A program made the translations under genes and the position numbers. DNA of 64,000 bases from the NCBI GenBank assembly GCA_964404855.1, contig CAYOLO010000001.1, positions 158,245-222,244 on the forward strand, given 5' to 3'. Below the pieces are notes generated by a model. The model searched no databases. It was not told the DNA's origin and was given only the letters and a program-made list of their open reading frames with translations. Positions 1 to 64,000 of the stretch are shown piece after piece. Source of the DNA: an uncultured Gammaproteobacteria bacterium. Lineage in GTDB: Bacteria > Patescibacteriota > Microgenomatia > CAYQLK01. Within the stretch, counting starts at the first letter, position 1, and the number at the start of each line of letters is the position of its first letter.

Positions 1-2
1 CG

Positions 3-935
3 GTTGCCCAAAGTCCAGGAAGTGTTTATAACCCATTTTTTATATACGGAGGGGTCGGCGTAGGAAAAACACATTTAATGCAGGCTGTGGCTAATGGAAT
101 ACTAGAAAGGGATTCGAGTGTGCGGGTTATCTATACAACTTGCGAAAAATTTACAAATGAGTTTATTGAATCTATTTCTTCAAAGAATTCTAAAAACTTT
201 CGTGAGAAGTTTCGCAGGAACGACATACTTATGATTGATGATATTCAATTTTTAAGCGGGAAGGAATCCACACAAGAAGAGTTTTTTCACACCTTTAATG
301 AATTGTATGGAGGAGGAAAACAAATAATTATGACCTCTGATAGACACCCTTCGTCTTTGGGGAAAATAGAGGATAGATTGGTTTCAAGATTCTTGGGTGG
401 TCTCACGGTTGATATTGGCAATCCTGACTTTGAAATGCGGGTGGCAATAATTAACCAAAAGATTAAAGCCAAGAATTTAGATTTGACTCCAGAGATTGTG
501 GATATCATCGCATCAAAAGTGGATAAAAACACAAGAGAGCTAGAAGGTGTGTTGACAGGTATTATTTCATTAGCATCACTACGAGGCCAGGCGATTGATG
601 TGGATATCGTTAAAAAATTCTTTGGAATTCAAAGTGAAACAAGAAGAACTAAACCTATTACACCAAGAAGAGTAATTTCGGTTGTTGGTAACAAAACTAA
701 GGTTTCAACTGGCGATATTTTAGGTAAAAATAGACAAAAAGAACTAGTAACAGCCAGACAAATAGTCATGTATCTACTTCGGGAAGAATATAAATTTTCT
801 TTGGTTTCTATAGGGGATTCGTTGGGTGGAAGAGACCATACAACTGTAATGCATGGCGTTGAAAAGATTAAAACTGATATTAAAACCAATATTAATCTTC
901 GAGAGTTGGTGTTAGAAATAAATAATTCCTTATAA
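3..935 (+). CDS. dnaA: Chromosomal replication initiator DnaA (5'-truncated by window edge; AAA+ domain with Walker A, plus C-terminal DNA-binding domain IV)
   Basis: Frame +3 from position 3 reads VAQSPGSVYNPFFIYGGVGVGKTHLMQAVANGI (DnaA P-loop GGVGxGKTHL). C-terminal ...TARQIVMYLLRE...SLVSIGDSLGGRDHTTVMHG is the DnaA domain IV helix-turn-helix signature. The ORF track starts at an internal Met at 78, but the frame is open from the window edge. Confidence 0.93.
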   Translation, partial: VAQSPGSVYNPFFIYGGVGVGKTHLMQAVANGILERDSSVRVIYTTCEKFTNEFIESISSKNSKNFREKFRRNDILMIDDIQFLSGKESTQEEFFHTFNELYGGGKQIIMTSDRHPSSLGKIEDRLVSRFLGGLTVDIGNPDFEMRVAIINQKIKAKNLDLTPEIVDIIASKVDKNTRELEGVLTGIISLASLRGQAIDVDIVKKFFGIQSETRRTKPITPRRVISVVGNKTKVSTGDILGKNRQKELVTARQIVMYLLREEYKFSLVSIGDSLGGRDHTTVMHGVEKIKTDIKTNINLRELVLEINNSL

Positions 936-1180
936 GAGTTGTACACAACCAAGTATGTTTTATCCACAACTTTATCCACAAACAAAGAATATTTTTACAG
1001 ACAAAACAAACCCAAAAATGAACCTACTCTTATGGGTTATAATATGAAAATTGCTTATTCTAATAACGAAATGTTAATTCTCGACAATATTTTTGAGGCT
1101 AAGTCTGGCTTGGAATTACACATATCTACAGAGTATATTACTGTGATTACTTGTTTAAAATAAAAAAATAAATAAAAGAG
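936..1180. promoter_or_regulatory. Putative oriC / DnaA-box cluster in the dnaA–dnaN intergenic region
   Basis: Two perfect consensus DnaA boxes TTATCCACA at 960–968 and 972–980, plus a related TGTACACAA at 939–947. They are followed by AT-rich runs (gttataatatgaaaattgcttattctaataacg; ttgtttaaaataaaaaaataaataaaag) typical of a DNA-unwinding element. The ORF-track entry 939–1163 lies entirely in this region and is probably not a gene. Confidence 0.55.
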
Positions 1181-2308
1181 ATGGCACAAACAAAAATCGG
1201 TTTTTCAGTTAAACAAGAAGAGTTTAATCAAGCTTTACAACTTGTTTTGAGAGCTGTTAGTTCAAAGATAACTTTGCCGATTCTTAGTAATTTTTTAATT
1301 GAGGTTGAGACAAATAAAATAATTGTTTCTTCAACTAACCTAGATGTTGCTATTTCTGTTTATTTACCAGCTACGAATACAGAACCAGGAAAAATTGCTG
1401 TTCCAGGTAAGATTCTTAATGATTTGGTTTCGACATTAAATCCTGGAGATTTAAGGTTAGAAGTAATTGATGGTGTTGGATCATTATCTTCTGGAAAATT
1501 TGCCGCTAAAATCAATACTGCTCCAGTTGATGATTACCCAGTCATACCATCTGAATCTGGTGAGGCTAGAGTCAGTATTCCAGCAAAAATATTATCTCTA
1601 GCAATTAATCGGGTCGAATTTGCGGCTGCTTTGGATGAGTCAAGGCCAATTCTGGCTGGGGTTTTGTTTGATTTAAACGAAAAAGGACTTGAGCTGGTGG
1701 CAACTGATGGTTACAGACTTTCTTATGCAAAATTTGAACGAGAATTTAAAACCCCAATAAAAATCGTTGTTCCAGCAAAAACCTTACAAGAGGTTTCTAA
1801 AATTGCGCCAATTGGAGACGAAATTGGAATTTGGTTATCAGAAAATGATAAGCAAGTCGTTTTTCGAACCGGAAACGTAAAAATAGTTTCGAGAATAATT
1901 GAGGGTGAATACCCAAATTGGAGAAAAATAGTTCCCGACAGTTTTAATACTAAAATGTTAATTAACAAAGATGAGTTTGCGAGAGCCTTAACTCAGGCTG
2001 CAGTTTTTGCGAAAGAATCAGGGAATGTGGTGAAGTTAAGTTTGGGAGAGGGATTAGGGTTGGTTGTATCATCGGTTTCTAGAGAGCTTGGCGAGGAAAA
2101 AAACGAAATTGAGGGAGAGATGGCAGGGCCATCTGGTGAGATAGCTTTTAATTGGAGATATTTGAATGATTTTTTGGGTGTGTGTGAGTCGGATAAATTT
2201 TATTTAGAAATGCTAGAAAGTTTAAAGCCTGGCAAGTTTACTTTGGAGAAGAACGAATCTGGGGTTGAGTTTATGCATATTATTATGCCTGTGAGGCTGC
2301 AAGAGTAA
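1181..2308 (+). CDS. dnaN: DNA polymerase III beta sliding clamp
   Basis: 375 aa. N-terminus MAQTKIGFSVKQEEFNQALQLVLRAVSSKITLPILSNFLIEV, three-domain length and position immediately after dnaA are all typical of DnaN. Confidence 0.93.
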   Translation: MAQTKIGFSVKQEEFNQALQLVLRAVSSKITLPILSNFLIEVETNKIIVSSTNLDVAISVYLPATNTEPGKIAVPGKILNDLVSTLNPGDLRLEVIDGVGSLSSGKFAAKINTAPVDDYPVIPSESGEARVSIPAKILSLAINRVEFAAALDESRPILAGVLFDLNEKGLELVATDGYRLSYAKFEREFKTPIKIVVPAKTLQEVSKIAPIGDEIGIWLSENDKQVVFRTGNVKIVSRIIEGEYPNWRKIVPDSFNTKMLINKDEFARALTQAAVFAKESGNVVKLSLGEGLGLVVSSVSRELGEEKNEIEGEMAGPSGEIAFNWRYLNDFLGVCESDKFYLEMLESLKPGKFTLEKNESGVEFMHIIMPVRLQE

Positions 2309-2338
2309 GGTTTTGTTTTACTAGCCAATTAAAGCTTT

Positions 2339-2647
2339 ATGGCGGGATTTGAAAAGGTTGATAGTCTAATTAGGCAGTTTAGGTTTAATAGTGTCGAAAA
2401 GCAGGCATTGGGGGCCCTACAAGTAGTTTCTAAGAGTCAATTAGTTGTAGACAAGTGGGCAAATAATAAATATAAGGGGATATTTAAAATTCGGGTTGTA
2501 TTATTCAAAGATAAGACGTTGACGCTTGGGGTGGAAAACGGTATGTATGCAGTTCTAGTACGAAAAGATATTAAAGGATTAAAAACCCAGATAAATAGAA
2601 TATTAGGTGTAGGTTTGGTTAAGGAAATTAGAGTTAGGGTTATTTGA
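2339..2647 (+). CDS. DUF721/DciA-like small protein (candidate helicase-loader antecedent)
   Basis: 102 aa basic protein directly downstream of dnaN. The C-terminal pattern ...IFKIRVVLFKDKTLTLGVENGMYAVLVRKDIKGLKTQINRILG resembles the DUF721 family that commonly sits in dnaA-dnaN-recF/gyrB neighbourhoods. Confidence 0.45.
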   Translation: MAGFEKVDSLIRQFRFNSVEKQALGALQVVSKSQLVVDKWANNKYKGIFKIRVVLFKDKTLTLGVENGMYAVLVRKDIKGLKTQINRILGVGLVKEIRVRVI

Positions 2648-2655
2648 GTTGGAAA

Positions 2656-3681
2656 TCAGTTAACTACAGCTTCGACTGCGAGTTGAATTAGGTACGATTG
2701 TCCATCGTTAGATAGTGCGTTACCTGTAAAGATATAAAAAGGGTAAATTGTTTCAGGATTTTTGGTGGTTGGGTGAAAATAGGCTATTTCTACAGAGTTG
2801 ATTGATATGGTTTTGTAATTAGTAACATAATAAGCCTCTTCATCGGTTTTTGTGCCTAATATTTTTTTGATTTGAGTGATTGTTGATTGGTTGTTTAATA
2901 GTTTATTGACTGCCTGTTGTGAAGAGATAAAAACGATTTTTTCTTTGGTTTGATAAGTGGGGTTAACCAAAGCAAAACTAGTAATATTTCCAGATGTGTC
3001 AAGGGAAATTGTGCCAACTGACAGGTTCGGAGTGCGGTCGGTGGATATAGGGATGTTGTTTATTTTATTTAGAATATAAAAAGTGACCGTGTCGGCAGAA
3101 TTATAGTCAGTAATTGGCTGATCGTTTTGGTTGGTTGATAAATAAAACTCAGGCTCAGAGAGTGTGTGGTTTGGGTTCGGTGAAAGAGTAGCAAGAGCGG
3201 TTTTTGCGTTATTTATAATATTTTCGATTGGTATTCTTTGGGGGGAAGAGATTTGGGGGCTGCGGTAAGTTATTGTTAAATCGTCAATTGTAAGTGTGCG
3301 GTTTTGATCAACAAAGACCTTTCTAGTGCCAAGGTCCGTTAATAACTCTCTAAAATTTTGCGAGTCAAAATTAAAAAAGCTAGATATTTTGCTTGTGTCT
3401 TGAGGGGTTTTTGTGATGTTAGCACTGAAAATATTTTCAGGTGCTACAAATGCTGAAATTTGTTCTCCAATTTGATATTTTTGCGGCTTGTTAGCGAAAG
3501 GATCATTGTCAGGTTGAGAATTTTTTGGGATAGATGTCTCTTGTGGTGTGATTGGCGGGGTTTCTTTTTGAGAAGGATTGAGAACTAGATACAGAAGAAT
3601 AAAAAGTAAAATAAAGCCAGCAAAAAAGAAGAATATCCAGTATTTTCCAAACTTGGTTTTAAGGTCTGTAAGTGTCATTGT
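2656..3681 (-). CDS. Membrane-anchored Pro/Thr/Gln-rich extracytoplasmic protein (hypothetical; last gene of the T4SS-like operon)
   Basis: N-terminal TM helix (YWIFFFFAGFILLFILLYLVL) followed by a low-complexity P/T/Q-rich linker and a ~250-aa domain. Start chosen at internal Met (MTLTDLK) so that it abuts the stop of the upstream gene at 3684; the track start 3702 would overlap by 19 nt. Confidence 0.5.
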   Translation of the reverse strand, partial: TMTLTDLKTKFGKYWIFFFFAGFILLFILLYLVLNPSQKETPPITPQETSIPKNSQPDNDPFANKPQKYQIGEQISAFVAPENIFSANITKTPQDTSKISSFFNFDSQNFRELLTDLGTRKVFVDQNRTLTIDDLTITYRSPQISSPQRIPIENIINNAKTALATLSPNPNHTLSEPEFYLSTNQNDQPITDYNSADTVTFYILNKINNIPISTDRTPNLSVGTISLDTSGNITSFALVNPTYQTKEKIVFISSQQAVNKLLNNQSTITQIKKILGTKTDEEAYYVTNYKTISINSVEIAYFHPTTKNPETIYPFYIFTGNALSNDGQSYLIQLAVEAVVN

Positions 3682-3683
3682 TT

Positions 3684-6600
3684 TTAGTTTACTCCTGCAC
3701 AACTTCCTGCACAGGCACGAACATCGACTGGTATGTAGGGTGGCTCCATTCGAAGCCCGCGAAATTCATAGTGAAGGTGGGTGCCACGAATATCGGGAGG
3801 CAGAATATATCCAGTATATCCTTCGTAGCCGATTACTTGGCCTTTTGTAACAACTGTTCCCACTTCGATTCCGCTACCAAATGAGTCTAGATGGCCATAG
3901 ATAGCTTGAAACGCTACACCATTACAGGTGCCGCTGAGAATAACTGTCAGTCCGGTTCTACCTGTGATTGGGTGGCTGGCATTAGGATCGGAATATTTGT
4001 ATTGAACAATTCCGTTAAAACTAGCCAATAAACTGTCGGTGTAAAAAGTGCCAATGTCGATGGCTTCTAGTGATTGGTGCGAGATATTTGCCCCTGGACC
4101 TTGGGTGACACTGCCTGATCCGGCGACTGGCCAGCCGGATGGACAATCTCCAGCGGGAGTGCCAATAAACACACTTGAAAGGTCGTTGGCTGTAGAAGAT
4201 ACTGAGTTACTAAACCCTCCGCTTGGGAGTGGAGATGGAGTTATTAGTGGGTCGAAGGATTTAAAATTTATAGAGAATTTATTACTAATGCTGGAGTCCT
4301 CGAAGATGGTTTCGTTGGGAATATTTAGACTGTAGTTAATATTGGTTGACTGATTAGGGTTTAGTGTGGCTGGACAAGTAATAGTTGGTGGTGTAAGCGA
4401 GCGGACTGTGCCGTTTTTGGTGGTGTGGGTGATTGTGTCTGAACAAACTATGTCGTAAACGGGTTGGTTGCCGGCGGTAATACTCACAGAATAGGTAATT
4501 GTTTGTGGAAGGTCAGAGTTTTCTAAATTAATGGTTTTGGCTGGTCCGAGTGATTTATTAGGAGCACTGACCAGTTTTTGGATTTGAATATAGGCGTTGC
4601 CAGATTCGCCTTCGGTGGCATCGCCAGGTAAGACAATTTGCTCTGGAAGGCTGGGGTTGGTAAATAATGCTGAGGAAACCGTGTTGTAGCTTAGTACCGA
4701 AAAAGCTGTGACCCCCCCGAGCGTAGCAGCGGGAATAAGAACCGCAGGACTAGTTGCAACTGTGACGGCAGTACTGGCACCACTACTTAATAATCCTCCA
4801 AGGCTGGATAGTCCTCCACCAATAAGACCAACGGCGCCACTGCCTACCCCACCTAAAAACGAGGCAGTTGCACTTAAAGCACCCCAAGCAGAGGCGATCC
4901 AACCGATTGGTGCGGTAACTACTCCCCATAATTTGGGTAAACTAAGGAGTACGTTGTCGACGAATGCTGCGTAAGGCGGAAAATGACTATATAGCCAAAC
5001 TGAAGCTGTGCCTCCCAAAAAACCACCAATTAGGGCGCCGATTGGTCCTCCAAGCATAAAACCAATTGCTGCACCAACCGCAAAACCGATGATAAATGCA
5101 GCAATTTGGGTTAGTAGCCAAAGGAACAATAAATAAGCCAAAAATGCGAGCATGGCGGCAATATAGGCAATTTTTTTCTTGTATTTGAGTATTAAAGCTA
5201 GGGCAATTTGTGCAACTAATGATGTGCCGCCTGTGGCTGCACCAAGTGCAGCGGAAAGTCCAACTTTGGCTGCGACTTTACCTGCACCTTTTTTAGCAAA
5301 ACCTTTGAGTTTACCTTTGGCGCGACTAGCGGAGAATTTTTGTGAAAAATTAAAATATGATTTTTTGGGAATGAAATTAGTTGATCTAGTGATAGTTTGT
5401 CCGGCAGAACTTTGTGAGTAGTAAGATCTTGAAAAACCACCCATTCTCCAGACTGAGCGCTTGTTTGGATTTTGAAACTGAGGAATTTGTTCGTAAAGTT
5501 CTAATTCATCAGAGTAGTTTTTGAGAAGAATTGCTTCGCCAGCTGAAACAGAGCCTCTGCCTTTTAGTTCTTTGGTGCTACGGCTAAGAAAAGACTGTCT
5601 TTGGGGTGAGGGTTGAAGAGTTTCGGTTAAAAAATCCTCATACCCTTCCTTTTGTCTCTTGGGGTTTTCCATTAGTGATGCAAAAGCGTGATTTTGCGCT
5701 GCTTCAGCTTCAGCTGGTGCAACCGCTTGTTGGCCTTGAGCATAGATATTGATAGGTTGGAGGATTTCTCTACTTATGGTGTCTGTAACAAAACGGGGAG
5801 CGGCTTGGGTTAGAAGAGTTTTGTCTTCAAGTTTGCCGTCTAGGTGTTTAAGTAGGGAGTTAAAACTTTGTTCTTGAGCATCGTTTAGATTTTGAAGAAA
5901 CCTTTCTGGTTGGAGTGGAATATTTTTTTCAAAATCATCTGTAGTTGTGTCAAGAACCCTTTGAGCAATATTGGGCAAAAAAACTTGCTGGATTGCCGCA
6001 GAAACAACAAGTTTGTTTTGGGAAGTGTTGGTGCTGGGGTTGATTTTTAAGGCAGTACTAACCGCGTTGTCGATAATTTCTGTGTGGGTGGTTGGTGCTG
6101 ATTTAGGATCGGTTAGGGTATTAATTAATAAAACTTGTGAGGCAACATTTGCTTGTGAGATTGCTGGGAAGTTGGCCTCTGAAGATTGGTCAACAGCCAC
6201 TAAAAACTCTTCAGACTTAACAAGGTTGCTCGCTTGTTTGGCTGTCTCTGGTTCTTTGGCTACTGCCTCATAAATTTCTGATGCAATGACTGGTGACAAT
6301 TCTTGATAATCTGCGGTGTGGGTAGAATAAACAATATTAGAAGCAACCGCATCTGATATTTTACCTACAAGTCTTTCTTGGTTGGCGGCATCTATTTTGG
6401 TTTTAAAAATTGTGGCGGAAATTTCTGGTGAGAGAATTATTTGTTTAATCGAGGTAGCGACTTCTTTGTGGGTGAGATTAACTGTGTCTTCTAGTTTTTT
6501 AACAGTAGCTGCTTTTTTTGTTTTAGCTTCGTTTGAATATGGTTTTTCTATTGTTGAACTTGAGGAGGGAGAAACTGGAAGTGTGATTGTTGGTTGCGGG

Positions 6601-7181
6601 GATTTTGAGGTTGGGGTGATGGGTTGCTGTATTGGTTGAGGAGAACTTGGCAGATTAAGGCTGGCTTCTGGTTCGGTTTGGGAGGGAGTATTGATTTTAA
6701 TGGTTTTTGGTAACTCTATTGCAGGAGGAAGATTTTCGGCGGCTTTTTCCTGACGAATTTTTTGTATTACAGCGTCAACTTCTTCGATTGTGGCGAGGCC
6801 GCTTGTAGGTAATTTGGCTTGGTCTTTGTTAGTTTTGGAAATAATTGGTATGGCGGCCAAATTTGAGATTTCGAGTTCTTTGAGATCATTTTCAATAAGT
6901 GAGGAAAAAATTTGTCTAAGAACAAGAATGTTTTGACCAATATCGGCAATTTTGTATTGGTCGGCAATATTTTGAATTGAAATTAATGTTTGTTCGTAGT
7001 TGGCACCTGGAAAGAGGTCTAAAAATTTTTTATTGAACTCCTCTTCGGTTGGGAATCTTGGGGGAAGGTTTTTGGTAGCAGATTTTTCAAAAAAATCTAA
7101 AGTCCAGTCTGCCAACCGAAACTGTAGTAATTGATCTAAAGCATTTTGGGGTTTGGTGGTTGTTTCGGGTGTAGTTGGCAT
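3684..7181 (-). CDS. Large polytopic membrane protein with C-terminal M23 (LytM) peptidoglycan endopeptidase domain; T4SS-associated cell-wall hydrolase candidate (functional analogue of VirB1/PrgK/TcpG)
   Basis: 1165 aa. Residues ~550–720 form at least six hydrophobic Gly/Ala-rich helices. The extreme C-terminus ...VVTKGQVIGYEGYTGYILPPDIRGTHLHYEFRGLRMEPPYIP carries the M23 family HxH zinc-binding motif with preceding GYTG. An N-terminal ~540-aa helical domain is Pro-rich. Sits between VirB4 and the operon end. Confidence 0.65.
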   Translation of the reverse strand: MPTTPETTTKPQNALDQLLQFRLADWTLDFFEKSATKNLPPRFPTEEEFNKKFLDLFPGANYEQTLISIQNIADQYKIADIGQNILVLRQIFSSLIENDLKELEISNLAAIPIISKTNKDQAKLPTSGLATIEEVDAVIQKIRQEKAAENLPPAIELPKTIKINTPSQTEPEASLNLPSSPQPIQQPITPTSKSPQPTITLPVSPSSSSTIEKPYSNEAKTKKAATVKKLEDTVNLTHKEVATSIKQIILSPEISATIFKTKIDAANQERLVGKISDAVASNIVYSTHTADYQELSPVIASEIYEAVAKEPETAKQASNLVKSEEFLVAVDQSSEANFPAISQANVASQVLLINTLTDPKSAPTTHTEIIDNAVSTALKINPSTNTSQNKLVVSAAIQQVFLPNIAQRVLDTTTDDFEKNIPLQPERFLQNLNDAQEQSFNSLLKHLDGKLEDKTLLTQAAPRFVTDTISREILQPINIYAQGQQAVAPAEAEAAQNHAFASLMENPKRQKEGYEDFLTETLQPSPQRQSFLSRSTKELKGRGSVSAGEAILLKNYSDELELYEQIPQFQNPNKRSVWRMGGFSRSYYSQSSAGQTITRSTNFIPKKSYFNFSQKFSASRAKGKLKGFAKKGAGKVAAKVGLSAALGAATGGTSLVAQIALALILKYKKKIAYIAAMLAFLAYLLFLWLLTQIAAFIIGFAVGAAIGFMLGGPIGALIGGFLGGTASVWLYSHFPPYAAFVDNVLLSLPKLWGVVTAPIGWIASAWGALSATASFLGGVGSGAVGLIGGGLSSLGGLLSSGASTAVTVATSPAVLIPAATLGGVTAFSVLSYNTVSSALFTNPSLPEQIVLPGDATEGESGNAYIQIQKLVSAPNKSLGPAKTINLENSDLPQTITYSVSITAGNQPVYDIVCSDTITHTTKNGTVRSLTPPTITCPATLNPNQSTNINYSLNIPNETIFEDSSISNKFSINFKSFDPLITPSPLPSGGFSNSVSSTANDLSSVFIGTPAGDCPSGWPVAGSGSVTQGPGANISHQSLEAIDIGTFYTDSLLASFNGIVQYKYSDPNASHPITGRTGLTVILSGTCNGVAFQAIYGHLDSFGSGIEVGTVVTKGQVIGYEGYTGYILPPDIRGTHLHYEFRGLRMEPPYIPVDVRACAGSCAGVN

Positions 7182-7243
7182 GTTACTTAGCTAATCATAA
7201 TTCTTATAGTGCTAAATGAGCCATTGTGGAGCACTTTTTTGGT

Positions 7244-9106
7244 TTAAATGATTTCTTGCGAAGCAGATGAAAGTGGCACGTTTGAGGTGTTAGAATCTTG
7301 GTTTTGGGCAGCAGCAGCATTTTGCATTTCTAAAACCTCCTTAGGATTACTGGTGACAAGTTGATGTTCTTCTGGTGAGCCAACCACAAGCATTGCCACG
7401 TGTGAACTTCCTGCAAAAAACAACCCCTCACCGACATTTGCAGCTAGAAGTAAGTGTTTTTCTCCATCTGAGAGATAAAATACCTCGGCAAGCTTGTCGA
7501 TAGCTGCTGCAGACTGTTTAAGGAGGATTTGAATACTTGAGTTGGTCACGATAGCCTTGCCATATTCTGTGCCCAAGAAGTCCTCGACATCCTGAGTAAT
7601 CGTGGTTAATCCTAGATAATATTTACGAGCACGTTTGGCGATTGAGTACATAAACGTAGCAGAATCAGGATATTGCATCATATACCAAGCCTCATCGACT
7701 ATAAGTATGCGCTTTTTGAGGTCTCTTTTAACACGAGTCCATATAAAGTCGAGAATAATATACATAGCTATTGGGCGCAGTTCGGCTTCAAGGTTTTTGA
7801 TACTAAAAACTGTAAATGTGTTGTGAATATCTAGATTGGAGTATTGGTCGAATATTCCAACTAAAGAACCTTTGACAAACTTTTCGATTCTTTCAGCAAG
7901 GGTTTTGGCTTGAGGTTCTTCCATGCCAATTAAAGCCTTATATAAATCTTCCATTAATGGTGGTTGAAGTGTTTGGGTTTGTGGATCGGCAGTAATGCCC
8001 TTATTTTTGTAAGCAAGTACTAAAGCACGGTCGAGAATTGCATCTTCTGTGGCGGAAAGTTGTCCCATAATGACTCTGAAAAGTCCGTGAAGCGAGAGGA
8101 TTTTGAGATTTAACTCGTTTTCTCCTTCTTCATAGACACCAGAAAGATCGAAAGGGTTAATTTTTGTTTCTGAGTTGAAGTCGAAGCTAATATATTCTCC
8201 ACCTATGGCGGTACAGAGATTTTTGTACTCTTCTTCTGGATCAATAATAATAACTTCGGTGCCAAACATTAGATATCTTAGGGCTTCAAGCTTGGTCATA
8301 TAGGATTTACCGCCTCCGGACTTAGCAAAAACGACGGTATTGGCATTTTCGAGTGAAAATCTGTCAAAGATGATTAGTGATCCGTTGTGTCTATTAATGC
8401 CATACATAATTCCCTCGTTGCTGGTTAAGGAGCTTGATGTGAAAGGAAAAGTTGTGGCTAAAGACGTAGTATCCATGTTTCTGGTAACGAGAAGCTTGTC
8501 GTGGCCGTATGGGAGAGTGGTTTTGAAACCGTCTTCTTGTTGAAGAGTGGCGTGTTTAGAAATAACTAGAATGGAACCAAGCAGACTTTCAACTTGTTTG
8601 GTGATATTGACTAGCTCCTCTTTTGATTCGGCAGGAATAGTGATATAGAGCCCGAACTGAAAAAACTTTTCGGCACCTTTGGCTAGATCTTGTTGAAAGT
8701 TGCGTGCGTCATCTAGGGTAACTTCAAGACTAGGATCAATAACTTTGCCGCGTTGAATATCGGTAGAAATAGTTGCCTCCATTTCTCCAATTTTGCGTTT
8801 CATGTCTTGAAGCACTGCTTGAGCGTCAACTGGATAATGGAACATTGAGATTTCGAGCGTGTGATTAAAATTAATAAGAGGTGAAAGCCAGTTGGCTCCG
8901 ACATACCTGGGGTAGCCAATTACAAAAAGTGTTTTAAAGTAAGTCTCGCCGATTTTTATAAAATCGAAATCGACCTCAATTGCTGGAGGGGCAATGATAT
9001 CTCTAACCGAAACTGTGCCTTGGGCCACTGCTTTGGCTTGAGCAGATACGAGCTGTGGAGCGTTTTGAGGGCTTTGATTAGGGTCTTTTTTGCCAAATAG
9101 TTTCAT
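7244..9106 (-). CDS. virB4: Type IV secretion ATPase VirB4/TrbE/CagE family
   Basis: 620 aa. Walker A FAKSGGGKSYMTKL, Walker B RILIVDEAWYMMQ, and an N-terminal VirB4 domain pattern (DIIAPPAIEVDFDFIKIGETYFKTLFVIGYPRYVGANWLSPL). Start overlaps the upstream gene stop (ATGA at 9103–9106), suggesting translational coupling. Confidence 0.9.
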   Translation of the reverse strand: MKLFGKKDPNQSPQNAPQLVSAQAKAVAQGTVSVRDIIAPPAIEVDFDFIKIGETYFKTLFVIGYPRYVGANWLSPLINFNHTLEISMFHYPVDAQAVLQDMKRKIGEMEATISTDIQRGKVIDPSLEVTLDDARNFQQDLAKGAEKFFQFGLYITIPAESKEELVNITKQVESLLGSILVISKHATLQQEDGFKTTLPYGHDKLLVTRNMDTTSLATTFPFTSSSLTSNEGIMYGINRHNGSLIIFDRFSLENANTVVFAKSGGGKSYMTKLEALRYLMFGTEVIIIDPEEEYKNLCTAIGGEYISFDFNSETKINPFDLSGVYEEGENELNLKILSLHGLFRVIMGQLSATEDAILDRALVLAYKNKGITADPQTQTLQPPLMEDLYKALIGMEEPQAKTLAERIEKFVKGSLVGIFDQYSNLDIHNTFTVFSIKNLEAELRPIAMYIILDFIWTRVKRDLKKRILIVDEAWYMMQYPDSATFMYSIAKRARKYYLGLTTITQDVEDFLGTEYGKAIVTNSSIQILLKQSAAAIDKLAEVFYLSDGEKHLLLAANVGEGLFFAGSSHVAMLVVGSPEEHQLVTSNPKEVLEMQNAAAAQNQDSNTSNVPLSSASQEII

Positions 9107-10206
9107 GATTGTCCTCCGTTTCCTGATGGTGATTTTAGGGCATTTAGAGCCTTTAAGATATCTGGATCAATAGTATTACTGTTGGTTAAGTCGTCACTGC
9201 TGTTCGGTTGTGGTGCCATTGTTGTTGGTTGAGGTTGGGGTGTGTTAATTACCGATGGAATAGTGGGAATTTGTGAGGCTGGTTCTGGAATAGGAGAGGT
9301 TTGGGGGGTAACCACAGATGCCGCTGTTTGATTGAGAGGATTGGCAGCTATGGGGGGTGCTTGAACCGCAGGGTTAGGGGCGTAGATGGTTTGTTGTGGT
9401 CCAGCGGGTGGAGCAGGTTGAGGCTGTGGGGTATATAAGGGTTGGGTTTGGGCAGTTTGAGGCTCGACAGGCTGTGGTTCTGGTTGAACTGGAGAGGCAA
9501 TTGAGGTTGTTGCTTGGTTTTCTTCAACAATCGGAGCTGAGACTGCTGGCGAAACGATGGGTGATGTGTATGAGCCTGCTGATTCAATTATTTTTTGCAA
9601 TCCAACCTCACTAGGGTTGTAGATGTCAAAATAAAGCTCGATTAGTTCTTGTGTGGTCAATTGTTTTGATTTGATACCAATACGGCCGAATTGTTGAACA
9701 AGATGGTCACGTTTGGGGTAGAGACTTGTTTTGACCATGTCAATAAAACCTTGAGTGTGGGTATTGTCCTTTTGAATATTGCCAAGGGCGGCACCTTTGA
9801 CACCCAACTCGAGCGGATTAAATGGAATAACCACGTAGAATTTTTTTTCTAGAACGTTGTTTTGTTGAACAACGGTTTGAATAAATTGTCGATATTGAAA
9901 AATCTGCCTTTTGATGTCCGGGTTGGCTTGATGGGTTTCTGCTTGAGTGATTAATTGCAGGTAGTTACTGAGGTCAATTTTTTTACTACGAACAACGATT
10001 TGAATAGTGAAATTTAAGGAGTTGAGAAGTCCAGCGTACGAGTAAATAATTGAGTCCTGTTCGTCGACAGAGAGAAGTTCGAAATTAATAGCGGCAGTTT
10101 GAATAATAATCGTGGCCGAATTGTCTTTGAGGATTACAACATCATCACGGATATCGCTGATTTCTAGGTGTTCTTGAGTTGATGATTTAATCGGGGCAGA
10201 TTTCAT
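9103..10206 (-). CDS. Hypothetical T4SS-associated protein: N-terminal ~200-aa domain resembling a VirB4 N-terminal domain (no ATPase motifs) fused to a Pro/Gln-rich low-complexity tail
   Basis: N-terminus ISDIRDDVVILKDNSATIIIQTAAINFELLSVDEQDSIIYSYAGLLNSL resembles VirB4/TraC N-domain patterns (dG..a.lev.g.nf.l.s.eEq...f...LnsL). C-terminal ~130 aa is PQPEPQPVEPQ...-type low complexity. No Walker motifs. Confidence 0.4.
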   Translation of the reverse strand: MKSAPIKSSTQEHLEISDIRDDVVILKDNSATIIIQTAAINFELLSVDEQDSIIYSYAGLLNSLNFTIQIVVRSKKIDLSNYLQLITQAETHQANPDIKRQIFQYRQFIQTVVQQNNVLEKKFYVVIPFNPLELGVKGAALGNIQKDNTHTQGFIDMVKTSLYPKRDHLVQQFGRIGIKSKQLTTQELIELYFDIYNPSEVGLQKIIESAGSYTSPIVSPAVSAPIVEENQATTSIASPVQPEPQPVEPQTAQTQPLYTPQPQPAPPAGPQQTIYAPNPAVQAPPIAANPLNQTAASVVTPQTSPIPEPASQIPTIPSVINTPQPQPTTMAPQPNSSDDLTNSNTIDPDILKALNALKSPSGNGGQS

Positions 10207-10207
10207 C

Positions 10208-12241
10208 TTAATTTTGTAAGTTTTTAGCAGTTATTGCGAAAGGATCAAGAAGCTGACCTTTGGCTTCGAAGGCAATTGTATCAAAGTTTAAGCCGTCAAA
10301 ATCGGTTTGAATTGTGTATTTTCCGTTAGCTAAGGGAGTAACAGATATAAATTGCCCAAGACCGTTGGTTTTAAAAGCACGAACTGGCTTGCCAGAAGTA
10401 TCAAATACGGAAATTAGTGCACCTTGAACTAGTTCTCCATTACTGTTGTAAACAATGCCATTGGGTGTGTTGGGGTGTTCAGATAGGTTGATTTTTATTT
10501 CTGCTTTTGGAGCTGCTTTGGCCTGAGTGGATTGATAATTAAATGGCTGCACGACACCGCCGTGTTTTTGGTCGCGATTTTCATTTGGTTCAGCTTTGGT
10601 TGGTTGAGCTGTTTGGTGACTATCACTAGTGGTAGGTTTGTTGAGGTTAGGACTAGGTGGAGGGGCAAAGTCCTTAGAATCTTTTTCGGAAATTTTTCCA
10701 GCTTTAATTGGTTCAAAATCTTTAACTTTTTTGATTTCCTCTATGGCAATTCCACCAGCAATACTACCCATTTGGATGGGTTTTTGTGGCTGTGGTTCGG
10801 GGTTTTCGAAGCGTTTTTTGAGTTCTTTGCTGATATCAAATTGTCTTTCGCCCAAGATTGGCAACCTACCCTTGGAGAAGTCGGGTGGGCGGGTTTTGAG
10901 TTTGCGAATACGAGTATCGCCTATTCCCTGCATGAATTGGATTTGATTACCAGGGATGGCGATAACATTGCCTCCAAAATTAATATCGGAGGCAATTTGT
11001 GCAGCAATTGAAGTTTGGCTGTTTACGGTTGAAAAATTACTGGATGGTAGAGGTGAGACGACTGTTTTTTTGCCAACATTGGGAAGTAAATGTTTTTGGA
11101 ACATGTCGGGGGTTGAGGTGTTAAACCCGCCATTTTCTGCAAGACTTTTGTTTTTCTTAAAATCTTCCCATGCTGTAGAGAATTTTTCCTGCTCCTTTTG
11201 AATACTGGCTTGTTGGCGGAGAATTTCTTGTTCCTTGGCTTTTATTTCTGCCTCAATTTGTTGTTGAGAGCGTAATATTTCGTCTAGTTCAGCAAGTTTT
11301 TGTTTGGACTCTTCAGTTGGGGCTGTAGGTTGATTCTGGGGAGTTTTCAGGTTGACTGAGGCCTCTGGTGTTAGTGGTAGGACCTTAATTTCACGATTAG
11401 GGTTAAGGTTTGCGGGGGTAGAATAAGCATCTGGGCCTTTGTTAATTAATGAAACTTCTGGAGTTTGGCTTTGTGGGTTGGTTAGTTTTTGACTAAGCAG
11501 GTTGAGCTTCTTTTGTTTTTCTTCCTCGAGTTTTATTTTAGAAGTTTCTAAGGCTTTTTGTTTTTCGATTAAAGCTAATTCTTGAGCTTTGATTTCTTCC
11601 TCTTTAGCTTTAAGTTCGGCTGGTTTGGGAGCAGCCTGAGTGGTTGTTCTGATGTTTTGGATTGGTTGTTGATACGGAGAGAAAGGATTTTGATTAATGC
11701 CTTGGTTTTGGGGAGGAGGGGCGTTGGTGGCCTTGACTGTTGATTCGAGGCTAGCGATTTGAGCTAAGAATTGACTTTCTTTTTGGTCAAAAGGGTTAAC
11801 TATTGATGAATGTGACTGTCTGGCAAGCAGTGTTTGAAGTTCTGATCTGCTGATTCTAGCTGGCATTACTGAGGAAGAAACCTGCTGAATGGGGGCAGAT
11901 TTGAGGAAATTAGCTTCTAGAAAATAAGGTACGTGGTTATCCTTGATCCAAATTCTTTGGGTGGGTCTAGTGATAGAGCGGAAAAAAGCAACAATCCACT
12001 TGTCTAATGGTCTTCCCTGTAAAGGAACTGCAGCAAAAACAATTCCAAGTAAAACAAATAGTCCTCCGACAATATATGAAAATGTTTTGGGAAGAGGGGA
12101 AAAATAAAAAACGGCGCCAATTATTCCACCTATTGCGACATAGATAAACTGGCGGATTGTAAATGGTCCGAAGAGTTTGAACTCAAACGTGGTAATGTTT
12201 TGCGGTACTGCATGCTCTTCCATAGCTATTTTGCCTGCCAA
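10208..12241 (-). CDS. PrgI/VirB3-like membrane protein fused to long coiled-coil and C-terminal beta-sandwich (carboxypeptidase-regulatory/Big-like) domain
   Basis: N-terminus AVPQNITTFEFKLFGPFTIRQFIYVAIGGIIGAVFYFSPLP... matches the PrgI-family signature (vPkdL..fk.k.ffgLT.RQ + two TM helices). A coiled coil follows (AELKAKEEEIKAQELALIEKQKALETSKIKLEEEKQKK). C-terminus GIVYNSNGELVQGALISVFDTSGKPVRAFKTNGLGQFISVTPLANGKYTIQTDFDGLNFD looks like a CarboxypepD_reg-type fold. First gene of the minus-strand operon. Confidence 0.5.
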   Translation of the reverse strand: MAGKIAMEEHAVPQNITTFEFKLFGPFTIRQFIYVAIGGIIGAVFYFSPLPKTFSYIVGGLFVLLGIVFAAVPLQGRPLDKWIVAFFRSITRPTQRIWIKDNHVPYFLEANFLKSAPIQQVSSSVMPARISRSELQTLLARQSHSSIVNPFDQKESQFLAQIASLESTVKATNAPPPQNQGINQNPFSPYQQPIQNIRTTTQAAPKPAELKAKEEEIKAQELALIEKQKALETSKIKLEEEKQKKLNLLSQKLTNPQSQTPEVSLINKGPDAYSTPANLNPNREIKVLPLTPEASVNLKTPQNQPTAPTEESKQKLAELDEILRSQQQIEAEIKAKEQEILRQQASIQKEQEKFSTAWEDFKKNKSLAENGGFNTSTPDMFQKHLLPNVGKKTVVSPLPSSNFSTVNSQTSIAAQIASDINFGGNVIAIPGNQIQFMQGIGDTRIRKLKTRPPDFSKGRLPILGERQFDISKELKKRFENPEPQPQKPIQMGSIAGGIAIEEIKKVKDFEPIKAGKISEKDSKDFAPPPSPNLNKPTTSDSHQTAQPTKAEPNENRDQKHGGVVQPFNYQSTQAKAAPKAEIKINLSEHPNTPNGIVYNSNGELVQGALISVFDTSGKPVRAFKTNGLGQFISVTPLANGKYTIQTDFDGLNFDTIAFEAKGQLLDPFAITAKNLQN

Positions 12242-12471
12242 AATGGGAAAATTAACTATAAAAAAGGCAGGAACTCTTATTGATTTTGGATTGTAGCAGA
12301 AAAAAATATAGGTTGCAGTGAAAAAAGTTGCGTGAAATTTTTGAAGCTAAATTCTAAATAATATTGTCGGCTAAATATTGTGATGTTAATTAGTTAATTA
12401 CAAAATCTAATTAAATAACTATGGGACTGTTTATTAAGGCTAAAAATGATATAATGGGGTATAGTTAAATT
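12242..12471. promoter_or_regulatory. AT-rich divergent promoter region between the T4SS-like operon (minus) and the 12472 gene (plus)
   Basis: 230-bp AT-rich intergenic region. gatataatgg (TATAAT) sits ~18 nt upstream of the ATG at 12472. Several TTGAxx-like -35 candidates on both strands. Confidence 0.4.
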
Positions 12472-14742
12472 ATGCCAGATAACGAGAAACACATTATTAG
12501 TTTAGAAGAGCAGGCAAGGGTTGAGGATCAGCCTTTGGCGAGCACTCAGGCTGAGGCACAACTATTTAGTGCTATTGATAGGGCTATGGGGGTTGAGAGT
12601 CAGACTAGGGATGAGCAGGTAACTCAGGAAGCGGATGAAAGTCATCGAACACAAATTGAATATATACGAGAATTAAACTCAATTGAGCTTGAGTTGAGAA
12701 ATGCTGATCCTTCAGTTAGAAGTATGCTTGAGGCGAGACGGGATGAATTAAAGGCCGAGCTTGAGTCGATGGTAGCTACTGAAAAAGAAAAAGAGCGTTA
12801 TCTTGATGCGGGCTTAAGGTTGTTTACAAGGTTGCAGACGCAAAAGGATGCGGTGCTGGCTAACTTGAAGGCTTTTAGAGGTTTGACTCCAAATAGAAAC
12901 GAGCTGATGAATCCATTGAATGCGTTTGTTGATAAGGTTGAGAGCTTAAGAAAAGAAGGAGATCCAAACACACCAGAGCGTAGAGAGGGCGAACTTAAAG
13001 CGGCTGCTTTGGAATTTGAACTTAGGAAAGCCAGGGAAGAAGTTTTGGCTGCGATTGAAAACTATAACCCCGTCGAATCACTTAAGTTAAATGCTTTAAC
13101 TGAGCTTGAGTTGGCTGAAGATCAGAGAGTGGCAAGGGATAATCCACAAATAAGAGAATTGTTAAAAATTTTAAATGACCCAGAATTAAGCGGAAAGTTT
13201 GGCAAACAAGTTGAAGCCTTTAGGGATGAATATAATGCCTTGGTAAGGATTCATAATTTTGCGGTAGCTGGTAAGGGTAAGGGGGCAGTTGAAATAACGG
13301 CCGCTTTGGGCGAGCTTGATCAGGCCGCATTAGTTGAGTTGTTTGAAGCTGAAGGCTTAAGGCAGGATATTATTGATGCTTATATTGCCGATAGGAGAGT
13401 TTTTGATGAGTTGAACACAGCGGTATTGGATCAAAAAGAAGCTGAAGCTTTATTAGAAGAGAGAACAGTATTGGGCAACAATAAGCGTACTTTTAAAAGA
13501 GCTGAAGTTCCAGATCCTAGGGATCCAACTAAAATGATTGATTTAGAAACTCTTTATCGTACGACTAGTGACGAGGATCAAAAAAAGGCGTTAATAGCAG
13601 CTAATCAGCCTTTACTGACCGAGGGTTATAAACAAAAGAAGGCATGGGAAGCTAAATATGTTGATAGTGTTTTGAGAGATGAATTTTTTTCTCCTTCAGC
13701 GCTTGCGAATTTTAGGTCGAGCGAACGCGTACCAGCTTCAGTTACAGTTTCTGAGCTTCAAAAACTAATTGAAGCAAGTTATGCATATAAGTCAAGGAAG
13801 ATTGTTTTGGGGCAAGAAATGGATAATATGATTGGTTTCCTTGAGACTACAATTGCGCCCATGGTTGTTGAGCCTATTAGGGTAATTCCAACTGAACCAC
13901 TAAAAAATGGTGACACAACTGGATATATCTTTGCGGGCAAATATAAGGATAATATTTTGGTTAAAACTAGATACCCACAAGATGTGTTGGAGGCTGGAGG
14001 AAAGATAAATGGGAAAGTTTTGAATATAACAGGCCCAATCTTTGATAAGGGATTCTATAAATATGGGGATCCTGGGTTTAAGCTAATGACGGAAACCTTT
14101 GGTATGGAAAAACCGACTGATCCGGAAAAAGCTACAGATGTGACTGATTGGTTAGAAAGATTTAAGACTGTCGATGCGCTGAGTCAAATTCGTAATAATC
14201 CAGAAGTGGTGAATAAACTTAAAGATGATGTTTATAAGGATGCGGCAGCAGCTCAAGCGAACGAAATGTACGATAAGTTTGAGGCTTTTCAGAGGGAACC
14301 GAATGAAGAATCAGCAAAAGCTTTGATGGCAAGTTATTTTTCTAAAACGCCTGAAGATAGGCGTAATTTCAACATGCAGGTAATTGAGGCACTACTTAGA
14401 TATAAGATGAAAATTAATGGGATTTATGCCTTTAGTGACAATAATGAGAGACAGAATTGGGGAGCAAGAAGAATTGAAGATTATATTGGCAAAGCTAGAG
14501 AAGCTGGGTTAATTGGCACGAGAGAAGAGAGGGAATTAAAAAGAAGAGTTTTTAAGGGTAAAGAAATTAAATTGGGCCGTGTCAAAATTGCCACAATTCC
14601 AGCACTTGGAAAAAAAGCAGAGATGGTTGGTGCTTGGACTAAAGAAGTTTTTGGCCCTAAGAACTTAAAAAATACGGCTTTTAGCTGGGCTAAGACTTTG
14701 TATAAAGAGAGCGTTGACCAGATTAGGTCTGATTTGAAATAG
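12472..14742 (+). CDS. Large soluble, highly charged coiled-coil protein (hypothetical; candidate T4SS substrate/accessory)
   Basis: 756 aa with no TM segment and no nucleotide-binding motif. N-terminal two-thirds rich in heptad-like E/K/R/L repeats. Transcribed divergently from the T4SS-like operon. Confidence 0.55.
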   Translation: MPDNEKHIISLEEQARVEDQPLASTQAEAQLFSAIDRAMGVESQTRDEQVTQEADESHRTQIEYIRELNSIELELRNADPSVRSMLEARRDELKAELESMVATEKEKERYLDAGLRLFTRLQTQKDAVLANLKAFRGLTPNRNELMNPLNAFVDKVESLRKEGDPNTPERREGELKAAALEFELRKAREEVLAAIENYNPVESLKLNALTELELAEDQRVARDNPQIRELLKILNDPELSGKFGKQVEAFRDEYNALVRIHNFAVAGKGKGAVEITAALGELDQAALVELFEAEGLRQDIIDAYIADRRVFDELNTAVLDQKEAEALLEERTVLGNNKRTFKRAEVPDPRDPTKMIDLETLYRTTSDEDQKKALIAANQPLLTEGYKQKKAWEAKYVDSVLRDEFFSPSALANFRSSERVPASVTVSELQKLIEASYAYKSRKIVLGQEMDNMIGFLETTIAPMVVEPIRVIPTEPLKNGDTTGYIFAGKYKDNILVKTRYPQDVLEAGGKINGKVLNITGPIFDKGFYKYGDPGFKLMTETFGMEKPTDPEKATDVTDWLERFKTVDALSQIRNNPEVVNKLKDDVYKDAAAAQANEMYDKFEAFQREPNEESAKALMASYFSKTPEDRRNFNMQVIEALLRYKMKINGIYAFSDNNERQNWGARRIEDYIGKAREAGLIGTREERELKRRVFKGKEIKLGRVKIATIPALGKKAEMVGAWTKEVFGPKNLKNTAFSWAKTLYKESVDQIRSDLK

Positions 14743-14757
14743 TTTTCCGATTAAAAT

Positions 14758-16467
14758 TTACGGTCTTCTGCGACTGAATGGGTTAGCTGATCTTTGGGCT
14801 TGTGTTGAAGCTTGTTGAGGTGTGGTTGACGGACCAGCAGGTCCAGGTCTGCCTGGTGTAATTGGTGAAGATGCACCTGGGGTACTTGAAAGCCTATCAT
14901 ATCTTCTTTGTGAACTCCAAGGATTAAATGTGTTACTTAGTTTTTCGCCAGCAAAATCACTAGTTCTAGCTTTGGCTCTGGTGGCTGCACCATTAAATGG
15001 TTGTCTAGCCATACCTAATCCTGCGCCTGCAACAGCGCCAGCCGCACCACCAATTGTTCCACCAATTCCGCCACCTTTGACTTTGAATGAATCCTGAGCG
15101 ATTTTGGCTGCGGATGGTACGCCTAATAGAATGCCAATACCAATTAAAGACTTAAGAGCGTTAGCACCTTCTTCATTAGTAAACCCACCGAGAAGCGGAG
15201 CATTCCACCCCTCACCTTCAGTAATCGTAGCTTCACCAGAGGTAATCCTGTCTTTGCCCACACCCATAAAATAGGCAGCAAAGATAATCATAAGTATGGT
15301 GATTACAAAAGTGGCAAGTTGGGCGGCAATATTTCGAATCCAAGGACCAAAGCCCGGCATGCCTGGAATAACGCCGATTCCAATCATAAGGGGACCAAAA
15401 ATTGTGTAAAAGAATACTTTGACGTAGGCCATAAGTAGCATAAAAAATATGCGGAATGTGGCTACAAGCATCATAATTCCAATCACGGCAACGGCTAGAG
15501 CAGAAAGGATACTTGAGCTGAATTTTTCGATCAAGTCAGGCAAGCCAAAGTTATCGATTGCACCAGCTATAATATCGTCGCTGCTGTGGAATATGCCTGA
15601 AATATTTTCAAGGAATAATTCTTTAAGCATAAATGTGAAAACGTTGTTTTCGTAATAGATTCCATTGGAATTAGGTTGGGCTACGCTTTCGCTCGAGAGA
15701 ATTTGAATCATAACGGCGATAAAAAAGTTCATTAGATCAATCATTAGTCCGACGATTGCATAGGAGAAGGTAACGAGGATTAAACTAATTACTATTTTTG
15801 GTAATACCGCTTGGACTGAAGCAACAGAGCTTGAACTTAGTCTCTGGCGGAAAATAATCATAAAACCAATGACAATAAAAAAGATGACATAGAGAAGAAG
15901 TGTGAGGTTGCGGAAGGTGGTCCATAAGGCTTGGGTTGGTTTGAGCGCGTCGTAGCCTGTTTGAGCAGCTAAAGTTTCGCCGGTAATTTTTGATTTAAGA
16001 TCGGCAAGATATTGCACACCCGAAGCCGGTTCTTCAGTGTAAAGCATAGCGATGCTTTTCATTAAAAATGGCACTGCGGCTCCGGTTCGACAATTGGTTC
16101 CACCACCACTTATACATTCGAGTTCTGCTTCGGTTGATGGAAGGCCAGTTATTTGGCGGTTGATACCAAAAGCCAGATTGTCCATAAGGCCTAGGTTGAA
16201 TTTTTGAAGATTCACGTCGTCTTCGTCGAGAGCGTTTTTGTACTGACAAATTGATTGTTGATATGGTTGGACAGTATCGCCTATACCAGGATGGGGATTA
16301 GAAATACCAACAGGACTGCCAGCTGGAGGAGGGGGAGAGCCAGCGGCTTCTTCCTCACACCCAAACGGATCTTCGGCTTGAGCAAGAACAGGCGACGAAT
16401 TAAAGCTAAAAAAAATTGAGAAAAGGCTGAATATTATAAAAATTGGCAGAACGATCTTAAGACGCAT
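14758..16467 (-). CDS. VirB6/TrbL-like polytopic inner-membrane T4SS channel protein
   Basis: 569 aa. Signal peptide (MRLKIVLPIFIIFSLFSIFFSFNSSPVLAQA), ~130-aa Cys-containing extracytoplasmic domain, at least 6 TM helices, then a Gly/Pro-rich C-terminal tail (GGGIGGTIGGAAGAVAGAG...PGRPGPAGPSTTPQQ). This is the architecture typical of TrbL/VirB6. Confidence 0.6.
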   Translation of the reverse strand: MRLKIVLPIFIIFSLFSIFFSFNSSPVLAQAEDPFGCEEEAAGSPPPPAGSPVGISNPHPGIGDTVQPYQQSICQYKNALDEDDVNLQKFNLGLMDNLAFGINRQITGLPSTEAELECISGGGTNCRTGAAVPFLMKSIAMLYTEEPASGVQYLADLKSKITGETLAAQTGYDALKPTQALWTTFRNLTLLLYVIFFIVIGFMIIFRQRLSSSSVASVQAVLPKIVISLILVTFSYAIVGLMIDLMNFFIAVMIQILSSESVAQPNSNGIYYENNVFTFMLKELFLENISGIFHSSDDIIAGAIDNFGLPDLIEKFSSSILSALAVAVIGIMMLVATFRIFFMLLMAYVKVFFYTIFGPLMIGIGVIPGMPGFGPWIRNIAAQLATFVITILMIIFAAYFMGVGKDRITSGEATITEGEGWNAPLLGGFTNEEGANALKSLIGIGILLGVPSAAKIAQDSFKVKGGGIGGTIGGAAGAVAGAGLGMARQPFNGAATRAKARTSDFAGEKLSNTFNPWSSQRRYDRLSSTPGASSPITPGRPGPAGPSTTPQQASTQAQRSANPFSRRRP

Positions 16468-16519
16468 TGGTAGGCAAGTTATAGCTTATTTTAATCTTAG
16501 TTTAGGTATATTTGCAAAG

Positions 16520-17737
16520 TTATTCTTTTCTGACTTCGATATCTTTTGGGGTAATAGTGCGTAATATTATTTCTTTGGCGGTTTGAACGCTACCTAGGTA
16601 GCCTGCCCAAACTTGATTGGACTGACCAAAACCTTTAAGTCTGGTCGACGCGGTGTCAGAAAATTCTCCTGTATTGTTTTTATTCCAAAAATCACCTGGG
16701 CCAAATAATCGTAAACTGCCGGATTTTTTGCGTGCTAGTGATTTCCATACCGAGTCAACATAGGGAATTCGAGAAGAGAGGAGTGAGCCGTTTTTGGTGT
16801 ACTGGACGGAGTCGGCTGCTGTTCCAGAGGCGTTGTAGAGAATAATATATTCTTCGCCTGGACCTTCTCTGCCTTCTGGTTTGGCTGGTTCGGGATTAAA
16901 ATCTATTGATTCTTTGATCGTATCTTGCTGAAGGGTAACTTGCTGAAGTATTTGAGATAATGCGGCAAGGCGGGCGACTGAAGGAACACCTAGTAATAAA
17001 TCACGGCCAGGAACACATGTTTCTGATTCATCTTCACTGTCTGATGTGGAGGAGATACAGCCTCTGGATGTCCAGTTTGTAACTAGAGGAAATTTAGCCC
17101 AATATCTTCCCCAGGTTTCTGACCAGACTTTGGCTGATACACCACCTTGAAGTCCGGGTGGAAGAGGTTTGCCCCAAGCGTCGTAAAGGTCCTTTACTGT
17201 ACGGTAGTGCTGTCCGCAGTAGTCACCATATTCGGCAGCAGCCTCTTCGAGTTTAGTGGTGCCTGATTTGGATAATTGATAGACGGTTTCAATATATGTC
17301 TGGCGAAGTTTGTCGATATTATTTTTGGGCAAGATTTTGATTAAGGGACCATTAAAGTTGTTAAGTTCGTTGTTGTTAAGTTTGGAGATGTCTGTTTTGC
17401 GGTGAGAGTCAGTTTGGAATTTGCCCTCCAGATAATTAGCCATTGATCTGACAAAGGGCAGAACGGGTTTATTAACCACTGCAGAAACTCCTGAAGCATT
17501 GACAATTGCTCTAGATGGCTGATATTCACTCTCGGTTTTGCCCTCTAGTTCATTCCATGTTGGCGGGGTGTAAGTTGGATTGGTCCCGTTTGGTGGTTCT
17601 GGTTGATCACAGATTTTAGGCAGAGTGTATTGAGCAAATGAGTACGGTGAAAAAAAAGAAACGATTAGTGTAAATATGAGAAAAAAAGAAAGTCCAAGTG
17701 CTGGTTTTTGGACTAGGGCAAGTTTTTTCATTAACAA
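16520..17737 (-). CDS. Secreted protein (signal peptide), hypothetical; possible VirB5-like minor pilin/adhesin by position
   Basis: 405 aa with cleavable signal peptide ...FSPYSFAQ and several Cys. Lies between the VirB6-like gene and the pilin array. No recognisable catalytic motif. Confidence 0.5.
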   Translation of the reverse strand: MLMKKLALVQKPALGLSFFLIFTLIVSFFSPYSFAQYTLPKICDQPEPPNGTNPTYTPPTWNELEGKTESEYQPSRAIVNASGVSAVVNKPVLPFVRSMANYLEGKFQTDSHRKTDISKLNNNELNNFNGPLIKILPKNNIDKLRQTYIETVYQLSKSGTTKLEEAAAEYGDYCGQHYRTVKDLYDAWGKPLPPGLQGGVSAKVWSETWGRYWAKFPLVTNWTSRGCISSTSDSEDESETCVPGRDLLLGVPSVARLAALSQILQQVTLQQDTIKESIDFNPEPAKPEGREGPGEEYIILYNASGTAADSVQYTKNGSLLSSRIPYVDSVWKSLARKKSGSLRLFGPGDFWNKNNTGEFSDTASTRLKGFGQSNQVWAGYLGSVQTAKEIILRTITPKDIEVRKE

Positions 17738-17745
17738 AACTTAGC

Positions 17746-18150
17746 TTAACACTGTGTATTTTCCGGTGTGTAGTCGAGTAGATTGATTCCCGTAACGAGT
17801 TCTAGGGATTTAAAGATAGCGTAAATAAGTAACAACACAACTACTCCGATTAGGGCGGTCATTATTGCACTCCTAGCTGAGGCTGCGCCTTGCGGATTGC
17901 CGAAGGAAAATATGTATTTGTAGCCTGCGTAGATAAGCATGACAAAAAACCCAATTCCAGCTGCGGGGGCGATAATTTTTATGGCTTTGGCGATAATATC
18001 AATTAGGTCGCAAAGCTGAGAAGGTTCTTCGCTTCCTCCACCAATTGGACCTGGACCGCCTCCAGCGGCCGCAAACACTCCCTGATTAAGGGCTAAAAAT
18101 AAAATTGAATAAAATAAAGAAATTGCGAGAGATTTTTTGTTCATTGTCAC
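17746..18150 (-). CDS. VirB2/TrbC-like pilin paralog 6
   Basis: 134 aa. Signal peptide, then two hydrophobic helices separated by the motif ...SFGNPQGAASARSAIMTALIGVVVLLL shared with the five upstream paralogs. Confidence 0.6.
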   Translation of the reverse strand: MTMNKKSLAISLFYSILFLALNQGVFAAAGGGPGPIGGGSEEPSQLCDLIDIIAKAIKIIAPAAGIGFFVMLIYAGYKYIFSFGNPQGAASARSAIMTALIGVVVLLLIYAIFKSLELVTGINLLDYTPENTQC

Positions 18151-18259
18151 TAGTTAATTAAATAATACCAGTTAATCAAATTGTAAATCCAAACAATATC
18201 GACCTGGAAAGTATTTAGTACTCCAGGTCGATATTGGAAGAAACTTTTTCCTAATCTTT

Positions 18260-18634
18260 TTACAGAGTTGGAATAGTGAAGTTGTCTCCAGTAATAATGC
18301 TGACTCCAAGAATGGTTTGGACAAGCATAATTAAGGCTAAGGCCAAAACTACAACCACCAACCCAACGAGTGCGTGAATTACTTGATTTCTGGCGGCTGC
18401 AACTTTTCCTGGGTCACCACTGGAAAGAATCCATTTGATACCACCAATTAATAGCCAGATAAAAGCAATAAGGAATGCAGCAAAAATAATCATTTGAATC
18501 ACAAAGCTGAGGATTGCTCCTGGTTCAGCTACGTTGACATTGTATGGATTAAGCTGAATTTCGTCTGCAAACGCTGCTGTAGAACTAGCAATAGTCCCGA
18601 CAACTGAGGATGATACGGCAATTAACTTTTTTAT
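18260..18634 (-). CDS. VirB2/TrbC-like pilin paralog 5 (N-terminus extended beyond the annotated ATG; non-canonical start)
   Basis: Track ORF 18260–18502 starts MIQMIIFAAF. The same frame stays open upstream to a TGA at 18641–18643 and encodes a textbook signal peptide IKKLIAVSSSVVGTIASSTAAFA|DE. A strong SD AAGGGGGTGA (revcomp of 18641–18650) lies 6 nt upstream of an ATA codon at 18632–18634. No ATG/GTG/TTG is available before the signal peptide. Confidence 0.5.
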   Translation of the reverse strand: MKKLIAVSSSVVGTIASSTAAFADEIQLNPYNVNVAEPGAILSFVIQMIIFAAFLIAFIWLLIGGIKWILSSGDPGKVAAARNQVIHALVGLVVVVLALALIMLVQTILGVSIITGDNFTIPTL

Positions 18635-18660
18635 AACGACTCACCCCCTTTCAAGGTTTT

Positions 18661-19107
18661 TTAGAACGGAAGTTCTGGACTAGTAATAGAGCCTGCGTTT
18701 AGGCTAAAGATGTTTTCAACAAGAGTCAAAATAGAAAAAGCTAGGATAATTACAATAAGGCCAATTATTGCGTAGGTGATTTTTTTCTGAGCGGCAGCGG
18801 TTTTTGCTGGCTCACCATTACTGGTAATGTAACTGATACCTGCGAGTAGTAGCCAAATAAAAGCCATAACAAAACCTGCAAACATTAGGATTTTTATGGC
18901 GAATGTAATGATTTTTCCAACATCAGAAGCTTCGGTTGGAATACCGGCTGGAGGGCAGATTTCCCCTAGAGGATTTTGGTCAGTACCTTGAGATCCTGTT
19001 GAACAAGCAGCAATTACATTGGCTGCAGAAATAGCTAGCATTATTAATATTCCTGGAAAAACAAAAATTGCTTGTTTGAATGTAGATTTTATGTGAAAAA
19101 GCGACAT
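18661..19107 (-). CDS. VirB2/TrbC-like pilin paralog 4
   Basis: 148 aa. Signal peptide (ILIMLAISAANVIAACS) and conserved core FIWLLLAGISYITSNGEPAKTAAAQKKITYAIIGLIVIILAF. Confidence 0.6.
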   Translation of the reverse strand: MSLFHIKSTFKQAIFVFPGILIMLAISAANVIAACSTGSQGTDQNPLGEICPPAGIPTEASDVGKIITFAIKILMFAGFVMAFIWLLLAGISYITSNGEPAKTAAAQKKITYAIIGLIVIILAFSILTLVENIFSLNAGSITSPELPF

Positions 19108-19108
19108 T

Positions 19109-19441
19109 TTAAAGATTGGGATTATTAATAAATAGTGCCTGTACTGTATACATTATCACAAAAGTTAGAATCAAAAGGATCATACCGATGACTGCATATG
19201 TGATTGAATTTTTTGCAGCTGCAGTCTTATTTGGATCACCACCAGAGGTAATAAATTTGATACCCCCGAGGATTAAAAAAATGACGGTAAAAATTGCACC
19301 AAGGCCAAATATAATCGATAAGAAAATAGTACCAATGTCGCCAACTGATTGAAAGTTTTCTGCGGGTTGGAACTCTTCGTTAATGTTGAGCCCCAGAAGG
19401 GGTAAGGAGCTTAGTGGTAATAATATTTTTTTAGGTGACAT
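19109..19441 (-). CDS. VirB2/TrbC-like pilin paralog 3
   Basis: Core FLILGGIKFITSGGDPNKTAAAKNSITYAVIGMILLILTF. Start taken at internal Met MSPKKILLPL (19441), which overlaps the upstream stop by 11 nt instead of 38 nt. Confidence 0.55.
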   Translation of the reverse strand: MSPKKILLPLSSLPLLGLNINEEFQPAENFQSVGDIGTIFLSIIFGLGAIFTVIFLILGGIKFITSGGDPNKTAAAKNSITYAVIGMILLILTFVIMYTVQALFINNPNL

Positions 19442-19763
19442 AAACGTTAAGAATTGATTGTGAAACAAATGCGGTTAATGCCCAAGCTATGGAAATAATA
19501 ACCAGGCCGATTACAGCATTAATTATCATAGATTTACCTCCCGCAACGCTGGCTGGATTGCCTCCGCTTAAAATTATTCGAAATGCGCCGATTGCTATAA
19601 GAATTATTGATACTAAAAAGGCAAAAGGAAAAACAAAATAAACCATTGCGTTACTAATAAATCCACCAACAGAGCTGGCTGAGCCACTGTTAAATTCAGT
19701 AATAGGATTACCGACACCTGATTCTCCGAGTCGGATTGCGATGTTTTTTGTTTCGCTTAACAT
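19431..19763 (-). CDS. VirB2/TrbC-like pilin paralog 2
   Basis: Core ILIAIGAFRIILSGGNPASVAGGKSMIINAVIGLVIISIAW. The start ATG shares its A with the TAA of the upstream gene (TAATG overlap at 19763). Confidence 0.55.
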   Translation of the reverse strand: MLSETKNIAIRLGESGVGNPITEFNSGSASSVGGFISNAMVYFVFPFAFLVSIILIAIGAFRIILSGGNPASVAGGKSMIINAVIGLVIISIAWALTAFVSQSILNVYVT

Positions 19764-20362
19764 TATGGTGTGTATATGTCGCTTGTAGCTTCTATGCCTG
19801 GAAGATTAAGAATATTAGCGCCAATTATTTCAAGAATAGTTACAGCAAAAACAATAAACAACAGACCAGAGATTGCCGAAATTATCATCTCTCGACCTGC
19901 GTTAATACCGCTTGGATTGCCAGCAGAAGTAACAATTTTAACTGCACCGAAGCCGGCGAGTATAAAAGCCACAACCGCTGCAATTGATATTGAGACGGTT
20001 AGGATTGTTGTAACAGTACTACCACCACTATCGCCTGTATCAAATTCTAGAACTCCTCCAATTGAACAGGTTGGGCTACATGGAATAGATGAGTCTCCAC
20101 CAGTGCCCCCACTACTATTTTCGCCAGATCCTACGCCTGCTCCGCCAGCTAATGCTGTTTCACATGAAGATTGGGAGTTGTAGTGTGGAAGGTCGCCTCC
20201 AAAAGTCGCAGAAATACAAGAAATTGTTCCACCAACGTTTCGAATAAACCAGTAGGTAGCAGCGTTGGTGGAATTTGTTGGCAGGAATGAGATAAGTACG
20301 AAATTAAATACTAAAAATAGTGATAATAAAAATGTTTTTAGGGCGAGATTGATTTTGGGCAT
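19763..20362 (-). CDS. VirB2/TrbC-like pilin paralog 1 with extended Gly/Ser/Cys-rich N-terminal extracellular region
   Basis: 199 aa. Signal peptide (FLLSLFLVFNFVLISFLPTNSTNA), four Cys, then core ILAGFGAVKIVTSAGNPSGINAGREMIISAISGLLFIVFAV. Confidence 0.55.
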   Translation of the reverse strand: MPKINLALKTFLLSLFLVFNFVLISFLPTNSTNAATYWFIRNVGGTISCISATFGGDLPHYNSQSSCETALAGGAGVGSGENSSGGTGGDSSIPCSPTCSIGGVLEFDTGDSGGSTVTTILTVSISIAAVVAFILAGFGAVKIVTSAGNPSGINAGREMIISAISGLLFIVFAVTILEIIGANILNLPGIEATSDIYTP

Positions 20363-20380
20363 AGAAGGTATAATCTAACA

Positions 20381-22117
20381 ATGACAAAGTTGCCTGCCTA
20401 TCGTCAAGTTTTATCCCACGCCTCGAGGCTATTTCTTATAAGTCTAGTTGTTGTGGTGCAGATTATTACCTTATCAGTTGGAAATAATGCGATTGCTCTT
20501 GATTTGAATAACAGCGATGAGATTGCTAAGGAAATTGAAAAATTAAGTAAAGACTTAAAGGCGAGTCAAGATGCCACAGTGCCTCTTGAGCAAAAGCTTA
20601 AGAGCTTGACTGGTCAAATAACTTCTATTCAGACAAAAATAAATAAATACACGAATGATATTGATTTGGCAGAGAAGCAAATCAAGCAAAAAGAAGCTGA
20701 TTTAGAAAAGCAGAAAAAAATATTAGCTGCGACAGTAAGAAGTTATTACATTCGAACTTTTGTGGATACTCCGCTTTTGACGCTACTTTCTTCTGATAGC
20801 GCTACGGATGTGACAAGAGAACTGACTTTTCGTAGCAAAACAACAGATAGGGATAAGAATTTAATAATGACAATTACTGCTGATATTACAGGACTTAAAC
20901 AGGACAAAGAAGATTTGGCTAAAGAGAAAACTAAACTGGCTGGACTTCAGACTTCGTTGAATAAAGAGGCTGATTTTTACAAAAAAGAAGTGACTGGTGC
21001 AAAAGAATTCCAAAATAGTCTTACAGGTCAAATTGCCACATTAACTGCTCGACAGAATGAAATTATTGCCAGCAAGAGTGGGTCTTTTAGCGCAAGTGTA
21101 GGCGAAGTGCCTTTAACGGATGATCCAAACGCGGGGATAAATTTTAACCCAGGATTTTCGCCGGCATTCGCAGTTTTTTCTTTTGGTGGATTTACTCATA
21201 GGAAGGGCATGAGCCAATATGGTGCCAAAGCAAGAGCTGAAGCTGGACAGGATTATAAAGCAATTTTGAGCAAATATTATGGAAAGGAACCAACGAATAA
21301 AGATACTGGTGGAAACATTAAAGTAATAGGACATGGAGAAATGGACTTCGAAACTAAATATCTTTATGGTATTGGTGAAATGTCGTCTAGTTGGCCAAAA
21401 GAAGCTTTAAAGGCACAGGCAGTAGCCGCAAGAACGTATGCAATGGGGTTTAAATCTATAGGTAAAGAGATTGACGTAGGAACAAATAATCAAGTTTTTA
21501 TTAAGTCTAAGTCAGATAATCCTCCTTCAGCTTGGAAGCAGGCCGTTGATGACACTAAAGGACAAATATTGGAAAATATTCAAACATCTGAATATTCATC
21601 GACTTCAGGGGGTTATTTAACGACTTCTGGTTGGGATACAGTTTGTGGAAACCAAGAGTGTTGGCCTTCCCAGGCATATGAAAAAATAGCTAACAGTCCG
21701 TTTTTTTATGTTGGTTGGTATACAGAAGATATAAGTAAAAACTCTGATAAGTGTGGAAGAAGTCATCCATGGTTAACAAATGAAGAATTTGCTGATATTT
21801 TGAATGGATATCTATTGACGAAAAATGGGCACACTGATGCTAGCAGAGTTACTCCAATAACGATCTCTTGTTGGGGGGGCAATCCTTTATCTATTGGAGA
21901 GGTTAGGGATAGGGCAAATCAATATGGGGGTGCATATACCTCTATAAGTTCTGTGTCAGTTTCTTATTCTGGAAATGGCACTACTGGCAGTGTGACAATT
22001 AACTCTAATCGAGGCACAGAATCGATATCTGGAGACGAATTCAAAAAAGCTTTTAATGTTAGAGCACCAGGTTGGATTTCGATTCGAACGCCACTATTTA
22101 ATATAGAGAAAAAATAG
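20381..22117 (+). CDS. SpoIID/LytB-domain protein with N-terminal coiled coil (cell-wall amidase enhancer / lytic transglycosylase-like)
   Basis: 578 aa. N-terminal TM, then ~200 aa of coiled coil. YLYGIGEMSSSWPKEALKAQAVAARTYA matches the SpoIID/LytB signature (E...SWP.EALKAQAVAARTYA). Confidence 0.7.
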   Translation: MTKLPAYRQVLSHASRLFLISLVVVVQIITLSVGNNAIALDLNNSDEIAKEIEKLSKDLKASQDATVPLEQKLKSLTGQITSIQTKINKYTNDIDLAEKQIKQKEADLEKQKKILAATVRSYYIRTFVDTPLLTLLSSDSATDVTRELTFRSKTTDRDKNLIMTITADITGLKQDKEDLAKEKTKLAGLQTSLNKEADFYKKEVTGAKEFQNSLTGQIATLTARQNEIIASKSGSFSASVGEVPLTDDPNAGINFNPGFSPAFAVFSFGGFTHRKGMSQYGAKARAEAGQDYKAILSKYYGKEPTNKDTGGNIKVIGHGEMDFETKYLYGIGEMSSSWPKEALKAQAVAARTYAMGFKSIGKEIDVGTNNQVFIKSKSDNPPSAWKQAVDDTKGQILENIQTSEYSSTSGGYLTTSGWDTVCGNQECWPSQAYEKIANSPFFYVGWYTEDISKNSDKCGRSHPWLTNEEFADILNGYLLTKNGHTDASRVTPITISCWGGNPLSIGEVRDRANQYGGAYTSISSVSVSYSGNGTTGSVTINSNRGTESISGDEFKKAFNVRAPGWISIRTPLFNIEKK

Positions 22118-22161
22118 TTTTCAATAATTAATTAATAGTTTGGGGTAGAATTATTTCAATA

Positions 22162-22728
22162 ATGTTTAATTCTTATTTTGAAAATCCTTCGGGAATATCT
22201 TTTGAAGGACAAGAGCCCGGAGAGAAGGTCATATTGTTTTTACGACAGCATTTTGTGGTTTTGATTAGTTGGTTTGTAGTGGTTATCTTGATGTCTTTGG
22301 TACCGTTTGTGTTTTTTGGACTCGTTTCTTTTTTTGAGGTGGATATTACGACAGTTATTTCTGGACCTTATTGGATAGTGGCAACATTGTTGTGGTTTTT
22401 GATAACTTTTGGGGTGTTGTTTGAAAAATTAGTCAGTTGGTTTAATAACACCTATATTTTGACGAACGAAAGAATAATTGATGTGGACTTTCACAACTTA
22501 TTATCAAAAAAGGTGTCTTATGCACACCTAGACAATATTGAGGATGTTTCTCAAGCTGTAGGGGGTATTGCAAGACTATTTTTTGATTATGGTCATGTGC
22601 ATATTCAGACCGCAGCCGAACAGAGAGAGTTTGATTTTCACTCTGTTCCACAGCCGGCCAAGGTATCACTAGCGATACAAAAGGAAGCTAGGTTAGAAAA
22701 AGCCGAACCAGATGGAGTAATTCAGTAA
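22162..22728 (+). CDS. Membrane protein with two TM helices and a C-terminal bacterial PH-like (YdbS/YdbT-type) domain, hypothetical
   Basis: 188 aa. Two adjacent hydrophobic helices followed by ~90 aa soluble domain (YILTNERIIDVDFHNLLSKKVSYAHLDNIEDV...). Confidence 0.4.
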   Translation: MFNSYFENPSGISFEGQEPGEKVILFLRQHFVVLISWFVVVILMSLVPFVFFGLVSFFEVDITTVISGPYWIVATLLWFLITFGVLFEKLVSWFNNTYILTNERIIDVDFHNLLSKKVSYAHLDNIEDVSQAVGGIARLFFDYGHVHIQTAAEQREFDFHSVPQPAKVSLAIQKEARLEKAEPDGVIQ

Positions 22729-22730
22729 TT

Positions 22731-22970
22731 ATGGATATATTTTTTAGTGGGGGATTATTCAGTTTTGAAACGATTTTTAAAGCCTTTTTGGTTTTAGGGT
22801 CGGTTTTTTATCTAGTTTTTTCACTGCTTGTACTAAAGCAAGTTAATGTGACAAATCGGACTGTTCAAAACAATGAGGGTGGAACATTTAAGTTTATTTC
22901 AATATTAAATATTGGTGCTTCGGCGGCTGTACTATTATTGATTCTCGGTCTTATTTTTACTAACGCTTAG
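22731..22970 (+). CDS. Small two-TM membrane protein, hypothetical
   Basis: 79 aa with two hydrophobic helices. Starts 3 nt after the stop of the previous gene. Confidence 0.4.
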   Translation: MDIFFSGGLFSFETIFKAFLVLGSVFYLVFSLLVLKQVNVTNRTVQNNEGGTFKFISILNIGASAAVLLLILGLIFTNA

Positions 22971-22991
22971 CCTTATTTTGGACCTGTAATG

Positions 22992-23020
22992 TTGAGTTTT
23001 ATGCCTAATTGTGGTATAAT
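22992..23020 (+). promoter_or_regulatory. Sigma70-type promoter of ssrA (TTGAGT – 17 nt – TGgTATAAT)
   Basis: TTGAGT at 22992–22997 and extended -10 TGgTATAAT ending at 23020, with 17-nt spacing. Sits 10 nt upstream of the mature tmRNA 5' end. Confidence 0.6.
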
Positions 23021-23030
23021 GCGTTCTATT

Positions 23031-23483
23031 GGGGATGTATTGCCTCGACGAAATAGCTCGTTAAAAACTGCAAGCCGAGTGATTCTAAATAACTCGCAAA
23101 ATATTTTTAGAAAAAATAACTGTCAGCAAAATTTCTGACAAAGTAAACGGTTCTCTTGCAGGATTGTTTGCTCCTCGTCCGTCTGCTTACGCTTTTGCCT
23201 AAGTTAGGCCGATAAGGACTTTAAATGGTTTTTCTCCAACGGAACTATTTAGGGTACAACTTAGTTGGAGTCAAAGCGCTCATTTGCTAATTATTGGGTA
23301 TGCGGAAAGATATTATTAATATCTCTTAATAAAGATATTTATAATTTAAATTAGATAGTTTTGACCTCTAACTTGTTAGTGAGACTAAGGGCTCAGAATG
23401 ATTTTTATAAACACTAACTACGCTTGTAGAAGTTTTTGTCGGAATATTATCGGACGCGGGTTCATAGCCCGCCATCTCCACCA
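23031..23483 (+). ncRNA. ssrA: tmRNA (SsrA), standard one-piece form
   Basis: 5' end GGGGATGTATTGCCTCGACG is close to the canonical GGGGCUGAUUCUGGAUUCGACG. 3' end GGACGCGGGTTCATAGCCCGCCATCTCCACCA gives a T-arm and an acceptor strand pairing with the 5' GGGGATG, with a G3:U70 pair and encoded CCA. An internal open frame ends ...NGSLAGLFAPRPSAYAFA-TAA (stop at 23200–23202), consistent with a tag peptide of the ...AYAxA class. smpB is encoded 2.7 kb downstream. Confidence 0.85.
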
Positions 23484-23504
23484 AAATATTTTAGATATTT
23501 ATCT

Positions 23505-23537
23505 AAACAAAAGGCTGCTCGAAATGAGCGGCTTTTT
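23505..23537 (+). terminator. Rho-independent terminator downstream of ssrA
   Basis: GGCTGCTC-GAAAT-GAGCGGC hairpin (7 bp, one G·U) followed by TTTTTTT. Confidence 0.55.
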
Positions 23538-23550
23538 TTGTGTGAACTTT

Positions 23551-24228
23551 ATGTTTTTGTCCTTAACTGATTTTTTATTTCCCAAAAAATGTCTTGGCTG
23601 TTCTCGAAACGGCAGTTATTTTTGCCAAAGGTGCATTGGTAAACAGGAACAATATGGTGACCAGAAGTGTATAAAATGCCAGCGGTCAAGCTTGGACGGT
23701 TTAACTCATCCAAAGTGTAAATCGGTCTACTTACCTGAAGGAGTTTTTGTTATGTATCGGTATAAAAATATCCTGAAAAAGTTAGTTAGAGATATTAAAT
23801 TTCGCAGATTAAAATCTTTGGATAATGAGTTAACTCAACTTTACGCTAATTTGGACGAAAGACTTGTTGACTATTGGTTAAAAAATCAGTTTGTTGTTAC
23901 AAGTGTGCCGATTTCTAGGAGTAAATTAAATAAAAGAGGATTTAATCAGGCGGAATTACTAGCTAAAAAGTTTGCAAGTATAAATGATTTGGAATATCAG
24001 GATTTTTTAAGTCGAAAACGAGATACAAAAGCACAATTTGGATTAAACAGAAAAGAAAGGTTTCAAAATATTGCTAATTCATTTACTTTGAAAAAAAAGT
24101 TTAAGAAAGACACTAATTTGTTACTAATTGATGATGTTATAACGACAGGTGTGACGGCAATTGAGTGCGTTAAGGTCTTAAAAAGAAGCAGGGCGGGCAA
24201 GGTTTGGGTTTTGGTCTTAGCTGGATAA
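23551..24228 (+). CDS. comFC: ComFC-like phosphoribosyltransferase-fold protein (competence protein ComF family)
   Basis: N-terminal double zinc-ribbon (LFPKKCLGCSRNGSYFCQRCIG...KCIKCQRSS) and C-terminal PRTase motif LLLIDDVITTGVTAIECVKVLK. The track ORF starts at 23398 inside the tmRNA. Start reassigned to Met 23551 (or 23524, which lies in the terminator loop). Confidence 0.7.
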   Translation: MFLSLTDFLFPKKCLGCSRNGSYFCQRCIGKQEQYGDQKCIKCQRSSLDGLTHPKCKSVYLPEGVFVMYRYKNILKKLVRDIKFRRLKSLDNELTQLYANLDERLVDYWLKNQFVVTSVPISRSKLNKRGFNQAELLAKKFASINDLEYQDFLSRKRDTKAQFGLNRKERFQNIANSFTLKKKFKKDTNLLLIDDVITTGVTAIECVKVLKRSRAGKVWVLVLAG

Positions 24229-24245
24229 ATTTATTTTTACCCTTT

Positions 24246-26159
24246 TTAAATCTTGAGTGCGAGAATGTTGTTTTGTGTGAGAAGGTAAATAGTTTGATCT
24301 TTCTCTGAAACGGCAATATCTAAAACATTTGCGATTTGCGGGTCTTGATATTGCAGTCTGTAACCTCCTGTTTTGCCAAAGGCGATTACGCGTGAATTGT
24401 CGGGATCAAGAATATAAACAATGTCGGTCGATTCTGCATCAGAGTAAATTTTGGCTTTTGAACCGATTTTTTTGTCTAGTCCTGAGGTTGGAAAACTAGT
24501 ACCAGAGTCTGGTAAAAAGTTGTAAACATTTTCTGAGCCTGTGAGAATCCAAATGGAGCCGTCGATACTCATATCGATTCCATCACTGATGTCTCTTGAG
24601 ACACTATCCTTAATGTAGTTGGTTTTGGCCGAGAATGAACTTTCGGTTGGAGTATATTTCCAAACTTGATTATTGCCGTTGTCGAGCACATAAACATTAC
24701 CACCAAATGACGCAATTGATCCAACTCCGTTCCAGTTTTGGTCTTTGGGGTCGATGACAATTTCGGTTTTATTATCGCCAGCTACTGACCTGACGACTCC
24801 AATAGAGTCTTTGTAGGCAAAGGTTCGGCCGAGTGAACCTGCAACGAACTCAGCACCCTTAACTGATTCTCCACCACCAACAATTTCGGTGCTTTTGCGG
24901 TCAATGTTTATTTGATAAAGAGAACCGTTCTGGTTGTCTAGAACATTTAGTACTCTGCCATCAAGGTCGAGACTATATCCAGTAGCTGTGGTTTTGATAA
25001 GGTCGAGTTTGATGAATTCAGTAATGATGGCATCTTTAACATTTAGAGTTTGAGAAATGCTTTCTTGAATTTTTGTCAGTAATATTTTGGCTGATTCGTT
25101 ATTTGGGGTAAGAGCTAGGATATTATTGACTTTGTTTTGGGCAGAAACAAGCTTGTTGCGAGCAAGTGGAGGATTGGAAACTACTAATGGGAGGGCTTGT
25201 TGATATTCTGTTTGAGCTTCAATTAATAGTTCTTGGCTTTGAAGATTTTTGGATTCTTGAGTCACACCAGTAAAGGCTAAAAATAATCGAGCTGAAAGGG
25301 CAAAAATAAAAATTACAGTCAGCAGGCCGTATGTTTTTTTGGCTTTTCTGGGATCACTAAAAATATTACTTAGATTTGGTTTTTTGACTCTGGCGCGAAA
25401 TTGAGCATTTTCGACTGAAGTTGGTATTGCTTTTTCAGCCAACTCTTCTTCATCAATCTGATGTGGGGTAAGTATGTTTTGATTAACATTTTCAAGATTA
25501 TCGTAGGTAATTTTTTGTTCATTTTGGACTGCTGGGAGAGTAATAATTTTACAAATACCAATAGTGGTGTTGGCAAGGATTTCAAGATCAACTTCTTTTC
25601 TTAAGTGAGCTTGGATGGTATCTGTGTCATTAAGATCTTGGTGTTTAAGGGCGTTTTTGAGAACAGGATGATAGTTGCTAGTTAAAATAATCGTATCGTT
25701 TTCTTGCCAGATACCAGAGGCGGTTCGGATGATATGGGTTTGTGCTTCTGATTCTGCGTCGGGTAGGGGTGCATTTTGAACGATAGGAGCAAAAACAGAA
25801 TGTCTTTTTAAATAAACTTGACCCAAACCTTTGGTAAGAGCGTAAATAGTTTGGTCAATGACTGCAACTAGGCTTGAATTGGGGTTATCAATAATTGAAA
25901 GTCCGTCAGAAAATGCTGTTTTTAAGGCCTCTAGGTTGCCAAGAGCGATATTGGTTTTAAAAGAATTAATGATTGTTTCAAAAGTTTGAGCTGATTTTTC
26001 TCCTAGATTTTCTAATTCTGTAGAGGAGGAGAAGGAGAAGATTAAAAAAGCAGGTTGTCCGTTGTGTAGTTCTACCTCTCGAAATACGACATCGCCGTAA
26101 TTTGGCTTTTCGTCACCAGATATCTTGATTGTGTTGGTTATGACCGAAATGTTTTTCAC
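24246..26159 (-). CDS. Single-pass membrane protein with cytoplasmic N-terminal domain and extracytoplasmic C-terminal beta-propeller-like repeats, hypothetical
   Basis: 637 aa. One TM (LLTVIFIFALSARLFLAFTGV) at ~aa 280. C-terminal 250 aa shows repeated ...G.VYVLD / IWIL / VYILD beta-strand blades (NHL/YVTN-like). Confidence 0.45.
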   Translation of the reverse strand: MKNISVITNTIKISGDEKPNYGDVVFREVELHNGQPAFLIFSFSSSTELENLGEKSAQTFETIINSFKTNIALGNLEALKTAFSDGLSIIDNPNSSLVAVIDQTIYALTKGLGQVYLKRHSVFAPIVQNAPLPDAESEAQTHIIRTASGIWQENDTIILTSNYHPVLKNALKHQDLNDTDTIQAHLRKEVDLEILANTTIGICKIITLPAVQNEQKITYDNLENVNQNILTPHQIDEEELAEKAIPTSVENAQFRARVKKPNLSNIFSDPRKAKKTYGLLTVIFIFALSARLFLAFTGVTQESKNLQSQELLIEAQTEYQQALPLVVSNPPLARNKLVSAQNKVNNILALTPNNESAKILLTKIQESISQTLNVKDAIITEFIKLDLIKTTATGYSLDLDGRVLNVLDNQNGSLYQINIDRKSTEIVGGGESVKGAEFVAGSLGRTFAYKDSIGVVRSVAGDNKTEIVIDPKDQNWNGVGSIASFGGNVYVLDNGNNQVWKYTPTESSFSAKTNYIKDSVSRDISDGIDMSIDGSIWILTGSENVYNFLPDSGTSFPTSGLDKKIGSKAKIYSDAESTDIVYILDPDNSRVIAFGKTGGYRLQYQDPQIANVLDIAVSEKDQTIYLLTQNNILALKI

Positions 26160-26194
26160 TATTTATCAGGGCAGGTTAATAAAAATATTACTGT

Positions 26195-26632
26195 TTATAT
26201 TTTAGACCGTAATGACTTAGCAATGTCGCGGTCCATTGCTGCTTTTTTCAAAGTTGCTCTTTTGTCGGCTAGTTTTTTTGGTTTGGCGAGAGCGATTTGC
26301 ACTTTGACGAGATTGTTTTTGAAATAAACGGAAAGAGGAATAATCGAAATACTTTTTTGGGTGTTGTGTTGGGTAAGGTAAAGAATTTCTTTTTTGTGCA
26401 TTAGTAGTTTGCGGTCGCGGTCAGGGCTAATATTTAATTGAGAACCTTGAAAAGGGGGAATATGGCAGTTAATTAAATAGAGTCCGTCGTCTAGAGTTTT
26501 GACAAAGCTTTCTTGAAGATTACACCTTCCAAGACGAAGTGATTTGACCTCAGAGCCCGCAAGAGCGATACCCGCTTCAAAGGTTTCGAGGATAAAATAA
26601 TCATGATAGGCTTTGCGGTTTGCAATACGCAT
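26195..26632 (-). CDS. smpB: SsrA-binding protein SmpB
   Basis: 145 aa. IANRKAYHDYFILETFEAGIALAGSEVKSLR and ...PDRDRKLLMHKKEI...LSVYFKNNLVKVQIALAKPKKLADKR match SmpB essentially throughout. Confidence 0.9.
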   Translation of the reverse strand: MRIANRKAYHDYFILETFEAGIALAGSEVKSLRLGRCNLQESFVKTLDDGLYLINCHIPPFQGSQLNISPDRDRKLLMHKKEILYLTQHNTQKSISIIPLSVYFKNNLVKVQIALAKPKKLADKRATLKKAAMDRDIAKSLRSKI

Positions 26633-26665
26633 AGCTAATATTTTACCTGATAATCAATTGGAAAA

Positions 26666-27109
26666 TTATTTTTTGAGCTCGTAGCTGGTTTTGTTGGCAA
26701 ATTCGTTGCCATTTCTGTCTAGCTGTCTGAGCGTGTTTTCGTTGACTTGAAGATAATATTTGGAAAGTTCCGAATCCTCGGGTTCGATTTGAAAAAGAGT
26801 TTTACCGTCTTTATCAATTTTTATAAATTTACCTTGACTAGAAAGAGGACTTGTTTGATTAACATATGTTTCGTTGGCGAAATATTTGACTGGCTCATTG
26901 GTTTGTGGGTCAAAATATAGAGTGAGGACTGTCTCGATACCTGCACAATCGGTACAAGGAAGAGTGCCGTAAAATGGTCCAACTTCAGTTAGTTTGGGAG
27001 TAGGGGTTGGGGTTGTTGTTTCAGTAGTGGTTTTGGAACTAGTTGGATTGCACCCGGAAACAAAAACTAAACCAAGAATAAGACAAAAGGTTAAATATTT
27101 AAATTTCAT
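26666..27109 (-). CDS. Lipoprotein with NlpE N-terminal (copper-sensing CutF-like) domain
   Basis: Start reassigned to MKFKYLTFCLILGLVFVSGC (lipobox VSGC). YGTLPCTDCAGIETVLTLYFD matches the NlpE_N motif (Y.G.LPCADC.GIeT.L.L). Confidence 0.65.
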   Translation of the reverse strand: MKFKYLTFCLILGLVFVSGCNPTSSKTTTETTTPTPTPKLTEVGPFYGTLPCTDCAGIETVLTLYFDPQTNEPVKYFANETYVNQTSPLSSQGKFIKIDKDGKTLFQIEPEDSELSKYYLQVNENTLRQLDRNGNEFANKTSYELKK

Positions 27110-27164
27110 TTCAAAACCAATTATATTAGAAATAATAATAAAAATTAAAAAGAATGTAGGATTT

Positions 27165-27944
27165 TTAACGATTACGTTCGTTTTTGACAAAAAGAAAAGT
27201 TCCAATTACAAGAAAAATTAAACCAGCTCCTAATACAACAGAGAGGTTAATTAGCGGATTAAAGAGTACGGTTTTGGAATATTCTGGATTGCCCAGATAA
27301 TAGACGCTTCTAAGTAGGTCGACAGCGTAGGTCATCGGTGAAAGTCGAGAGGCAATTAATATTGGCAAAGGAAGATTGGAAATAGGATTAAAAACACCAG
27401 CCAGAAAGAATTGGGGAAAAAGAATAAAAGGAAATATTTGATTAGCTGCTCTTTGATTACTTAGGCTAGACATAACCATAACACCAAAAGCTCCACCAAA
27501 AAATGAGACTGCGAAGACAAATGGGATAAGTCTAATAAGGGCGGGAATGTCGAGCGGGATGCCCATAATAAAACCAAAAACTAAAACGCCAACAATCTGA
27601 ACCATAGAAATTAATGTTTCGCCAAGTATTTTGCCAAGCAGAATGGAGTAGCGGGAGATTGGCGCAATAAACATTTCTTGGGCGAAGTCGTTTTGTCTGT
27701 CTTCGACTAGAGAAATAATTCCTGAAGCTGTTGACTGAAAAAGAGTTTGGGCAATTACGCCAATAAAAACAAAAACCAAGAAATTAAATCCAAGATTGTC
27801 GCCAAGATTTGACTGTAAGCTGGTACCAAGGACGCCAATAAAAATAACTGGGAAGATAAGACTAGCTAATATCCTCGGACGGTCGCGAAATAGCTTGGAG
27901 ACATCTCTAAAAGCAATGGTAATAATGGCGTTAAGATTGTGCAT
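27165..27944 (-). CDS. ABC-2 family transporter permease
   Basis: 259 aa, six TM helices. N-terminus AIITIAFRDVSKLFRDRPRILASLIFPVIFIGVLG is typical of ABC-2 exporters. Translationally coupled to the upstream ATPase (14-nt overlap). Confidence 0.8.
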   Translation of the reverse strand: MHNLNAIITIAFRDVSKLFRDRPRILASLIFPVIFIGVLGTSLQSNLGDNLGFNFLVFVFIGVIAQTLFQSTASGIISLVEDRQNDFAQEMFIAPISRYSILLGKILGETLISMVQIVGVLVFGFIMGIPLDIPALIRLIPFVFAVSFFGGAFGVMVMSSLSNQRAANQIFPFILFPQFFLAGVFNPISNLPLPILIASRLSPMTYAVDLLRSVYYLGNPEYSKTVLFNPLINLSVVLGAGLIFLVIGTFLFVKNERNR

Positions 27945-28893
27945 TTTTGGTAATTATTTCTACATAAGCATCCTCGAGTGATGGGTTGTGAATGTCTAGA
28001 AAAGTAAGAGGAGTTTTGATTTTTTGGATTATTTCCTGACCAGTTGATTGATTATTAATTAAGATTTTTACTGGTCCAGCTCCTTCAAATTTGATTTTGT
28101 GACTAGTTAATTCCCTGGTTAGTTTAGTGCGATCTTTGGAGTCAAGAGTAATGTATTTTTTGATTAATGATTCTTTTATTTCAACTGGTGTTCCTTTGGT
28201 AGTGATTTTGCCTTGATCAATAATGCATATAAAGTCAGAATTTTCTGCTTCTTCTAGATAGTGGGTTGTTAAAAAAATAGTGATATCTTCTTTTTTGCGG
28301 ATATCTTGGAGATATTTCCAGAGATTTTGGCGGCTGACTGGATCAAGGCCAGTGGTTGGTTCGTCAAGAAAGAGTACTTTTGGTTGATGCATTAGTGACC
28401 TAATGATTTCGAGTTTGCGTTTCATTCCACCAGAGAGAGTTTTGACTGGTTTATTGATGTCTTTTTCTAGTCCAACGACTTTGGCAAGCTTGGTAACTCT
28501 TTTTTTGTACTCACTTGGCATTAGTGAATATGTAGGCATAAATGTGTAGAGGTTGTAGAGGCTGGCGTGGAAGCGGATGTTTTCTTCAGCGGTTAAGTTA
28601 AGGTCGAGAGATGGATTTTGAAAAATAACTCCGATTTGTTGACGAACTTTTTCTGGGTGCTTTTCGACATCAAAACCAGCAATAGTTACAACTCCCTCTG
28701 TTTTGGAAAGAATAGTTGTAAGGATTGAGATTGCGGTTGTTTTGCCGGCACCGTTGGGTCCGAGGAGCGAAAAGAACGAACCTTCATCAACATAAAATGA
28801 AATATTGTCAACAGCGTTTGTTTTAGCCTTCTTATATTTTTTGACTAGGTTTTTGACCTCAATTATGTGATTAATCTCTTTTTTTGTTTTCAT
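27931..28893 (-). CDS. ABC transporter ATP-binding protein (partner of ABC-2 permease)
   Basis: Walker A LLGPNGAGKTT, signature LSGGMKRKLEI, Walker B VLFLDEPTTGLD. Start moved to Met 28893 (MKTKKEINHIIEVKNL), because the track N-terminus (to 28971) is an antisense read-through of the tRNA-Ser gene. Confidence 0.88.
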   Translation of the reverse strand: MKTKKEINHIIEVKNLVKKYKKAKTNAVDNISFYVDEGSFFSLLGPNGAGKTTAISILTTILSKTEGVVTIAGFDVEKHPEKVRQQIGVIFQNPSLDLNLTAEENIRFHASLYNLYTFMPTYSLMPSEYKKRVTKLAKVVGLEKDINKPVKTLSGGMKRKLEIIRSLMHQPKVLFLDEPTTGLDPVSRQNLWKYLQDIRKKEDITIFLTTHYLEEAENSDFICIIDQGKITTKGTPVEIKESLIKKYITLDSKDRTKLTRELTSHKIKFEGAGPVKILINNQSTGQEIIQKIKTPLTFLDIHNPSLEDAYVEIITKNAQS

Positions 28894-28902
28894 TATTGTT
28901 TC

Positions 28903-28992
28903 TGGCGGAGAGAGGGGGATTCGAACCCCCGATACGCTTACGCGTAAACCTGCTTTCCAAGCAAGCGCCATAGGCCTCTAGGCGACCTCTCC
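28903..28992 (-). tRNA. tRNA-Ser (anticodon GGA), class II long variable arm, CCA encoded
   Basis: Revcomp GGAGAGGTCGCCTAGAGGCCTATGGCGCTTGCTTGGAAAGCAGGTTTACGCGTAAGCGTATCGGGGGTTCGAATCCCCCTCTCTCCGCCA. Acceptor 7 bp, anticodon stem CTTGC/GCAGG with loop TTGGAAA, long variable arm, T-loop TTCGAAT. Confidence 0.85.
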
Positions 28993-29065
28993 AAGTGTGG
29001 TATTTTAGCAGAGGCTAATGCAAACCTGAACCACCAGATAAAATTGAGCTGATATAATCTAATTT

Positions 29066-29677
29066 ATGCCCACCAAGTCCAAGCCAAAAACAAAAAAAGG
29101 CGACCAACTACTCAAAAAAGCATTTAGTATTCCCGATTATCAAAATTTAGACAGGAACCTGACCAAAGAAGAAATCTTAGCTCTCAAATCCGATGTCATA
29201 AAAAGTAAATCTTTACTTAGTTGGCGAGCATATTCTCGTGTCTACAAAAAGCGGACAAAAATGTATTACATAAATATCGCAATAATCGTATTTTTGCTTG
29301 GCCTAATAGCTATAACGATTCAAGAGCCAATTGTTGCGATGCTGATTCTTTCACTGGGATTTGTAGCTTATGTTTTGGCATATATTGAACCTCCAATTGT
29401 GGAGAATAGAATTACAAGATTAGGAATAGTTAATGGGGGTAGTGCTTTCTTGTGGGCTGAGTTAGGTAGTTTTTGGTTTTCCCAAAGAAATAAACAGACA
29501 ATTCTTAATATCACTCAAAACAAACTCAGGCCTGCGCTAGTTATGATTATTGAAGATAAAGAGAGGCAAAAAATAATTAATATTTTGTCAGAACAATTAG
29601 AGTATCGAAGAGACTATAAAGGTTTTATTGTCGATAAAATGGCAGATACGCTTGTTGAAAAAGTTCCTTTAGAGTAA
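29066..29677 (+). CDS. Two-TM membrane protein, hypothetical
   Basis: 203 aa. TATAAT-like box gatataatc ~10 nt upstream. Hydrophobic helices at aa ~68–105. Confidence 0.45.
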   Translation: MPTKSKPKTKKGDQLLKKAFSIPDYQNLDRNLTKEEILALKSDVIKSKSLLSWRAYSRVYKKRTKMYYINIAIIVFLLGLIAITIQEPIVAMLILSLGFVAYVLAYIEPPIVENRITRLGIVNGGSAFLWAELGSFWFSQRNKQTILNITQNKLRPALVMIIEDKERQKIINILSEQLEYRRDYKGFIVDKMADTLVEKVPLE

Positions 29678-29788
29678 AATTCCCCTCGTTCTTTTGGAAT
29701 CAAGCGCTCGTAGCTCAGTTTAGGAAATCAGCAGAATAAATTCCCTGATATCCACTGAACTACAAACGGTCAAAATTAAAATTTGTTC

Positions 29789-29861
29789 GCGCTCGTAGCT
29801 CAGTGGATAGAGTATCAGATTGCGGATCTGAGGGTCGCAGGTTCGAATCCTGCCGGGCGCA
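29789..29861 (+). tRNA. tRNA-Arg (anticodon GCG), CCA not encoded
   Basis: GCGCTCG-TA-GCTC-AGTGGATA-GAGT-A-TCAGA-TTGCGGA-TCTGA-GGGTC-GCAGG-TTCGAAT-CCTGC-CGGGCGC-A. Perfect 5-bp anticodon stem, loop TTGCGGA (U33, G34-C35-G36). Confidence 0.75.
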
Positions 29862-29948
29862 CACAGTTTAATACAACAGGAGGGGTCGCATAAGAACCTC
29901 AAGTTAAAACTTGAGAACCTTGCTCGACTCTTTCAACGGAATAAATAA

Positions 29949-30038
29949 GGAGGGGTCGCATAGTGGACTAGTGCGGTCGTCTTGAAAACGACTAAGGGTT
30001 TACGCCCTTCGAGAGTTCGAATCTCTCCCCCTCCGCCA
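29949..30038 (+). tRNA. tRNA-Ser (anticodon TGA), CCA encoded; attachment site of the downstream integrated element
   Basis: GGAGGGGTCGCATAGTGGACTAGTGCGGTCGTCTTGAAAACGACTAAGGGTTTACGCCCTTCGAGAGTTCGAATCTCTCCCCCTCCGCCA. Anticodon stem GTCGT/ACGAC, loop CTTGAAA, long variable arm. Confidence 0.85.
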
Positions 30039-31535
30039 AGTTTTACATTCAGCGAAATTGAAAGATGTTGCCTCGGCGCAAAGCGCCTCGGCATGGTATT
30101 TTTCCGCTATTTTGAAGGCATTTTTGAAATCCAAAACCAAAGTGCGGTCGGCAATGCGGAAGTTCGAACCAATCTTTTTGAGAAAATCCCGAATCCTTTC
30201 GGGATTTTCTTGTTGAGCGTATTTTTCGGCTTGGTTGGCGTCTTTTAGAAAGGCAATGGCAAGTTCGAACCGATTATTGCTCTTTCGCCCAAAAGCATGG
30301 ATTTTTTCTTCCAAATCTTTTTTAGCGAGAATGAGCTTGTACTTTTTAGCGGTATATTCCGCTTGCGACAAATTGCCGTCCAGTTGTAAATCAAGCAAGC
30401 GATCAAGTTTTGTTTCTATCTCTACAAGCTCATTTCTCGCTTTTTGGGCGAAAGAGCTTTCCGCTTGGGCAATTTTAATTTTTTCGTTTTCGAAAAAATT
30501 GATTGATGCGTTTGCCCAAGCGGAAGACAAAGAAACTTTTTTGATTTCTTCTTTTATTTGAAAAGTGATGGCGTCCTCTCTCGCATACCTTTGCGAACAA
30601 GGATTTTTCCGTTTGGTACATCGCAAATAATTATGCCCTTTTTGCGTTTCGGTGGTAATGAAACAGCCACACTCTCCGCAACGGAAAAATCCTCTATACA
30701 CATAAGGTTTGAGTTTTGGCGATTTCGGTTTGCTTTTGTTCGCCATCACTTCTTGGCATAAATCAAAAAGTTTCTTTGTGATAATCGGTTCGTGCTTTCC
30801 GTCATACAATTCGCCGTTGTACTCAATCATTCCATAATAGATTTTGTTTTTCAGCATATACTGATAATTTGAGACGGAAAGCATTTTGCCTTTCTTGCCA
30901 ACCAAGCCCAAGGAATTGATAATCTTTCGGATTTGAGCGAGGGGGTATTCGCCAGTTGCGTACATTTCAAAAGCCCGCTTGATATATTTTGCTTTTTCTT
31001 TGTCCACGGCAATACAGCGGGCGTTTTTGTCGTTTATATAGCCCAATGGCGCCCAAGCGGGCCATATTCCATTTCGCAATTTCTGGCGAATACCCCTCTT
31101 TATATTTTCCGAAAGATTATCCACATAATATTTTGATTGCCCAAAAGCAATGGACAACATAAATTTTCCCTGCGGTGTCGGATCAAACCAAAAAGTTGGA
31201 AATTTTAGCGTGGTAATTTTTCCAGTATCCACCAAGTAAATTATTCGTCCGCCGTCTATGGAATTACGAGCAAGGCGGTCAGGGTGCCACGCTAAAATTC
31301 CTTCGGCTTCATTTTTCTCTATGCTTGCCACCATTTCGTTAAAAATCTCTCTGCCCGGCTCTTTGGCGGTTTTGCTTTCCACAAATTCACTGACGATATT
31401 TAATCCTTCCTTTTTGGCATATTCTCGCAATTCAAACATTTGTGCCTCAATACTCAAAACCTGCCTTTCGGGTTCGTCCGTGGATTTACGGGCATAGAGA
31501 AAAATCTTTTTGGTTTGTAAATTTATGTTGTCCAT
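30000..31535 (-). CDS. Large serine recombinase (resolvase/invertase catalytic domain + recombinase domain + zinc ribbon + coiled coil)
   Basis: 511 aa. N-terminal catalytic motif IFLYARKSTDEPERQVLSIEAQ (YxRxST...Q with nucleophile Ser). Zinc ribbon CGECGCF...CTKRK, then C-terminal coiled coil. Last 13 codons overlap the 3' end of tRNA-Ser(TGA) on the opposite strand. Confidence 0.85.
   Translation of the reverse strand: MDNINLQTKKIFLYARKSTDEPERQVLSIEAQMFELREYAKKEGLNIVSEFVESKTAKEPGREIFNEMVASIEKNEAEGILAWHPDRLARNSIDGGRIIYLVDTGKITTLKFPTFWFDPTPQGKFMLSIAFGQSKYYVDNLSENIKRGIRQKLRNGIWPAWAPLGYINDKNARCIAVDKEKAKYIKRAFEMYATGEYPLAQIRKIINSLGLVGKKGKMLSVSNYQYMLKNKIYYGMIEYNGELYDGKHEPIITKKLFDLCQEVMANKSKPKSPKLKPYVYRGFFRCGECGCFITTETQKGHNYLRCTKRKNPCSQRYAREDAITFQIKEEIKKVSLSSAWANASINFFENEKIKIAQAESSFAQKARNELVEIETKLDRLLDLQLDGNLSQAEYTAKKYKLILAKKDLEEKIHAFGRKSNNRFELAIAFLKDANQAEKYAQQENPERIRDFLKKIGSNFRIADRTLVLDFKNAFKIAEKYHAEALCAEATSFNFAECKTWRRGRDSNSRRA
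30033..30228. repeat. IR-1a: inverted-repeat copy overlapping the recombinase 3' coding end (partner 31568–31783)
   Basis: Revcomp of 30039–30170 is identical to 31648–31783. Further shared blocks (aaaagattggttcg; gaaaaatacgctcaac) extend it to ~30228. Contains hairpin aaaatcccgaa-tcct-ttcgggatttt (30183–30208). Confidence 0.8.
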
Positions 31536-31567
31536 ATTGTTTTGAAATTAGTTTTTGGGCAATCAAA

Positions 31568-31783
31568 GAAAAATACGCTCAACCTTTCGCCAAAGGCGAA
31601 AGAAAAAAGATTGGTTCGCAAAATTTCATTTTGCCAGAGCTTCGCTCTGCGAACTTCCGCATTGCCGACCGCACTTTGGTTTTGGATTTCAAAAATGCCT
31701 TCAAAATAGCGGAAAAATACCATGCCGAGGCGCTTTGCGCCGAGGCAACATCTTTCAATTTCGCTGAATGTAAAACTTGGCGG
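31568..31783. repeat. IR-1b: inverted copy of the recombinase 3' end located just upstream of the recombinase start
   Basis: Encodes in the + frame ...NFRIADRTLVLDFKNAFKIAEKYHAEALCAEATSFNFAECKTWR, identical to the recombinase C-terminus. Carries a 33-nt insertion (31615–31647). A different hairpin ctttcgcc-aaa-ggcgaaag sits at the position of the IR-1a hairpin. Confidence 0.8.
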
Positions 31784-32120
31784 TGTTTTTTGGACGAAGT
31801 TCGAACATTTTTTGAGCAAAACCCCCAATAAGGAAGCCAGCCCCGCCGTCGCTCGGAAACCTCGCCACCCCGCAAAAAAGTTTTCTTCACATTTTTTGAT
31901 TTGCGCGCGCCGGATTTTTTCTTCTAAAAGGAAAAGAAAACTTTTTTGCGGGGTTCTGCTCTTAACGAGCAGGACGGCGGAGCTGTCCGCTTTTTGTATT
32001 CGCTCGGGCGTGGCGGAATTCCCCCCAAACCCCCCTTCCGCCACGCCCTCGCGGGGACGATTCTTTTTTTCGGCGGAATTTGAGGCTGTATTTTGCAAAG
32101 CAAAATGCGCCACCAAAAGG
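31778..32120. repeat. IR-2a: GC-rich palindrome-dense repeat (inverted partner 37643–37985)
   Basis: ~310 nt essentially identical to the revcomp of 37674–37985. Contains an 18-bp perfect inverted repeat CCCCGCAAAAAAGTTTTC (31868–31885) / GAAAACTTTTTTGCGGGG (31936–31953). Also a 13-bp perfect inverted repeat GGGCGTGGCGGAA (32006–32018) / TTCCGCCACGCCC (32036–32048). Long ORFs on both strands are artefacts of GC-rich palindromes. Confidence 0.8.
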
Positions 32121-32280
32121 GATGTTGCACTTGACCCACCCAACCCATTCGCGGGCAACGTTAAGGAACTCCCTAAAGATTCATTTACAAAATTGTTTAA
32201 ATTAGTTATCATTATAGTATCAAGAAAGAAACCTTTATATTATATTCTATATACTATAATGTTATATAATTAGAAAAGAT

Positions 32281-32484
32281 ATGTCAAATAATAAAATTGC
32301 TGAAAACTTAAAGAAACTACGGGCTAAAAAAGGGCTTTCCCTTGAGAAAATAGCTCGCCTTGCCGATTTATCCCTTAACACTATTGTTAAGGTTGAAAAC
32401 GGAGTAAATACAAACCCAACAATTGAAACACTAACTAAGATCGCCAAGGCGCTTGAGGTTGGCGTTGATGATTTAATAAAGTAA
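32281..32484 (+). CDS. XRE-family HTH regulator; probable R-M controller (C) protein
   Basis: 67 aa: KLRAKKGLSLEKIARLADLSLNTIVKVENGVNTNPTIETLTKIAKALEV is a canonical XRE helix-turn-helix. Size and position directly upstream of a DNA methyltransferase match C proteins. Confidence 0.65.
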   Translation: MSNNKIAENLKKLRAKKGLSLEKIARLADLSLNTIVKVENGVNTNPTIETLTKIAKALEVGVDDLIK

Positions 32485-32486
32485 TT

Positions 32487-33269
32487 ATGCCAATTTTTAA
32501 TGATTTAAATTTAGATAGTTGGAAAGAATCAGAAATTTTAACTGATAGCCTTTGGATTATTCCCGAAAGAGATAAAACAGGAAAACATAATGGCTTTTAT
32601 CACGGCAATTTTATTCCGCAAATTCCACACCAGTTGATTTTGAGATATACAAAGAAAAATGAAATTGTTTTTGATCCATTTTTAGGAAGTGGGACAACCG
32701 CCTATGAAGCGGAAAGTCTAAACAGAAATTTTATCGGCGTAGATATCCAAAAAAAGCTTGTTGATTATGTCGGTAAAAATATTGAGCCAAAAAATAATTT
32801 CTCTGATTTGATTGTTGGCGATAGCACAAAAATTGAAACTTTTGAAAAAGTAAAAGAAGTTTTAAAAAATCACAAAAAGAAAAATATTCAATTGGCAATT
32901 TTGCACCCGCCATATGCCGACATAATTAAATTTAGTGATTTAAAAGATGATTTATCAAATGCCAAATCTCTAAAAGAATTTTTAGGGAAATTTGCAGAGG
33001 TTTTAAAAAATACAATTGATATTTTAGAAAATGGTAGATATTTAGCAATTGTCATCGGCGATAAATACACAGCTGGCAAATGGATACCTTTGGGATTTTA
33101 TTGTATGAATGAAGCGCAAAAATTAGGATTGACACTAAAAAGTATTATAATTAAGAATATGGCGGGCAATCGCGCCAAACAAAACAAAGAAAGGATTTGG
33201 CGATACAGGGCGCTTTCAAGCGATTATTATATTTTTAAACACGAATATATTTTAATTTTCAAAAAATAA
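32487..33269 (+). CDS. DNA methyltransferase, beta-class N6-adenine/N4-cytosine (motif I before motif IV)
   Basis: FDPFLGSGTTAYEAESLNRNFIGVDI (AdoMet motif I, ParB-Mtase/N6_N4_Mtase type) and ILHPPYADII (motif IV (D/S)PPY). Confidence 0.8.
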   Translation: MPIFNDLNLDSWKESEILTDSLWIIPERDKTGKHNGFYHGNFIPQIPHQLILRYTKKNEIVFDPFLGSGTTAYEAESLNRNFIGVDIQKKLVDYVGKNIEPKNNFSDLIVGDSTKIETFEKVKEVLKNHKKKNIQLAILHPPYADIIKFSDLKDDLSNAKSLKEFLGKFAEVLKNTIDILENGRYLAIVIGDKYTAGKWIPLGFYCMNEAQKLGLTLKSIIIKNMAGNRAKQNKERIWRYRALSSDYYIFKHEYILIFKK

Positions 33270-33271
33270 TT

Positions 33272-34171
33272 ATGGAATACATAAAATCAAAATTATCAGA
33301 CGATTTAGCGCGAAAAATTATCGGTAGTCAAGAAAAAGCAACCGAGTATTTGTTGCGATTAAACGAGATTAAGCCAATACATGCCTTAAAATTCAAAACC
33401 ATTAGCCGTGGACAAAATGCGGGTAAAAAAGTTTTAGTTTTAGAAACAAAGGAACTTTGGAAAGCCGTTGTTGATAGCTGGGATTATGAGGAAAGCAAAA
33501 AGATAATCAGAGATATTTTCAAACAGACCGAAAAATACAAAAGCGGAAAAGAAGCTGACAATGCAATGGATGTGCTTATCAAAGAATGGCAATCGTTGAA
33601 ATTGGGCGATATTGCATGGCCATTTTCGCAGGGCGCTTTTGACGAGTTTGTGCAACGAGTAAATTCTGAAAAAGAAAACGGATTTGTTAAAGATGAAAAA
33701 GTGAAAGTCGCTGCGGTAAAATATAGGCGAATAAAAGAAATAAACACTGTTAGGAATGATTTTATAGAAACATTGATTTTTGAAAAAAATAACAATATTT
33801 TGCCGACATTAAATCATAGACGAGGTGTTGATTTTTTTATCAATGGAGTTTCTTTTGATCAAAAAGTCGCAAAAAGTCCGACAAATGAATTTAAAAGGCA
33901 CTTTAAAGATGAGTGGCGAGAAGTGGCAATCAAAAAACCTGAACTTGTCGCAGAATATCTCTACAAATTCCAAGACGAAGGCAGATTTGGGGCAGACCCG
34001 AGATTATTGGTTGTTTATATTGATGAAGATGTTTCAATTGATAAAATAAGAGAGATAATAAACAAAACCGACTTAAATAATCCGGTTGAAATCAATTTCA
34101 CTTACAAACATAAAAATCTTGGTGAGAAAAATTATAAAGTGCCTTGTTTTGTAATCTTATTGCATAACTAA
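33272..34171 (+). CDS. Putative Type II restriction endonuclease (inferred from position between two MTases; candidate PD-(D/E)XK core)
   Basis: 299 aa, no MTase motifs. Candidate catalytic core ...RRGVDFFINGVSFDQKV (D...DQK). Assignment is contextual. Confidence 0.35.
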   Translation: MEYIKSKLSDDLARKIIGSQEKATEYLLRLNEIKPIHALKFKTISRGQNAGKKVLVLETKELWKAVVDSWDYEESKKIIRDIFKQTEKYKSGKEADNAMDVLIKEWQSLKLGDIAWPFSQGAFDEFVQRVNSEKENGFVKDEKVKVAAVKYRRIKEINTVRNDFIETLIFEKNNNILPTLNHRRGVDFFINGVSFDQKVAKSPTNEFKRHFKDEWREVAIKKPELVAEYLYKFQDEGRFGADPRLLVVYIDEDVSIDKIREIINKTDLNNPVEINFTYKHKNLGEKNYKVPCFVILLHN

Positions 34172-34175
34172 AATT

Positions 34176-35249
34176 ATGAATTATATCGGCAGTAAATTAT
34201 CATTATTGGAATTTTTAGAAGAATCAATTAATAAAGTAGTTGATAAAAACTGCGATACTTTTTGTGATTTATTTGCGGGAACTGGAATTGTTGGAAGTTA
34301 TTTTAAAAGAAAGGGTTATAAAATAATCGCTAATGATATTCAATATTACAGCTATGTTTTAAATAGGCACTATATAGGAAATCACAAAGAATTAAATTTT
34401 GCAAAACTAACAAAAGAAATCCCCAATTTAAAAAGTATTGATGTAAAAAATAGGAAAAATTTTGTTTGCAATTATTTATCAGATTTAAAAGGTGTAAAAG
34501 GATTTATTTATAAAAATTATTGTCTTGGAGGATCAAAAGATCAGACAGAACCACGACAATATTTTTCCGATGAAAACGGAATGCGTTGCGATGCTATCCG
34601 TCAAAAAATTGAAAACTGGAAAGAGCAAAGTTTAATTTCTAATGACGAATATTATTTTTTGATTACAAGTTTAGTTGAGTCAATTGATAAATACGCAAAT
34701 ACGGCTTCCGTATATGGTGCTTTTCTGAAAAAACTAAAAAAGACAGCTCAAAATAATTTAATTTTAAAACCCGCTGAATTGATAATAAACGACCAAGACC
34801 ACGAAGTTTTTAACGAAGATATAAATAAAGTAGCAGGAAAAATTAAAGGCGATATTTTGTATTTAGATCCACCATATAATCAAAGACAATACGCGACAAA
34901 TTATCATATGCTTGAAACTATCGCAAAATATGATAATCCTGAAATTCATGGAAAAACTGGTTTGCGCGAATATCAAAATCAAAAGTCCCTTTATTGTTCA
35001 AGGACACAAGTAAAAAAAGCATTTAAGGATTTGATTTTGAAAGCAAAAGCAAAATATATCTTTTTAAGCTATAACAACGAGGGTTTAATGACTTTAGGCG
35101 ATATTCAAGAAATAATGAGCTTACGGGGCAAATACGGTAATTTTACGAAAGAATATAATCGTTTTAAGGCGGATAAGTCAGAAAACAGAAACTATACTGC
35201 GAATAAAACTGTTGAGTATTTGCATTATGTAGTTTGTGAAAAAGCATAA
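34176..35249 (+). CDS. Dam-family (D12 class, alpha-type) N6-adenine DNA methyltransferase
   Basis: N-terminal NYIGSKLSLLEFL...FCDLFAGTGIVG (D12-class motif X/I) and DILYLDPPYNQRQYATNYH (motif IV DPPY). Confidence 0.8.
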   Translation: MNYIGSKLSLLEFLEESINKVVDKNCDTFCDLFAGTGIVGSYFKRKGYKIIANDIQYYSYVLNRHYIGNHKELNFAKLTKEIPNLKSIDVKNRKNFVCNYLSDLKGVKGFIYKNYCLGGSKDQTEPRQYFSDENGMRCDAIRQKIENWKEQSLISNDEYYFLITSLVESIDKYANTASVYGAFLKKLKKTAQNNLILKPAELIINDQDHEVFNEDINKVAGKIKGDILYLDPPYNQRQYATNYHMLETIAKYDNPEIHGKTGLREYQNQKSLYCSRTQVKKAFKDLILKAKAKYIFLSYNNEGLMTLGDIQEIMSLRGKYGNFTKEYNRFKADKSENRNYTANKTVEYLHYVVCEKA

Positions 35250-35266
35250 ACTATAAGCTATGAAAT

Positions 35267-37642
35267 ATGAAAATCCGAAAAATACAAACTATAAAAAATT
35301 ACAAATCCTTTTCGGATTTTTCTTGGGATAAATTTTGTAAAAATTGTTCCAATAACGAACAAACACTCTCTAATTACAATGTAATCTTTGGAGAAAATGG
35401 CTCTGGGAAGTCATCAATTTGTGATATTCTGAAAAATCTTTCGCAAATTCAAAATTTTCCAAACACTTCACCCGATCTCGCGGAAATAGAAATAAAAAAT
35501 GGAAGTAATCAAGTTTATAAATTTGAAAATGGAAGTTGGACACCAAACCAGTTAAATAAAAATTCCTTTTTATTTTTTGATGTCGATTTTATTAGTGCCA
35601 ATGTTCACACGCATGGCGAACGGTCAAATCAACAAGGCAGACATTCACAAAATTCAGGGAAAATGATTATTGATTTAGACGATAAGGCAAATCAGCTAAA
35701 AATCGTTGTAAAAGAAAAGAAAGAGGAATCGGATAATTTTGACAAAATTAATGCCGATATTTTAAACAAAAATTTTACCGATAAAGACAAAGAGCTTTCC
35801 GCTATTTACAAAGATAAAAGCGAACAAGAAATAAAGGATGAAATTTCAAAAAAACAGGAAGAAGCCAAAAAAATTGAGTTGGATTTATCAGCATTACAAA
35901 AGATAAACAAAAAATATTCGGAAATAAGTCAGTTACCCATTATCAATCAGCTTTCTTTCTCTTCTTCAATATCCACAAAAGAAATCTACTCGGAATTAGT
36001 TTTGAGACAGTTAAAGGAAAAAGCGCAAGATCAGGCGGACGAAAAAATAAAAGCACATTTTGAAAAACACAAAAGATTTATTGAGACAGCCAAGGATCAA
36101 ATACCGAAGGATTATCAAAAATCCGATTGTCCGTTGTGTATGCAACCCCTCGCTAATGCTTCAAAATTTATTGAATATTATAGGATTGCTTTTGATCAAA
36201 CATATGAAAACGAGAAAAGAAAATTTTTAACGGACATACAGAATTTAAAAAGTGAATTGGAAACCTTAAAATCCTCAATAAGTCTTTTACCGACAAAAGT
36301 GCTTGGAATTTTTAATTCTTTAGAAAAAATCAAAACTGATTTTGAAATTCAGGATATTTATAAACTCGAAGAAAAAACGGAATATACCGAAAAATTTAGT
36401 AAAATTTCTATCGCTCAAATAGACGAGCTTATTTTGAATTTAGAAGCGCTGAAAAGTATTGAGCGAAAAGAAATAAAACTTTCAGAAACTTATGACAAAA
36501 TAACAGACGGAGTGAAAGAAATAGCAAGTAAAATTAATGATTTTAATAAAATAATTGACGACAAAAACAAGGTCATTTCTGCGTTCAAGGGTAAATATTC
36601 TGATCAAAATAAAATTACTAACGAAATTCAGGAAAAAACTAAAAATCAAGCAGAGCTTCAAGAAACAACCCAGTTTTTAATAAATGACAAAATTCAGTCA
36701 ATCAAAAATCAAAACGCGGCGGTTCTAAAACAAAAAGCTTTGGCTGAAGTATTGAAAAAAGCTCAAGAAGATTTGAAAAATCATCTCGCCAATAGCATAC
36801 CAGAAAGCGTTATTATAAAAATGATTGATATTTTAGGAAAGTTTAATTTAAGTTTTACGCTTGAACATATCAAACCAGCACCAAACACGAAGGACTATTC
36901 TTTTTCATTTAAAATTAAAGATCAAAAAGGGCATGAGAGAGATTTTAAAGATGGGCTTTCAGAGGGCGAGCGACAGTTGATTTCCTTGGCTTTTTTCTTT
37001 TCTATCAATGAAAGTTTGTTGGACAAATCAAATATAGTTTTGATTTTTGATGACCCAATAACCAGTTTAGATTCGCCAAATTTGAAAATACTTGCCGACT
37101 TGATTCACGAAAAAACACAGGAATTTTCGCAAGTAATTATTTTTACTCATCACCCTTTATTTTATAAATATGTGGCTAAATGCGAAAATCCTAATCCGTG
37201 CAAATTTGGCGTTTTGAAAAATCATGACGCTTTTGGTGGTAGTTTTATTTTCTTTGATCCCGGATTTGATTTAACGGCAGAAATGCAAAAGTGCAATGAG
37301 GAAATAAAACAGAACGCACAAAGCGGAAATTTAAAACCCGAAGAAATTGCCTTGAAATACGGACAACTTTTGCGTCTTGCCGTTGAAAAATTTATCAAGC
37401 ACGAATTATTGATGTGGAATAAAGAAAGTAATTTTGAAAAAGAAATAATAGCAAATTTATCAAAAAGCAAAAGTAAAATTCAAAAACTAGATGACAGTGA
37501 TTTGGAAATAATGACAAACATTCATAAATACTGCAATCATTCAAACCTTTTACATGCGGATAAAGAAAATCCGTCGGCACTTTCGGAACTGATGACACAT
37601 ATTGATAAATTTGTTATTATTCAAGATAAGGTAAATCTGTAA
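35267..37642 (+). CDS. RloC-like protein: Rad50/SMC-type split ABC ATPase with coiled-coil CxxC zinc hook and C-terminal candidate anticodon-nuclease domain
   Basis: 791 aa. Walker A GENGSGKSSICDIL near the N-terminus. ~450 aa of coiled coil with central hook DYQKSDCPLCMQPL. Signature/Q-like SEGERQLISLAFFF, Walker B/D-loop VLIFDDPITSLD, H-loop IIFTHH. C-terminal ~150 aa contains R-x3-E (RLAVE) followed by His-containing segment HKYCNHSNLLH, reminiscent of the PrrC/RloC nuclease triad. Confidence 0.5.
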   Translation: MKIRKIQTIKNYKSFSDFSWDKFCKNCSNNEQTLSNYNVIFGENGSGKSSICDILKNLSQIQNFPNTSPDLAEIEIKNGSNQVYKFENGSWTPNQLNKNSFLFFDVDFISANVHTHGERSNQQGRHSQNSGKMIIDLDDKANQLKIVVKEKKEESDNFDKINADILNKNFTDKDKELSAIYKDKSEQEIKDEISKKQEEAKKIELDLSALQKINKKYSEISQLPIINQLSFSSSISTKEIYSELVLRQLKEKAQDQADEKIKAHFEKHKRFIETAKDQIPKDYQKSDCPLCMQPLANASKFIEYYRIAFDQTYENEKRKFLTDIQNLKSELETLKSSISLLPTKVLGIFNSLEKIKTDFEIQDIYKLEEKTEYTEKFSKISIAQIDELILNLEALKSIERKEIKLSETYDKITDGVKEIASKINDFNKIIDDKNKVISAFKGKYSDQNKITNEIQEKTKNQAELQETTQFLINDKIQSIKNQNAAVLKQKALAEVLKKAQEDLKNHLANSIPESVIIKMIDILGKFNLSFTLEHIKPAPNTKDYSFSFKIKDQKGHERDFKDGLSEGERQLISLAFFFSINESLLDKSNIVLIFDDPITSLDSPNLKILADLIHEKTQEFSQVIIFTHHPLFYKYVAKCENPNPCKFGVLKNHDAFGGSFIFFDPGFDLTAEMQKCNEEIKQNAQSGNLKPEEIALKYGQLLRLAVEKFIKHELLMWNKESNFEKEIIANLSKSKSKIQKLDDSDLEIMTNIHKYCNHSNLLHADKENPSALSELMTHIDKFVIIQDKVNL

Positions 37643-37985
37643 ATTTTTGGTGGCGCGCCAGTTTTCAACTGGCACAGCCTCAAATTCCGCCGAAAAAAAG
37701 AATCGTCCCCGCGAGGGCGTGGCGGAAGGGGGGTTTGGGGGGAATTCCGCCACGCCCGAGCGAATACAAAAAGCGGACAGCTCCGCCGTCCTGCTCGTTA
37801 AGAGCAGAACCCCGCAAAAAAGTTTTCTTTTCCTTTTAGAAGAAAAAATCCGGCGCGCGCAAATCAAAAAATGTGAAGAAAACTTTTTTGCGGGGTGGCG
37901 AGGTTTCCGAGCGACGGCGGGGCTGGCTTCCTTATTGGGGGTTTTGCTCAAAAAATGTTCGAACTTCGTCCAAAAAACACCGCCA
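37643..37985. repeat. IR-2b: GC-rich palindrome-dense repeat (inverted partner of 31778–32120), ending in CCGCCA
   Basis: See IR-2a. Contains the same 18-bp and 13-bp perfect internal palindromes in mirrored order. Ends ...CCAAAAAACACCGCCA|GGG at 37985. Confidence 0.8.
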
Positions 37986-38096
37986 GGGTTTTTGTTCGGT
38001 GTACAATTAATTTGTTATGTATTTTGGGCAAAAAGTAGTTGGATTTAATCAATTTTCATTTAATAAATTTTTAATAGAGGGGCGGTGAGTAGGTAA

Positions 38097-38519
38097 ATGT
38101 TTGCAACAGAAATAAACTATTTAGCAATGGTTGTAGCAGGTCTTGCGACTTATGCAATTGGAGCGTTGTGGTACTCACCTGTTCTTTTTATGAACGAATG
38201 GATGAAGGTAGCTGGCTTGGATAAAAAGAAAAATGCCAAAGTTGCTCAATCGCAGATGGTTCGAATGTACACTTTAGGGTTAATAGCTAATATGATCGCC
38301 GCTTTTGTTTTGGCAAGACTATTGGTCTGGACTAGAGCAGGGGATGATTTGGTTGGAGCTCTAAAAATCGGCGGTTGGTTGTGGCTCGGTTTTATAGCTG
38401 TTTGGATGATTAACAGCTGGTTGTACGAAAGCAAGCCAATTAAGTATTTTGTAATTAATTCTGGTTATGCCCTAGTAACTGTTCTTGTTGGAGCTGCGAT
38501 TCTTACGCTCTGGAGATAA
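38097..38519 (+). CDS. Small 3–4-TM membrane protein, hypothetical (DUF1761-like?)
   Basis: 140 aa. GALWYSPVLFMNEWMK motif and four hydrophobic helices. Confidence 0.4.
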   Translation: MFATEINYLAMVVAGLATYAIGALWYSPVLFMNEWMKVAGLDKKKNAKVAQSQMVRMYTLGLIANMIAAFVLARLLVWTRAGDDLVGALKIGGWLWLGFIAVWMINSWLYESKPIKYFVINSGYALVTVLVGAAILTLWR

Positions 38520-38530
38520 GTTAGTTAAAA

Positions 38531-38566
38531 AAAGACAGGCAATGTTTTTGGTCAGCCTGTCTTTTT
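38531..38566. terminator. Bidirectional rho-independent terminator between convergent genes
   Basis: AAAAAAA-GACAGGC-aatgtttttggtc-AGCCTGTC-TTTTTGG: perfect 7–8 bp stem flanked by A-run and T-run. Confidence 0.6.
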
Positions 38567-39214
38567 GGTGTTTTGGCTAGTTTTTTGGACAATGAACCAG
38601 AGCCAGTTATTATTGTTGGTTTCGGAGGAGGTGAAATCGATTACAGAGAAGCCGTTTCTGGTTAAAATTTCAGTAAATTCCTCCTTAGCGTAAAAAGAAA
38701 AAAATCTGCTGAAGGTTTTGTTTTGGTCAGTAACTCTTGATTTTTCGACTTCTTGAACCTGTTCGCCTTTACCTTCTTTGAGGCTGATAAAACCAATCCC
38801 GTTAACTTTTATATATTTGTTTATTTGAGTTAAGGCGAGTTCGATTTTGTTTTTTGGAACATGTAGTAAAACGGCGCTTGCCCAGAACCCATCGAATTCT
38901 GTGCCTCGTGGGAAGCTGAGGTCGTAGACACTAAATGGAAAAAATTTCGAGTTGGGGAGGGATTTTTGACACATTTGAATAAAGGATTTAGTGATATCGG
39001 TGCCTGTGTAATCGTATCCTTCGTTAATTAATCTTTTGGCATCATGACCATTTCCACATCCTATTTCTAAAATGTTACCTTTGGATAAATATTTTTTAAA
39101 AAACTTAATTTCGTCATCCTGAAAAGTCAGATTAGTAGTTGGTTTGTGCCAACTGTCAGCATTCTGTTCGTAGTATTCGACGGTTAGTTTTTCTTTGTTG
39201 GTAAGTTTTTGCAT
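38552..39214 (-). CDS. Class I SAM-dependent methyltransferase
   Basis: 220 aa. Motif I ILEIGCGNGHDAKRL and motif II-like region. Small-molecule/RNA MTase fold. Confidence 0.75.
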   Translation of the reverse strand: MQKLTNKEKLTVEYYEQNADSWHKPTTNLTFQDDEIKFFKKYLSKGNILEIGCGNGHDAKRLINEGYDYTGTDITKSFIQMCQKSLPNSKFFPFSVYDLSFPRGTEFDGFWASAVLLHVPKNKIELALTQINKYIKVNGIGFISLKEGKGEQVQEVEKSRVTDQNKTFSRFFSFYAKEEFTEILTRNGFSVIDFTSSETNNNNWLWFIVQKTSQNTKKTG

Positions 39215-39232
39215 AAAAGTAAATAATAAATC

Positions 39233-39324
39233 TGGCGGAGGGGGAGAGATTCGAACTCTCGGAAAGGAAAAATCCCTTCAGCAGTTTTCGAAACTGCCGC
39301 ACTAGTCCACTATGCGACCCCTCC
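39233..39324 (-). tRNA. tRNA-Ser (anticodon CGA), CCA encoded
   Basis: Revcomp GGAGGGGTCGCATAGTGGACTAGTGCGGCAGTTTCGAAAACTGCTGAAGGGATTTTTCCTTTCCGAGAGTTCGAATCTCTCCCCCTCCGCCA. Acceptor, D and T arms identical to tRNA-Ser(TGA) at 29949. Anticodon stem GCAGT/ACTGC, loop TTCGAAA. Confidence 0.85.
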
Positions 39325-39455
39325 ACTGCTCCAAGGACAAACCATTGGTTTTTCCTTGGTATTTCTTTTCCTAAATTGGAAAACTTGTACTGGCAGAGCC
39401 AGACACAAGTCGAATTATAATAGTTTTTATGATTGTTGGTTTTGTCTGGTAATTA

Positions 39456-40226
39456 TTAAAGAGTAGAAAATTGCAGGCGGAGGAATTTTTCCCTGAAATC
39501 TTGCGAGTGAGCAAAAAGCAGCCTGACCTTTTGAGTGGAGTAACTGATTTGAGCTTTGGTGACATTGTTAATTTGCTGACCATCGGCCATAAAAGCAACT
39601 GGGCGTCTTTCTGTGTCGAGGGCTGTTAGTGTTACTACCGAGTTGTGTGATAACTGGGCACTGCGCCAGTTGTGAAAAAGCGCTGGACAGATACCTGTGA
39701 GAACCAAATGGCGACTATCGATTGGTAAAATTTTGCCACCAGCTGAGGCGTTGTAAGAGGTTGAGCCGGCAGGAGTTGCGACAATGGCACCATCGCAGAC
39801 TAGTTTTTCAAATCTGATTTTGTCATTGACAGCTATTTCTATTCGGCAAGTTTGAGGTGTAGCTCGTTCGAAATAAAAATCATTAAAGGCTAAGGTGGTG
39901 CGAAGTTTTTTGTTACTACTAAACAGTTCGGCTTTCAGCAGACGGTTTTCGACGGTGTCAAATTCGCCGCTGATTATTTCATCAACAACATCTTCTTTGG
40001 CTTCGTTAAGCAAAAATCCTAGATGACCAAAGTTAAAACCGACGAATGGAATGTGGAGTGGATAATATTTTTTAATAGCAGTAAGCATTGTGCCGTCGCC
40101 GCCGAGCACAAGAATAAAATCAGCTTTTTGGTCTGGTTCGACTATTTCGAGCTTGCTTTTTATTTTTTTAATCAATACTGAAGAGGCGGGTAAACCTTGT
40201 CGGGAAACAAGTATGGCTTTTAGCAT
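39456..40226 (-). CDS. nadK: NAD(+) kinase
   Basis: 256 aa. FILVLGGDGTML (GGDG motif) and DGAIVATPAGSTSYNASAGGKILP (NAD kinase DG..TP.GSTAYS.SAGGP motif). Confidence 0.9.
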   Translation of the reverse strand: MLKAILVSRQGLPASSVLIKKIKSKLEIVEPDQKADFILVLGGDGTMLTAIKKYYPLHIPFVGFNFGHLGFLLNEAKEDVVDEIISGEFDTVENRLLKAELFSSNKKLRTTLAFNDFYFERATPQTCRIEIAVNDKIRFEKLVCDGAIVATPAGSTSYNASAGGKILPIDSRHLVLTGICPALFHNWRSAQLSHNSVVTLTALDTERRPVAFMADGQQINNVTKAQISYSTQKVRLLFAHSQDFREKFLRLQFSTL

Positions 40227-40306
40227 ATGGATATTTTAGTACGAAATTAAGAAAAAAGCCGACTTACACTCTTATTTGGAAGTCGGCTTTTGTTGTTGAT
40301 GTTGAA

Positions 40307-40798
40307 CTACTTGAGCGCGGTAAGCGTTTTGACAGCTTCGCGCATGGCGACGTCGAGGTAGATGGAGATGTTGGGATCACCGTCGTGGGCGGTTCCTGGG
40401 CACGGAATGTTGAGCCATTCTTCCCAGCGAATGTAGCAGCCTTGTTTGGCAGAATCTGCTCCGTATTGGGCGAAAAGGAAGTGTGTTGCATCTTCCTCGC
40501 TCATTTCTGGAGTTGTGACGCCGAACGCCGCACGGAGGTCATCACTGGTGAGGATTGTTCGTCCGGTGGTTTTGGCACGAGGGGATTGGATGACTTCCCA
40601 GTCCACGAACCATCGGTCAGTGCTAAGCTCGTCAGTCTGGCTGACGGTGAGTTTGGCCGCACTTCCCAGGATGACGAGCAGTCGTTTGGCTGCGTCGAAA
40701 CTTTTGACGTGCATTTTGAACCCGTGATGGTGGAACCACACAGGACGACCCATCCTTAGTTCAGGTTGGGTTCTGGTCATGGTTGAGGTTTGTGACAA
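40307..40798 (-). CDS. Hypothetical protein in a locally GC-rich segment
   Basis: 163 aa, no TM. Coding region ~55% GC versus ~38–42% elsewhere. No motif recognised. Confidence 0.35.
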   Translation of the reverse strand: MSQTSTMTRTQPELRMGRPVWFHHHGFKMHVKSFDAAKRLLVILGSAAKLTVSQTDELSTDRWFVDWEVIQSPRAKTTGRTILTSDDLRAAFGVTTPEMSEEDATHFLFAQYGADSAKQGCYIRWEEWLNIPCPGTAHDGDPNISIYLDVAMREAVKTLTALK

Positions 40799-40901
40799 GC
40801 GTGACCGCCTTTGTCTGGTAGTTTTAGGGGTGCTGTTAGAGTGCGAGGCGGAGAATACACTTATTTTGAAGCTATGTCAATTGTTAATTAACCTATAATA
40901 T

Positions 40902-41360
40902 TTGATTTTTGAGGCTAAATTTGATATAATTAGGGTTGGTAGCACTTTTGACAGGGAGCTTATTGGTTTGAGTAGTGACAGTTTGATCCAGTTCGGTGTT
41001 TTGGATGTGGCTCACAGTGACCCAAGCAGGACGCTGTGTGAATGCAATCTTAACGATTGCTCGGTTCAAATCATCGATGTCGAGGTGGAGATTCCGCTTG
41101 CGAACCACTACCACAAACTCAAAGATGAGACGTTTGTTCTCGTCGAGGGAGGTGGAGTGTTCTACGGTGTGGCTGTTGACGAGTACGGCAATAGGCTGGG
41201 AGAAGTCCAAGCCAGGCAGCTACTTGAAGGCGCTGTCATCAAGGTTCCGGCTTTTTTCGCTCACACTTTCATCCTTAGGTCTGGCAGTCGGCTGGTTTGC
41301 TTTTCGAGTAAGCCGTTCAACCCAGAAAACACAGATTTGCATCCACTTCAGCTTGTCTGA
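40902..41360 (+). CDS. Cupin-fold protein, WxcM/FdtA C-terminal-domain-like (sugar ketoisomerase-type), hypothetical
   Basis: 152 aa. ...ANHYHKLKDETFVLVEGGGVFYGV... resembles the His-containing beta-strand motifs of WxcM-like cupins. Weak. Confidence 0.3.
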   Translation: MIFEAKFDIIRVGSTFDRELIGLSSDSLIQFGVLDVAHSDPSRTLCECNLNDCSVQIIDVEVEIPLANHYHKLKDETFVLVEGGGVFYGVAVDEYGNRLGEVQARQLLEGAVIKVPAFFAHTFILRSGSRLVCFSSKPFNPENTDLHPLQLV

Positions 41361-41411
41361 AGAAGTGTGTGCAAAAGTCCTTTGCCCTCGATTAATTTCG
41401 GGGGCATTTTT

Positions 41412-41882
41412 TTAGTTAAGAAATTTAATAGCAAGATTGAGTAGACTAGCGAACGATACCCAAGCGATATATGGGTAAAGAAGACGAGAGGCGAGAGGAG
41501 AAAAAGGAGCGAATTTTTTGATAGTTAGAAAGATAGTTATCCAGAGAATGAGTATCTCAAATAAAGCAAACAGCGGAGATTTTAGTCCAAAGAAAATAAT
41601 GGACCAGAGTGTGTTAAGTACAAGTTGAGTTGCAAAAATAGTGATTGGTACTCTCTTGTCTTTTTTGGTTTTTGCGACCAGAACTAAATACAGTGATACG
41701 CCCATTAGGATGTAGAGTGTTGTCCAGACTGGGGCAAAAATCCAGTTCGGTGGATTGAAGAATGGCTTGTTAAGGGTTGAATACCAGGTGGGGATTGACG
41801 AAGCGGTGAAGAAGGAGCCGATACCGCCAGCAGAAAGGGAAACTAGTATTGAGAATGTAAGTTTTGGCAGGTTTAATTTCAT
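41412..41882 (-). CDS. tspO: TspO/MBR family tryptophan-rich sensory protein
   Basis: IPTWYSTLNKPFFNPPNWIFAPVWTTLYILMGVSLYLV matches the TspO signature (WY..L.KP.f.PP.w.F.PvWt.LY.lMG.). Five TM helices. Start taken at MKLNLPKL. Confidence 0.8.
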   Translation of the reverse strand: MKLNLPKLTFSILVSLSAGGIGSFFTASSIPTWYSTLNKPFFNPPNWIFAPVWTTLYILMGVSLYLVLVAKTKKDKRVPITIFATQLVLNTLWSIIFFGLKSPLFALFEILILWITIFLTIKKFAPFSPLASRLLYPYIAWVSFASLLNLAIKFLN

Positions 41883-42079
41883 TTTTTTATTTGACTGTCC
41901 TGGTTGCAAGAAATCTGGCGGAGAGGGAGGGATTGGATTTTTAGTCCATTTACCTCAAAACTCGTAATTTATTTATAAAATTTTAACAAATTACTCGTTT
42001 TTCGTTACCGAACCCTTGTGGTGGTTCAAAACAACCTACCCTCATATTTTTCATTACTGCCAACGCAGTTACGAAAAAT

Positions 42080-42172
<93 letters not shown>

Positions 42173-42200
42173 CAGAGCTTGTATATTCTACCTGACTGGC

Positions 42201-42620
42201 GTGAAGAGTAAAAGCGATTTGTTTGATAGAATAATTATTATGAAAATATCAGCTGTTGGAGTAAGTAGTCGTGATATGCAAAAAAGTGTAGAGTTTTATT
42301 CTCTACTGGGGTTTGATTTTAGTGGAGTTGATTTGACTGAAGCTCATGTTGAGCCAGTAACACCAGAAGGTTCGGCCAGACTGATGATTGATAGTAATCA
42401 GATGATTAAGGATATTTTTGGTGAAGAGCCCGTACAAGGCAATCATTCGACTTTTGCAATTGAATATTCAAGTGTAGAAGAGCTAAATAGTGTTGCGGAT
42501 AAGTTAACAAAGGCAGGTTTTGTGTTCAAAAAAGAACCTTGGGATGCGTTTTGGGGGCAGAGATATGCAATTATTGCTGACCCAGACGGATGCTTGGTTG
42601 ATTTGTACGCAAGGCTATAG
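42201..42620 (+). CDS. VOC (glyoxalase/bleomycin-resistance/dioxygenase) family protein
   Basis: 139 aa (GTG start at 42201 or ATG at 42240). Two beta-alpha-beta-beta-beta modules: ISAVGVSSRDMQKSVEFYSLLGF... and ...AGFVFKKEPWDAFWGQRYAIIADPDGCLVDLY. Confidence 0.65.
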   Translation: MKSKSDLFDRIIIMKISAVGVSSRDMQKSVEFYSLLGFDFSGVDLTEAHVEPVTPEGSARLMIDSNQMIKDIFGEEPVQGNHSTFAIEYSSVEELNSVADKLTKAGFVFKKEPWDAFWGQRYAIIADPDGCLVDLYARL

Positions 42621-42622
42621 AG

Positions 42623-43024
42623 ATGGAATATTTAATTAAATATTTGGCTATTTTAATCCCCTTAGGGTTAATAGATTTGGTGTGGCTTAGCTTAACTTCA
42701 AAGAGTTTTTATGGGAAAAATATTGGCCATTTAATGGCTGAAAAAGCAGATTTGGTACCTGCAGTTGTTTTTTATTTACTGTATTCACTTGGAATACTTG
42801 TATTAGTAGTTAGTCCAAGTTTGGGAAATGGGTCGGGATTATTTAAGGTTTTTGTTTTGGGTGCATTGTTGGGATTTGTGGCTTATGCGACTTATGATCT
42901 TACTAATCAAGCTACGCTTAAAAACTGGCCACTAGTTGTGACAGTTGTAGATTTGGTTTGGGGGTCAATATTGAGCGGTAGTGTGTCTGTTTTTGCGGTT
43001 TGGGTGTTAAAAATATGGCGGTAG
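42623..43024 (+). CDS. Small 4-TM membrane protein (DUF2177-like), hypothetical
   Basis: 133 aa. Four hydrophobic helices. Stop of the previous gene overlaps its start region. Confidence 0.4.
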   Translation: MEYLIKYLAILIPLGLIDLVWLSLTSKSFYGKNIGHLMAEKADLVPAVVFYLLYSLGILVLVVSPSLGNGSGLFKVFVLGALLGFVAYATYDLTNQATLKNWPLVVTVVDLVWGSILSGSVSVFAVWVLKIWR

Positions 43025-43082
43025 TTGTTAGAATTGAGGGATAGTTGGGTGGGTATTGGAGGAGGGTAAAAAGGTTTAATAA

Positions 43083-43601
43083 ATGAGCGAAATAATAATT
43101 CTTGTTGACGAAAACGATAACCAAGTAGGCACTGGTGAAAAAATGGAAGTTCATCGCGCGGGCAAATTGCACCGAGCTTTTAGTGTGTTTGTTTTTAATA
43201 GTCGTAATGAGATGTTGTTGCAGAGAAGGGCACTGACGAAATATCACTCGGGAGGGTTGTGGACCAATACTTGTTGTAGTCATCCAAGACCAGAAGAAAA
43301 AACAATGGACGGTGCTAAAAGAAGATTAATGGAAGAAATGGGGTTTGTGTGTGAACTTAAAGAAGTCGACTCTTTTGTTTATAAAACAGAGTTTGAAGGA
43401 TTGTTTGAACACGAATTTGACCATGTTTTGATTGGTAAGTACGAGGGTGATATTAAAGAGAACAAGGATGAGGTCGAAGAGTGGAAATGGATAGGTTTGA
43501 ATGAATTATATATTGATATAAAAAATAATCCAGATAAGTACACTTCGTGGTTTAAGATAGCTTTGGAGAGACTTAATTTCCTAGAACTTTTAGTTAAATA
43601 A
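43083..43601 (+). CDS. idi: Isopentenyl-diphosphate delta-isomerase, type 1 (Nudix fold)
   Basis: 172 aa. IILVDENDNQVGTGEKMEVHRAGKLHRAFSVFVFNSRNEMLLQRRALTKYHSGGLWTNTCCSHPRPEE...RRLMEEMGF matches IDI-1 including the catalytic Cys and the Nudix-like box. Confidence 0.85.
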   Translation: MSEIIILVDENDNQVGTGEKMEVHRAGKLHRAFSVFVFNSRNEMLLQRRALTKYHSGGLWTNTCCSHPRPEEKTMDGAKRRLMEEMGFVCELKEVDSFVYKTEFEGLFEHEFDHVLIGKYEGDIKENKDEVEEWKWIGLNELYIDIKNNPDKYTSWFKIALERLNFLELLVK

Positions 43602-44028
43602 TTTCATATTTGGAGTAATAAAGGTCGATAGTTGTTTTTATAGTTACTCGCCAAAATTTTTCCAAAAACTGCCTCCGACATTTTTGTCATCAATTTGGCT
43701 ACGTCCTGCGTTAAGAATGAATTAAATATTCATTCTCTCGTCGAGACATGAAAACCTGAAACTAAAAGGCAAGAAAAAGCCCGCTTGGAAACCAAGCGGG
43801 CTAGGGGTTGACGGCTCGAAGCCGAGAAAGAGGTGTTTGTGGCCTGAAGTCCAAGCTTAACGGATAGGTCCGTTGGCTAGAGCGAGAGCTTGGTTAAAAG
43901 CGACTGAAACACAGTTTCTCTGGTTTGAGCCAGGATGTGGAGACGAATTTCTTCGACATGGGGAGGTTGAGGTGCAAGCGAGCGCGCGTGAGCGCTAACC
44001 CTCCCTCAGGCGGACGGTCGAGGACGTC

Positions 44029-44988
44029 TTAGATCTGCAGGGCAAAGGCGGCCGGTTTGGGCTGCCAAAGCTGATGCATCGAACTCGAAGGGGAGCCGCG
44101 GGCGATGTTGCGGCCGTGTTCGGTGTTCGTGTTGCGGAGGAGTTCGGATTCGCCGGGGGTCGCTGCTGCGTTGTTGCGATGAACGGTGAAGACTGTGCCG
44201 GCGACGATCGGTGCGATGAGCGGATACGCGGATCCTGCTCCAAAGCGCTTGAGCGACGAAATCATGGCCGTTCCGGCTGAGGCGATGGCCCTTCGGAAAT
44301 ACGAGTTCGAGGTTCTGACGGCGCCGACGAATGTGATGAAGGCGGCGTGTAGTCGACCGAAGATCGCGCTGGTGACAGGATGCGTCTTGCGCGGGCTCGT
44401 CGTGGTGTTTTCGGCGGACAGCGTGTCGATGGCCTTGGCCACATGCGATGCACGTTTAAGGCCGAATCGTTTGCTTATCCCCGTGTCGTCGTCAAGTGAT
44501 GCCGAGTTGAAGAATGTGGTGCCGGCAAAACTTCGAGAACCCCTCGAGGTATGACGATGACCCATTTCTTGCCGTCGGATGTACCGAGGACTGGCGTTTT
44601 CAACGAGCGGGCCCATGTTGGCTACTCGCAGAAGGACCACGAAAGCGACCGTGACGGCGACGAATGCCCAGAGCTCCACAGGTCGGGACTGAGCGGTGGT
44701 GTTGCCGATGGTCGAGGCGACGGAGTCGGTGATGCCGAAGAAGACGTTCGCGACGTCGGTGACCGCACTGGTTGTGCTGCCGCGTATGTCGGGAAGGTTC
44801 GTATTCGGAGTCGAGAGGTCGTTGGTCGAAGGCGAGATTGCCTGCGAATCGACGGGCTCAGACAGGCTGGCTGCCGAAGCGCTCGACCATTCAGTCGCGA
44901 GCGTTACGAAGACGGCGAAGGCAGCGATGATGGCGATGAGCCACGCGATGCGTTTTCCGCCGACCGTTTGGGTAATTTCCCTGCTCAA
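44029..44988 (-). CDS. Hypothetical membrane protein encoded in an anomalously GC-rich (~60%) island
   Basis: 319 aa, longest ORF of an island (≈43780–45010) where all six frames are open. Two predicted TM helices (IAWLIAIIAAFAVFVTLA; LWAFVAVTVAFVVLL). No family recognised. Coding status uncertain. Confidence 0.3.
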   Translation of the reverse strand: MSREITQTVGGKRIAWLIAIIAAFAVFVTLATEWSSASAASLSEPVDSQAISPSTNDLSTPNTNLPDIRGSTTSAVTDVANVFFGITDSVASTIGNTTAQSRPVELWAFVAVTVAFVVLLRVANMGPLVENASPRYIRRQEMGHRHTSRGSRSFAGTTFFNSASLDDDTGISKRFGLKRASHVAKAIDTLSAENTTTSPRKTHPVTSAIFGRLHAAFITFVGAVRTSNSYFRRAIASAGTAMISSLKRFGAGSAYPLIAPIVAGTVFTVHRNNAAATPGESELLRNTNTEHGRNIARGSPSSSMHQLWQPKPAAFALQI

Positions 44989-45325
44989 TAGACTGGTCCT
45001 CCTTTTGTGAGGGAGTCTAGTTTTTAGACTTAAACCCTAATGTTTCAAGGGTCCAAGTCGTGTTGGTTGAAAATGAAAACTGGTCGGAACAAGTATCAGG
45101 TCTTTGTGGCTACCCTAAGATAGAGTAGTCCGAAATTCCTCCTTTTAATTGGAAAGGTACGACACTTTTCACTGGCTGTGAAATTGATGTCTAGCTAAAT
45201 TGTACACCCCGAATGCAAGTTTTTGGACTACTGTAATAAGATTGGTTGAAAAAGAAAGGATGTAAATACTCAAAATGGCTTCGTTTTTGGGTATTTTATG
45301 GTAATAGTGTGATATATTCCTAGTC

Positions 45326-47161
45326 ATGATTGACCAAGTTGATCAAGTAAAAGATAGGTCGGATATTGCTGAAATTATTGGCGGTTATGTACAGCTAAAA
45401 AGTGCAGGACGAAACATGAAAGGATTATGTCCGTTTCATGGCGAAAAAACACCGTCGTTTATGGTCAACCCCGAAAGAGGTACTTGGAAGTGTTTTGGTT
45501 GTGGGGAAGGTGGGGATGTTTTTACCTTTTTGGAAAAAATTGAAGGTCTAGATTTTGCGGAGGCTTTGGAAAAACTGGCTAAAAGAGCAGGGATTGTTTT
45601 AGAAAAAAAATTCAACGGACAAAAAGACAAACAGAAAGAGACATTGCTGGCTATTAATGAAGCGGCTAAGGATTTTTATCACAAAATTTTGCTTACACAT
45701 CCTGTTGCTCAAAAGTCTCGTGAATATCTTAAAGATAGAGGGTTAAAGGTCGACGATATTAAGACTTTTGAACTAGGTTATGCGCCTAATTCTTGGGATT
45801 CTTTATTCAATATGCTGGTCAAAAAAGGATTTAGTCAAGCAGATATTGCCATGTCGGGACTGGTAATAAGTAAAGACAGAGGTGGATTTTATGACAGGTT
45901 TAGAGGAAGAGTGATGTTTCCGATAAGAGATATTGCGGAAAGATTGGTTGGGTTTTCAGGGCGAACAATGATGAATGATCCAAAGGAAGCAAAGTATGTG
46001 AATACCCCAGAGACACCGATGTTTAGTAAGAGGAATTTGTTATACGGAATACATTTGTCTCGGCAGTTCGTGACCAAAGAAAATAGTGTGATTTTGGTCG
46101 AAGGGCAATTTGATATGGTTTCTTCGTTCCTGGCCGGAACAAAAAATGTCGTGGCTACAGGTGGTACGGCACTAACTGATGGGCAGTTGAGGGTGATAAA
46201 ACGATTAACTGAGAATGTTTTGATTTGTTTTGATTCTGATTCGGCTGGTGACGCTGCTTCTAGACGAGGTATTGAGATGGCAGAAAATGCAGGACTGGTT
46301 GTTAAGGTGGTAACTCTGGTTGGAGTTAAAGACCCTGATGAAATGGTAAGAACTAATTTGGCTGGATGGAAGGAAGCGATTAAAAATGCTCAAGGAGTGT
46401 ATGACTATTACATCGACTGGGCGTTTCGTAGTTATGACAGGACAACTAGCGAAGGTAAAAGAAAAATCGGTCAGGAATTGATGCCTGTTTTGACTGGGAT
46501 TAGTGATGAAATTGTTAAAAATCACTATGTGAAGATTGTGGCCGACAGGCTTGATACAACCGAAGATGTAATTATGCGAAGTATGAGTCAGGTTAAATCT
46601 AAGTCATTAGACTCTTTAACAGATTTTTCTAAGGTTGATGATTTGGCTAATAAAAAAATTGATGATGATATTGTTAATCACAAAGCAGGGCTCGAGGAAT
46701 ATTTTTTGGCACATTTATTACAGATTGGTGATTATTCCTGTGAGCTATCGATATGGCCAGAGGTAGGAGATATTAATGACACGGAGTTAAAACAAATATA
46801 TCAGGCATTAATTGAATATGAGCCATTTAGAAGTGCGGGGAAGTTTAAAAAAGTTGAAGACAAAAATGAATATTTTAATCAGTCGAGGTTTATTAGCAAC
46901 TTACCAGAAGAATTGGTTATTAGGGCGGACAAATTGTGTTTACTGGACTTATCAGAGGTGATTGATGAGCCTCATGCGTTTGGTAATTCGCTTGAAAAAT
47001 CAGCAATTAAGCTTTGTACGCTTGCATTAAAAACAAATTTGGATACAATAACACGACAGTTAAAAGAACTGGATGCTTCGGGTGGGGTGAAAGACCTAGC
47101 CATTCAAAGCCGGAAGTTTGCCAGATTATCTAAAAAACTAAGGTCAATGCAGAAAAGTTAA
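45326..47161 (+). CDS. dnaG: DNA primase
   Basis: 611 aa. CHC2 zinc finger CPFHGEKTPSFMVNPERGTWKCFGCGEGGDVFTFL and TOPRIM (ILVEGQFDMVS...DSDSAGDAA). Confidence 0.93.
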   Translation: MIDQVDQVKDRSDIAEIIGGYVQLKSAGRNMKGLCPFHGEKTPSFMVNPERGTWKCFGCGEGGDVFTFLEKIEGLDFAEALEKLAKRAGIVLEKKFNGQKDKQKETLLAINEAAKDFYHKILLTHPVAQKSREYLKDRGLKVDDIKTFELGYAPNSWDSLFNMLVKKGFSQADIAMSGLVISKDRGGFYDRFRGRVMFPIRDIAERLVGFSGRTMMNDPKEAKYVNTPETPMFSKRNLLYGIHLSRQFVTKENSVILVEGQFDMVSSFLAGTKNVVATGGTALTDGQLRVIKRLTENVLICFDSDSAGDAASRRGIEMAENAGLVVKVVTLVGVKDPDEMVRTNLAGWKEAIKNAQGVYDYYIDWAFRSYDRTTSEGKRKIGQELMPVLTGISDEIVKNHYVKIVADRLDTTEDVIMRSMSQVKSKSLDSLTDFSKVDDLANKKIDDDIVNHKAGLEEYFLAHLLQIGDYSCELSIWPEVGDINDTELKQIYQALIEYEPFRSAGKFKKVEDKNEYFNQSRFISNLPEELVIRADKLCLLDLSEVIDEPHAFGNSLEKSAIKLCTLALKTNLDTITRQLKELDASGGVKDLAIQSRKFARLSKKLRSMQKS

Positions 47162-47164
47162 ATT

Positions 47165-48373
47165 ATGCCGAAAATTTCCAAAACCACAGAAAAAAAAGCT
47201 CCAAAAACAAAAAAAGAAACAAAAGTTAAAGAAAAGCCAGTCAAAGTTTTAGCTGAGAAGAAAGTTAAAGAGCCAAAAGCTCTAAAGCCGGTTAAAATTC
47301 CGCGGACTGCTGCAGAAGAAAAACTGAAGTTGCAGATTCGTAAGTTGGTTAAAAAAGGTAAAGACAATGGGTATGTTACCCAGGACGAGATTTTTAAGGT
47401 TTTTGATAAACCAGAAGACCATATTAAAGATCTTGATCAGTTGTATGCCAAACTAATTGATTTGGGGGTAGATGTTTTTGACACCATAGAAAAAACAGAG
47501 GGTTCTGAAGAAAAATCAGACGAGGTGGTTGTATCTGAGGATTTGGGAGTATCTGATCCAGTTAGAATGTATTTGAGAGAAATCGGAAAAGTCCCACTAC
47601 TTAAATATGAAGAAGAAATTGAGCTTGCTAAAGCGATTGAGGCTGGTTCTGCCGCGGCTAAGCAAAAGTTAATTTCGTCTAATTTAAGACTAGTTGTTTC
47701 AATTGCTAAGAAATATGTTAATCGCGGACTAAGCCTATTAGACCTTATTGAAGAAGGGAATATTGGACTTATGAGAGCGGTTGATAAATTCGATTACAAA
47801 AGAGGATTTAAGTTTTCGACTTATGCCACTTGGTGGATTAGGCAGGCCATAACTAGAGCTATAGCTGACCAAGCTAGGACGATTCGTATTCCTGTACACA
47901 TGGTGGAAACGATCAATAAATACGGTCGTGTTAGTCGACGATTGATGCAGGATTTGGGTCGTGAGGCAACAGCTGAAGAGATAGCCAGAGAAATGGAAAT
48001 CGAAGTCGAAAAAGTAAGAGAGATTATCAAAGTCAGCCAAGAGCCAACTAGTTTGGAAAAACCTGTTGGAGAGGAAGAAGACTCGAGACTTGGGGACTTT
48101 ATTCCTGACGAGACAGCTTCGCCTGATCAGCAAGCATCAGCAGCGTTACTTAAAGAACATATTAGTGAAGTGTTTTCGACGCTGACTCCAAGAGAAGCTA
48201 AGGTTTTGGAGTATCGATTTGGTCTTGAGGACGGGAAACAGAGAACTTTAGAAGAAGTAGGTAAGGAGTTTGGAGTTACGCGTGAAAGAATTAGGCAAAT
48301 TGAAGCTAAGGCTATTAGAAAACTGAGACATCCGTCGCGGGCTAAGAAACTTCGCGACTATGCGGAGTTTTAG
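47165..48373 (+). CDS. rpoD: RNA polymerase primary sigma factor (sigma-70/SigA)
   Basis: 402 aa. Region 2 ([54 protein letters not shown]), region 3, region 4.2 ([30 protein letters not shown]). Classic dnaG-rpoD linkage. Confidence 0.93.
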
Positions 48374-48750
48374 ACGTATTTAGTTTTTTAGGGTTTTCTT
48401 TTCAAGAAACAAGGTTTTAAATTAATTTTAAAAATAATTTTTTATATTTCCTTCTTCACTTTTTGCTGAGTGGCGTAAGAATAAAACTCGGCCACTCATC
48501 AAGGTGAATTTTCTGACTTAGAAAAAGACTGTTTGTTTATTAGTTTTTTAAATAAAGGAATATCCGAAAATTCAAACCCGTTCAGAAGAAAATATGGGAT
48601 AAGAGAAGAAAAAAAAAGGTCAACAAAAGGAAAGTTTGGAATAAGGAATTTGGGCGAGAACATTAGTTTTAGGTTTCCAAACGCAGGCTTGTAGCTCAAA
48701 CTGACTGAGTAATGAGTTGACCGAAATTACGAAAGAATTTGAGCGAAAAC

Positions 48751-48987
48751 CTACTTTTCGGAGTTGAGGAGTTCTTGGGTTGGGTCGGTGATATTAATTG
48801 AGTTGAGTTCGCTATCCAAATCAGTTGGTTCGGTCGAGTTGGTTAGGGTGGGTTCAGTTGTTGGTTGTGTGACTTGACTAGAGTTGTCGGTAGAATTTTC
48901 CGTTGTAGTTTGTGTAGATTTGGTTGAGCATGCGGAGATAATTGCGGATGTAATAATTAGTGCGGTTAAAAGTTTTTTATTTTTCAT
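48751..48987 (-). CDS. Small lipoprotein, Thr/Ser-rich, hypothetical
   Basis: 78 aa. Lipobox AIISAC, followed by T/S/Q/E-rich low complexity. Confidence 0.4.
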   Translation of the reverse strand: MKNKKLLTALIITSAIISACSTKSTQTTTENSTDNSSQVTQPTTEPTLTNSTEPTDLDSELNSINITDPTQELLNSEK

Positions 48988-49649
48988 TACTGGTTTTTTG
49001 ATTTTTCAGTGTCATCTTTTTGAGTAGGTTCAGAGATTTTTTTGGCTTCATTGATAGCACTTCTTAGATTTTTTTGAGTTTCGACAAGTTTTTGGTGAGT
49101 ACTTCTTATTGATTCTTTAAGTTTAGGGAATTCTGTAGTGATATTGTCTTTGTCTATACCGCTTAGTATGTCGGTGGAGGTAGTAATGTTAATTAGCACT
49201 TCGGCTAATGAGTTTTGGGCTTTTGTTAGTTCTGCCTGAGCGCTACTGATATCTTTGCCGGCTGATTCTAGTTCTGTTAGTTTGGTTTGGATTCGGGTTA
49301 ATACATTGTTTAAATGGTCGGCGTGTTTGGTTTGGCGCTCAATTATTTGTTTGGCTACCTCAGTGCGTTTTTGTTGAAATTGAAGTCTAATTTCTTCTTT
49401 TTTTTCTTCAATATCAGCTTTTATTTCTTGTCGTTTTTCTTCGATTGAGGATTTAATTTCTTGTTTTTTTTCTAAAATATTTGATTTGATATTGAGACGT
49501 TTTGGCTGAACTTCGTGTTCTTCTGTTTCTTGAGAGCTAGTATTGGAAGTTGTTGGTTCGTGGTCTGCAAGCGCCACACTGGGCGAAAGTAATGAGGAAA
49601 TAGTAACGGCTGAAACAATAAGTTGTTTAAGCATATTTTGATTATACAA
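48987..49649 (-). CDS. Secreted coiled-coil protein, hypothetical
   Basis: 220 aa. Signal peptide ...LLSPSVALA|DHE, then E/K-rich heptad repeats (KQEIKSSIEEKRQEIKADIEEKKEEIRLQFQQKR). Confidence 0.5.
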   Translation of the reverse strand: MYNQNMLKQLIVSAVTISSLLSPSVALADHEPTTSNTSSQETEEHEVQPKRLNIKSNILEKKQEIKSSIEEKRQEIKADIEEKKEEIRLQFQQKRTEVAKQIIERQTKHADHLNNVLTRIQTKLTELESAGKDISSAQAELTKAQNSLAEVLINITTSTDILSGIDKDNITTEFPKLKESIRSTHQKLVETQKNLRSAINEAKKISEPTQKDDTEKSKNQ

Positions 49650-49729
49650 TTTTGTTTGGAAAAATGGCGTTTTGCAAAAGGATGTGAGAATGGTAAAATC
49701 TTGAAGCTAATTATCGTAATTAGTAATAG

Positions 49730-49804
49730 TCCTCGATAGCTCAACGGTAGAGCGCCCGCCTGTTAAGCGGTAGGTTCTAGGTTCGAATCCTAGTCGAGGA
49801 GCCA
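49730..49804 (+). tRNA. tRNA-Asn (anticodon GTT), CCA encoded
   Basis: TCCTCGATAGCTCAACGGTAGAGCGCCCGCCTGTTAAGCGGTAGGTTCTAGGTTCGAATCCTAGTCGAGGAGCCA. Anticodon loop CTGTTAA (U33, GTT, A37). T-loop TTCGAAT. Confidence 0.8.
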
Positions 49805-49823
49805 AAGTTGATAAAATAAGTCT

Positions 49824-50132
49824 ATGCTTAAAAAACCTTTTGTTTATGCTTTTGGCGCTTCAGGTTATATAGTTCTGGTTGGGATTTTTATTAACTTTGT
49901 ATCACATACCCAGAATAATAAGCCCGATACTTTTCTTGCTCCGATTACATTTTTGTCATTACTTACTTTGTCTGTTGCAGTAATGGCGTTTTTCTTTTTT
50001 TACCAACCCCTTCAGTTTTTTATTGATGGGAAGAAAAAGCAGGCAACAAGTTTTTTTGTTCAAACTCTAGTTATTTTTGCAGGAATTACTGTTGCAATTT
50101 TGGTTTTACTTTTTTCAGGCTTAATTAGGTAA
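49824..50132 (+). CDS. Three-TM membrane protein, hypothetical
   Basis: 102 aa, three hydrophobic helices. Confidence 0.4.
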   Translation: MLKKPFVYAFGASGYIVLVGIFINFVSHTQNNKPDTFLAPITFLSLLTLSVAVMAFFFFYQPLQFFIDGKKKQATSFFVQTLVIFAGITVAILVLLFSGLIR

Positions 50133-50222
50133 TAAAAAATTATTAGTTTAGATAGTGTTGAGTTAATAATCTTAGATATTTAATTTATTTCTTAGCAATA
50201 AAGTCTTTGTATAATTGTAGAT

Positions 50223-50702
50223 ATGAGCAGAGTTTTTGGGTTAATAGTTTTGCTTGGAATGGTTTTTGTTATTGGTGCGTGTGACCCAGCACAGGAACCG
50301 CCACCTGTTTCACGTGTAATTGATGGGTCAACTAGTTCTGCGCAAATAGTAAATGAAAGTGGCGTTAATTTGACGGCAAATTTTGAAATAGAAGCGGGAG
50401 GAATAAAACGAAATTTTAGTCGAGGAATGTACATGAATTTGTCGAAAGATGTTTATATTGAGAGCCCAGAATCAAGTAATGTAGTACATGTGAGAAAAGA
50501 GGGGGTAACTTGGAATGATTTTTTTAAGACCTTGCCAATGAGTTTGACAAAAGATTGTTTGATTACTGGTACTAAAGAAGAGTTTTGCTCTAATGAGACA
50601 AAAAAATTAAAGTTTTTTGTAAATGATTTGGAAAACCCAGATGCTTTGGGTGAAGTTATTAAGCAAGATGATAAATTGAGAGTAGTATATGGAGAAGAGT
50701 AA
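50223..50702 (+). CDS. Lipoprotein, hypothetical
   Basis: 159 aa. Signal peptide with lipobox VIGAC. Confidence 0.45.
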   Translation: MSRVFGLIVLLGMVFVIGACDPAQEPPPVSRVIDGSTSSAQIVNESGVNLTANFEIEAGGIKRNFSRGMYMNLSKDVYIESPESSNVVHVRKEGVTWNDFFKTLPMSLTKDCLITGTKEEFCSNETKKLKFFVNDLENPDALGEVIKQDDKLRVVYGEE

Positions 50703-50705
50703 AAA

Positions 50706-51458
50706 ATGAAGTACTTAATTGCGGTTGCGTTGGTTTTAATATTAGGCTTGGGAGGGTTTTTTCTTTGGAAATCTTTAAGCTCTGGTTCAGATATTAATAA
50801 AACGAGCGAAAAAAGTTCTACTTCTGACACAAAAGAAGTGAAGTTTTTGAATCCTAAAAAAAGTGCGCATTATGAGTCAAATACTCCTGCACATGGCGAA
50901 ATACTAGCCGGAACACCAATAGAGGTTGTTATTAATTTTAATTTTGATTTGGCTAACCTGTCCGAAATTAAAATAATTAAAGATAACGCGGAATATGGAG
51001 AGGGTGAAACATCAATCGATAACAACAAACTTACTATGCGTAGAGCAGTGAAGAATGATTTAGCTGATGGGGTTTATACAGTGGAGTATAAGGCTTGCTG
51101 GCCAGATGGAAGTTGTCATGATGGTAGTTTTCAGTTTGCTATTGATAAGGATCTTTCTGGTCTTTTTGAAGATCAAACTACCAAGAATGAGGTCGTGGTT
51201 AAGTTGTCATCAATTCGGTTTATGCCTCAAAATTTGAAAATAAGTGCTGGTTCTACTGTAAAGTGGATAAATGATGAGATAGTTGAGCATTATGTGAATA
51301 CTGATTCGCATCCAGCACATACTTACTTTTTGTCTCAAAATTCTAAGCTATTAAAAAATGGTGACGAGTTCGAACAGGTCTTTAGTGAGCCCGGCATATA
51401 TCCATATCATTGTTCGGCTCATGCCCAGACAATGAAAGGGTCGATATTAGTTATTTAG
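50706..51458 (+). CDS. Copper-binding fusion protein: CopC-like N-terminal domain + C-terminal cupredoxin (plastocyanin/azurin-like type-1 Cu site)
   Basis: N-terminal TM/signal, then HYESNTPAHGEILAGTPIEVVINFNFDL (CopC-like beta-sandwich starting with His). C-terminus ...EHYVNTDSHPAHTY...YPYHCSAHAQTMKGSILV gives the H...C..H..M blue-copper ligand set. Confidence 0.65.
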   Translation: MKYLIAVALVLILGLGGFFLWKSLSSGSDINKTSEKSSTSDTKEVKFLNPKKSAHYESNTPAHGEILAGTPIEVVINFNFDLANLSEIKIIKDNAEYGEGETSIDNNKLTMRRAVKNDLADGVYTVEYKACWPDGSCHDGSFQFAIDKDLSGLFEDQTTKNEVVVKLSSIRFMPQNLKISAGSTVKWINDEIVEHYVNTDSHPAHTYFLSQNSKLLKNGDEFEQVFSEPGIYPYHCSAHAQTMKGSILVI

Positions 51459-51473
51459 ACCAAGGTAATTGAT

Positions 51474-51800
51474 ATGGTAGAAAAAGAAGAAATTTGGGAT
51501 AAGTCGGGAAAAATTTTGCCAAAAAAAATTAATAATTTGAATCCTTCCGATGACGAAGTTTGGGAAGGGGAAGAGGCGGGTGCAAAGTTTATATTGACTC
51601 GTGATATTATGCCTGTTAATCCAGCAATGAGGACAATATATTCCTTGTCGGTATCAGGTGATTTGGACGGGCAAATCAAAGTGGTTGGTGATTTTGTTGA
51701 TGCTTTTGGAAAACCTGTGTGGAGGGAGCAAGCGGTGGAGATAGAAGGAGGCGAAATTGTTGTTTGGAACGGCGATAAAGTTGATCAAAAAAGAAAATAG
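51474..51800 (+). CDS. Hypothetical small soluble protein
   Basis: 108 aa. Start codon overlaps the 3' end region of the cupredoxin gene. Confidence 0.35.
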   Translation: MVEKEEIWDKSGKILPKKINNLNPSDDEVWEGEEAGAKFILTRDIMPVNPAMRTIYSLSVSGDLDGQIKVVGDFVDAFGKPVWREQAVEIEGGEIVVWNGDKVDQKRK

Positions 51801-51877
51801 TTTGCTTTTATTTCCATAATTTTCGATGTAGTATTGAGGTGTTAAGGAAACTTAAACGATTGGGGGTGAATGAATAG

Positions 51878-52081
51878 ATGAAAATGTTACATATGGTTGC
51901 ATTTGTACTTACAATAGTAGGAGCGGTTAACTGGGGTTTGGTGGGATTATTGGAATTCAATCTTGTTACAGCAGTTGTGGGCTCAATATCTGGTGCAGAA
52001 AAAATTATATATATTCTTGTTGGAGCTTCAGCAGTATATTTGTTGGTTACCCACAAGAAATATTGTACAGTTTGTAAGTAG
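51878..52081 (+). CDS. DUF378 family small membrane protein
   Basis: 67 aa. VAFVLTIVGAVNWGLVGLLEFNLVTAVVGSISGAEKIIYILVGASAVYLLV matches the DUF378 pattern (iGalNWGLvG...nlV..l.G......Y.lVGlsAv). Confidence 0.7.
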   Translation: MKMLHMVAFVLTIVGAVNWGLVGLLEFNLVTAVVGSISGAEKIIYILVGASAVYLLVTHKKYCTVCK

Positions 52082-52143
52082 GGACAAGACAGGTTTTTAA
52101 GGTTAATTAATTGTTAGACACTTAGTTGTGTTATGTTTTTTGT

Positions 52144-52671
52144 TTAATTTCCGCCGTTAATACCAAAAAGAATAGTGGATAAGTCAATATTGGCAAAATG
52201 CAGGTACCATTCATTCCAAAGTTTGTATGCAATTACAATAATCCAGATTATTTTCCAGTGTTTGAGGTATGTGGAGTATGCTTTTTTTTCGGATTTTTGT
52301 TTGAAAATTATTAATACATAAATAAGAAGTAGGGGCTCAAGGAGGTTTTGAAAATAAAAGAAAAATATTTCGTTTCTGGTTATAAAAAATAGTATTTGTC
52401 CAACTAGTCTGTAAACAAATAATACTAATACAGTTTTTTTGATTTGCCATCGCCATGCCAAAATTAGCATGAATATGTACGAGATTAGATCGGCTGATTT
52501 GTCGATGGTTTGATATAAATTGTCTGATAGTCCTAAGCTTTGTAGAAGGTCCCCGTCGATGATATCGAGTAAGTAATTACCCCATAAACCAAAGAGTGGA
52601 AAAACGAGCATAGATGCAGGAATAGCGAGTTTGAGAAAGATAATAAATATTTGGATTGGTGTAAAAATCAT
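52144..52671 (-). CDS. Polytopic membrane protein, hypothetical
   Basis: 175 aa, 4–5 TM helices. LDIIDGDLLQSLGLSDN weakly recalls CDP-alcohol phosphatidyltransferase D..DG motifs but is incomplete. Confidence 0.4.
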   Translation of the reverse strand: MIFTPIQIFIIFLKLAIPASMLVFPLFGLWGNYLLDIIDGDLLQSLGLSDNLYQTIDKSADLISYIFMLILAWRWQIKKTVLVLFVYRLVGQILFFITRNEIFFFYFQNLLEPLLLIYVLIIFKQKSEKKAYSTYLKHWKIIWIIVIAYKLWNEWYLHFANIDLSTILFGINGGN

Positions 52672-52679
52672 AGCTCTTT

Positions 52680-53711
52680 TTATTCAAAGGCCAGGTCTCG
52701 AATAGTGTTGTCGGATGATTGAGGGTCATTTGAGGCATAAATGGTTTTGATTCTTTCATAAACAATTTCGGAAATTTTACTTATTTGTTCCGACTGCTCA
52801 TTAAAGTCGTTACCTTTTGTCATAACGCAGAGAGAATAGGGATGGTTAGGAAAATAAATAATGCCACAGTCGTGGAGTTGTTTGAGGTTAGATCTTGAAC
52901 TTGTTCTTTCTCCAAACTTGTGGGCAACCCTGATGTCGTTTGGGATTGGTTTTCTGAGAGCTAATTTGAAATCGGATTTGGTAAGAATTCCTAAGGCTTT
53001 AGAACTAAGTTCGTCATTGAGATAGGTTGAGTTATAGAGAATTCGAAAAAAGGATGAGTAGGCACGTACGGTCATAAATTCCGCATCTGGGTTGTTTTCG
53101 GGCACATTGATACCAAGGTCAATATATGTTTGATTGGATATTGCCGGATCAAGATGTTGTTTGAGAAGGTAAGTTGCCTCATTATCGGAGTGAATAATCA
53201 TATATTCAATTAATTGTTCAATCGTATATTCATTGCCGATTTGTATATATTCTCTTGCAGTATAGAATTCGTGCTGGTTGAGGTTCATTGATTCGGTGTA
53301 AGCAAGTTTTGTATTGAGAAAGTTGGGATCCTTTTCTGCCTGTTTGAAATACGCCATCATCAGAGGGACTTTGAATAAACTTGCAGGTGAGAATGTAAGA
53401 TCTGAGTGAATGCCAAAAGATGTGCCGCCGTAGTTTAACTCTCTAAAGAAAATTCCGACTGGGGTGTGATCTGTGTGTTCATCATTCTTTGAGAGTAGGG
53501 CTTTTAAGTCTTGCTCAAGTAGTCCGATTTTTGGATCTGGTTTTTCTATTTCGAGATCAAAACCGTGGATTGGATTAATTAACTCTGAATCAATTATTTC
53601 TAGGGAAGTTTGAGGGGTATTGATTTGATTGGTTTTGGGCAAGAATTGACTGCCAACGAAAAGACCTATACCTGTGCAGGTAATTGCTAAAGCTATGCAG
53701 AAAATTTTCAT
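52680..53711 (-). CDS. Class A beta-lactamase-like serine hydrolase (secreted)
   Basis: 343 aa. Signal/TM anchor. SxxK motif (FSPASLFKV), SDN motif (IIHSDNEATY) and KxG-like (HKFGERT) in the right order and spacing for class A beta-lactamase/PBP-like folds. Confidence 0.65.
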   Translation of the reverse strand: MKIFCIALAITCTGIGLFVGSQFLPKTNQINTPQTSLEIIDSELINPIHGFDLEIEKPDPKIGLLEQDLKALLSKNDEHTDHTPVGIFFRELNYGGTSFGIHSDLTFSPASLFKVPLMMAYFKQAEKDPNFLNTKLAYTESMNLNQHEFYTAREYIQIGNEYTIEQLIEYMIIHSDNEATYLLKQHLDPAISNQTYIDLGINVPENNPDAEFMTVRAYSSFFRILYNSTYLNDELSSKALGILTKSDFKLALRKPIPNDIRVAHKFGERTSSRSNLKQLHDCGIIYFPNHPYSLCVMTKGNDFNEQSEQISKISEIVYERIKTIYASNDPQSSDNTIRDLAFE

Positions 53712-53760
53712 TCTTTGTTTATGGTTGAGATTATACCTTTAAATTGGTAACAATTTTTAT

Positions 53761-55227
53761 TTAAATTTCAGATATTTGACCTACGAGTTCTGGCGACCAG
53801 TGGCGGACTAATCCTTCAGGCATAATTACCGCCTTATCTGGTTTTAATTCGGTAATAAATTCTTCGGTGTGGCTGACGATGAGCATTGATCCTTTGTAAG
53901 CTTTAATGGCTTCGAGAATGACTTTTTGTGAAACAACATCGAGATAAGTTGTTGGTTCATCCAGAATTAGTAGATTGTTGTTACTTAGCATAATTAAAGC
54001 GATTGATAATCTGGTTTTTTCTCCTCCAGATAGAGTGGATATTTTTTGGTGAATTTTGTTGCCTGTAAACATAAATTTGGCTAAAAATGGACGGACAAAC
54101 AACTCTGATTGCCCGCTAATTTCTGATGCAGTCTGAGATAAGGTTTTGGAAAAATCAAAAGTTTCGAATTCTTGAGAATAGTAGCCGATTTGCAGATTCT
54201 CATCTTTTGTAATAATCCCTGAGTCGGGCTCAGTGATACCAGTAAGGATTTTGATAATTGTGCTTTTGCCTGCACCGTTTGGACCTATTAAAGCTATTCG
54301 TTCACCTCTTATTATTGACAGAGAAAAATCTGAAAGAATTGCTTTGTCGTTATATGATTTAAAAATATTTTTGATGCTAATAGGGATTTCTCCAACTTTG
54401 GAAGGAGTGGGTAGGTTGATTTTTATTTTTTGTACTTCTTTTGGTAGTTCTGGCAAGGCATCTTCAAGGCGTTCAATACGCTTGGCTAGAATGCTTTTTT
54501 TGCGTGAGTATTGATCATAGAGTGTAAGGCTTTTTTTGAGTTTTTTGATGTGTTTTTGTTCAGCTTCTACACTTCTTTTTAAGAGTTCCTCATTTTGTTG
54601 TTTGGTTAGTAAGTATTTTGAGTAGTTACCTTTGTACTCCTCAATTATTTTGAATTGGGAGTTAATAAAGATTATTTTGTCGATGTATTTGTCCAATAAT
54701 TCCAAGTCGTGAGAAATCATAAGCAGGGTTTTGGGATAGTTAGCTAGGAAATTCATTACCCATTTTTTGCCTTTTTGATCCAAAAAGTTTGTTGGCTCAT
54801 CAAGAAGTAGTGTGTCAGGTTTGGCTAGTAGGGCTTTTGCTAATGCAAGTTTAGTTTTTTGACCACCTGATAAGTTTTGTGGAGATTGGTCAAGTTTTAA
54901 GTTTTCTAGTTCGAGCCCAAAAAGGATTTTTGAAAGTTCATGATCTGGATGAGCGTTCGTTGGGTCGATATAGTTTCTGATTGTTCGACTTGTTTCTAAT
55001 TGAATATCGGTTTTGACCTCTTGGGGCACATAACCGAGTGTGCCAGAGATAATCAGTTTGCCTTCGGTTGGTTCGATTTCGCCAATAATGGCCTTAAAAA
55101 GTGTTGATTTGCCACTACCGTTAGGCCCGACTACGCCAGCCTTAATATTATTGCCAACAAAGAAGTTAACATTTTCATAAAGATTACCAAATTGATGTCC
55201 TAGAGTTAGATTTTCAGCTTTGATCAT
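53761..55227 (-). CDS. ABC-F family ATPase (two tandem ABC domains, no TM)
   Basis: 488 aa. Walker A VVGPNGSGKSTL and LIGPNGAGKSTI, two signature motifs (LSGGQKTKLALA; LSGGEKTRLSIA), two Walker B (LLLDEPTN; LILDEPTT). Confidence 0.8.
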   Translation of the reverse strand: MIKAENLTLGHQFGNLYENVNFFVGNNIKAGVVGPNGSGKSTLFKAIIGEIEPTEGKLIISGTLGYVPQEVKTDIQLETSRTIRNYIDPTNAHPDHELSKILFGLELENLKLDQSPQNLSGGQKTKLALAKALLAKPDTLLLDEPTNFLDQKGKKWVMNFLANYPKTLLMISHDLELLDKYIDKIIFINSQFKIIEEYKGNYSKYLLTKQQNEELLKRSVEAEQKHIKKLKKSLTLYDQYSRKKSILAKRIERLEDALPELPKEVQKIKINLPTPSKVGEIPISIKNIFKSYNDKAILSDFSLSIIRGERIALIGPNGAGKSTIIKILTGITEPDSGIITKDENLQIGYYSQEFETFDFSKTLSQTASEISGQSELFVRPFLAKFMFTGNKIHQKISTLSGGEKTRLSIALIMLSNNNLLILDEPTTYLDVVSQKVILEAIKAYKGSMLIVSHTEEFITELKPDKAVIMPEGLVRHWSPELVGQISEI

Positions 55228-55368
55228 AGGTTAGTGTGCGGCTATTATCTATCTGTTTAATCTAAAACACAAAAATTTGAAGGACAAGTCTTTATGTTTT
55301 TGTTGTTGATTAAACTTGTAAGGAAAATCAAATGGAATTATAGTTAAGTATGAATTATATGAAGGGAG

Positions 55369-55761
55369 GTGAGTGTGTTGAATCCTAAACAATTTTTGAT
55401 GCTCGGAGGAGTTGTGCTTGTTTTATTAGGTGTGGCTGGAATGTTTGTTTTGGGCCCATCAGTAGAGTCAAGTATGCTTGGCGAGAAATTTTTTCTGACT
55501 GAGGGTGAGAATATTGCTCACTTGGTTTTGGGAGCTGTTGCTCTTGGGGCGTATTTTACAATCAAGAGTGCAAAACTACTTAGATTATTGACTGCTGTTG
55601 TTGGGGTAGTTGCAGTAATTGCGGTAATTTGGGGGCTAGTTAGTATGGGTAAACCTAATCCAAATATTGGTGTAGCTAATCTTGAAAATCCTGCTGACAA
55701 TATCCTGCATGCATTGGTTGCAGTCTGGGCATTTGTAACAGTGTTTAAAAAATCTGCATAA
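55369..55761 (+). CDS. Four-TM membrane protein, hypothetical
   Basis: 130 aa, hydrophobic helices throughout. Confidence 0.4.
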   Translation: MSVLNPKQFLMLGGVVLVLLGVAGMFVLGPSVESSMLGEKFFLTEGENIAHLVLGAVALGAYFTIKSAKLLRLLTAVVGVVAVIAVIWGLVSMGKPNPNIGVANLENPADNILHALVAVWAFVTVFKKSA

Positions 55762-55850
55762 AACAGAAATGGTTTTTTGGATTTTAGAAACTTTTGTGCG
55801 GGTGACCGTAAATGTTTTGGTGGAATTTTTAGTATTGCTAAAATAGACTG

Positions 55851-56912
55851 ATGAAGAAAATTTTGGTTGTGTTTGCGGTTTTTTTGTTTGTGATTGGAAT
55901 ACTGTTATCTAAATACCAAAAAAACCAGATTACTGATTGGGGGAATACAGAGGAATTTTTGATTAAAAATCACAGCGAATGCGAATCAACAAAACAGAGG
56001 CGTGACTATATTAATTGTATGGTTGCAAAAAGTAAGGATTTTGTGGGGGTGCGGGGAGTTGGCGAGTTGGTAAGTGCCGCACAAAGGATAAGTAATGGCA
56101 AGAAGGTTGATCTTGTCGGCAGTATTAATTGTCACGATATGATGCATTCATTGGGAAAAGCTGCGGGGTTGTACATGAAATCATTTGACGAGGCGATAAC
56201 AGAATGTTTGCCATTTTGTGGAGGTGGCTGTTTCCATGGAGTTTTGGAGGGGAAATATTCGTCGAACCCCGACATGAAGAAGTTTGTGTCGGAAGCTTGT
56301 TTGTTTACAAAAGATATTAAAAAATCAGAAGCGCATTGTTATCATGGGCTTGGTCATGCCGTTGCGGTACAGCTAGGCGACATCGATGATGCTTTTAAGT
56401 ATTGTGATTATGTAATTGAGGAGGGAAGACTTTGGTGTGGGTCGGGGGCGTTTATGGAATTGTATTCTGGAGATGGGTTTGATTTAGGAAAAATACCAGA
56501 GAATGTTCCAGAGTGGTGTAGAGCTTTCGAAGGTGTTTATGCTGAGGTTTGTTGGTTGTCTGCGGGATATTTTCGAACTGGAAATGGTTATTTAAAATCA
56601 ATTGGGATTAATACAGCCTCGCCTGAAAATGAGGCTATTTATAATTGTAATAGTGCACCAACAGATGATCTTAAATCTGGTTGTATATATACATTTGGAG
56701 ACAATATTTACAATATTGCAAAAGAAGATCATAAAAAAATAAATGAGATATGTATGCGATTTGATAGTGGCCTAGTTGGCTGGTGTTTAAAAGGAGCGGC
56801 GCACAGTGCAAAAAGAAATCATCCGAGCGAAAATCTACATGTAGAGTTGTGTGAAACAAATGATGACCTGCGAATACAAAATGAATGTAAGAGCGAATTT
56901 TTGACTAATTAA
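55851..56912 (+). CDS. Cys/His-rich membrane-anchored extracytoplasmic protein, paralog A of a tandem triplet (uncharacterised family)
   Basis: 353 aa. N-terminal TM anchor. Conserved blocks shared with the two downstream paralogs: INCHDMMHSLGKAAG, CGGGCFHGVLEGK, CYHGLGHAVA, GAFMELYSG, EAIYNCNSAP. More than 14 Cys. Confidence 0.6.
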   Translation: MKKILVVFAVFLFVIGILLSKYQKNQITDWGNTEEFLIKNHSECESTKQRRDYINCMVAKSKDFVGVRGVGELVSAAQRISNGKKVDLVGSINCHDMMHSLGKAAGLYMKSFDEAITECLPFCGGGCFHGVLEGKYSSNPDMKKFVSEACLFTKDIKKSEAHCYHGLGHAVAVQLGDIDDAFKYCDYVIEEGRLWCGSGAFMELYSGDGFDLGKIPENVPEWCRAFEGVYAEVCWLSAGYFRTGNGYLKSIGINTASPENEAIYNCNSAPTDDLKSGCIYTFGDNIYNIAKEDHKKINEICMRFDSGLVGWCLKGAAHSAKRNHPSENLHVELCETNDDLRIQNECKSEFLTN

Positions 56913-56915
56913 ATA

Positions 56916-58064
56916 GTGAGACATAAATTGTTTATTTTATCTTTGGTGTTTTTTTGTTTTGGGTTATTGCTAGCGCAATTTGGAATAGTTTTTGATCGTG
57001 CACAAGTCAATCGGGATGATGCAATTACTTCTGTGTCTGAGTCGCAAAATAAATGTTTAAAAACTGGTGAGAGATACAAATATTTGTCTTGTATGACGGA
57101 ATACTTGCGGCCTATTGTTAGAAAATATGGAGTAAAGACGGTAATTGCAGATGTAAAAAAATCGCTTTTATTTAACGATGGTAAGGTTTGGTTTGGTGAG
57201 GGTGGGGACGAGAGGCGAACATGCCATGAGCTGATGCATGCAATAGGCAGGAGTGCGGGGAAATATTCAAATGATGTTAAAAAAGAAATATTAGAATGCG
57301 ATCCAGTTTGTGGAGTAGGTTGTTATCACGGAATTATGGAAAGCATGTTGGATAGAACAGGATCGAATTTTATTTCTGTGGTGAAAGGGTTTTGTAGTGG
57401 GTCGTTTGGAAATAATAACCCAGAAAGCAAAGCTTGTTTTCATGGCTTGGGACATTCAATAGCTAATTATAGATTTAATGAGATCGAGGCTTTGAAGGTT
57501 TGCGATATGGTTGACCCATCTGGTCAGTCTGATTGTGCTAAGGGAGTGTTTATGGAGCTTTACCATGTGACTGGTTTACATAGTCCATTAGAAATTCCTT
57601 TAGATAAAGAAGCTTGGTGTAGTAGTCAAAGTAAAAAATATCAGGATGTTTGTTGGCAACTTGCTGGAGGGTTTTATGGTGCGGTAAGAAAAAATGATGT
57701 GTTGGCGAGTAAGGGTATTGTAATAGATAGCTACGAAGATGAGGCAATTTATTACTGTTCTATTGCTCCGGAAGTAGGGTTAAAGGCTCAGTGTTATGAG
57801 CTGATGGGGCTTAATTTGTATAACCTTATAAAAAATCATTTTGATAGTACAGGTCATAATTGGGATGAATTGTCGAGAGTTTGTCATCAAGCGATTGGGT
57901 TTGTTGATGATTGTATTCGCGGTTCGATTACAGGTATGTTTGAGTCCGATCCGGCTGGTAAGGAAGGGGAAAAGATTTGTGGATTACTAGATATATCTAA
58001 GGAGTACGATATTTGTGTGACTAGTGTGGTTGAAAGGAGGCAGAGGTTTGAAAAAAATATTTAA
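56916..58064 (+). CDS. Cys/His-rich membrane-anchored protein, paralog B
   Basis: 382 aa. RTCHELMHAIGRSAG, CGVGCYHGIMESM, CFHGLGHSIA, GVFMELYHV, EAIYYCSIAP. Confidence 0.6.
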   Translation: MRHKLFILSLVFFCFGLLLAQFGIVFDRAQVNRDDAITSVSESQNKCLKTGERYKYLSCMTEYLRPIVRKYGVKTVIADVKKSLLFNDGKVWFGEGGDERRTCHELMHAIGRSAGKYSNDVKKEILECDPVCGVGCYHGIMESMLDRTGSNFISVVKGFCSGSFGNNNPESKACFHGLGHSIANYRFNEIEALKVCDMVDPSGQSDCAKGVFMELYHVTGLHSPLEIPLDKEAWCSSQSKKYQDVCWQLAGGFYGAVRKNDVLASKGIVIDSYEDEAIYYCSIAPEVGLKAQCYELMGLNLYNLIKNHFDSTGHNWDELSRVCHQAIGFVDDCIRGSITGMFESDPAGKEGEKICGLLDISKEYDICVTSVVERRQRFEKNI

Positions 58065-58077
58065 TTTAAAGAAAAAT

Positions 58078-59142
58078 ATGCGATTTTTTTTCATATTTGG
58101 ATTTGTGATTATTTTTGTGGTGGGAGTATTGGTTTCGAATATTTTTCTCGCTGATCAGAAGATTTCCGCATATGACGGCTTATCTCAATCTCATACGAAA
58201 TGTTTTGAATTTAGACCGAGATCAAAATATTTGGAATGTATGAGAGTTACTTTGGAAAAAACCATAAGACAAAATTCAGCAGTCGATATGGTTTTGGCTG
58301 GAGGCAAGATAGACAAAGTAAGAAATGTTAGTTTTGACAGGGAAATAAATTGTCATGTCATGATGCATAGTGTCGGAAGGGCATTATCTGAATATAAAAA
58401 AGATTTTGGTGAAGTTGTCTCTTCTTGCCAGCCTTTGTGTGGTGCAGGATGTTATCACGGTATTATGGAGGGGAAATATAAGGTGCAGCAAGATATTGCT
58501 GACACGATGAATACAGCATGTGAGGGGTTGTTTCAAAAGGGAGATTTATTGGCAAATAATTGTTTCCATGGTTTGGGTCATGCGATTGCAATTAAAAACT
58601 GGGATTTGGATAAAAGTTTAAAGGATTGTGAGATTGTGAGTGTTAACGGTCGAAAAGAATGCGGGGCGGGGGTTTTTATGGAATTATTTTCTAGATCTGA
58701 AGCTCAATTGATGCCACTGCCTGCCGATGTGCCAGGTTGGTGTAATGGTTTTGAAAAAATTTATAGTGAGTCTTGTTGGATATTTGCGGCAAATATTAGA
58801 GGTGAAAAAAACATGTTTTTAGAGTCATTGGGGATAGACACTTCAATACCAGAAAATGAGCCGATTTATAATTGTTCTAAATCACCGGAGGATTTTAAAA
58901 AAGAGTGTTTTAAGATGTTGGGTTACACATTGTATGACGCAAAAAATAAAGTTGGCAAAGAAATAGTTAAAGTTTGTGAGAGTTTGGGTGGAGTAAGTAG
59001 TGAAATGTGTATTTCTGGTGTGGTTGAGAGAGATCTTGAGGAGATAAAATTTCAAGCTGGAATTGGAGCGTGTGATTATATTTATGGAAACAAATTAAGA
59101 GAATTTTGCGTTGATAAGTATAAAAATCCTGTTATTAATTAA
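58078..59142 (+). CDS. Cys/His-rich membrane-anchored protein, paralog C
   Basis: Start reassigned to MRFFFIFGFVIIF (58078). The track start 58024 overlaps paralog B. INCHVMMHSVGRALS, CGAGCYHGIMEGK, CFHGLGHAIA, GVFMELFSR, EPIYNCSKSP. Confidence 0.6.
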   Translation: MRFFFIFGFVIIFVVGVLVSNIFLADQKISAYDGLSQSHTKCFEFRPRSKYLECMRVTLEKTIRQNSAVDMVLAGGKIDKVRNVSFDREINCHVMMHSVGRALSEYKKDFGEVVSSCQPLCGAGCYHGIMEGKYKVQQDIADTMNTACEGLFQKGDLLANNCFHGLGHAIAIKNWDLDKSLKDCEIVSVNGRKECGAGVFMELFSRSEAQLMPLPADVPGWCNGFEKIYSESCWIFAANIRGEKNMFLESLGIDTSIPENEPIYNCSKSPEDFKKECFKMLGYTLYDAKNKVGKEIVKVCESLGGVSSEMCISGVVERDLEEIKFQAGIGACDYIYGNKLREFCVDKYKNPVIN

Positions 59143-59193
59143 AAAAACTCCCCTTAGTAAAAAGGGGAGTTTTTGGTTTTTTTTAAAAAAGAG

Positions 59194-59859
59194 TTACTTC
59201 TTTTTAAGTCCTAATGCTACAGCGGTAAATGAAGCAATTAATGCAATTCCTGCCATAAGCTGACTGACGTTGTCAGAACTTGAACTCTGAGGTAGTGCAA
59301 CAGTGCTGGTGGTTCCAGTCAAATCGTTAACGATTTTGGTTTCTGAATATGGGCCAACAGCATGTTCTTCCTCTTTGTGTTCGCCGCTAGAGCCTTTTTT
59401 TGCTTCTTCGGCTTTTTTTAGCTCCTCTGGGCTTTGGTCCCAAGCAACAATAACTCCATTGGAGTATGTTTGATAGGCTTTCCACTGAACAGATGTTTCT
59501 TCAGCAGGGGACTTGGCGCTAAAAGAAAATTCGTCGCGTTGTCCAACTGGAATTGAGCCGCCTGACCAAATGATTTCGGAAACTTTTTCTGTGTCACCAA
59601 CCTTTACGGTTTTGGTCGAAACCGTCCAGCCTGGTTTAACATTTGGCATAACTGACACCATCTTTTCGGGGATTACTATTCTTAAACCTGTAGTTGGGAT
59701 GTCTTTTTCATTAGGTACACCAGCTGTGAAGGTTTGGTACGCAGCCACTCCAACCTGTGCAGGTTTAACTGTGACGTGCGCTAGTGTGTATGGCGAAAGA
59801 GCGCTTGTAATTGCAGCCATGGTCAAAACCAAGGCTGAGGTGGTAATAGTTTTTTTCAT
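59194..59859 (-). CDS. YcnI-like (DUF1775) copper-binding protein with C-terminal TM anchor
   Basis: Signal peptide ...YTLA|HVTVKP. Mature N-terminal His (His-brace position), then QTFTAGVPNEKDIPTTGLRIVIP and KPGWTV blocks typical of DUF1775/YcnI. C-terminal hydrophobic anchor. Confidence 0.7.
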   Translation of the reverse strand: MKKTITTSALVLTMAAITSALSPYTLAHVTVKPAQVGVAAYQTFTAGVPNEKDIPTTGLRIVIPEKMVSVMPNVKPGWTVSTKTVKVGDTEKVSEIIWSGGSIPVGQRDEFSFSAKSPAEETSVQWKAYQTYSNGVIVAWDQSPEELKKAEEAKKGSSGEHKEEEHAVGPYSETKIVNDLTGTTSTVALPQSSSSDNVSQLMAGIALIASFTAVALGLKKK

Positions 59860-59961
59860 TTTTTAATATTTACTTATAGTTTGACTAATTAATGCTTTAA
59901 AAAAGCTTAAGAATTAAGACTTTAGTTAACAACTAAAGATTTTTTTTGTTGGGATGAGTTT

Positions 59962-60783
59962 TTAACTTATTGGTGGGGCTCGAGATGCGAAGATAAAGAG
60001 AAATTCAATTTTTGTTTGACTGGGAAGTAGATTATTAAAAGTAGAGTAAATGTTTTGGCTGATTATTGTCGCGTCGGAATTTGTTGTTTCTGAAGAGGCA
60101 ATAAAACAACAAGGATGGTCTGCGTGGTTGCCTATCATTAGATGGTCTGAGCTAAAGTGAACAGAGGCGTAGATTAGGGGAGTAAGTAAGCTAAATCCTA
60201 AGATAAGTGCAATTATTTTCTGAGGTTTTTTTGGGAGTTTTTTGTTCCTGCCTCGTCGGTCGAGAAACAAGATGATGGCAAATACCACCACAGCTATAAA
60301 TGCAGTTAAGTAATGAAAAAAATGTATATCTGAAGGGTTATTGTTGGTTGACTGATTTGAGTTTTGTTCTCGAGTGATTCGTAAGGTGTGGTTAATTTCG
60401 AAGGATTGGAAAGACTCGGGAGTTTTGGGTGTGCCTGTAATTTTAATAGTGTAAACATTTTTTTCTGGGAAGGTAAATTGAAATGCTGGGGCGTTAATAT
60501 CATTGGTTAAGGAAGTGGTAAATAAATCTTCGGTGTGTAGTTCAATACCATTTTTGAGAATAGTAATTTTACAAATACAATCTGCTGGATTGAATTTGTT
60601 CTCTTTGTCTTTGAATTCGAAATAAAAATTGGCTGGACTTCCAACTGGTGGATCATCGTCTGGAGCCACATGAAGTGTGGTTCCAATCGAGCCACTAGTA
60701 AGCAGGACGTGAGCAGATACTGGTTGAGTAAGTGAAAAAAAAGTGATTGAGCTGATGACTAGAGTTAGTATTGCTTTAATCAT
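59962..60783 (-). CDS. Secreted/anchored protein with mature N-terminal His and Cys/His-rich C-terminal tail, hypothetical metal-binding
   Basis: Signal peptide ...QPVSA|HVLLTS. Beta-rich domain, TM anchor (FIAVVVFAIILFL), tail HFSSDHLMIGNHADHPCCF. Start overlaps the stop of the upstream ferric-reductase-like gene (ATGA). Confidence 0.45.
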   Translation of the reverse strand: MIKAILTLVISSITFFSLTQPVSAHVLLTSGSIGTTLHVAPDDDPPVGSPANFYFEFKDKENKFNPADCICKITILKNGIELHTEDLFTTSLTNDINAPAFQFTFPEKNVYTIKITGTPKTPESFQSFEINHTLRITREQNSNQSTNNNPSDIHFFHYLTAFIAVVVFAIILFLDRRGRNKKLPKKPQKIIALILGFSLLTPLIYASVHFSSDHLMIGNHADHPCCFIASSETTNSDATIISQNIYSTFNNLLPSQTKIEFLFIFASRAPPIS

Positions 60784-62345
60784 TTGACCTCGATGGTGTA
60801 ATTGCTAACTAATATAATGCCAGAGTGATTGAATTGTCCAAATATTCGATATGTTCCTGGCTTTACTGGGCCATAAATACCAATTGGTAAAAACTCTACA
60901 ATCGGACCGCCGTTTTGATCGGGGGAGGGAGCTGTTAAATTTGCGGGATGAACATGATAATATTCATATGATTTTTGGTTAATCATTACTAAATGACCAA
61001 AAGAACCAAGATAAGGTTTGAGATTGGTGATAGGTTGACCTGTTTTAGAGGATTTTATTTCAAACTTGAGTGCAATTTTGCCGAGTGATAGTTCTTTTGC
61101 GGTAAGTGGAGATGAGCTAGTTACATTGATTAAATAATCCCCAAATGTTTTAGCTAAGTTATTGTCTATTGGTTGAGAGGCTATTTCGTTGTTTGGATTA
61201 CTGCCGACTGGAAGAGTAAATGCAAATTGCTGTTCGATTGCTCCAAGTGGTTGAAAGTCGATATAAACACGGTAGGTGTTCTCTTTAGGAAATTGAGTAG
61301 TAATTGTAAAAGTGTTCCCGTTTTGTTCTGGGTGGATATGGTCAAAGTAGTTTAAGGTAGAGTCAACAATAATAAGGTGGGAAATTTTTTCGTTAATAAT
61401 TTGAAAAACAGAGGCTGGTTCGCCGTTACTAGCATCGTTTACTGTAAAGGTTAAGTTTTTGGTAAGAGGGTCTTTGGTGTTAGTTGTATCAAGTTTGACT
61501 GAATAACGCCTATTTCTATCACCATTAAGTCCTGGAATTTTTGAGTTGGTAGTTATGGTTGATGGTGAACCGTTTAGAGCTTGTTCGGCGAGTTTTTGGT
61601 GTTCGGCGTGGATGCCTAATGATGGTCCAATTCCAGCTGGGGCGAAGGAAAAATAGCTAGTTATACTAACAAGGGCAACAATGATTGTAAAAGTGATGCC
61701 AAACTTGGGTTGAGTAAAGTGTGTAAATTTTTGAGTTAAATATTTGTCTAGTCGATAAGCTTCCAGAAGTAAGAGAATAGTAACAAGAGCAATTGTGATT
61801 TGGGGAATAAATTCGTAGAGGTTTGAATAGTGAGTTCCAAGCATAAGAGCATGAATCAAAATAGCAATTCCTGCTAAATAAACCGTTCTGTGAAGCATTT
61901 TCCATCTCTTGTTACCGAGCTTGTCTATTATCTTGTCAAATGAAGTTAGTGTCATAATCAAAAGAACAATTAAACCAAAAAAACTGAGGCCTAGGGCGAT
62001 TAAATATTTTGAACTTAAAAATCCCAAACCTTGAAATCCTTGCAGTTGAAGAAAAAACGCTATATTTGCGTGAAGAAAAGCAAACCAAAAAGCCGACACT
62101 CCGAGTGCGCGTCTGGCCAGAATGTAAGTTGGTCTAAATGAAAGATTGGGAAAGACACTAAAAAGAGGACTGGCAATAATGGCTAAATAAAGATAAAGAA
62201 TAGCAAGTAGGGCGTAAATCTGTGTCAACCTGATAGTCGTGAGGTTGTCTGAATAGTTAAGGTTCGCAAAGATGTAGACTAATCCTGATAGAGCAACTGA
62301 ACTGACTAGGACAAAATATCGAATTTTGGTTATTACTAGACGCAT
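60780..62345 (-). CDS. Ferric-reductase-like (MsrQ/YedZ-type) transmembrane domain protein with large C-terminal extracytoplasmic domain
   Basis: 521 aa. Six TM helices with conserved His pairs in helices (WFAFLHANIAFFLQ; LHRTVYLAGIAILIHAL) as in heme-b-binding ferric reductase domains. ~270-aa C-terminal beta-rich domain. Confidence 0.45.
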   Translation of the reverse strand: MRLVITKIRYFVLVSSVALSGLVYIFANLNYSDNLTTIRLTQIYALLAILYLYLAIIASPLFSVFPNLSFRPTYILARRALGVSAFWFAFLHANIAFFLQLQGFQGLGFLSSKYLIALGLSFFGLIVLLIMTLTSFDKIIDKLGNKRWKMLHRTVYLAGIAILIHALMLGTHYSNLYEFIPQITIALVTILLLLEAYRLDKYLTQKFTHFTQPKFGITFTIIVALVSITSYFSFAPAGIGPSLGIHAEHQKLAEQALNGSPSTITTNSKIPGLNGDRNRRYSVKLDTTNTKDPLTKNLTFTVNDASNGEPASVFQIINEKISHLIIVDSTLNYFDHIHPEQNGNTFTITTQFPKENTYRVYIDFQPLGAIEQQFAFTLPVGSNPNNEIASQPIDNNLAKTFGDYLINVTSSSPLTAKELSLGKIALKFEIKSSKTGQPITNLKPYLGSFGHLVMINQKSYEYYHVHPANLTAPSPDQNGGPIVEFLPIGIYGPVKPGTYRIFGQFNHSGIILVSNYTIEVK

Positions 62346-62527
62346 TTTTTTGGTTAGTGGCGTTTTTTTCTATAAATAAAAACGCTTATGGTAAGTACTA
62401 GCAAAACAGGAATAATGTATAAAAAGGAATTGATTGTGGGTGAGGCGTTGAAGTTAGTATTTACTGGTACTTCTGGTTCGCCTGGTTGGATATTAGATAT
62501 TTCTAACTTGCCCTCATTTTCAAAAAT

Positions 62528-63211
62528 TTAGAGGCCTGCATAGCTTGTATAGCCATTTGAGTCCGTGACTTTTAGGGTAACACCGTGAATAATGTTTTCG
62601 TCGGCAAATTTGTGGATTGGACTAGCTTCATTTGATACTTGTTCGTCGTCGAAGTCCCAAGAGTAGCTAGTAACCTGGGTGGTTGGGTCGGTGGTAACTT
62701 CTGAGATATATTTGATTGGTTTGTTGGGTTTATTATTGTCTGTTTCGACGCTGAGATTTATTTTTGGCAGTTTATAACTTGAGTCTGCAACTATATTAAT
62801 TCCGAGAGTGTTGAGTGGTTGAAAATCAGCCTGATCTGGACCTTTGACTTCAAGTAGGGAGAAATATGTTTTGGGTTCTGTAAAAGTGTGGGAGATTAGA
62901 CTGCCCGTTTCGTAATTGTCTTTATCTTGGTCGAACTTCCACCTGAACTGCGATTTTTTGAATATGTCTTCTGGAATTTGAAGAAATTTTTGAATGACCT
63001 CAAATTTAATTGGTTGGCCAGCTAAAAATGTTTCTGCAGAGTTGTCCTGCGGAATATCGAGCCTCCCTGAATAGTTGTTAAATTGATTGACAAGTGTAGG
63101 TTTGTCGTTGATGTTAATAAATGGAATGCCGCCGATGTGAGCTTGAGTGTTGGGAATATTATTAAAAAGTAAGAAGAGAAAACCAAAGGTAATAATTAGT
63201 CTACGAATCAT
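62528..63211 (-). CDS. Secreted protein, hypothetical
   Basis: 227 aa. Signal peptide ...NIPNTQA|HIGG (mature N-terminal His again). Confidence 0.45.
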   Translation of the reverse strand: MIRRLIITFGFLFLLFNNIPNTQAHIGGIPFININDKPTLVNQFNNYSGRLDIPQDNSAETFLAGQPIKFEVIQKFLQIPEDIFKKSQFRWKFDQDKDNYETGSLISHTFTEPKTYFSLLEVKGPDQADFQPLNTLGINIVADSSYKLPKINLSVETDNNKPNKPIKYISEVTTDPTTQVTSYSWDFDDEQVSNEASPIHKFADENIIHGVTLKVTDSNGYTSYAGL

Positions 63212-63255
63212 ATGTAGGTATTATATTGTTACATTGGTGTTAGGTCAAAGAAATT

Positions 63256-63903
63256 TTGAGCTTTAGTAAAATCGTAACAATGAAGGTTTTTTTGTATTTG
63301 TATATTGGAATTGTTGTAACAATACTAGCGGTTACTGTTTTTCTTGCAGCTCGACTACCTGAAGATGATTTGACACATATTCATGCTAATTTTGGTGTTT
63401 TTGTTGATGCTCAAAAACTAGATTTTTCTGGTGAAAAATATATGCATACTAAACCTTGTTTTTCTGACTATCACACGCAAAAGCATTTTGGAGACAGGGT
63501 TCATTTGCATGACGGTATCGGTGATGTTGCGCATATACATGACTCTGGAGTGGTTTGGGGGGATTTGATGCTATATTTGGATATAAAAACTACGATTAAT
63601 GGAATTGAGTTTGGTGAAAAATTATACCCTCTCGATAGGCAGAACAAGCTAAGTTATTACATTAATGGGAATAGTGTAAACAATTTTGAATTAACAGAAA
63701 TTAATAATAACGATTCATTAATTATTGTTTTGGGTAACGAAAATTTAGACAATCTTACAGTTGGTAAAGAAAAGTTTAATCAGTTAAGTGCACAACTGTC
63801 TAATAGAAGTGAAGAGTTAAATGGTTTATCGCTGGCTGAGGCGTGTGGGGGAGGGTACAAAATGAGTTTTTGGGAGAAGGTTGCTAAGGTTTGGGGATTT
63901 TAG
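63256..63903 (+). CDS. N-terminally anchored His-rich extracytoplasmic protein, hypothetical metal-binding
   Basis: 215 aa. TM anchor, then THIHANFG...YHTQKHFGDRVHLHDGIGDVAHIHDSG, with 10 His in 60 residues. Confidence 0.45.
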   Translation: MSFSKIVTMKVFLYLYIGIVVTILAVTVFLAARLPEDDLTHIHANFGVFVDAQKLDFSGEKYMHTKPCFSDYHTQKHFGDRVHLHDGIGDVAHIHDSGVVWGDLMLYLDIKTTINGIEFGEKLYPLDRQNKLSYYINGNSVNNFELTEINNNDSLIIVLGNENLDNLTVGKEKFNQLSAQLSNRSEELNGLSLAEACGGGYKMSFWEKVAKVWGF

Positions 63904-64000
63904 AGACTAACTTTGTAGATTAAAAATATTGGAGTACCTTCTTTGTCGTTAATTGTATGGATGTGAGTTTTGTCAACCGTGATTGAGGAATCTTCAACTG

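Follow-up and report, generated by a model that had tools for sequence, protein, structure and literature searches.

The final gene of a type II restriction-modification (R-M) operon, located on a serine-recombinase island, encodes a Rad50-type ABC ATPase with a distant and atypical relationship to RloC, a suicide enzyme that cuts tRNA. Within the RloC/AAA_13/PDC-S06 superfamily, the protein falls into a small clade that is sharply delimited and moves horizontally. Its predicted active site departs from the canonical one: R703, E707 and H763 are retained, with Cys-Asn in place of the HEPN arginine. The reading that we lean towards, with some reserve, is that this mobile clade serves as a backup or addiction module of R-M systems and that its members are likely to be toxic, tRNA-directed RNases.

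The analysed window, i.e. the whole stretch of 64,000 nucleotides, contains the gene and the following parts of it.

35267..37642, + strand: RloC-superfamily ABC ATPase, 791 aa, complete ORF with ATG start and including the stop codon
35390..35413, + strand: Walker A motif (P-loop), G42ENGSGKS49; G42, G45, G47, K48 and S49 invariant
35672..36841, + strand: helical (coiled-coil) insert, residues ~136-525, which splits the two halves of the ABC head (AlphaFold2 helices; matches to Rad50, SMC and LmuB)
36128..36139, + strand: CPLC, candidate zinc hook, residues 288-291; C288, P289 and C291 invariant
36956..36970, + strand: ABC signature L564SEGE568, aligned to the Rad50 signature region
37037..37072, + strand: Walker B motif VLIFDD (591-596) and D-loop SLD (600-602), together V591LIFDDPITSLD602, from a motif scan and aligned to Rad50
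37148..37153, + strand: H-loop, H628-H629, both invariant
37187..37639, + strand: C-terminal domain, residues 641-791, candidate effector and divergent HEPN-like or ACNase-like module (beta-hairpin and five helices)
37373..37387, + strand: R703-L-A-V-E707, equivalent of PrrC R320/E324 and GkaRloC R692/E696, invariant
37532..37567, + strand: C756-N757-x-S-N-L-L-H763-A-D-K766-E767, conserved His motif with Cys-Asn at the HEPN/PrrC Arg site

An earlier note on this DNA had placed a Rad50-type ORF at exactly these coordinates, and the ORF is real and lies on the plus strand. It does not result from chance, because it lies in DNA of 29–35% G + C and its closest homologues are up to 94% identical. 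In an alignment with 52 homologues (58–94% identity), G42, G45, G47, K48, S49, C288, P289, C291, S565-Q570, D595, D596, H628, H629, R703 and E707 were all found to be invariant. The motifs of the split ABC head that the note described are thus all present and invariant, although the signature follows Walker A at a distance of ~520 aa and not at the ~550 aa claimed. AlphaFold2 yielded a model with a mean pLDDT of 73, in which long helices span residues 139–274 and 298–523 (pLDDT 80–90); the CPLC motif, correctly recognised before as a central hook, is situated in the gap between them. The protein has a Rad50-type ABC ATPase head that is split by a helical insert bearing an invariant CxxC hook.

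Sequence profiles place the head, the coil and the hook in the RloC superfamily. The score of the ATPase against Pfam AAA_13 is 102.5 bits, which is well above the cut-off of 36 bits. PDC-S06 was the best family in PADLOC, with matches to thirteen of its models (98 bits at the top); this family corresponds to RloC of DefenseFinder, since the same B. cereus proteins carry both labels (PMC11811056, supplementary file 6). A tblastn alignment (E = 8e-9) pairs residues 3–643 with a plasmid-encoded protein of the canonical RloC type. Canonical RloC-type controls were drawn from plasmids and genomes, and in this plasmid protein (L013, Chryseobacterium) the hook (CGFC) starts at residue 288, as does the CPLC hook of the ATPase. 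The zinc-hook mutant of GkaRloC is C291G. Some clade members bear the JGI name 'wobble nucleotide-excising tRNase'. A homologue search with a GkaRloC query, read by OCR from Supplementary Fig. 1 of PMC2610378, gave no matches, and sequence searches of the PDB found neither RloC nor PrrC. In common with RloC (GkaRloC of Geobacillus kaustophilus and AbaRloC of Acinetobacter baylyi; COG4694), the protein is ~800 aa long, matches AAA_13, has an ABC head interrupted by a coiled coil that bears a CxxC hook, ends in a fused helical domain with R-x3-E and a downstream His, and occurs on mobile elements and in some cases next to R-M systems.

The head fold, long helical insert and CxxC hook are also shared with Rad50/SbcC. 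A repair ATPase of this kind was considered, as was an ABC defence ATPase working with a separate effector (Lamassu LmuB, PARIS AriA, Septu PtuA, AbiL). Both in sequence and in fold, the top PDB match is Rad50 of Chaetomium thermophilum, the best structural matches of the model are heads of Rad50, SMC and LmuB with their coiled coils, and PADLOC yielded weak matches to LmuB, AriA, AbiLi, PtuA and mad3. However, these scores are far below those for PDC-S06 and AAA_13 and below curated cut-offs: the NCBIfam Rad50 models gave 59 bits (Rad50_Sulf; cut-off 1000) and 23 bits (cut-off 700), and Pfam SMC_N gave 30.7 bits against a cut-off of 40. The ATPase bears an extra C-terminal domain that Rad50/SbcC do not have. 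Neither the operon nor the related loci examined contain a Mre11/SbcD phosphoesterase gene, and LmuA, AriB and PtuB genes were likewise absent beside the ATPase, both here and in 14 related contexts. The earlier distinction from Rad50/SbcC proper therefore holds; on scores and missing partner genes both assignments were rejected, and we regard them as very improbable.

The helical C-terminal domain of ~150 aa is conserved and fused to the ATPase head. Forty of its 151 alignment columns are invariant and its mean majority fraction is 0.82, compared to 0.78 and 0.88 for the N-terminal and C-terminal halves of the head, which indicates that the domain is under selection. R703, E707, N757, H763, K766 and E767 are its invariant polar residues. 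Among the 52 homologues, H763 is the sole invariant His downstream of E707. H753 and H758 were considered as the His of the triad and fall within the published spacing window, yet they are Tyr in most homologues and were rejected. The R-x3-E...H pattern proposed for the C-terminus is present, with R703, E707 and H763 as its members.

Whether this pattern makes the protein an orthodox RloC orthologue, i.e. a wobble-nucleotide-excising anticodon nuclease (ACNase) with the Arg-Glu-His triad of GkaRloC, was judged from the C-terminal domain. All three screening items, namely the ABC motifs, CXXC and R-x3-E...H, are present, and the JGI label as well as the AAA_13 and PDC-S06 matches point in the same direction. 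The published RloC triad is Arg-X3-Glu-X36-52-His, often with Ser before the His (Davidov & Kaufmann 2008). In the ATPase the Glu-to-His spacing is 55, which is above this range of 36–52; the wider clade shows 53–55, and the residue before the His is Leu. In PrrC, the motif R349-x2-N352-x3-H356, in which the second Arg and the Asn are essential and conserved in RloC, equals the HEPN motif Rx4-6H, and R349 is strictly essential, with the Ala, Lys and Gln mutants all dead (PMC3025547). The clade has the His motif Y-C-N-x-[SG]-[NG]-x-x-H instead, without any Arg in the 10 residues upstream of H763. Cys-Asn thus replaces the Arg of R-x2-N-x3-H, and the positions of R349 and N352 are taken by C756-N757 and S759. 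The canonical controls keep the Arg motif, NRVINEYSH in L013 and RSLISWINDGSH in L012.

Profile searches separate the domain from the canonical one as well. The AAA_13 alignment of the ATPase ends at profile position 592 of 713, leaving the C-terminal domain uncovered, and the PADLOC PrrC model did not match the ATPase at an E-value of 0.01 or better. In contrast, controls L013 and L012 match AAA_13 from position 1 to 712 (494 and 606 bits) and the PrrC model with E-values of 1e-12 to 1e-15. Of the family matches by which the earlier note wanted the assignment checked, AAA_13 was thus obtained and PrrC was not. An exhaustive search of 1.84 billion proteins yielded only 62 representatives with this C-terminal domain, none of them PrrC-sized. 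The resemblance of the protein to RloC is therefore supported for the architecture of head, coil and hook, but not for the defining ACNase domain; of the catalytic residues expected, R703, E707 and H763 are candidates for the triad, at a Glu-to-His spacing of 55 and without the R349/N352 equivalents. Considering also the different degree of R-M linkage given below, an orthodox RloC orthologue appears unlikely.

Searches with the domain alone yielded no family match in Pfam, no match of its profile to PDB sequences and no fold match below an E-value of 1e-3 in Foldseek against the PDB. HEPN chains account for about half of the 50 best Foldseek hits; these hits are weak, all with E-values above 0.07 and TM scores of 0.33–0.46. 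The AlphaFold2 model of the domain is of moderate quality (pLDDT 70, five helices), with the H763 loop below 50. When the clade was compared with 22 canonical C-terminal domains in hhalign, the motifs were co-linear and the similarity was non-significant (P ~0.1); the values were P = 0.42 for the Erwinia/Pantoea domains and P = 0.05 for the Shewanella-type domain. A metagenomic subgroup, L056, reads LRGLCE...x52...C-R-Y-I-A-S-H and possesses the canonical R-x4-H motif. Comparison of the clade profile with this subgroup covered 152 columns at P = 0.007, which is suggestive only and, with the HEPN share of the weak fold matches, speaks tentatively for a HEPN-like domain. An estimate by offset, counted from the ends of the alignments, puts the Arg of P0205, a clade member, at approximately position 643 of AAA_13 and the canonical Arg at 641–645, while on PDLC04895 the Arg of P0205 and that of the Erwinia protein both fall at approximately position 697. 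This estimate suggests that the R-x3-E of the clade is homologous to that of the canonical triad.

The E. coli anticodon nuclease EcoPrrC resembles the protein in the fusion of an ABC NTPase to a C-terminal nuclease-type domain, in the shared R-x3-E-K (R320...E324-K325 in PrrC, R703...E707-K708 in the ATPase), which in PrrC is followed by a later essential His, and in the genetic tie to an R-M system. One clade member, P0112, is even embedded between hsdM and hsdS, exactly in the place of prrC. PrrC differs in having 396 aa without coiled coil or hook, whereas the ATPase has 791 aa and a 390-aa helical insert; its R-M partners are exclusively type I systems, whereas the ATPase of this locus follows a type II cassette, and H295, R349 and N352, which PrrC needs, have no counterparts in the ATPase. 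With HEPN RNases (HepT, Csm6, Cas13, RnlA and the ABC-HEPN fusions of Anantharaman et al. 2013) the protein shares an all-alpha C-terminal module on an ABC ATPase, the R-M neighbourhood and a conserved His at a helix junction. The HEPN signature is Rx4-6H, compared to C-N-x4-5-H in the clade.

The genes and elements upstream and downstream of the ATPase are as follows.

29949..30038, + strand: tRNA-Ser(UGA), integration target; left island boundary after ...CCGCCA
30000..31535, - strand: large serine recombinase, 511 aa, with Resolvase, Recombinase and Zn_ribbon_recom domains
31650..32089, no strand assigned: inverted copy, inside the island, of the junction that circularisation of the element would be expected to create (134-nt A', then 318-nt B)
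32281..32484, + strand: HTH controller (C) protein, 67 aa, at the head of the operon, from sequence reading
32487..33269, + strand: N4/N6 DNA methyltransferase, 260 aa (PF01555, 97.8 bits; PADLOC MTase_II, 327 bits)
33272..34171, + strand: 299-aa ORF, candidate restriction endonuclease, between the two methyltransferases
34176..35249, + strand: D12-class (Dam-like) N6-adenine DNA methyltransferase, 357 aa (PF02086, 180.7 bits; PADLOC MTase_II, 378 bits)
37674..37991, no strand assigned: B', 318-nt right-end segment of the island, ending in ...CACCGCCA, from sequence comparison

The ATPase gene is co-transcribed as the final gene of a type II R-M operon, preceded by the genes for the C protein, a methyltransferase, the 299-aa ORF and a second methyltransferase, with intergenic gaps of 1–17 nt in the cassette. 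The adjoining R-M cassette reported earlier is therefore confirmed, as two DNA methyltransferases (N6_N4 and D12 types) flank the 299-aa ORF upstream of the ATPase. Equivalent HTH_3 genes for 55–67 aa precede the cassettes of the related loci L001, L036 and L040. The 299-aa ORF has no match in Pfam, PADLOC or NCBIfam and is 69% identical to its counterpart in L001.

A serine-recombinase island at tRNA-Ser(UGA) carries the operon, and the genome is of the Patescibacteria type, in agreement with the mobile island in a CPR-type genome that had been suggested. The stop codon of the recombinase gene falls within the tRNA gene, and the 90%-identity cluster of the recombinase has 444 members, of which the named ones are Patescibacteria. 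A tRNA-Ser(UGA) gene also adjoins the related cassettes in L001, L002 and L038. In L001–L003, segment B' recurs downstream of the homologous ATPase with 78% conservation. It was also considered as a structured RNA; the fold is strong (z = -4.4), but the hairpin arms are not kept in L001 and there is no Rfam match, so this candidate was rejected. The inverted repeats could be an assembly artefact; against this, a short inverted repeat is found independently in L001, where it occupies the same two positions.

Members of the clade are found in several bacterial phyla and include one annotated as Thermoproteota (archaea); a pattern scan of viral contigs revealed no relative. Of 14 distinct contexts, approximately 11 have the gene in last position, abutting or overlapping an R-M system that varies from context to context. 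The partners include HinfI, DpnII, AlwI, NgoFVII/PLD, Sau3AI/MutH-like and MmeI enzymes, type I systems of the form hsdM-[X]-hsdS and GmrSD-HNH systems. R-M-linked contexts thus account for ~75–80% in the clade (mostly type II, with two methyltransferases), compared to ~11% (8/72) in RloC. The clade is also very tight, with 60–94% identity across bacterial phyla.

The close coupling to R-M genes, including stop/start codon overlaps in clade operons, would suit a protein that acts as an SMC/Rad50-like DNA tether aiding R-M by holding or scanning DNA or by restriction alleviation, its C-terminal domain being a non-enzymatic regulatory or docking module. The Rad50/SMC-like head and the missing HEPN arginine are consistent with this, and a non-catalytic role has been suggested for HEPN domains that lack the motif. 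However, the C-terminal domain is nearly identical and the ATPase 60–94% identical, while the R-M partners across the clade share a mutual identity of only 25–45%; an ATPase that is 94% identical to the present one follows a different cassette. Docking to a specific partner is disfavoured because the conserved ATPase and C-terminal domain occur with such unrelated R-M enzymes. Furthermore, some members stand alone or in conjugative/integrase contexts, and the invariant polar residues of the C-terminal domain resemble an active site. We therefore consider a non-enzymatic tether quite unlikely.

Taken together, the ATPase probably senses DNA and acts as a backup effector. If it works as GkaRloC and AbaRloC do, it would form a self-contained second-line defence or addiction module for the R-M cassette. 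Hook and ATPase would respond to DNA ends or to unprotected DNA once restriction has been overwhelmed or the cassette has been lost. ATP-driven dimerisation of the heads would then bring the two C-terminal domains together and switch on a toxic activity, most likely that of a metal-independent RNase acting on tRNA, so that translation would stop. Wobble-nucleotide excision and the control of the ACNase by the zinc hook and a DNA-dependent ATPase are known only for GkaRloC and AbaRloC. More speculatively, and in our view improbable, the C-terminal domain may represent a new effector type derived from the HEPN-like nuclease of RloC/PrrC, with a rebuilt Cys-Asn-x5-His and R-x3-E site lacking the HEPN arginine and possibly with another substrate or control (an RNase that is thiol/redox-dependent or otherwise modified, or a target other than RNA). 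The protein as a whole would then be a universal, partner-independent 'R-M guard'. If true, such a guard would fit R-M operons of every kind (types I, IIP, IIS and IIL) and spread across phyla including CPR.

RloC and PrrC are the textbook translation-killing backup to restriction, and to our knowledge only two RloC proteins have been studied so far. The clade described here is a relative of the known RloC family. It provides a natural variant that keeps R-x3-E and the His without the arginine essential in PrrC and therefore tests which residues really form the active site. Its link to R-M systems is much tighter and more general than that of RloC, with one nearly unchanged ATPase next to many unrelated restriction enzymes, which makes the idea of a 'guard of restriction' directly testable. 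In this case, a small serine-recombinase island carries the module, and its host is a CPR bacterium with a reduced genome, for which defence genes are a costly load.

The ORF under study encodes an ATPase with the following features:
35267-37642, + strand: ATPase ORF, encoding 791 aa
G42ENGSGKS49: Walker A
residues 288-291: CPLC, candidate zinc hook
L564SEGE: signature
V591LIFDDPITSLD602: Walker B and D-loop
H628/H629: H-loop
R703-x3-E707: C-terminal motif

In an alignment with 51 homologues (58-94% identity), every listed motif residue is invariant, and H763 is the sole invariant histidine downstream of E707. H753 and H758 were rejected as triad histidine; the published spacing would fit, yet most homologues have Tyr there. 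AlphaFold2 with the homologue alignment yielded a mean pLDDT of 73 and confident long helices at residues 139-274 and 298-523, with CPLC in the low-confidence break separating them. The split ABC head, the central hook within the coil and the C-terminal R-x3-E…H described in the earlier note were thus borne out, with H763 specified as the conserved histidine. Assignment to another ABC system would be in line with the top PDB fold matches, namely Rad50 (Chaetomium MRN complex, E = 3e-8), SMC heads and Lamassu LmuB, but Rad50 as a family reached 59 bits against an NCBIfam cut-off of 1000. No NCBIfam score came near its cut-off, and we regard this assignment as highly improbable.

The Pfam comparison suggested in the earlier note placed the ATPase above the AAA_13 cut-off (102.5 bits, cut-off 36), with an alignment spanning only positions 9-592 of 713. 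In PADLOC, 13 models of PDC-S06, the proteins named RloC by DefenseFinder (PMC11811056, supplementary file 6), matched with up to 98 bits, and the PrrC model gave no match. RloC-type proteins taken from plasmids served as calibration controls. The Chryseobacterium control (L013, 785 aa) features CGFC at residue 288, MRKFLEAY and NRVINEYSH, the last of which keeps the R-x2-N-x3-H spacing of PrrC R349/N352/H356, and the B. cereus control (L012) carries MRRILENYF...WINDGSH. Both cover AAA_13 in full (positions 1-712; 494 and 606 bits) and also hit the PrrC model of PADLOC (E values 1e-12 to 1e-15). Residues 3-643 of the ATPase align to an RloC-type control in tblastn (E = 8e-9). On sequence evidence, its head, coil and hook are homologous to those of the canonical controls and it is a member of the RloC superfamily. 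Its C-terminal domain (C-domain, residues 641-791) is missed by profiles recognising the C-domains of the controls.

The C-domain alone had no Pfam family match even at E = 10. An exhaustive HMMER search of 1.84 billion proteins with its profile yielded only 62 representatives (the clade), which are approximately 775-843 aa in length or fragments, none being PrrC-sized. Motifs kept across the wider clade are [YF]-G-[QH]-x-L-R-x3-E and Y-x-[FY]-C-N-x4-5-H. The RloC triad is defined as Arg-X3-Glu-X36-52-His (PMC2610378), whereas the Glu-to-His spacing in the clade is 53-55. PrrC requires R349 and N352, both conserved in RloC, and Ala, Lys and Gln mutants of R349 are all inactive (PMC3025547); in the clade, these positions are held by C756/N757 and S759 instead. 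Of the expected Arg-Glu-His triad, candidate residues R703, E707 and H763 are invariant; the spacing and the equivalents of R349/N352 deviate. Because the C-domain failed on two features tested for the canonical nuclease domain, classification of the ATPase as an RloC orthologue is not advised: of the RloC interpretation, superfamily membership is retained and the canonical nuclease domain is not. An orthodox RloC is unlikely given the deviating spacing, the replaced residues and a C-domain unseen by the AAA_13 and PrrC profiles.

Estimated by offset from alignment ends, the Arg of clade member P0205 lies at approximately AAA_13 position 643 (canonical triad Arg 641-645), and the Arg residues of P0205 and an Erwinia protein both lie at approximately position 697 of PDLC04895. 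The AF2 model of the C-domain shows a beta-hairpin and five helices (pLDDT 70), with the loop bearing H763 poorly modelled. HEPN domains make up roughly half of the 50 best Foldseek matches of this model in the PDB, with no match significant (E at least 0.07, TM 0.33-0.46), and hhalign of the clade C-domain against 22 canonical C-domains was not significant (P ~0.1). A separate subgroup of hook-bearing AAA_13 proteins of approximately 780-1030 aa, all on metagenome contigs (L052, L055, L056, L061, L062, L064; L055 is a truncated copy of 571 aa) has the C-domain pattern ...GYEELRGLCEIVVEHE...x52...FEKACRYIASHSQP, seen as ...LRGLCE...x52...A-C-R-Y-I-A-S-H-S in L052, L056, L061, L062 and L064. 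CRYIASH contains a canonical HEPN R-x4-H directly after the Cys shared with the clade. Against the clade profile, the subgroup C-domain aligned over 152 columns (P = 0.007), and the subgroup may bridge the clade and classical HEPN nucleases. The comparisons suggest that the C-domain derived from the same module as the canonical RloC/PrrC nuclease, with the HEPN arginine absent.

The C-domain has 40 invariant columns out of 151, and its mean majority fraction of 0.82 lies between those of the two head halves (0.78 and 0.88). This strong conservation indicates a domain under strong constraint and not a decaying remnant. A non-catalytic accessory protein is improbable. Separately, the C-domain nearest in style to that of the clade (HAYGLMRETYERLVEEWLL...KCSTYMCGHD) was observed in an 858-aa PDC-S06-type ATPase of Shewanella xiamenensis plasmid pHD6416-NDM (L009, 14367-16943), an NDM plasmid on which the gene immediately downstream is annotated as anti-phage sirtuin Dsr1.

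The ATPase gene is the fifth and last of five co-directional genes with intergenic gaps of 1-17 nt:
29949-30038: tRNA-Ser(UGA), left of operon
30000-31535, - strand: large serine recombinase, 511 aa, left of operon
32281-32484: HTH controller protein, 67 aa, operon gene 1
32487-33269: N4/N6 methyltransferase, operon gene 2
33272-34171: 299-aa ORF, likely endonuclease, operon gene 3
34176-35249: D12-class adenine methyltransferase, operon gene 4

The 299-aa ORF has no family match in Pfam, PADLOC or NCBIfam and shares 69% identity with its counterpart in the related locus L001, compared to approximately 90% for the flanking methyltransferases and the ATPase; it likely represents an undescribed family of restriction endonucleases, with faster evolution than in the adjacent genes. 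The recombinase stop codon sits within the tRNA-Ser(UGA) gene, and the 90%-identity cluster of the recombinase comprises 444 members, the named ones from Patescibacteria. The surroundings support the proposed CPR-like host genome carrying a mobile defence island. The right end of the island, ...CACCGCCA (37985), is identical in L001. Four tRNA-Ser genes (GGA, UGA, CGA, GCU) and a tRNA-Arg cluster lie within 13 kb around the island (28903-42173); I3 and I4, detected as short inverted repeats, are two of these tRNA-Ser paralogues.

Within the island, 31650-32089 is an inverted copy of the junction that the island would be expected to form as a circle (matching segments 30033-30166 and 37674-37991). 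Its reverse complement consists of the final 318 nt before the right end, CCGCCA and the initial 134 nt past the left end, the segments matching at 99% and 100% identity. The region 31650-32089 also encodes part of a recombinase C-terminus that ends differently (...CKTWRCFLDEVRTFFEQNPQ). It could stem from a rearranged second copy, from inversion or cassette exchange mediated by the recombinase, or from mis-assembly. Related cassettes also adjoin tRNA-Ser(UGA) in L001 (4321-10704), L002 and L038 (1798-8379); the serine recombinase is present in L038 and absent from L001 and L002, where a 47-nt inverted repeat with the same ...GGCGG/CCGCC core brackets a cassette that terminates at the same ...CACCGCCA boundary as the island in the window. 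The G+C-rich 318 nt after the ATPase stop codon (B', 37674-37991) are 78% conserved in L001-L003 (counterpart compared in L001: 10403-10701), and their fold is far more stable than that of shuffled sequence (z = -4.4). The long hairpins are not kept in L001, and B' had no Rfam family match. Its most conserved part, the last ~70 nt ahead of CCGCCA, probably forms a recombinase attachment arm.

Homologues at 59-94% identity come from MAGs that carry the labels Patescibacteria, Deltaproteobacteria, Elusimicrobiota, Brocadiaceae, Firestonebacteria and Thermoproteota. In ~11 of ~14 distinct contexts, the ATPase gene comes last in an R-M system and abuts or overlaps the gene ahead. The comparison loci are:
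L001, L002: same cassette as window
L036: HinfI-family system; ATPase 94% identical to that of the window
L038: DpnII-family system with serine recombinase and tRNA-Ser(UGA)
L039: AlwI system
L040: NgoFVII/PLD system
L004: two N4/N6 methyltransferases and unknown ORFs, with serine recombinase
L007: EcoRI-type methylase with GmrSD-HNH protein
L042: MutH/Sau3AI-like endonuclease with C5 methylase
L044: MmeI-family enzyme
P0112 (clade-member protein): type I locus, gene between hsdM and hsdS
L046: partial match; D12-class methyltransferase similarity upstream
L006, L037: no R-M system; ATPase gene stands alone
L041: no R-M system; among conjugative-transfer genes
L043: no R-M system; adjoins tyrosine integrase

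This R-M linkage differs from that of RloC, for which only 8 of 72 genes were found at R-M loci (PMC2610378). The association is modular, with identities of only 25-45% among R-M partners and 60-94% among ATPases. Most type II cassettes with the ATPase (L036, L038, L039, L040, L001, window) contain two methyltransferases (D12-class and short N4/N6, DpnA-like), and the N4/N6 gene is immediately upstream of the ATPase in four loci. A pattern scan of IMG/VR viral contigs for the clade yielded no relative.

In the studied proteins GkaRloC and AbaRloC, a DNA-dependent ATPase and the zinc hook switch the nuclease, which is activated by double-strand breaks. By analogy, DNA would be sensed by hook and head, and ATP-driven head engagement would pair two C-domains, following the PrrC dimerisation model (PMC3025547). 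Failed restriction or loss of the cassette would then unleash a toxic activity, for which cleavage of RNA or tRNA is the most probable candidate. Because the ATPase is indifferent to the identity of its R-M partner, an internal RloC-type switch is a better fit than silencing through one specific partner as in PrrC. Taken together, the ATPase probably works like RloC, and we lean towards an RloC-like guard with a non-canonical candidate effector.

What the first reader, a model, noticed from the sequence alone, without database searches (positions are those of the whole stretch)
43640..45010. ~1.3-kb island of ~60% GC (and a milder one at 40260–41400) embedded in ~40% GC sequence
Between idi and dnaG the composition jumps sharply. 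All six frames are open, and the longest frame (−, 319 aa) encodes an Ala/Arg/Gly-rich two-TM protein of actinobacterial flavour. The 5' flank of the island (43640–44030) carries several hairpins (agaatgaat-taaat-attcattct; agcccgcttgg-aaa-ccaagcgggct). One possibility is acquisition from a high-GC donor; epibiotic CPR bacteria live on Actinobacteria hosts. The other is an assembly chimera or contamination. A second patch of elevated GC (40260–41400) covers a hypothetical gene and a cupin-like gene.
Basis: partly seen in the sequence, partly recalled or inferred. Interest (0 to 1): 0.55.

Follow-up and report, generated by a model that had tools for sequence, protein, structure and literature searches.

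The report
Host-like high-GC gene in CPR bacterium
The GC-rich island is one real, fast-evolving membrane-protein gene in a tiny CPR bacterium, and its first 40 codons were copied from the surface-layer protein gene of Chloroflexota bacteria, which points to a possible host or partner for a lineage whose hosts are unknown.

Summary
Window 43,800-45,000 is about 60% GC against 38% elsewhere, and this is the only such stretch in 64 kb. It is not a chimera: six independent assemblies reproduce the island and both junctions at 99.5-100%.

The island is one minus-strand gene, X (44029-44988, 319 aa, TTG start, AGGAGG Shine-Dalgarno), plus a conserved structured 3'UTR and an intrinsic terminator. 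Only this frame is stop-free, in all nine homologues, so "all six frames open" is wrong.

X sits between dnaG and idi in related genomes. Cluster-mates of the flanking proteins (>=90% identical) are named Candidatus Curtissbacteria. X is always 54-62% GC in 38-40% GC flanks, so it is an old resident, not a recent arrival.

The first ~40 codons match the N-terminus of a ~1,400-1,550-aa Chloroflexota protein family at 76-85% nucleotide identity. That family is probably the Tepidiforma S-layer protein. No link to Actinobacteria was seen. The rest of X has no relative among 1.84 billion representative proteins, but its codon usage is Chloroflexota-like (r = 0.86).

X is hypervariable and mosaic. 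DnaG is 99% identical where X is 55%, and some segments are 97-98% identical between genomes whose flanks are 80% identical.

Best reading: an old capture from Chloroflexota, now a recombining two-TM envelope protein. Its function is unknown.

The parts
44029..44988 (-). Gene X: 319-aa ORF with a TTG start at 44986-44988 and a TAA stop at 44029-44031. It is 60% GC, with GC1/2/3 = 0.54/0.55/0.72.
   Evidence: ORF list. Codon-position GC. No stops in this frame in 9 of 9 homologues, against 1-23 stops in every other frame; shuffles give P(0 stops) < 1/2000. Nine homologues found.
44869..44988 (-). Leader, residues 1-40: a basic N-tail (SREITQTVGGKR) plus the first hydrophobic helix. It is homologous to the N-terminus of the large Chloroflexota surface proteins that are probably S-layer proteins.
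   Evidence: tblastn hits to 16 Chloroflexota-type loci at 59-82% aa identity. Nucleotide identity 76-85% over 72-102 nt. Alignment of start regions. pN/pS = 0.19. AF2 helix at residues 4-39.
44680..44868 (-). Predicted external loop, residues ~41-103. It is Ser/Thr/Ala-rich and contains the conserved motif NLPDIRGST and a hypervariable stretch.
   Evidence: Alignment A1. pN/pS rises to 1.1-1.15 over residues 70-106. Two allele classes, with 53-71% nucleotide identity to L009 although the flanks are 93% identical.
44617..44679 (-). Second transmembrane helix, residues 104-124 ((F/L)WAFVAVTVAFVVLLRV), followed by the basic motif PRYIRRQ.
   Evidence: Hydropathy peak at residues 101-130. AF2 helix at 104-124. 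Largely invariant columns. pN/pS = 0.25-0.40.
44032..44616 (-). Basic, low-complexity tail, residues 125-319. It is predicted to be disordered and cytoplasmic, is built of mosaic segments, and has islands of conservation (GISKRxGLKRASH, GAGSAYPLIA, and a C-terminal PAxxL motif).
   Evidence: pLDDT < 50. pN/pS = 0.75-1.13. Segment 44320-44400 is 97-98% identical to L001, whose flanks are 80% identical. Length differences among the nine alleles (270-338 codons) all keep the frame open.
44989..45019 (-). Translation-initiation region. The Shine-Dalgarno AGGAGG (44998-45003) lies 9 nt before the TTG, inside a predicted hairpin (UAGACUCCCU...AGGAGGACCAGUCUA).
   Evidence: Read from the sequence. 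Fold of the 5' region, z = -2.5. Flagged as a stem-loop. The AAGGAGGAC block is conserved in win/L007/L009/L030, while L001 and L028 have GGGGG-type Shine-Dalgarno sequences.
45020..45206 (-). Low-GC 5' untranslated region with a candidate extended -10 promoter (TGTACAAT, 45199-45206) and a conserved upstream AAGGAGGAA box at about 45138-45146.
   Evidence: Conserved blocks in alignment A4. The consensus promoter scan found no sigma-70 site, so the promoter assignment is an inference only.
43804..44028 (-). Conserved, structured 3' untranslated region. Element A is at about 43960-44007 (GAGGGAGGG...GCGC hairpin...CCUCAACCUCCC). Element B is at 43850-43897 (a CCAAGC/GCUUGG stem enclosing an AACGGA/UCCGUU hairpin).
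   Evidence: Fold z = -4.2, with 0 of 200 shuffles as stable. Conserved in all X loci that reach that far. The element B pattern occurs once per X locus and nowhere else in the window or in the Chloroflexota or P0010 loci. All cells are paired, 2 pairs show compensatory changes, and slid controls give 21-42% paired.
43769..43802 (-). Intrinsic terminator of X: an 11-bp stem with 8 G-C pairs and a 3-nt loop, then UUUUUCUU. It is probably shared with the convergent idi gene.
   Evidence: Terminator scan. Weak Rfam matches here only resemble terminators. Hairpins at the same position in the homologues.
40307..40798 (-). The milder GC patch, gene 1: a 163-aa ORF with GC 0.547 and GC3 0.61. It matches no family.
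   Evidence: It is 87% identical in L009 and was not found in the L001 locus.
40902..41360 (+). The milder GC patch, gene 2: a 152-aa ORF with GC 0.477 and GC3 0.52. The cupin-type assignment is weak.
   Evidence: Pfam Cupin_1 E = 0.029, below the family cut-off. PHROG 'cysteine dioxygenase' E = 7e-4. It is 92% identical in L009 and L026.

Best explanation
The island is one transcription unit on the minus strand. It runs from a low-GC native 5'UTR, through a Shine-Dalgarno sequence and a TTG start, gene X and a structured 3'UTR, to an intrinsic terminator.

X is a real protein-coding gene of foreign, high-GC origin. It has been resident between dnaG and idi in a clade of CPR bacteria labelled Curtissbacteria. 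Its start codon and first ~40 codons were captured from the gene for the major surface protein of Tepidiformia/Dehalococcoidia-type Chloroflexota. That protein is probably their S-layer protein. The rest of X keeps Chloroflexota-like codon usage but has no detectable relative.

The product is inferred to be a small envelope protein with this topology:
- a basic N-tail inside the cell;
- helix 1, which is either a signal-anchor or a signal peptide cleaved at ASA|AS;
- an external loop of about 65 aa;
- helix 2;
- a basic, disordered tail of about 195 aa inside the cell.

The leader and helix 2 are under purifying selection. The loop and tail evolve about as fast as synonymous sites.

Whole segments of X are exchanged between species by homologous recombination, giving mosaic alleles. 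This exchange means X sequences share more recent ancestry than their genomes. That is the most likely reason the GC content has only partly decayed towards the 38% of the genome.

Shown: the gene is real, the composition is anomalous, synteny is conserved, the leader is homologous to Chloroflexota, alleles are mosaic, and the 3'UTR is structured.

Inferred: the direction and age of the transfer, the topology, the envelope or partner-interaction role, and the reason GC persists.
For: **The gene is real.**
- It is the only frame without stops, in 9 of 9 homologues.
- GC3 exceeds GC1 and GC2.
- AGGAGG lies 9 nt before the TTG start.
- pN/pS is 0.19 in the leader and 0.25-0.40 around helix 2.

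**It is not an artefact.**
- Independent assemblies are identical or near-identical across both junctions.

**It is a long-term resident.**
- The order dnaG-X-idi holds in L001, L002/L007 and L009/L026. L028 shows the dnaG side and L032 the idi side.
- X is 54-62% GC in 38-40% GC flanks.

**The composition is foreign.**
- GC3 is about 4.9 SD above the window's other ORFs.
- Codon-usage correlation (RSCU) is r = 0.86 with Tepidiformia genes and -0.41 with window genes.
- Derived single-sequence substitutions run GC-to-AT 69 and AT-to-GC 26, so the gene is decaying towards AT.

**There is a Chloroflexota link.**
- The leader is 59-82% identical in amino acids, with the same TTG start, in 16 loci.
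- blastn gives 76-85% identity.
- The leader heads nearly all of the 44 homologues of the large Chloroflexota protein, including those in closed Tepidiforma genomes.
- The 1419-aa T. bonchosmolovskayae member matches, by organism and length, the S-layer protein predicted in bioRxiv 10.1101/2024.05.28.596244.
- Tepidiforma has a tetragonal S-layer by cryo-tomography (PMC10284905).

**The body is an orphan.**
- An exhaustive phmmer search of 1.84 billion representative proteins finds only family members.

**Alleles are mosaic.**
- Sliding-window identities run against the flank identities.
- DnaG is 99% identical where X is 55%.
- dS of X is decoupled from dS of dnaG.

**The organism label.**
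- Cluster-mates are named Candidatus Curtissbacteria.
- The window carries a Gram-positive-type type IV secretion (T4SS) cluster next to dnaA/dnaN.
Against: - No homologue of the body of X was found in any Chloroflexota. Only ~40 codons tie X to that phylum, and high r values for codon usage would be seen with any C3-rich, high-GC donor.
- pN/pS is about 1 over the C-terminal 170 codons. That is what a non-functional sequence would show, so only the conserved reading frame argues for function there.
- AlphaFold gives no confident fold (pLDDT 39).
- There is no expression, proteomic or localisation evidence.
- If the acquisition pre-dates the split of lineages whose dnaG synonymous sites are saturated, simple amelioration should have lowered GC3 far more than is seen. 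The recombination explanation for this is plausible but untested.
- Three related assemblies are titled 'uncultured Gammaproteobacteria bacterium', which conflicts with the Curtissbacteria label.
Confidence: 0.7

Rival explanations
1. X is a native gene whose GC content was driven up in place. The locus is a recombination hot spot, and GC-biased gene conversion, or selection for GC-rich codons, raised GC3. No foreign origin is needed.
For: - There is strong evidence of recombination and mosaic alleles.
- GC3 is higher than GC1 and GC2.
- The GC-rich tract coincides with the recombining segment.
- The island has the same GC-skew sign as its surroundings.
Against: - The leader is homologous at the nucleotide level to a Chloroflexota gene family in which it is universal and compositionally native.
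- Derived substitutions are biased from GC to AT (69 against 26). This is the opposite of a locus being pushed upwards.
- Codon preferences match Tepidiformia in detail (r = 0.86).
- A 22-point jump in GC would be far beyond the effects reported for bacterial gene conversion. This last point rests on general knowledge and was not tested here.
Confidence: 0.08
2. The functional product is RNA. On this view the island is a large GC-rich structured RNA, or a carrier for the conserved 3' element, and the long ORF is secondary.
For: - The 3'UTR is strongly structured (z = -4.2). It is conserved in every locus and shows compensatory pairs.
- The tail of the ORF evolves at pN/pS of about 1, with lower pS in some segments.
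- GC-rich islands in AT-rich genomes are often structured RNAs. This is general knowledge.
Against: - The 960-nt ORF folds no better than shuffled sequence (z = -0.43, 7 of 20 shuffles as stable).
- No Rfam family matches, even at E = 10.
- The reading frame is intact in 9 of 9 divergent copies, and every length difference between them keeps it open.
- The leader and helix 2 show clear purifying selection at the protein level.
- The N-terminus is homologous to bona fide protein N-termini.
Confidence: 0.07
3. The island is an assembly chimera or a contaminating high-GC fragment joined to CPR sequence.
For: - The compositional edges are sharp.
- Public short-read contigs carrying X are mostly only 1.2-1.6 kb long.
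Against: - Those short contigs extend into the low-GC flanks on both sides at 99.5-100% identity in six runs.
- Syntenic copies occur in at least six other assemblies from different projects.
- The low-GC 5'UTR and the GC-rich ORF form one coherent gene with a Shine-Dalgarno sequence, a start codon and a terminator.
Confidence: 0.01
4. X is a host-directed factor. The CPR cell keeps the exact N-terminal anchor of its Chloroflexota partner's S-layer protein so that X can engage the partner's envelope or its S-layer export and anchoring machinery. One version has X delivered through the type IV secretion system and inserted as a two-TM hairpin, as the Tir receptor of enteropathogenic E. coli is. 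The variable loop would then evolve in an arms race.
For: - The leader is under strong purifying selection in the CPR copies (pN/pS = 0.19), although ordinary signal peptides tolerate change.
- The same leader is conserved even at synonymous sites in Chloroflexota (82% third-position identity over codons 1-13).
- The hairpin topology fits the positive-inside rule.
- The loop has pN/pS of at least 1.
- A second lineage of about 41% GC carries another leader-bearing, GC-rich gene next to a TrwB/VirD4-like coupling protein.
- The window encodes a type IV secretion cluster.
Against: - There is no evidence of any physical association, secretion or delivery.
- No type IV secretion signal can be tested here.
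- X is not linked to the secretion genes in the window; they lie about 33 kb away.
- pN/pS near 1 is equally well explained by relaxed constraint.
- Protein delivery would not explain why donor-like codon usage is kept.
Confidence: 0.12

Closest known systems
Predicted S-layer protein family of Tepidiformia/Dehalococcoidia (e.g. Tepidiforma bonchosmolovskayae QFG03093.1, 1419 aa; Ca. Amarobacter glycogenicus MBK8560774.1, 1513 aa)
   Same: - Both have a TTG (or equivalent) start and the N-terminal 40 residues MSKEIAQTVGGKRIAWLIAIVAAFAVFATLG.
- Identity is 59-82% in amino acids and 76-85% in nucleotides.
- Both have high GC with a preference for C-ending codons.
   Different: - X is 270-338 aa, not about 1,400-1,550 aa.
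- X lacks the whole ectodomain and the highly conserved C-terminal domain (...FRWSLITW...YWIAITGPSSVTWTIASNVN).
- X has a second TM helix and a basic tail that are absent from the S-layer proteins.
- No similarity beyond the leader appears by blastn, tblastx or profile search.
- X sits in a 38% GC genome.
Host-to-epibiont horizontal gene transfer and compositional genomic islands (a general class; amelioration as modelled by Lawrence and Ochman, from general knowledge)
   Same: - GC and codon usage are atypical for the genome.
- A donor-like sequence is present.
- The composition is decaying towards that of the recipient.
   Different: - The island is a single gene with no integrase, tRNA or convincing flanking repeats at its edges.
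- It is conserved in synteny across a clade, not patchily distributed.
- Only the 5' module can be traced to a donor.
Mosaic, recombining surface-protein loci under diversifying selection (e.g. Neisseria porB/opa or tbpB-type loci; from general knowledge)
   Same: - Conserved flanks surround a hypervariable gene.
- Alleles are assembled from segments shared across lineages.
- The conserved signal and anchor regions contrast with a variable exposed region.
   Different: - No silent cassettes or repeats occur in the 64-kb window.
- The allele is identical or nearly so across six samples, so there is no rapid within-population switching.
- Most of the variable part is the predicted cytoplasmic tail.
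- Surface exposure is unproven.
Conserved specialised signal peptides (YSIRK-G/S, KxYKxGKxW, ESPR; from general knowledge)
   Same: A signal or anchor sequence that is conserved far more than export alone requires, attached to large surface proteins.
   Different: - No NCBIfam or Pfam model matches this leader.
- It is conserved at synonymous sites too.
- Here it is shared between phyla by transfer.

Membership tests
Horizontally acquired compositional island | Base composition and codon usage deviate from the host genome | tested here: met
   GC is 0.60 against 0.38. GC3 is 0.716 against 0.336 +/- 0.078. RSCU correlation with window genes is r = -0.41.
Horizontally acquired compositional island | Sequence homology to a plausible donor lineage | tested here: met
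   Homology covers the leader only: 76-85% nucleotide identity to Chloroflexota surface-protein genes. The body has no homologue anywhere.
Horizontally acquired compositional island | Mobility hallmarks at the borders (integrase, tRNA target, direct repeats) | tested here: not met
   There is no integrase or tRNA at the borders. The only border repeat is a 13-nt imperfect pair, which is probably chance.
Horizontally acquired compositional island | Patchy presence among close relatives (recent gain) | tested here: not met
   X is present at the same locus in every related locus retrieved, including genomes with 83-84% DnaG identity.
Tepidiformia/Dehalococcoidia S-layer protein family | Conserved N-terminal leader MSKE(I/L)AQTVGGKR plus a hydrophobic helix | tested here: met
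Tepidiformia/Dehalococcoidia S-layer protein family | Large beta-rich ectodomain and the conserved C-terminal domain (FRWSLITW...TWTIASNV(N/D)) | tested here: not met
   Neither is present in X. There is no similarity beyond residue ~45-80. X is not a member of this family; it only carries the leader.
Structured non-coding RNA (GC-rich island in an AT-rich genome) | Match to a described RNA family | tested here: not met
   Rfam 15 at gathering thresholds, and at E <= 10 on 43400-45400, gives only terminator-like noise.
Structured non-coding RNA (GC-rich island in an AT-rich genome) | Folding more stable than composition-matched shuffles, with covariation | tested here: inconclusive
   ORF body: z = -0.43, not met. 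3'UTR: z = -4.2 with two or three compensatory pairs among six distinct sequences, met for that part only.
Diversity-generating retroelement target gene | A template/variable repeat pair, a nearby reverse transcriptase, and adenine-specific variation confined to a short C-terminal region | tested here: not met
   The island has no repeat elsewhere in the window. Variation is spread along the gene and includes indels. The allele is identical or nearly so across six samples. Reverse transcriptase was not searched for exhaustively.
Assembly chimera | Junctions not reproduced in independent data | tested here: not met
   Both junctions are reproduced at 99.5-100% in six separate runs. Raw-read depth cannot be tested with these tools.
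Candidate Phyla Radiation (Candidatus Curtissbacteria) genome | Taxonomic placement of the window | tested here: inconclusive
   Cluster-mates at >=90% identity of the window's DnaG and Idi are named [Candidatus Curtissbacteria bacterium] (MBP6979800.1, MBP6979798.1). RpoD is 402 aa, and a Gram-positive-type T4SS lies next to dnaA. Three related assemblies are titled 'uncultured Gammaproteobacteria bacterium'. There is no rRNA or marker-gene phylogeny.

The most novel reading that the evidence does not exclude
A Curtissbacteria-type CPR bacterium keeps, under purifying selection, the exact N-terminal anchor of the S-layer protein of Tepidiformia/Dehalococcoidia because those Chloroflexota are its hosts. 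On this reading X is a host-interface protein. It might be inserted into, or dock onto, the host envelope through the host's own S-layer export and anchoring route, in a Tir-like way. Its variable loop would evolve in an arms race. The leader would then be a sequence-level marker for pairing uncultured CPR lineages with their hosts. A second CPR-like lineage carrying another leader-bearing GC-rich gene suggests that the capture has happened more than once.
Probability: 0.12. Interest if true: 0.85.

Novelty: new variant of a known kind. Interest (0 to 1): 0.55.

Why it matters
Hosts are unknown for almost all CPR lineages outside the Saccharibacteria, and the Microgenomates/Curtissbacteria are among those without one. 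A gene fragment that clearly comes from the surface-layer gene of a specific Chloroflexota group gives a concrete host or partner hypothesis. The fragment has been kept under purifying selection across a CPR clade. The candidate partners are Tepidiformaceae such as Ca. Amarobacter, small rods that are abundant in wastewater plants (PMC10746286). The hypothesis can be tested by FISH and by co-occurrence analysis.

The finding is also a clean example of three things:
- a compositional island that is old, syntenic and still far from ameliorated;
- a new gene assembled from a captured start-and-anchor module plus an orphan body;
- a Chloroflexota S-layer leader that is conserved even at synonymous sites and matches no curated family model.

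If the link is only an old accidental uptake of DNA, the finding is a well-documented but ordinary horizontal-transfer island.

Tried and rejected
- **Curated protein libraries.** Pfam, NCBIfam, PHROGs, PADLOC and PDB searches of X and of the family profile found nothing.
- **RNA families.** Rfam found nothing at gathering thresholds or at relaxed thresholds.
- **Mobile-element databases.** Plasmid and phage DNA databases (blastn) and IMG/VR gave no match.
- **Structure prediction.** AlphaFold2 with the 9-sequence alignment gave pLDDT 39, so no fold search was justified.
- **Short-query protein search.** A search with the 43-aa leader consensus returned only one fragment, because the word prefilter fails on short queries. 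That search was wasted.
- **Fusion hypothesis.** I tested whether X is a fusion of the S-layer leader with the small gene downstream of the S-layer gene in Chloroflexota (L040:7643-8203, L041:7360-7932). There is no similarity; hhalign probability is 0.3%.
- **S-layer 3'UTR hypothesis.** I tested whether X shares the 3'UTR of the S-layer gene. The motif is absent from the Chloroflexota loci.
- **Silent cassettes.** A search for cassettes or repeats of X in the window found none.
- **Giant structured RNA.** The ORF folds at z = -0.43, so this is rejected.
- **P0010 5'UTR homology.** Apparent homology between the 5'UTRs of the X family and the P0010 family turned out to be a short chance match by blastn.
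- **P0010 body homology.** P0010 aligns with X only over the leader. A resemblance I noticed around its C-terminal helix (PLVE...ISKRFG) is not statistically supported, and I do not claim it.
- **Border repeats.** A 13-nt imperfect repeat flanking the island is judged to be chance.
Full report
**1. The observation**

A 1-kb profile of the whole window gives GC 0.605 for 44001-45000. Windows elsewhere average 0.382 +/- 0.037, with a maximum of 0.506. In 50-nt steps, GC rises at about 43,800 and falls at about 45,000. A weaker rise, to 0.52-0.55, covers 40250-40850 and 41000-41300. The compositional claim is therefore correct and far outside the window's own variation.

**2. What lies in the island**

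The minus strand carries a 319-codon ORF at 44029-44988 with a TTG start.
- Nine nucleotides upstream of the start is AGGAGG, at 44998-45003.
- 226 nt downstream of the stop is a strong intrinsic terminator, with its stem at 43778-43802 followed by a T-run on the minus strand.
- GC by codon position is 0.54/0.55/0.72.

The statement that all six frames are open is wrong. Within the ORF the other five frames hold 3-15 stops. Shuffled sequence of the same composition averages 8.6 stops per frame and never reached zero in 2,000 trials.

**3. Not a chimera**

The identical protein is encoded on contigs from several independent sequencing runs. Six of these contigs align to the window, five at 100% and one at 99.5%, and run through both GC junctions into the low-GC flanks. 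L034 covers 43519-45122, reaching into idi.

**4. A conserved resident**

A protein search found nine homologues at 39-67% identity, plus one distant leader-only match. Where enough context exists, the gene lies between dnaG and a NUDIX-type idi, as it does in the window: L001, L002/L007 and L009/L026, with partial context in L028 and L032.

Every copy is GC-rich (0.54-0.62, GC3 0.63-0.76) in flanks of 0.38-0.40. All nine copies keep the same frame free of stops, while every other frame has 1-23. Their lengths range from 270 to 338 codons and the frame stays open in each.

**5. The organism**

The window's DnaG and Idi fall in 90%-identity clusters. Members of those clusters are named 'DNA primase [Candidatus Curtissbacteria bacterium]' (MBP6979800.1) and 'isopentenyl-diphosphate Delta-isomerase [Candidatus Curtissbacteria bacterium]' (MBP6979798.1). 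The window's own contig is 660,813 bp long.

The window starts with dnaA and dnaN, followed by a Gram-positive-type type IV secretion cluster: a PrgI-family protein, a VirB4/TraG-like ATPase and a 1,165-aa M23 peptidase. RpoD is only 402 aa.

Three related assemblies are titled 'uncultured Gammaproteobacteria bacterium'. I regard that label as doubtful, but I could not run a marker-gene phylogeny.

**6. The link to Chloroflexota**

A scan of one genome per species found three full-length relatives. It also found 16 loci in MAGs labelled Dehalococcoidia, Tepidiformales/Tepidiformaceae or Anaerolineaceae that match only residues 1-17 to 1-80, at 41-82% identity. Single contigs were labelled Holophagae and Planctomycetales.

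In those loci the match is the N-terminus of very long ORFs that start with TTG. At the nucleotide level the window's first ~90 nt are 76-85% identical to them.

A search with one of these proteins returned 44 homologues, mostly of about 1,400-1,550 aa. Nearly all begin MSKE(I/L)AQTVGGKR(I/V)AWL(I/L)A(I/L)(V/L)AAFAV and end in a highly conserved C-terminal domain. They include proteins from the closed genomes of three cultured Tepidiforma species and from Ca. Amarobacter glycogenicus.

Two papers connect this family to the S-layer:
- A survey of S-layer proteins lists a 1,419-aa, p4-symmetric S-layer protein for T. bonchosmolovskayae (bioRxiv 10.1101/2024.05.28.596244, supplementary table). 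The family member from that species is also 1,419 aa. The UniProt accessions differ, so I call the identification probable, not proven.
- Tepidiforma cells carry a tetragonal S-layer by cryo-tomography (PMC10284905).

Among 16 Chloroflexota genes, the first 13 codons are 90% identical in nucleotides and 82% identical at third positions. Identity falls to 36-44% after codon 33. An upstream GACTGGAGAGGTAA box is also shared.

The leader is universal and compositionally native in Chloroflexota, and it sits in a compositional island in the CPR genome. The transfer therefore ran from Chloroflexota to CPR. This direction is an inference.

**7. The rest of the protein**

Residues 47-319 were compared with 1.84 billion representative proteins by exhaustive phmmer. 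Only family members were found. blastn and tblastx against the Chloroflexota loci find nothing beyond the leader. These loci included two complete S-layer genes with their flanks. The small gene downstream of the S-layer gene is unrelated to X.

The body nevertheless uses synonymous codons as Tepidiformia genes do (r = 0.86) and unlike the window's own genes (r = -0.41). It shares the preference for C-ending codons. Substitutions seen in a single sequence run GC-to-AT 69 times and AT-to-GC 26 times. Both results fit a GC-rich immigrant that is slowly decaying.

**8. The protein**

Hydropathy analysis and the AlphaFold model agree on two helices, at residues ~4-39 and 104-124. The rest has pLDDT below 50, and the mean is 39. 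The N-tail carries a net positive charge, and the stretch after helix 2 is strongly basic. A topology with both ends inside the cell and a ~65-residue external loop therefore fits the positive-inside rule. An ASA|AS site after helix 1 would also allow cleavage. Both points are inferences.

**9. Mode of evolution**

X evolves far faster than its neighbours.

| Comparison | DnaG aa identity | X aa identity |
|---|---|---|
| Window vs L009 | 99% | 55% |
| Window vs L007 | 94% | 66% |
| Window vs L001 | 84% | 62% |

Overall dN/dS is 0.4-0.7 for X and 0.01-0.03 for dnaG. Along the gene, pN/pS varies:

| Region | pN/pS |
|---|---|
| Leader | 0.19 |
| Around helix 2 | 0.25-0.40 |
| Loop, residues 70-106 | ~1.1 |
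| Tail, residues 150-319 | 0.75-1.13 |

Sliding-window nucleotide identity shows mosaicism:

| Comparison | Flank identity | X segment | Segment identity |
|---|---|---|---|
| Window vs L009 | 93% | 44400-44950 | 53-71% |
| Window vs L009 | 93% | 43841-44320 | 88-98% |
| Window vs L007 | 82-86% | 44655-44850 | 91-97% |
| Window vs L001 | 80% | 44320-44400 | 97-98% |

Synonymous divergence of X is lower than that of dnaG for distant genomes and higher for the closest one. Segments of X have therefore moved between species by recombination.

The allele is stable within the window's own species: it is identical or nearly identical in six samples. This argues against phase variation or a diversity-generating retroelement. 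No repeat or silent copy exists in the window.

**10. RNA features**

- The ORF folds no better than shuffles (z = -0.43), and no Rfam family matches. The island is therefore not a giant structured RNA.
- The 3'UTR (43804-44028) is strongly structured (z = -4.2) and conserved in every locus that extends that far.
- Its element B (43850-43897) occurs exactly once per X locus and nowhere else in the sequences I hold. All its cells are paired, two helix positions show compensatory changes, and a third does so under an alternative gap placement. Slid controls fall to 21-42% paired.
- The Shine-Dalgarno sequence sits in a predicted hairpin, and the 5'UTR folds at z = -2.5.
- What these elements do is unknown. 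mRNA stabilisation and translational control are reasonable guesses.

**11. A second lineage**

P0010 (L003-L006) shares only the leader with X (hhalign probability 98.8% over 45 residues). It also keeps the Chloroflexota-type upstream box. From its TTG start the gene is 58% GC, in a genome of about 41% GC. It lies between a TrwB/VirD4-like ATPase gene and a 5'-3' exonuclease gene. This looks like an independent capture of the same module.

**12. The milder patch**

The 163-aa ORF (40307-40798, GC3 0.61) and the 152-aa ORF with weak cupin-type matches (40902-41360, GC3 0.52) are conserved at ordinary levels in L009 and L026, at 87-92% aa identity. They were not found in the L001 locus. The 163-aa ORF matches no library. 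They may also be foreign.

**13. Verdict**

The island is a real, old, horizontally derived gene. Its start-and-anchor module comes from the probable S-layer protein gene of Tepidiformia/Dehalococcoidia-type Chloroflexota. It is now a hypervariable, recombining, two-helix envelope protein gene with its own structured 3'UTR.

Persistence of high GC is best explained by donor composition plus lateral exchange of alleles, which keeps X sequences younger than their genomes. GC-biased conversion or selection may contribute, but the GC-to-AT substitution bias and the donor-like codon usage argue against them as the origin.

The function is not established. The strong conservation of a foreign leader makes a role at the interface with a Chloroflexota partner an attractive hypothesis, but it is unproven.

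Noticed in passing
L010-L025, L040:2980-3100, L041:2980-3100: In Chloroflexota the start region of the large surface (probable S-layer) protein gene is conserved even at synonymous sites across classes. A GACTGGAGAGGTAA box, a TTG start and codons 1-13 are 90% identical in nucleotides and 82% identical at third positions. A/T-ending codons are used in genomes whose GC3 exceeds 80%. No Pfam or NCBIfam model covers this leader. This suggests a sequence-specific translation, regulation or export signal.
   Followed up: partly
L001:9876-9974 (= L008:4001-4099): One relative has a tandem duplicate of the module. A 32-codon mini-ORF (LSKEIAQTVGGKRFAVLLALIAVFAVLAKFLG*) with its own Shine-Dalgarno sequence and TTG start lies about 30 nt upstream of the real X start. 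It could be a remnant of recombination at the leader or a leader-only peptide.
   Followed up: partly
L003:4538-5320, L004:1609-2391, L005, L006: A second family (P0010) occurs in a genome of about 41% GC. It has the same leader and the Chloroflexota-type upstream box but an unrelated 58% GC body. It lies next to a TrwB/VirD4-like coupling ATPase gene and a 5'-3' exonuclease gene. The database ORF call starts 34 codons too early. P0010 also shares a 9-residue identical stretch (IGSATCGAT) with the small protein encoded downstream of the S-layer gene in Ca. Amarobacter (L040:7643-8203), of uncertain significance (E = 0.018).
   Followed up: partly
window 3684-12241: A Gram-positive-type type IV secretion cluster lies close to dnaA/dnaN. 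It comprises a PrgI-family protein (10208-12241), a VirB4/TraG-like ATPase (7244-9106) and a 1,165-aa protein with an M23 peptidase domain (3684-7181), plus neighbours that match no Pfam family.
   Followed up: no
window 30000-37642: A very low-GC stretch (0.275-0.306 at 34-37 kb) lies next to a large serine recombinase gene (30000-31535) and a 791-aa AAA_13 ATPase gene (35267-37642). It may be a mobile or defence island of the opposite compositional sign. tRNA genes flank it at 28.9-30.0 kb.
   Followed up: no
window 23031-23483: Rfam finds a tmRNA of 453 nt (105 bits; the model is 374 positions long, so there are insertions). ARAGORN did not report it.
   Followed up: no
L007, L008, L009 record titles versus MBP6979798.1 and MBP6979800.1: Taxonomic labels conflict. 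Three related assemblies are titled 'uncultured Gammaproteobacteria bacterium', while cluster-mates (>=90% identical) of the window's DnaG and Idi are named Candidatus Curtissbacteria. Gene content (402-aa RpoD, Gram-positive-type T4SS) fits the latter.
   Followed up: partly
window 1-64000: GC skew is positive on the plus strand across almost the whole window, dipping slightly negative only at 30-32 kb (typically 0.1-0.4 per kb, with cumulative skew rising almost throughout). This fits a leading strand running from the dnaA end. The island shares the sign of the skew although its gene is on the lagging strand.
   Followed up: no
window 43831-43843 and 45098-45110: A 13-nt imperfect direct repeat (AGGTGTTTGTGGC / AGGTCTTTGTGGC) brackets the island almost exactly. 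It is probably chance, but it is the only candidate for a border repeat.
   Followed up: no
window 44188-44221 and 44908-44941: An internal 34-nt repeat (71% identical) links the leader helix (residues ~16-27) to a weaker hydrophobic stretch near residue 256-267 (AYPLIAPIVAGTVF). This hints at an internal duplication of the anchor or a third membrane-associated segment.
   Followed up: no
window 28903-42173: Four tRNA-Ser genes (anticodons GGA, TGA, CGA, GCT) lie within 14 kb. The tRNA-Ser(GCT) is 100% identical to its counterpart in relatives whose protein-coding flanks are 80-86% identical in nucleotides.
   Followed up: no
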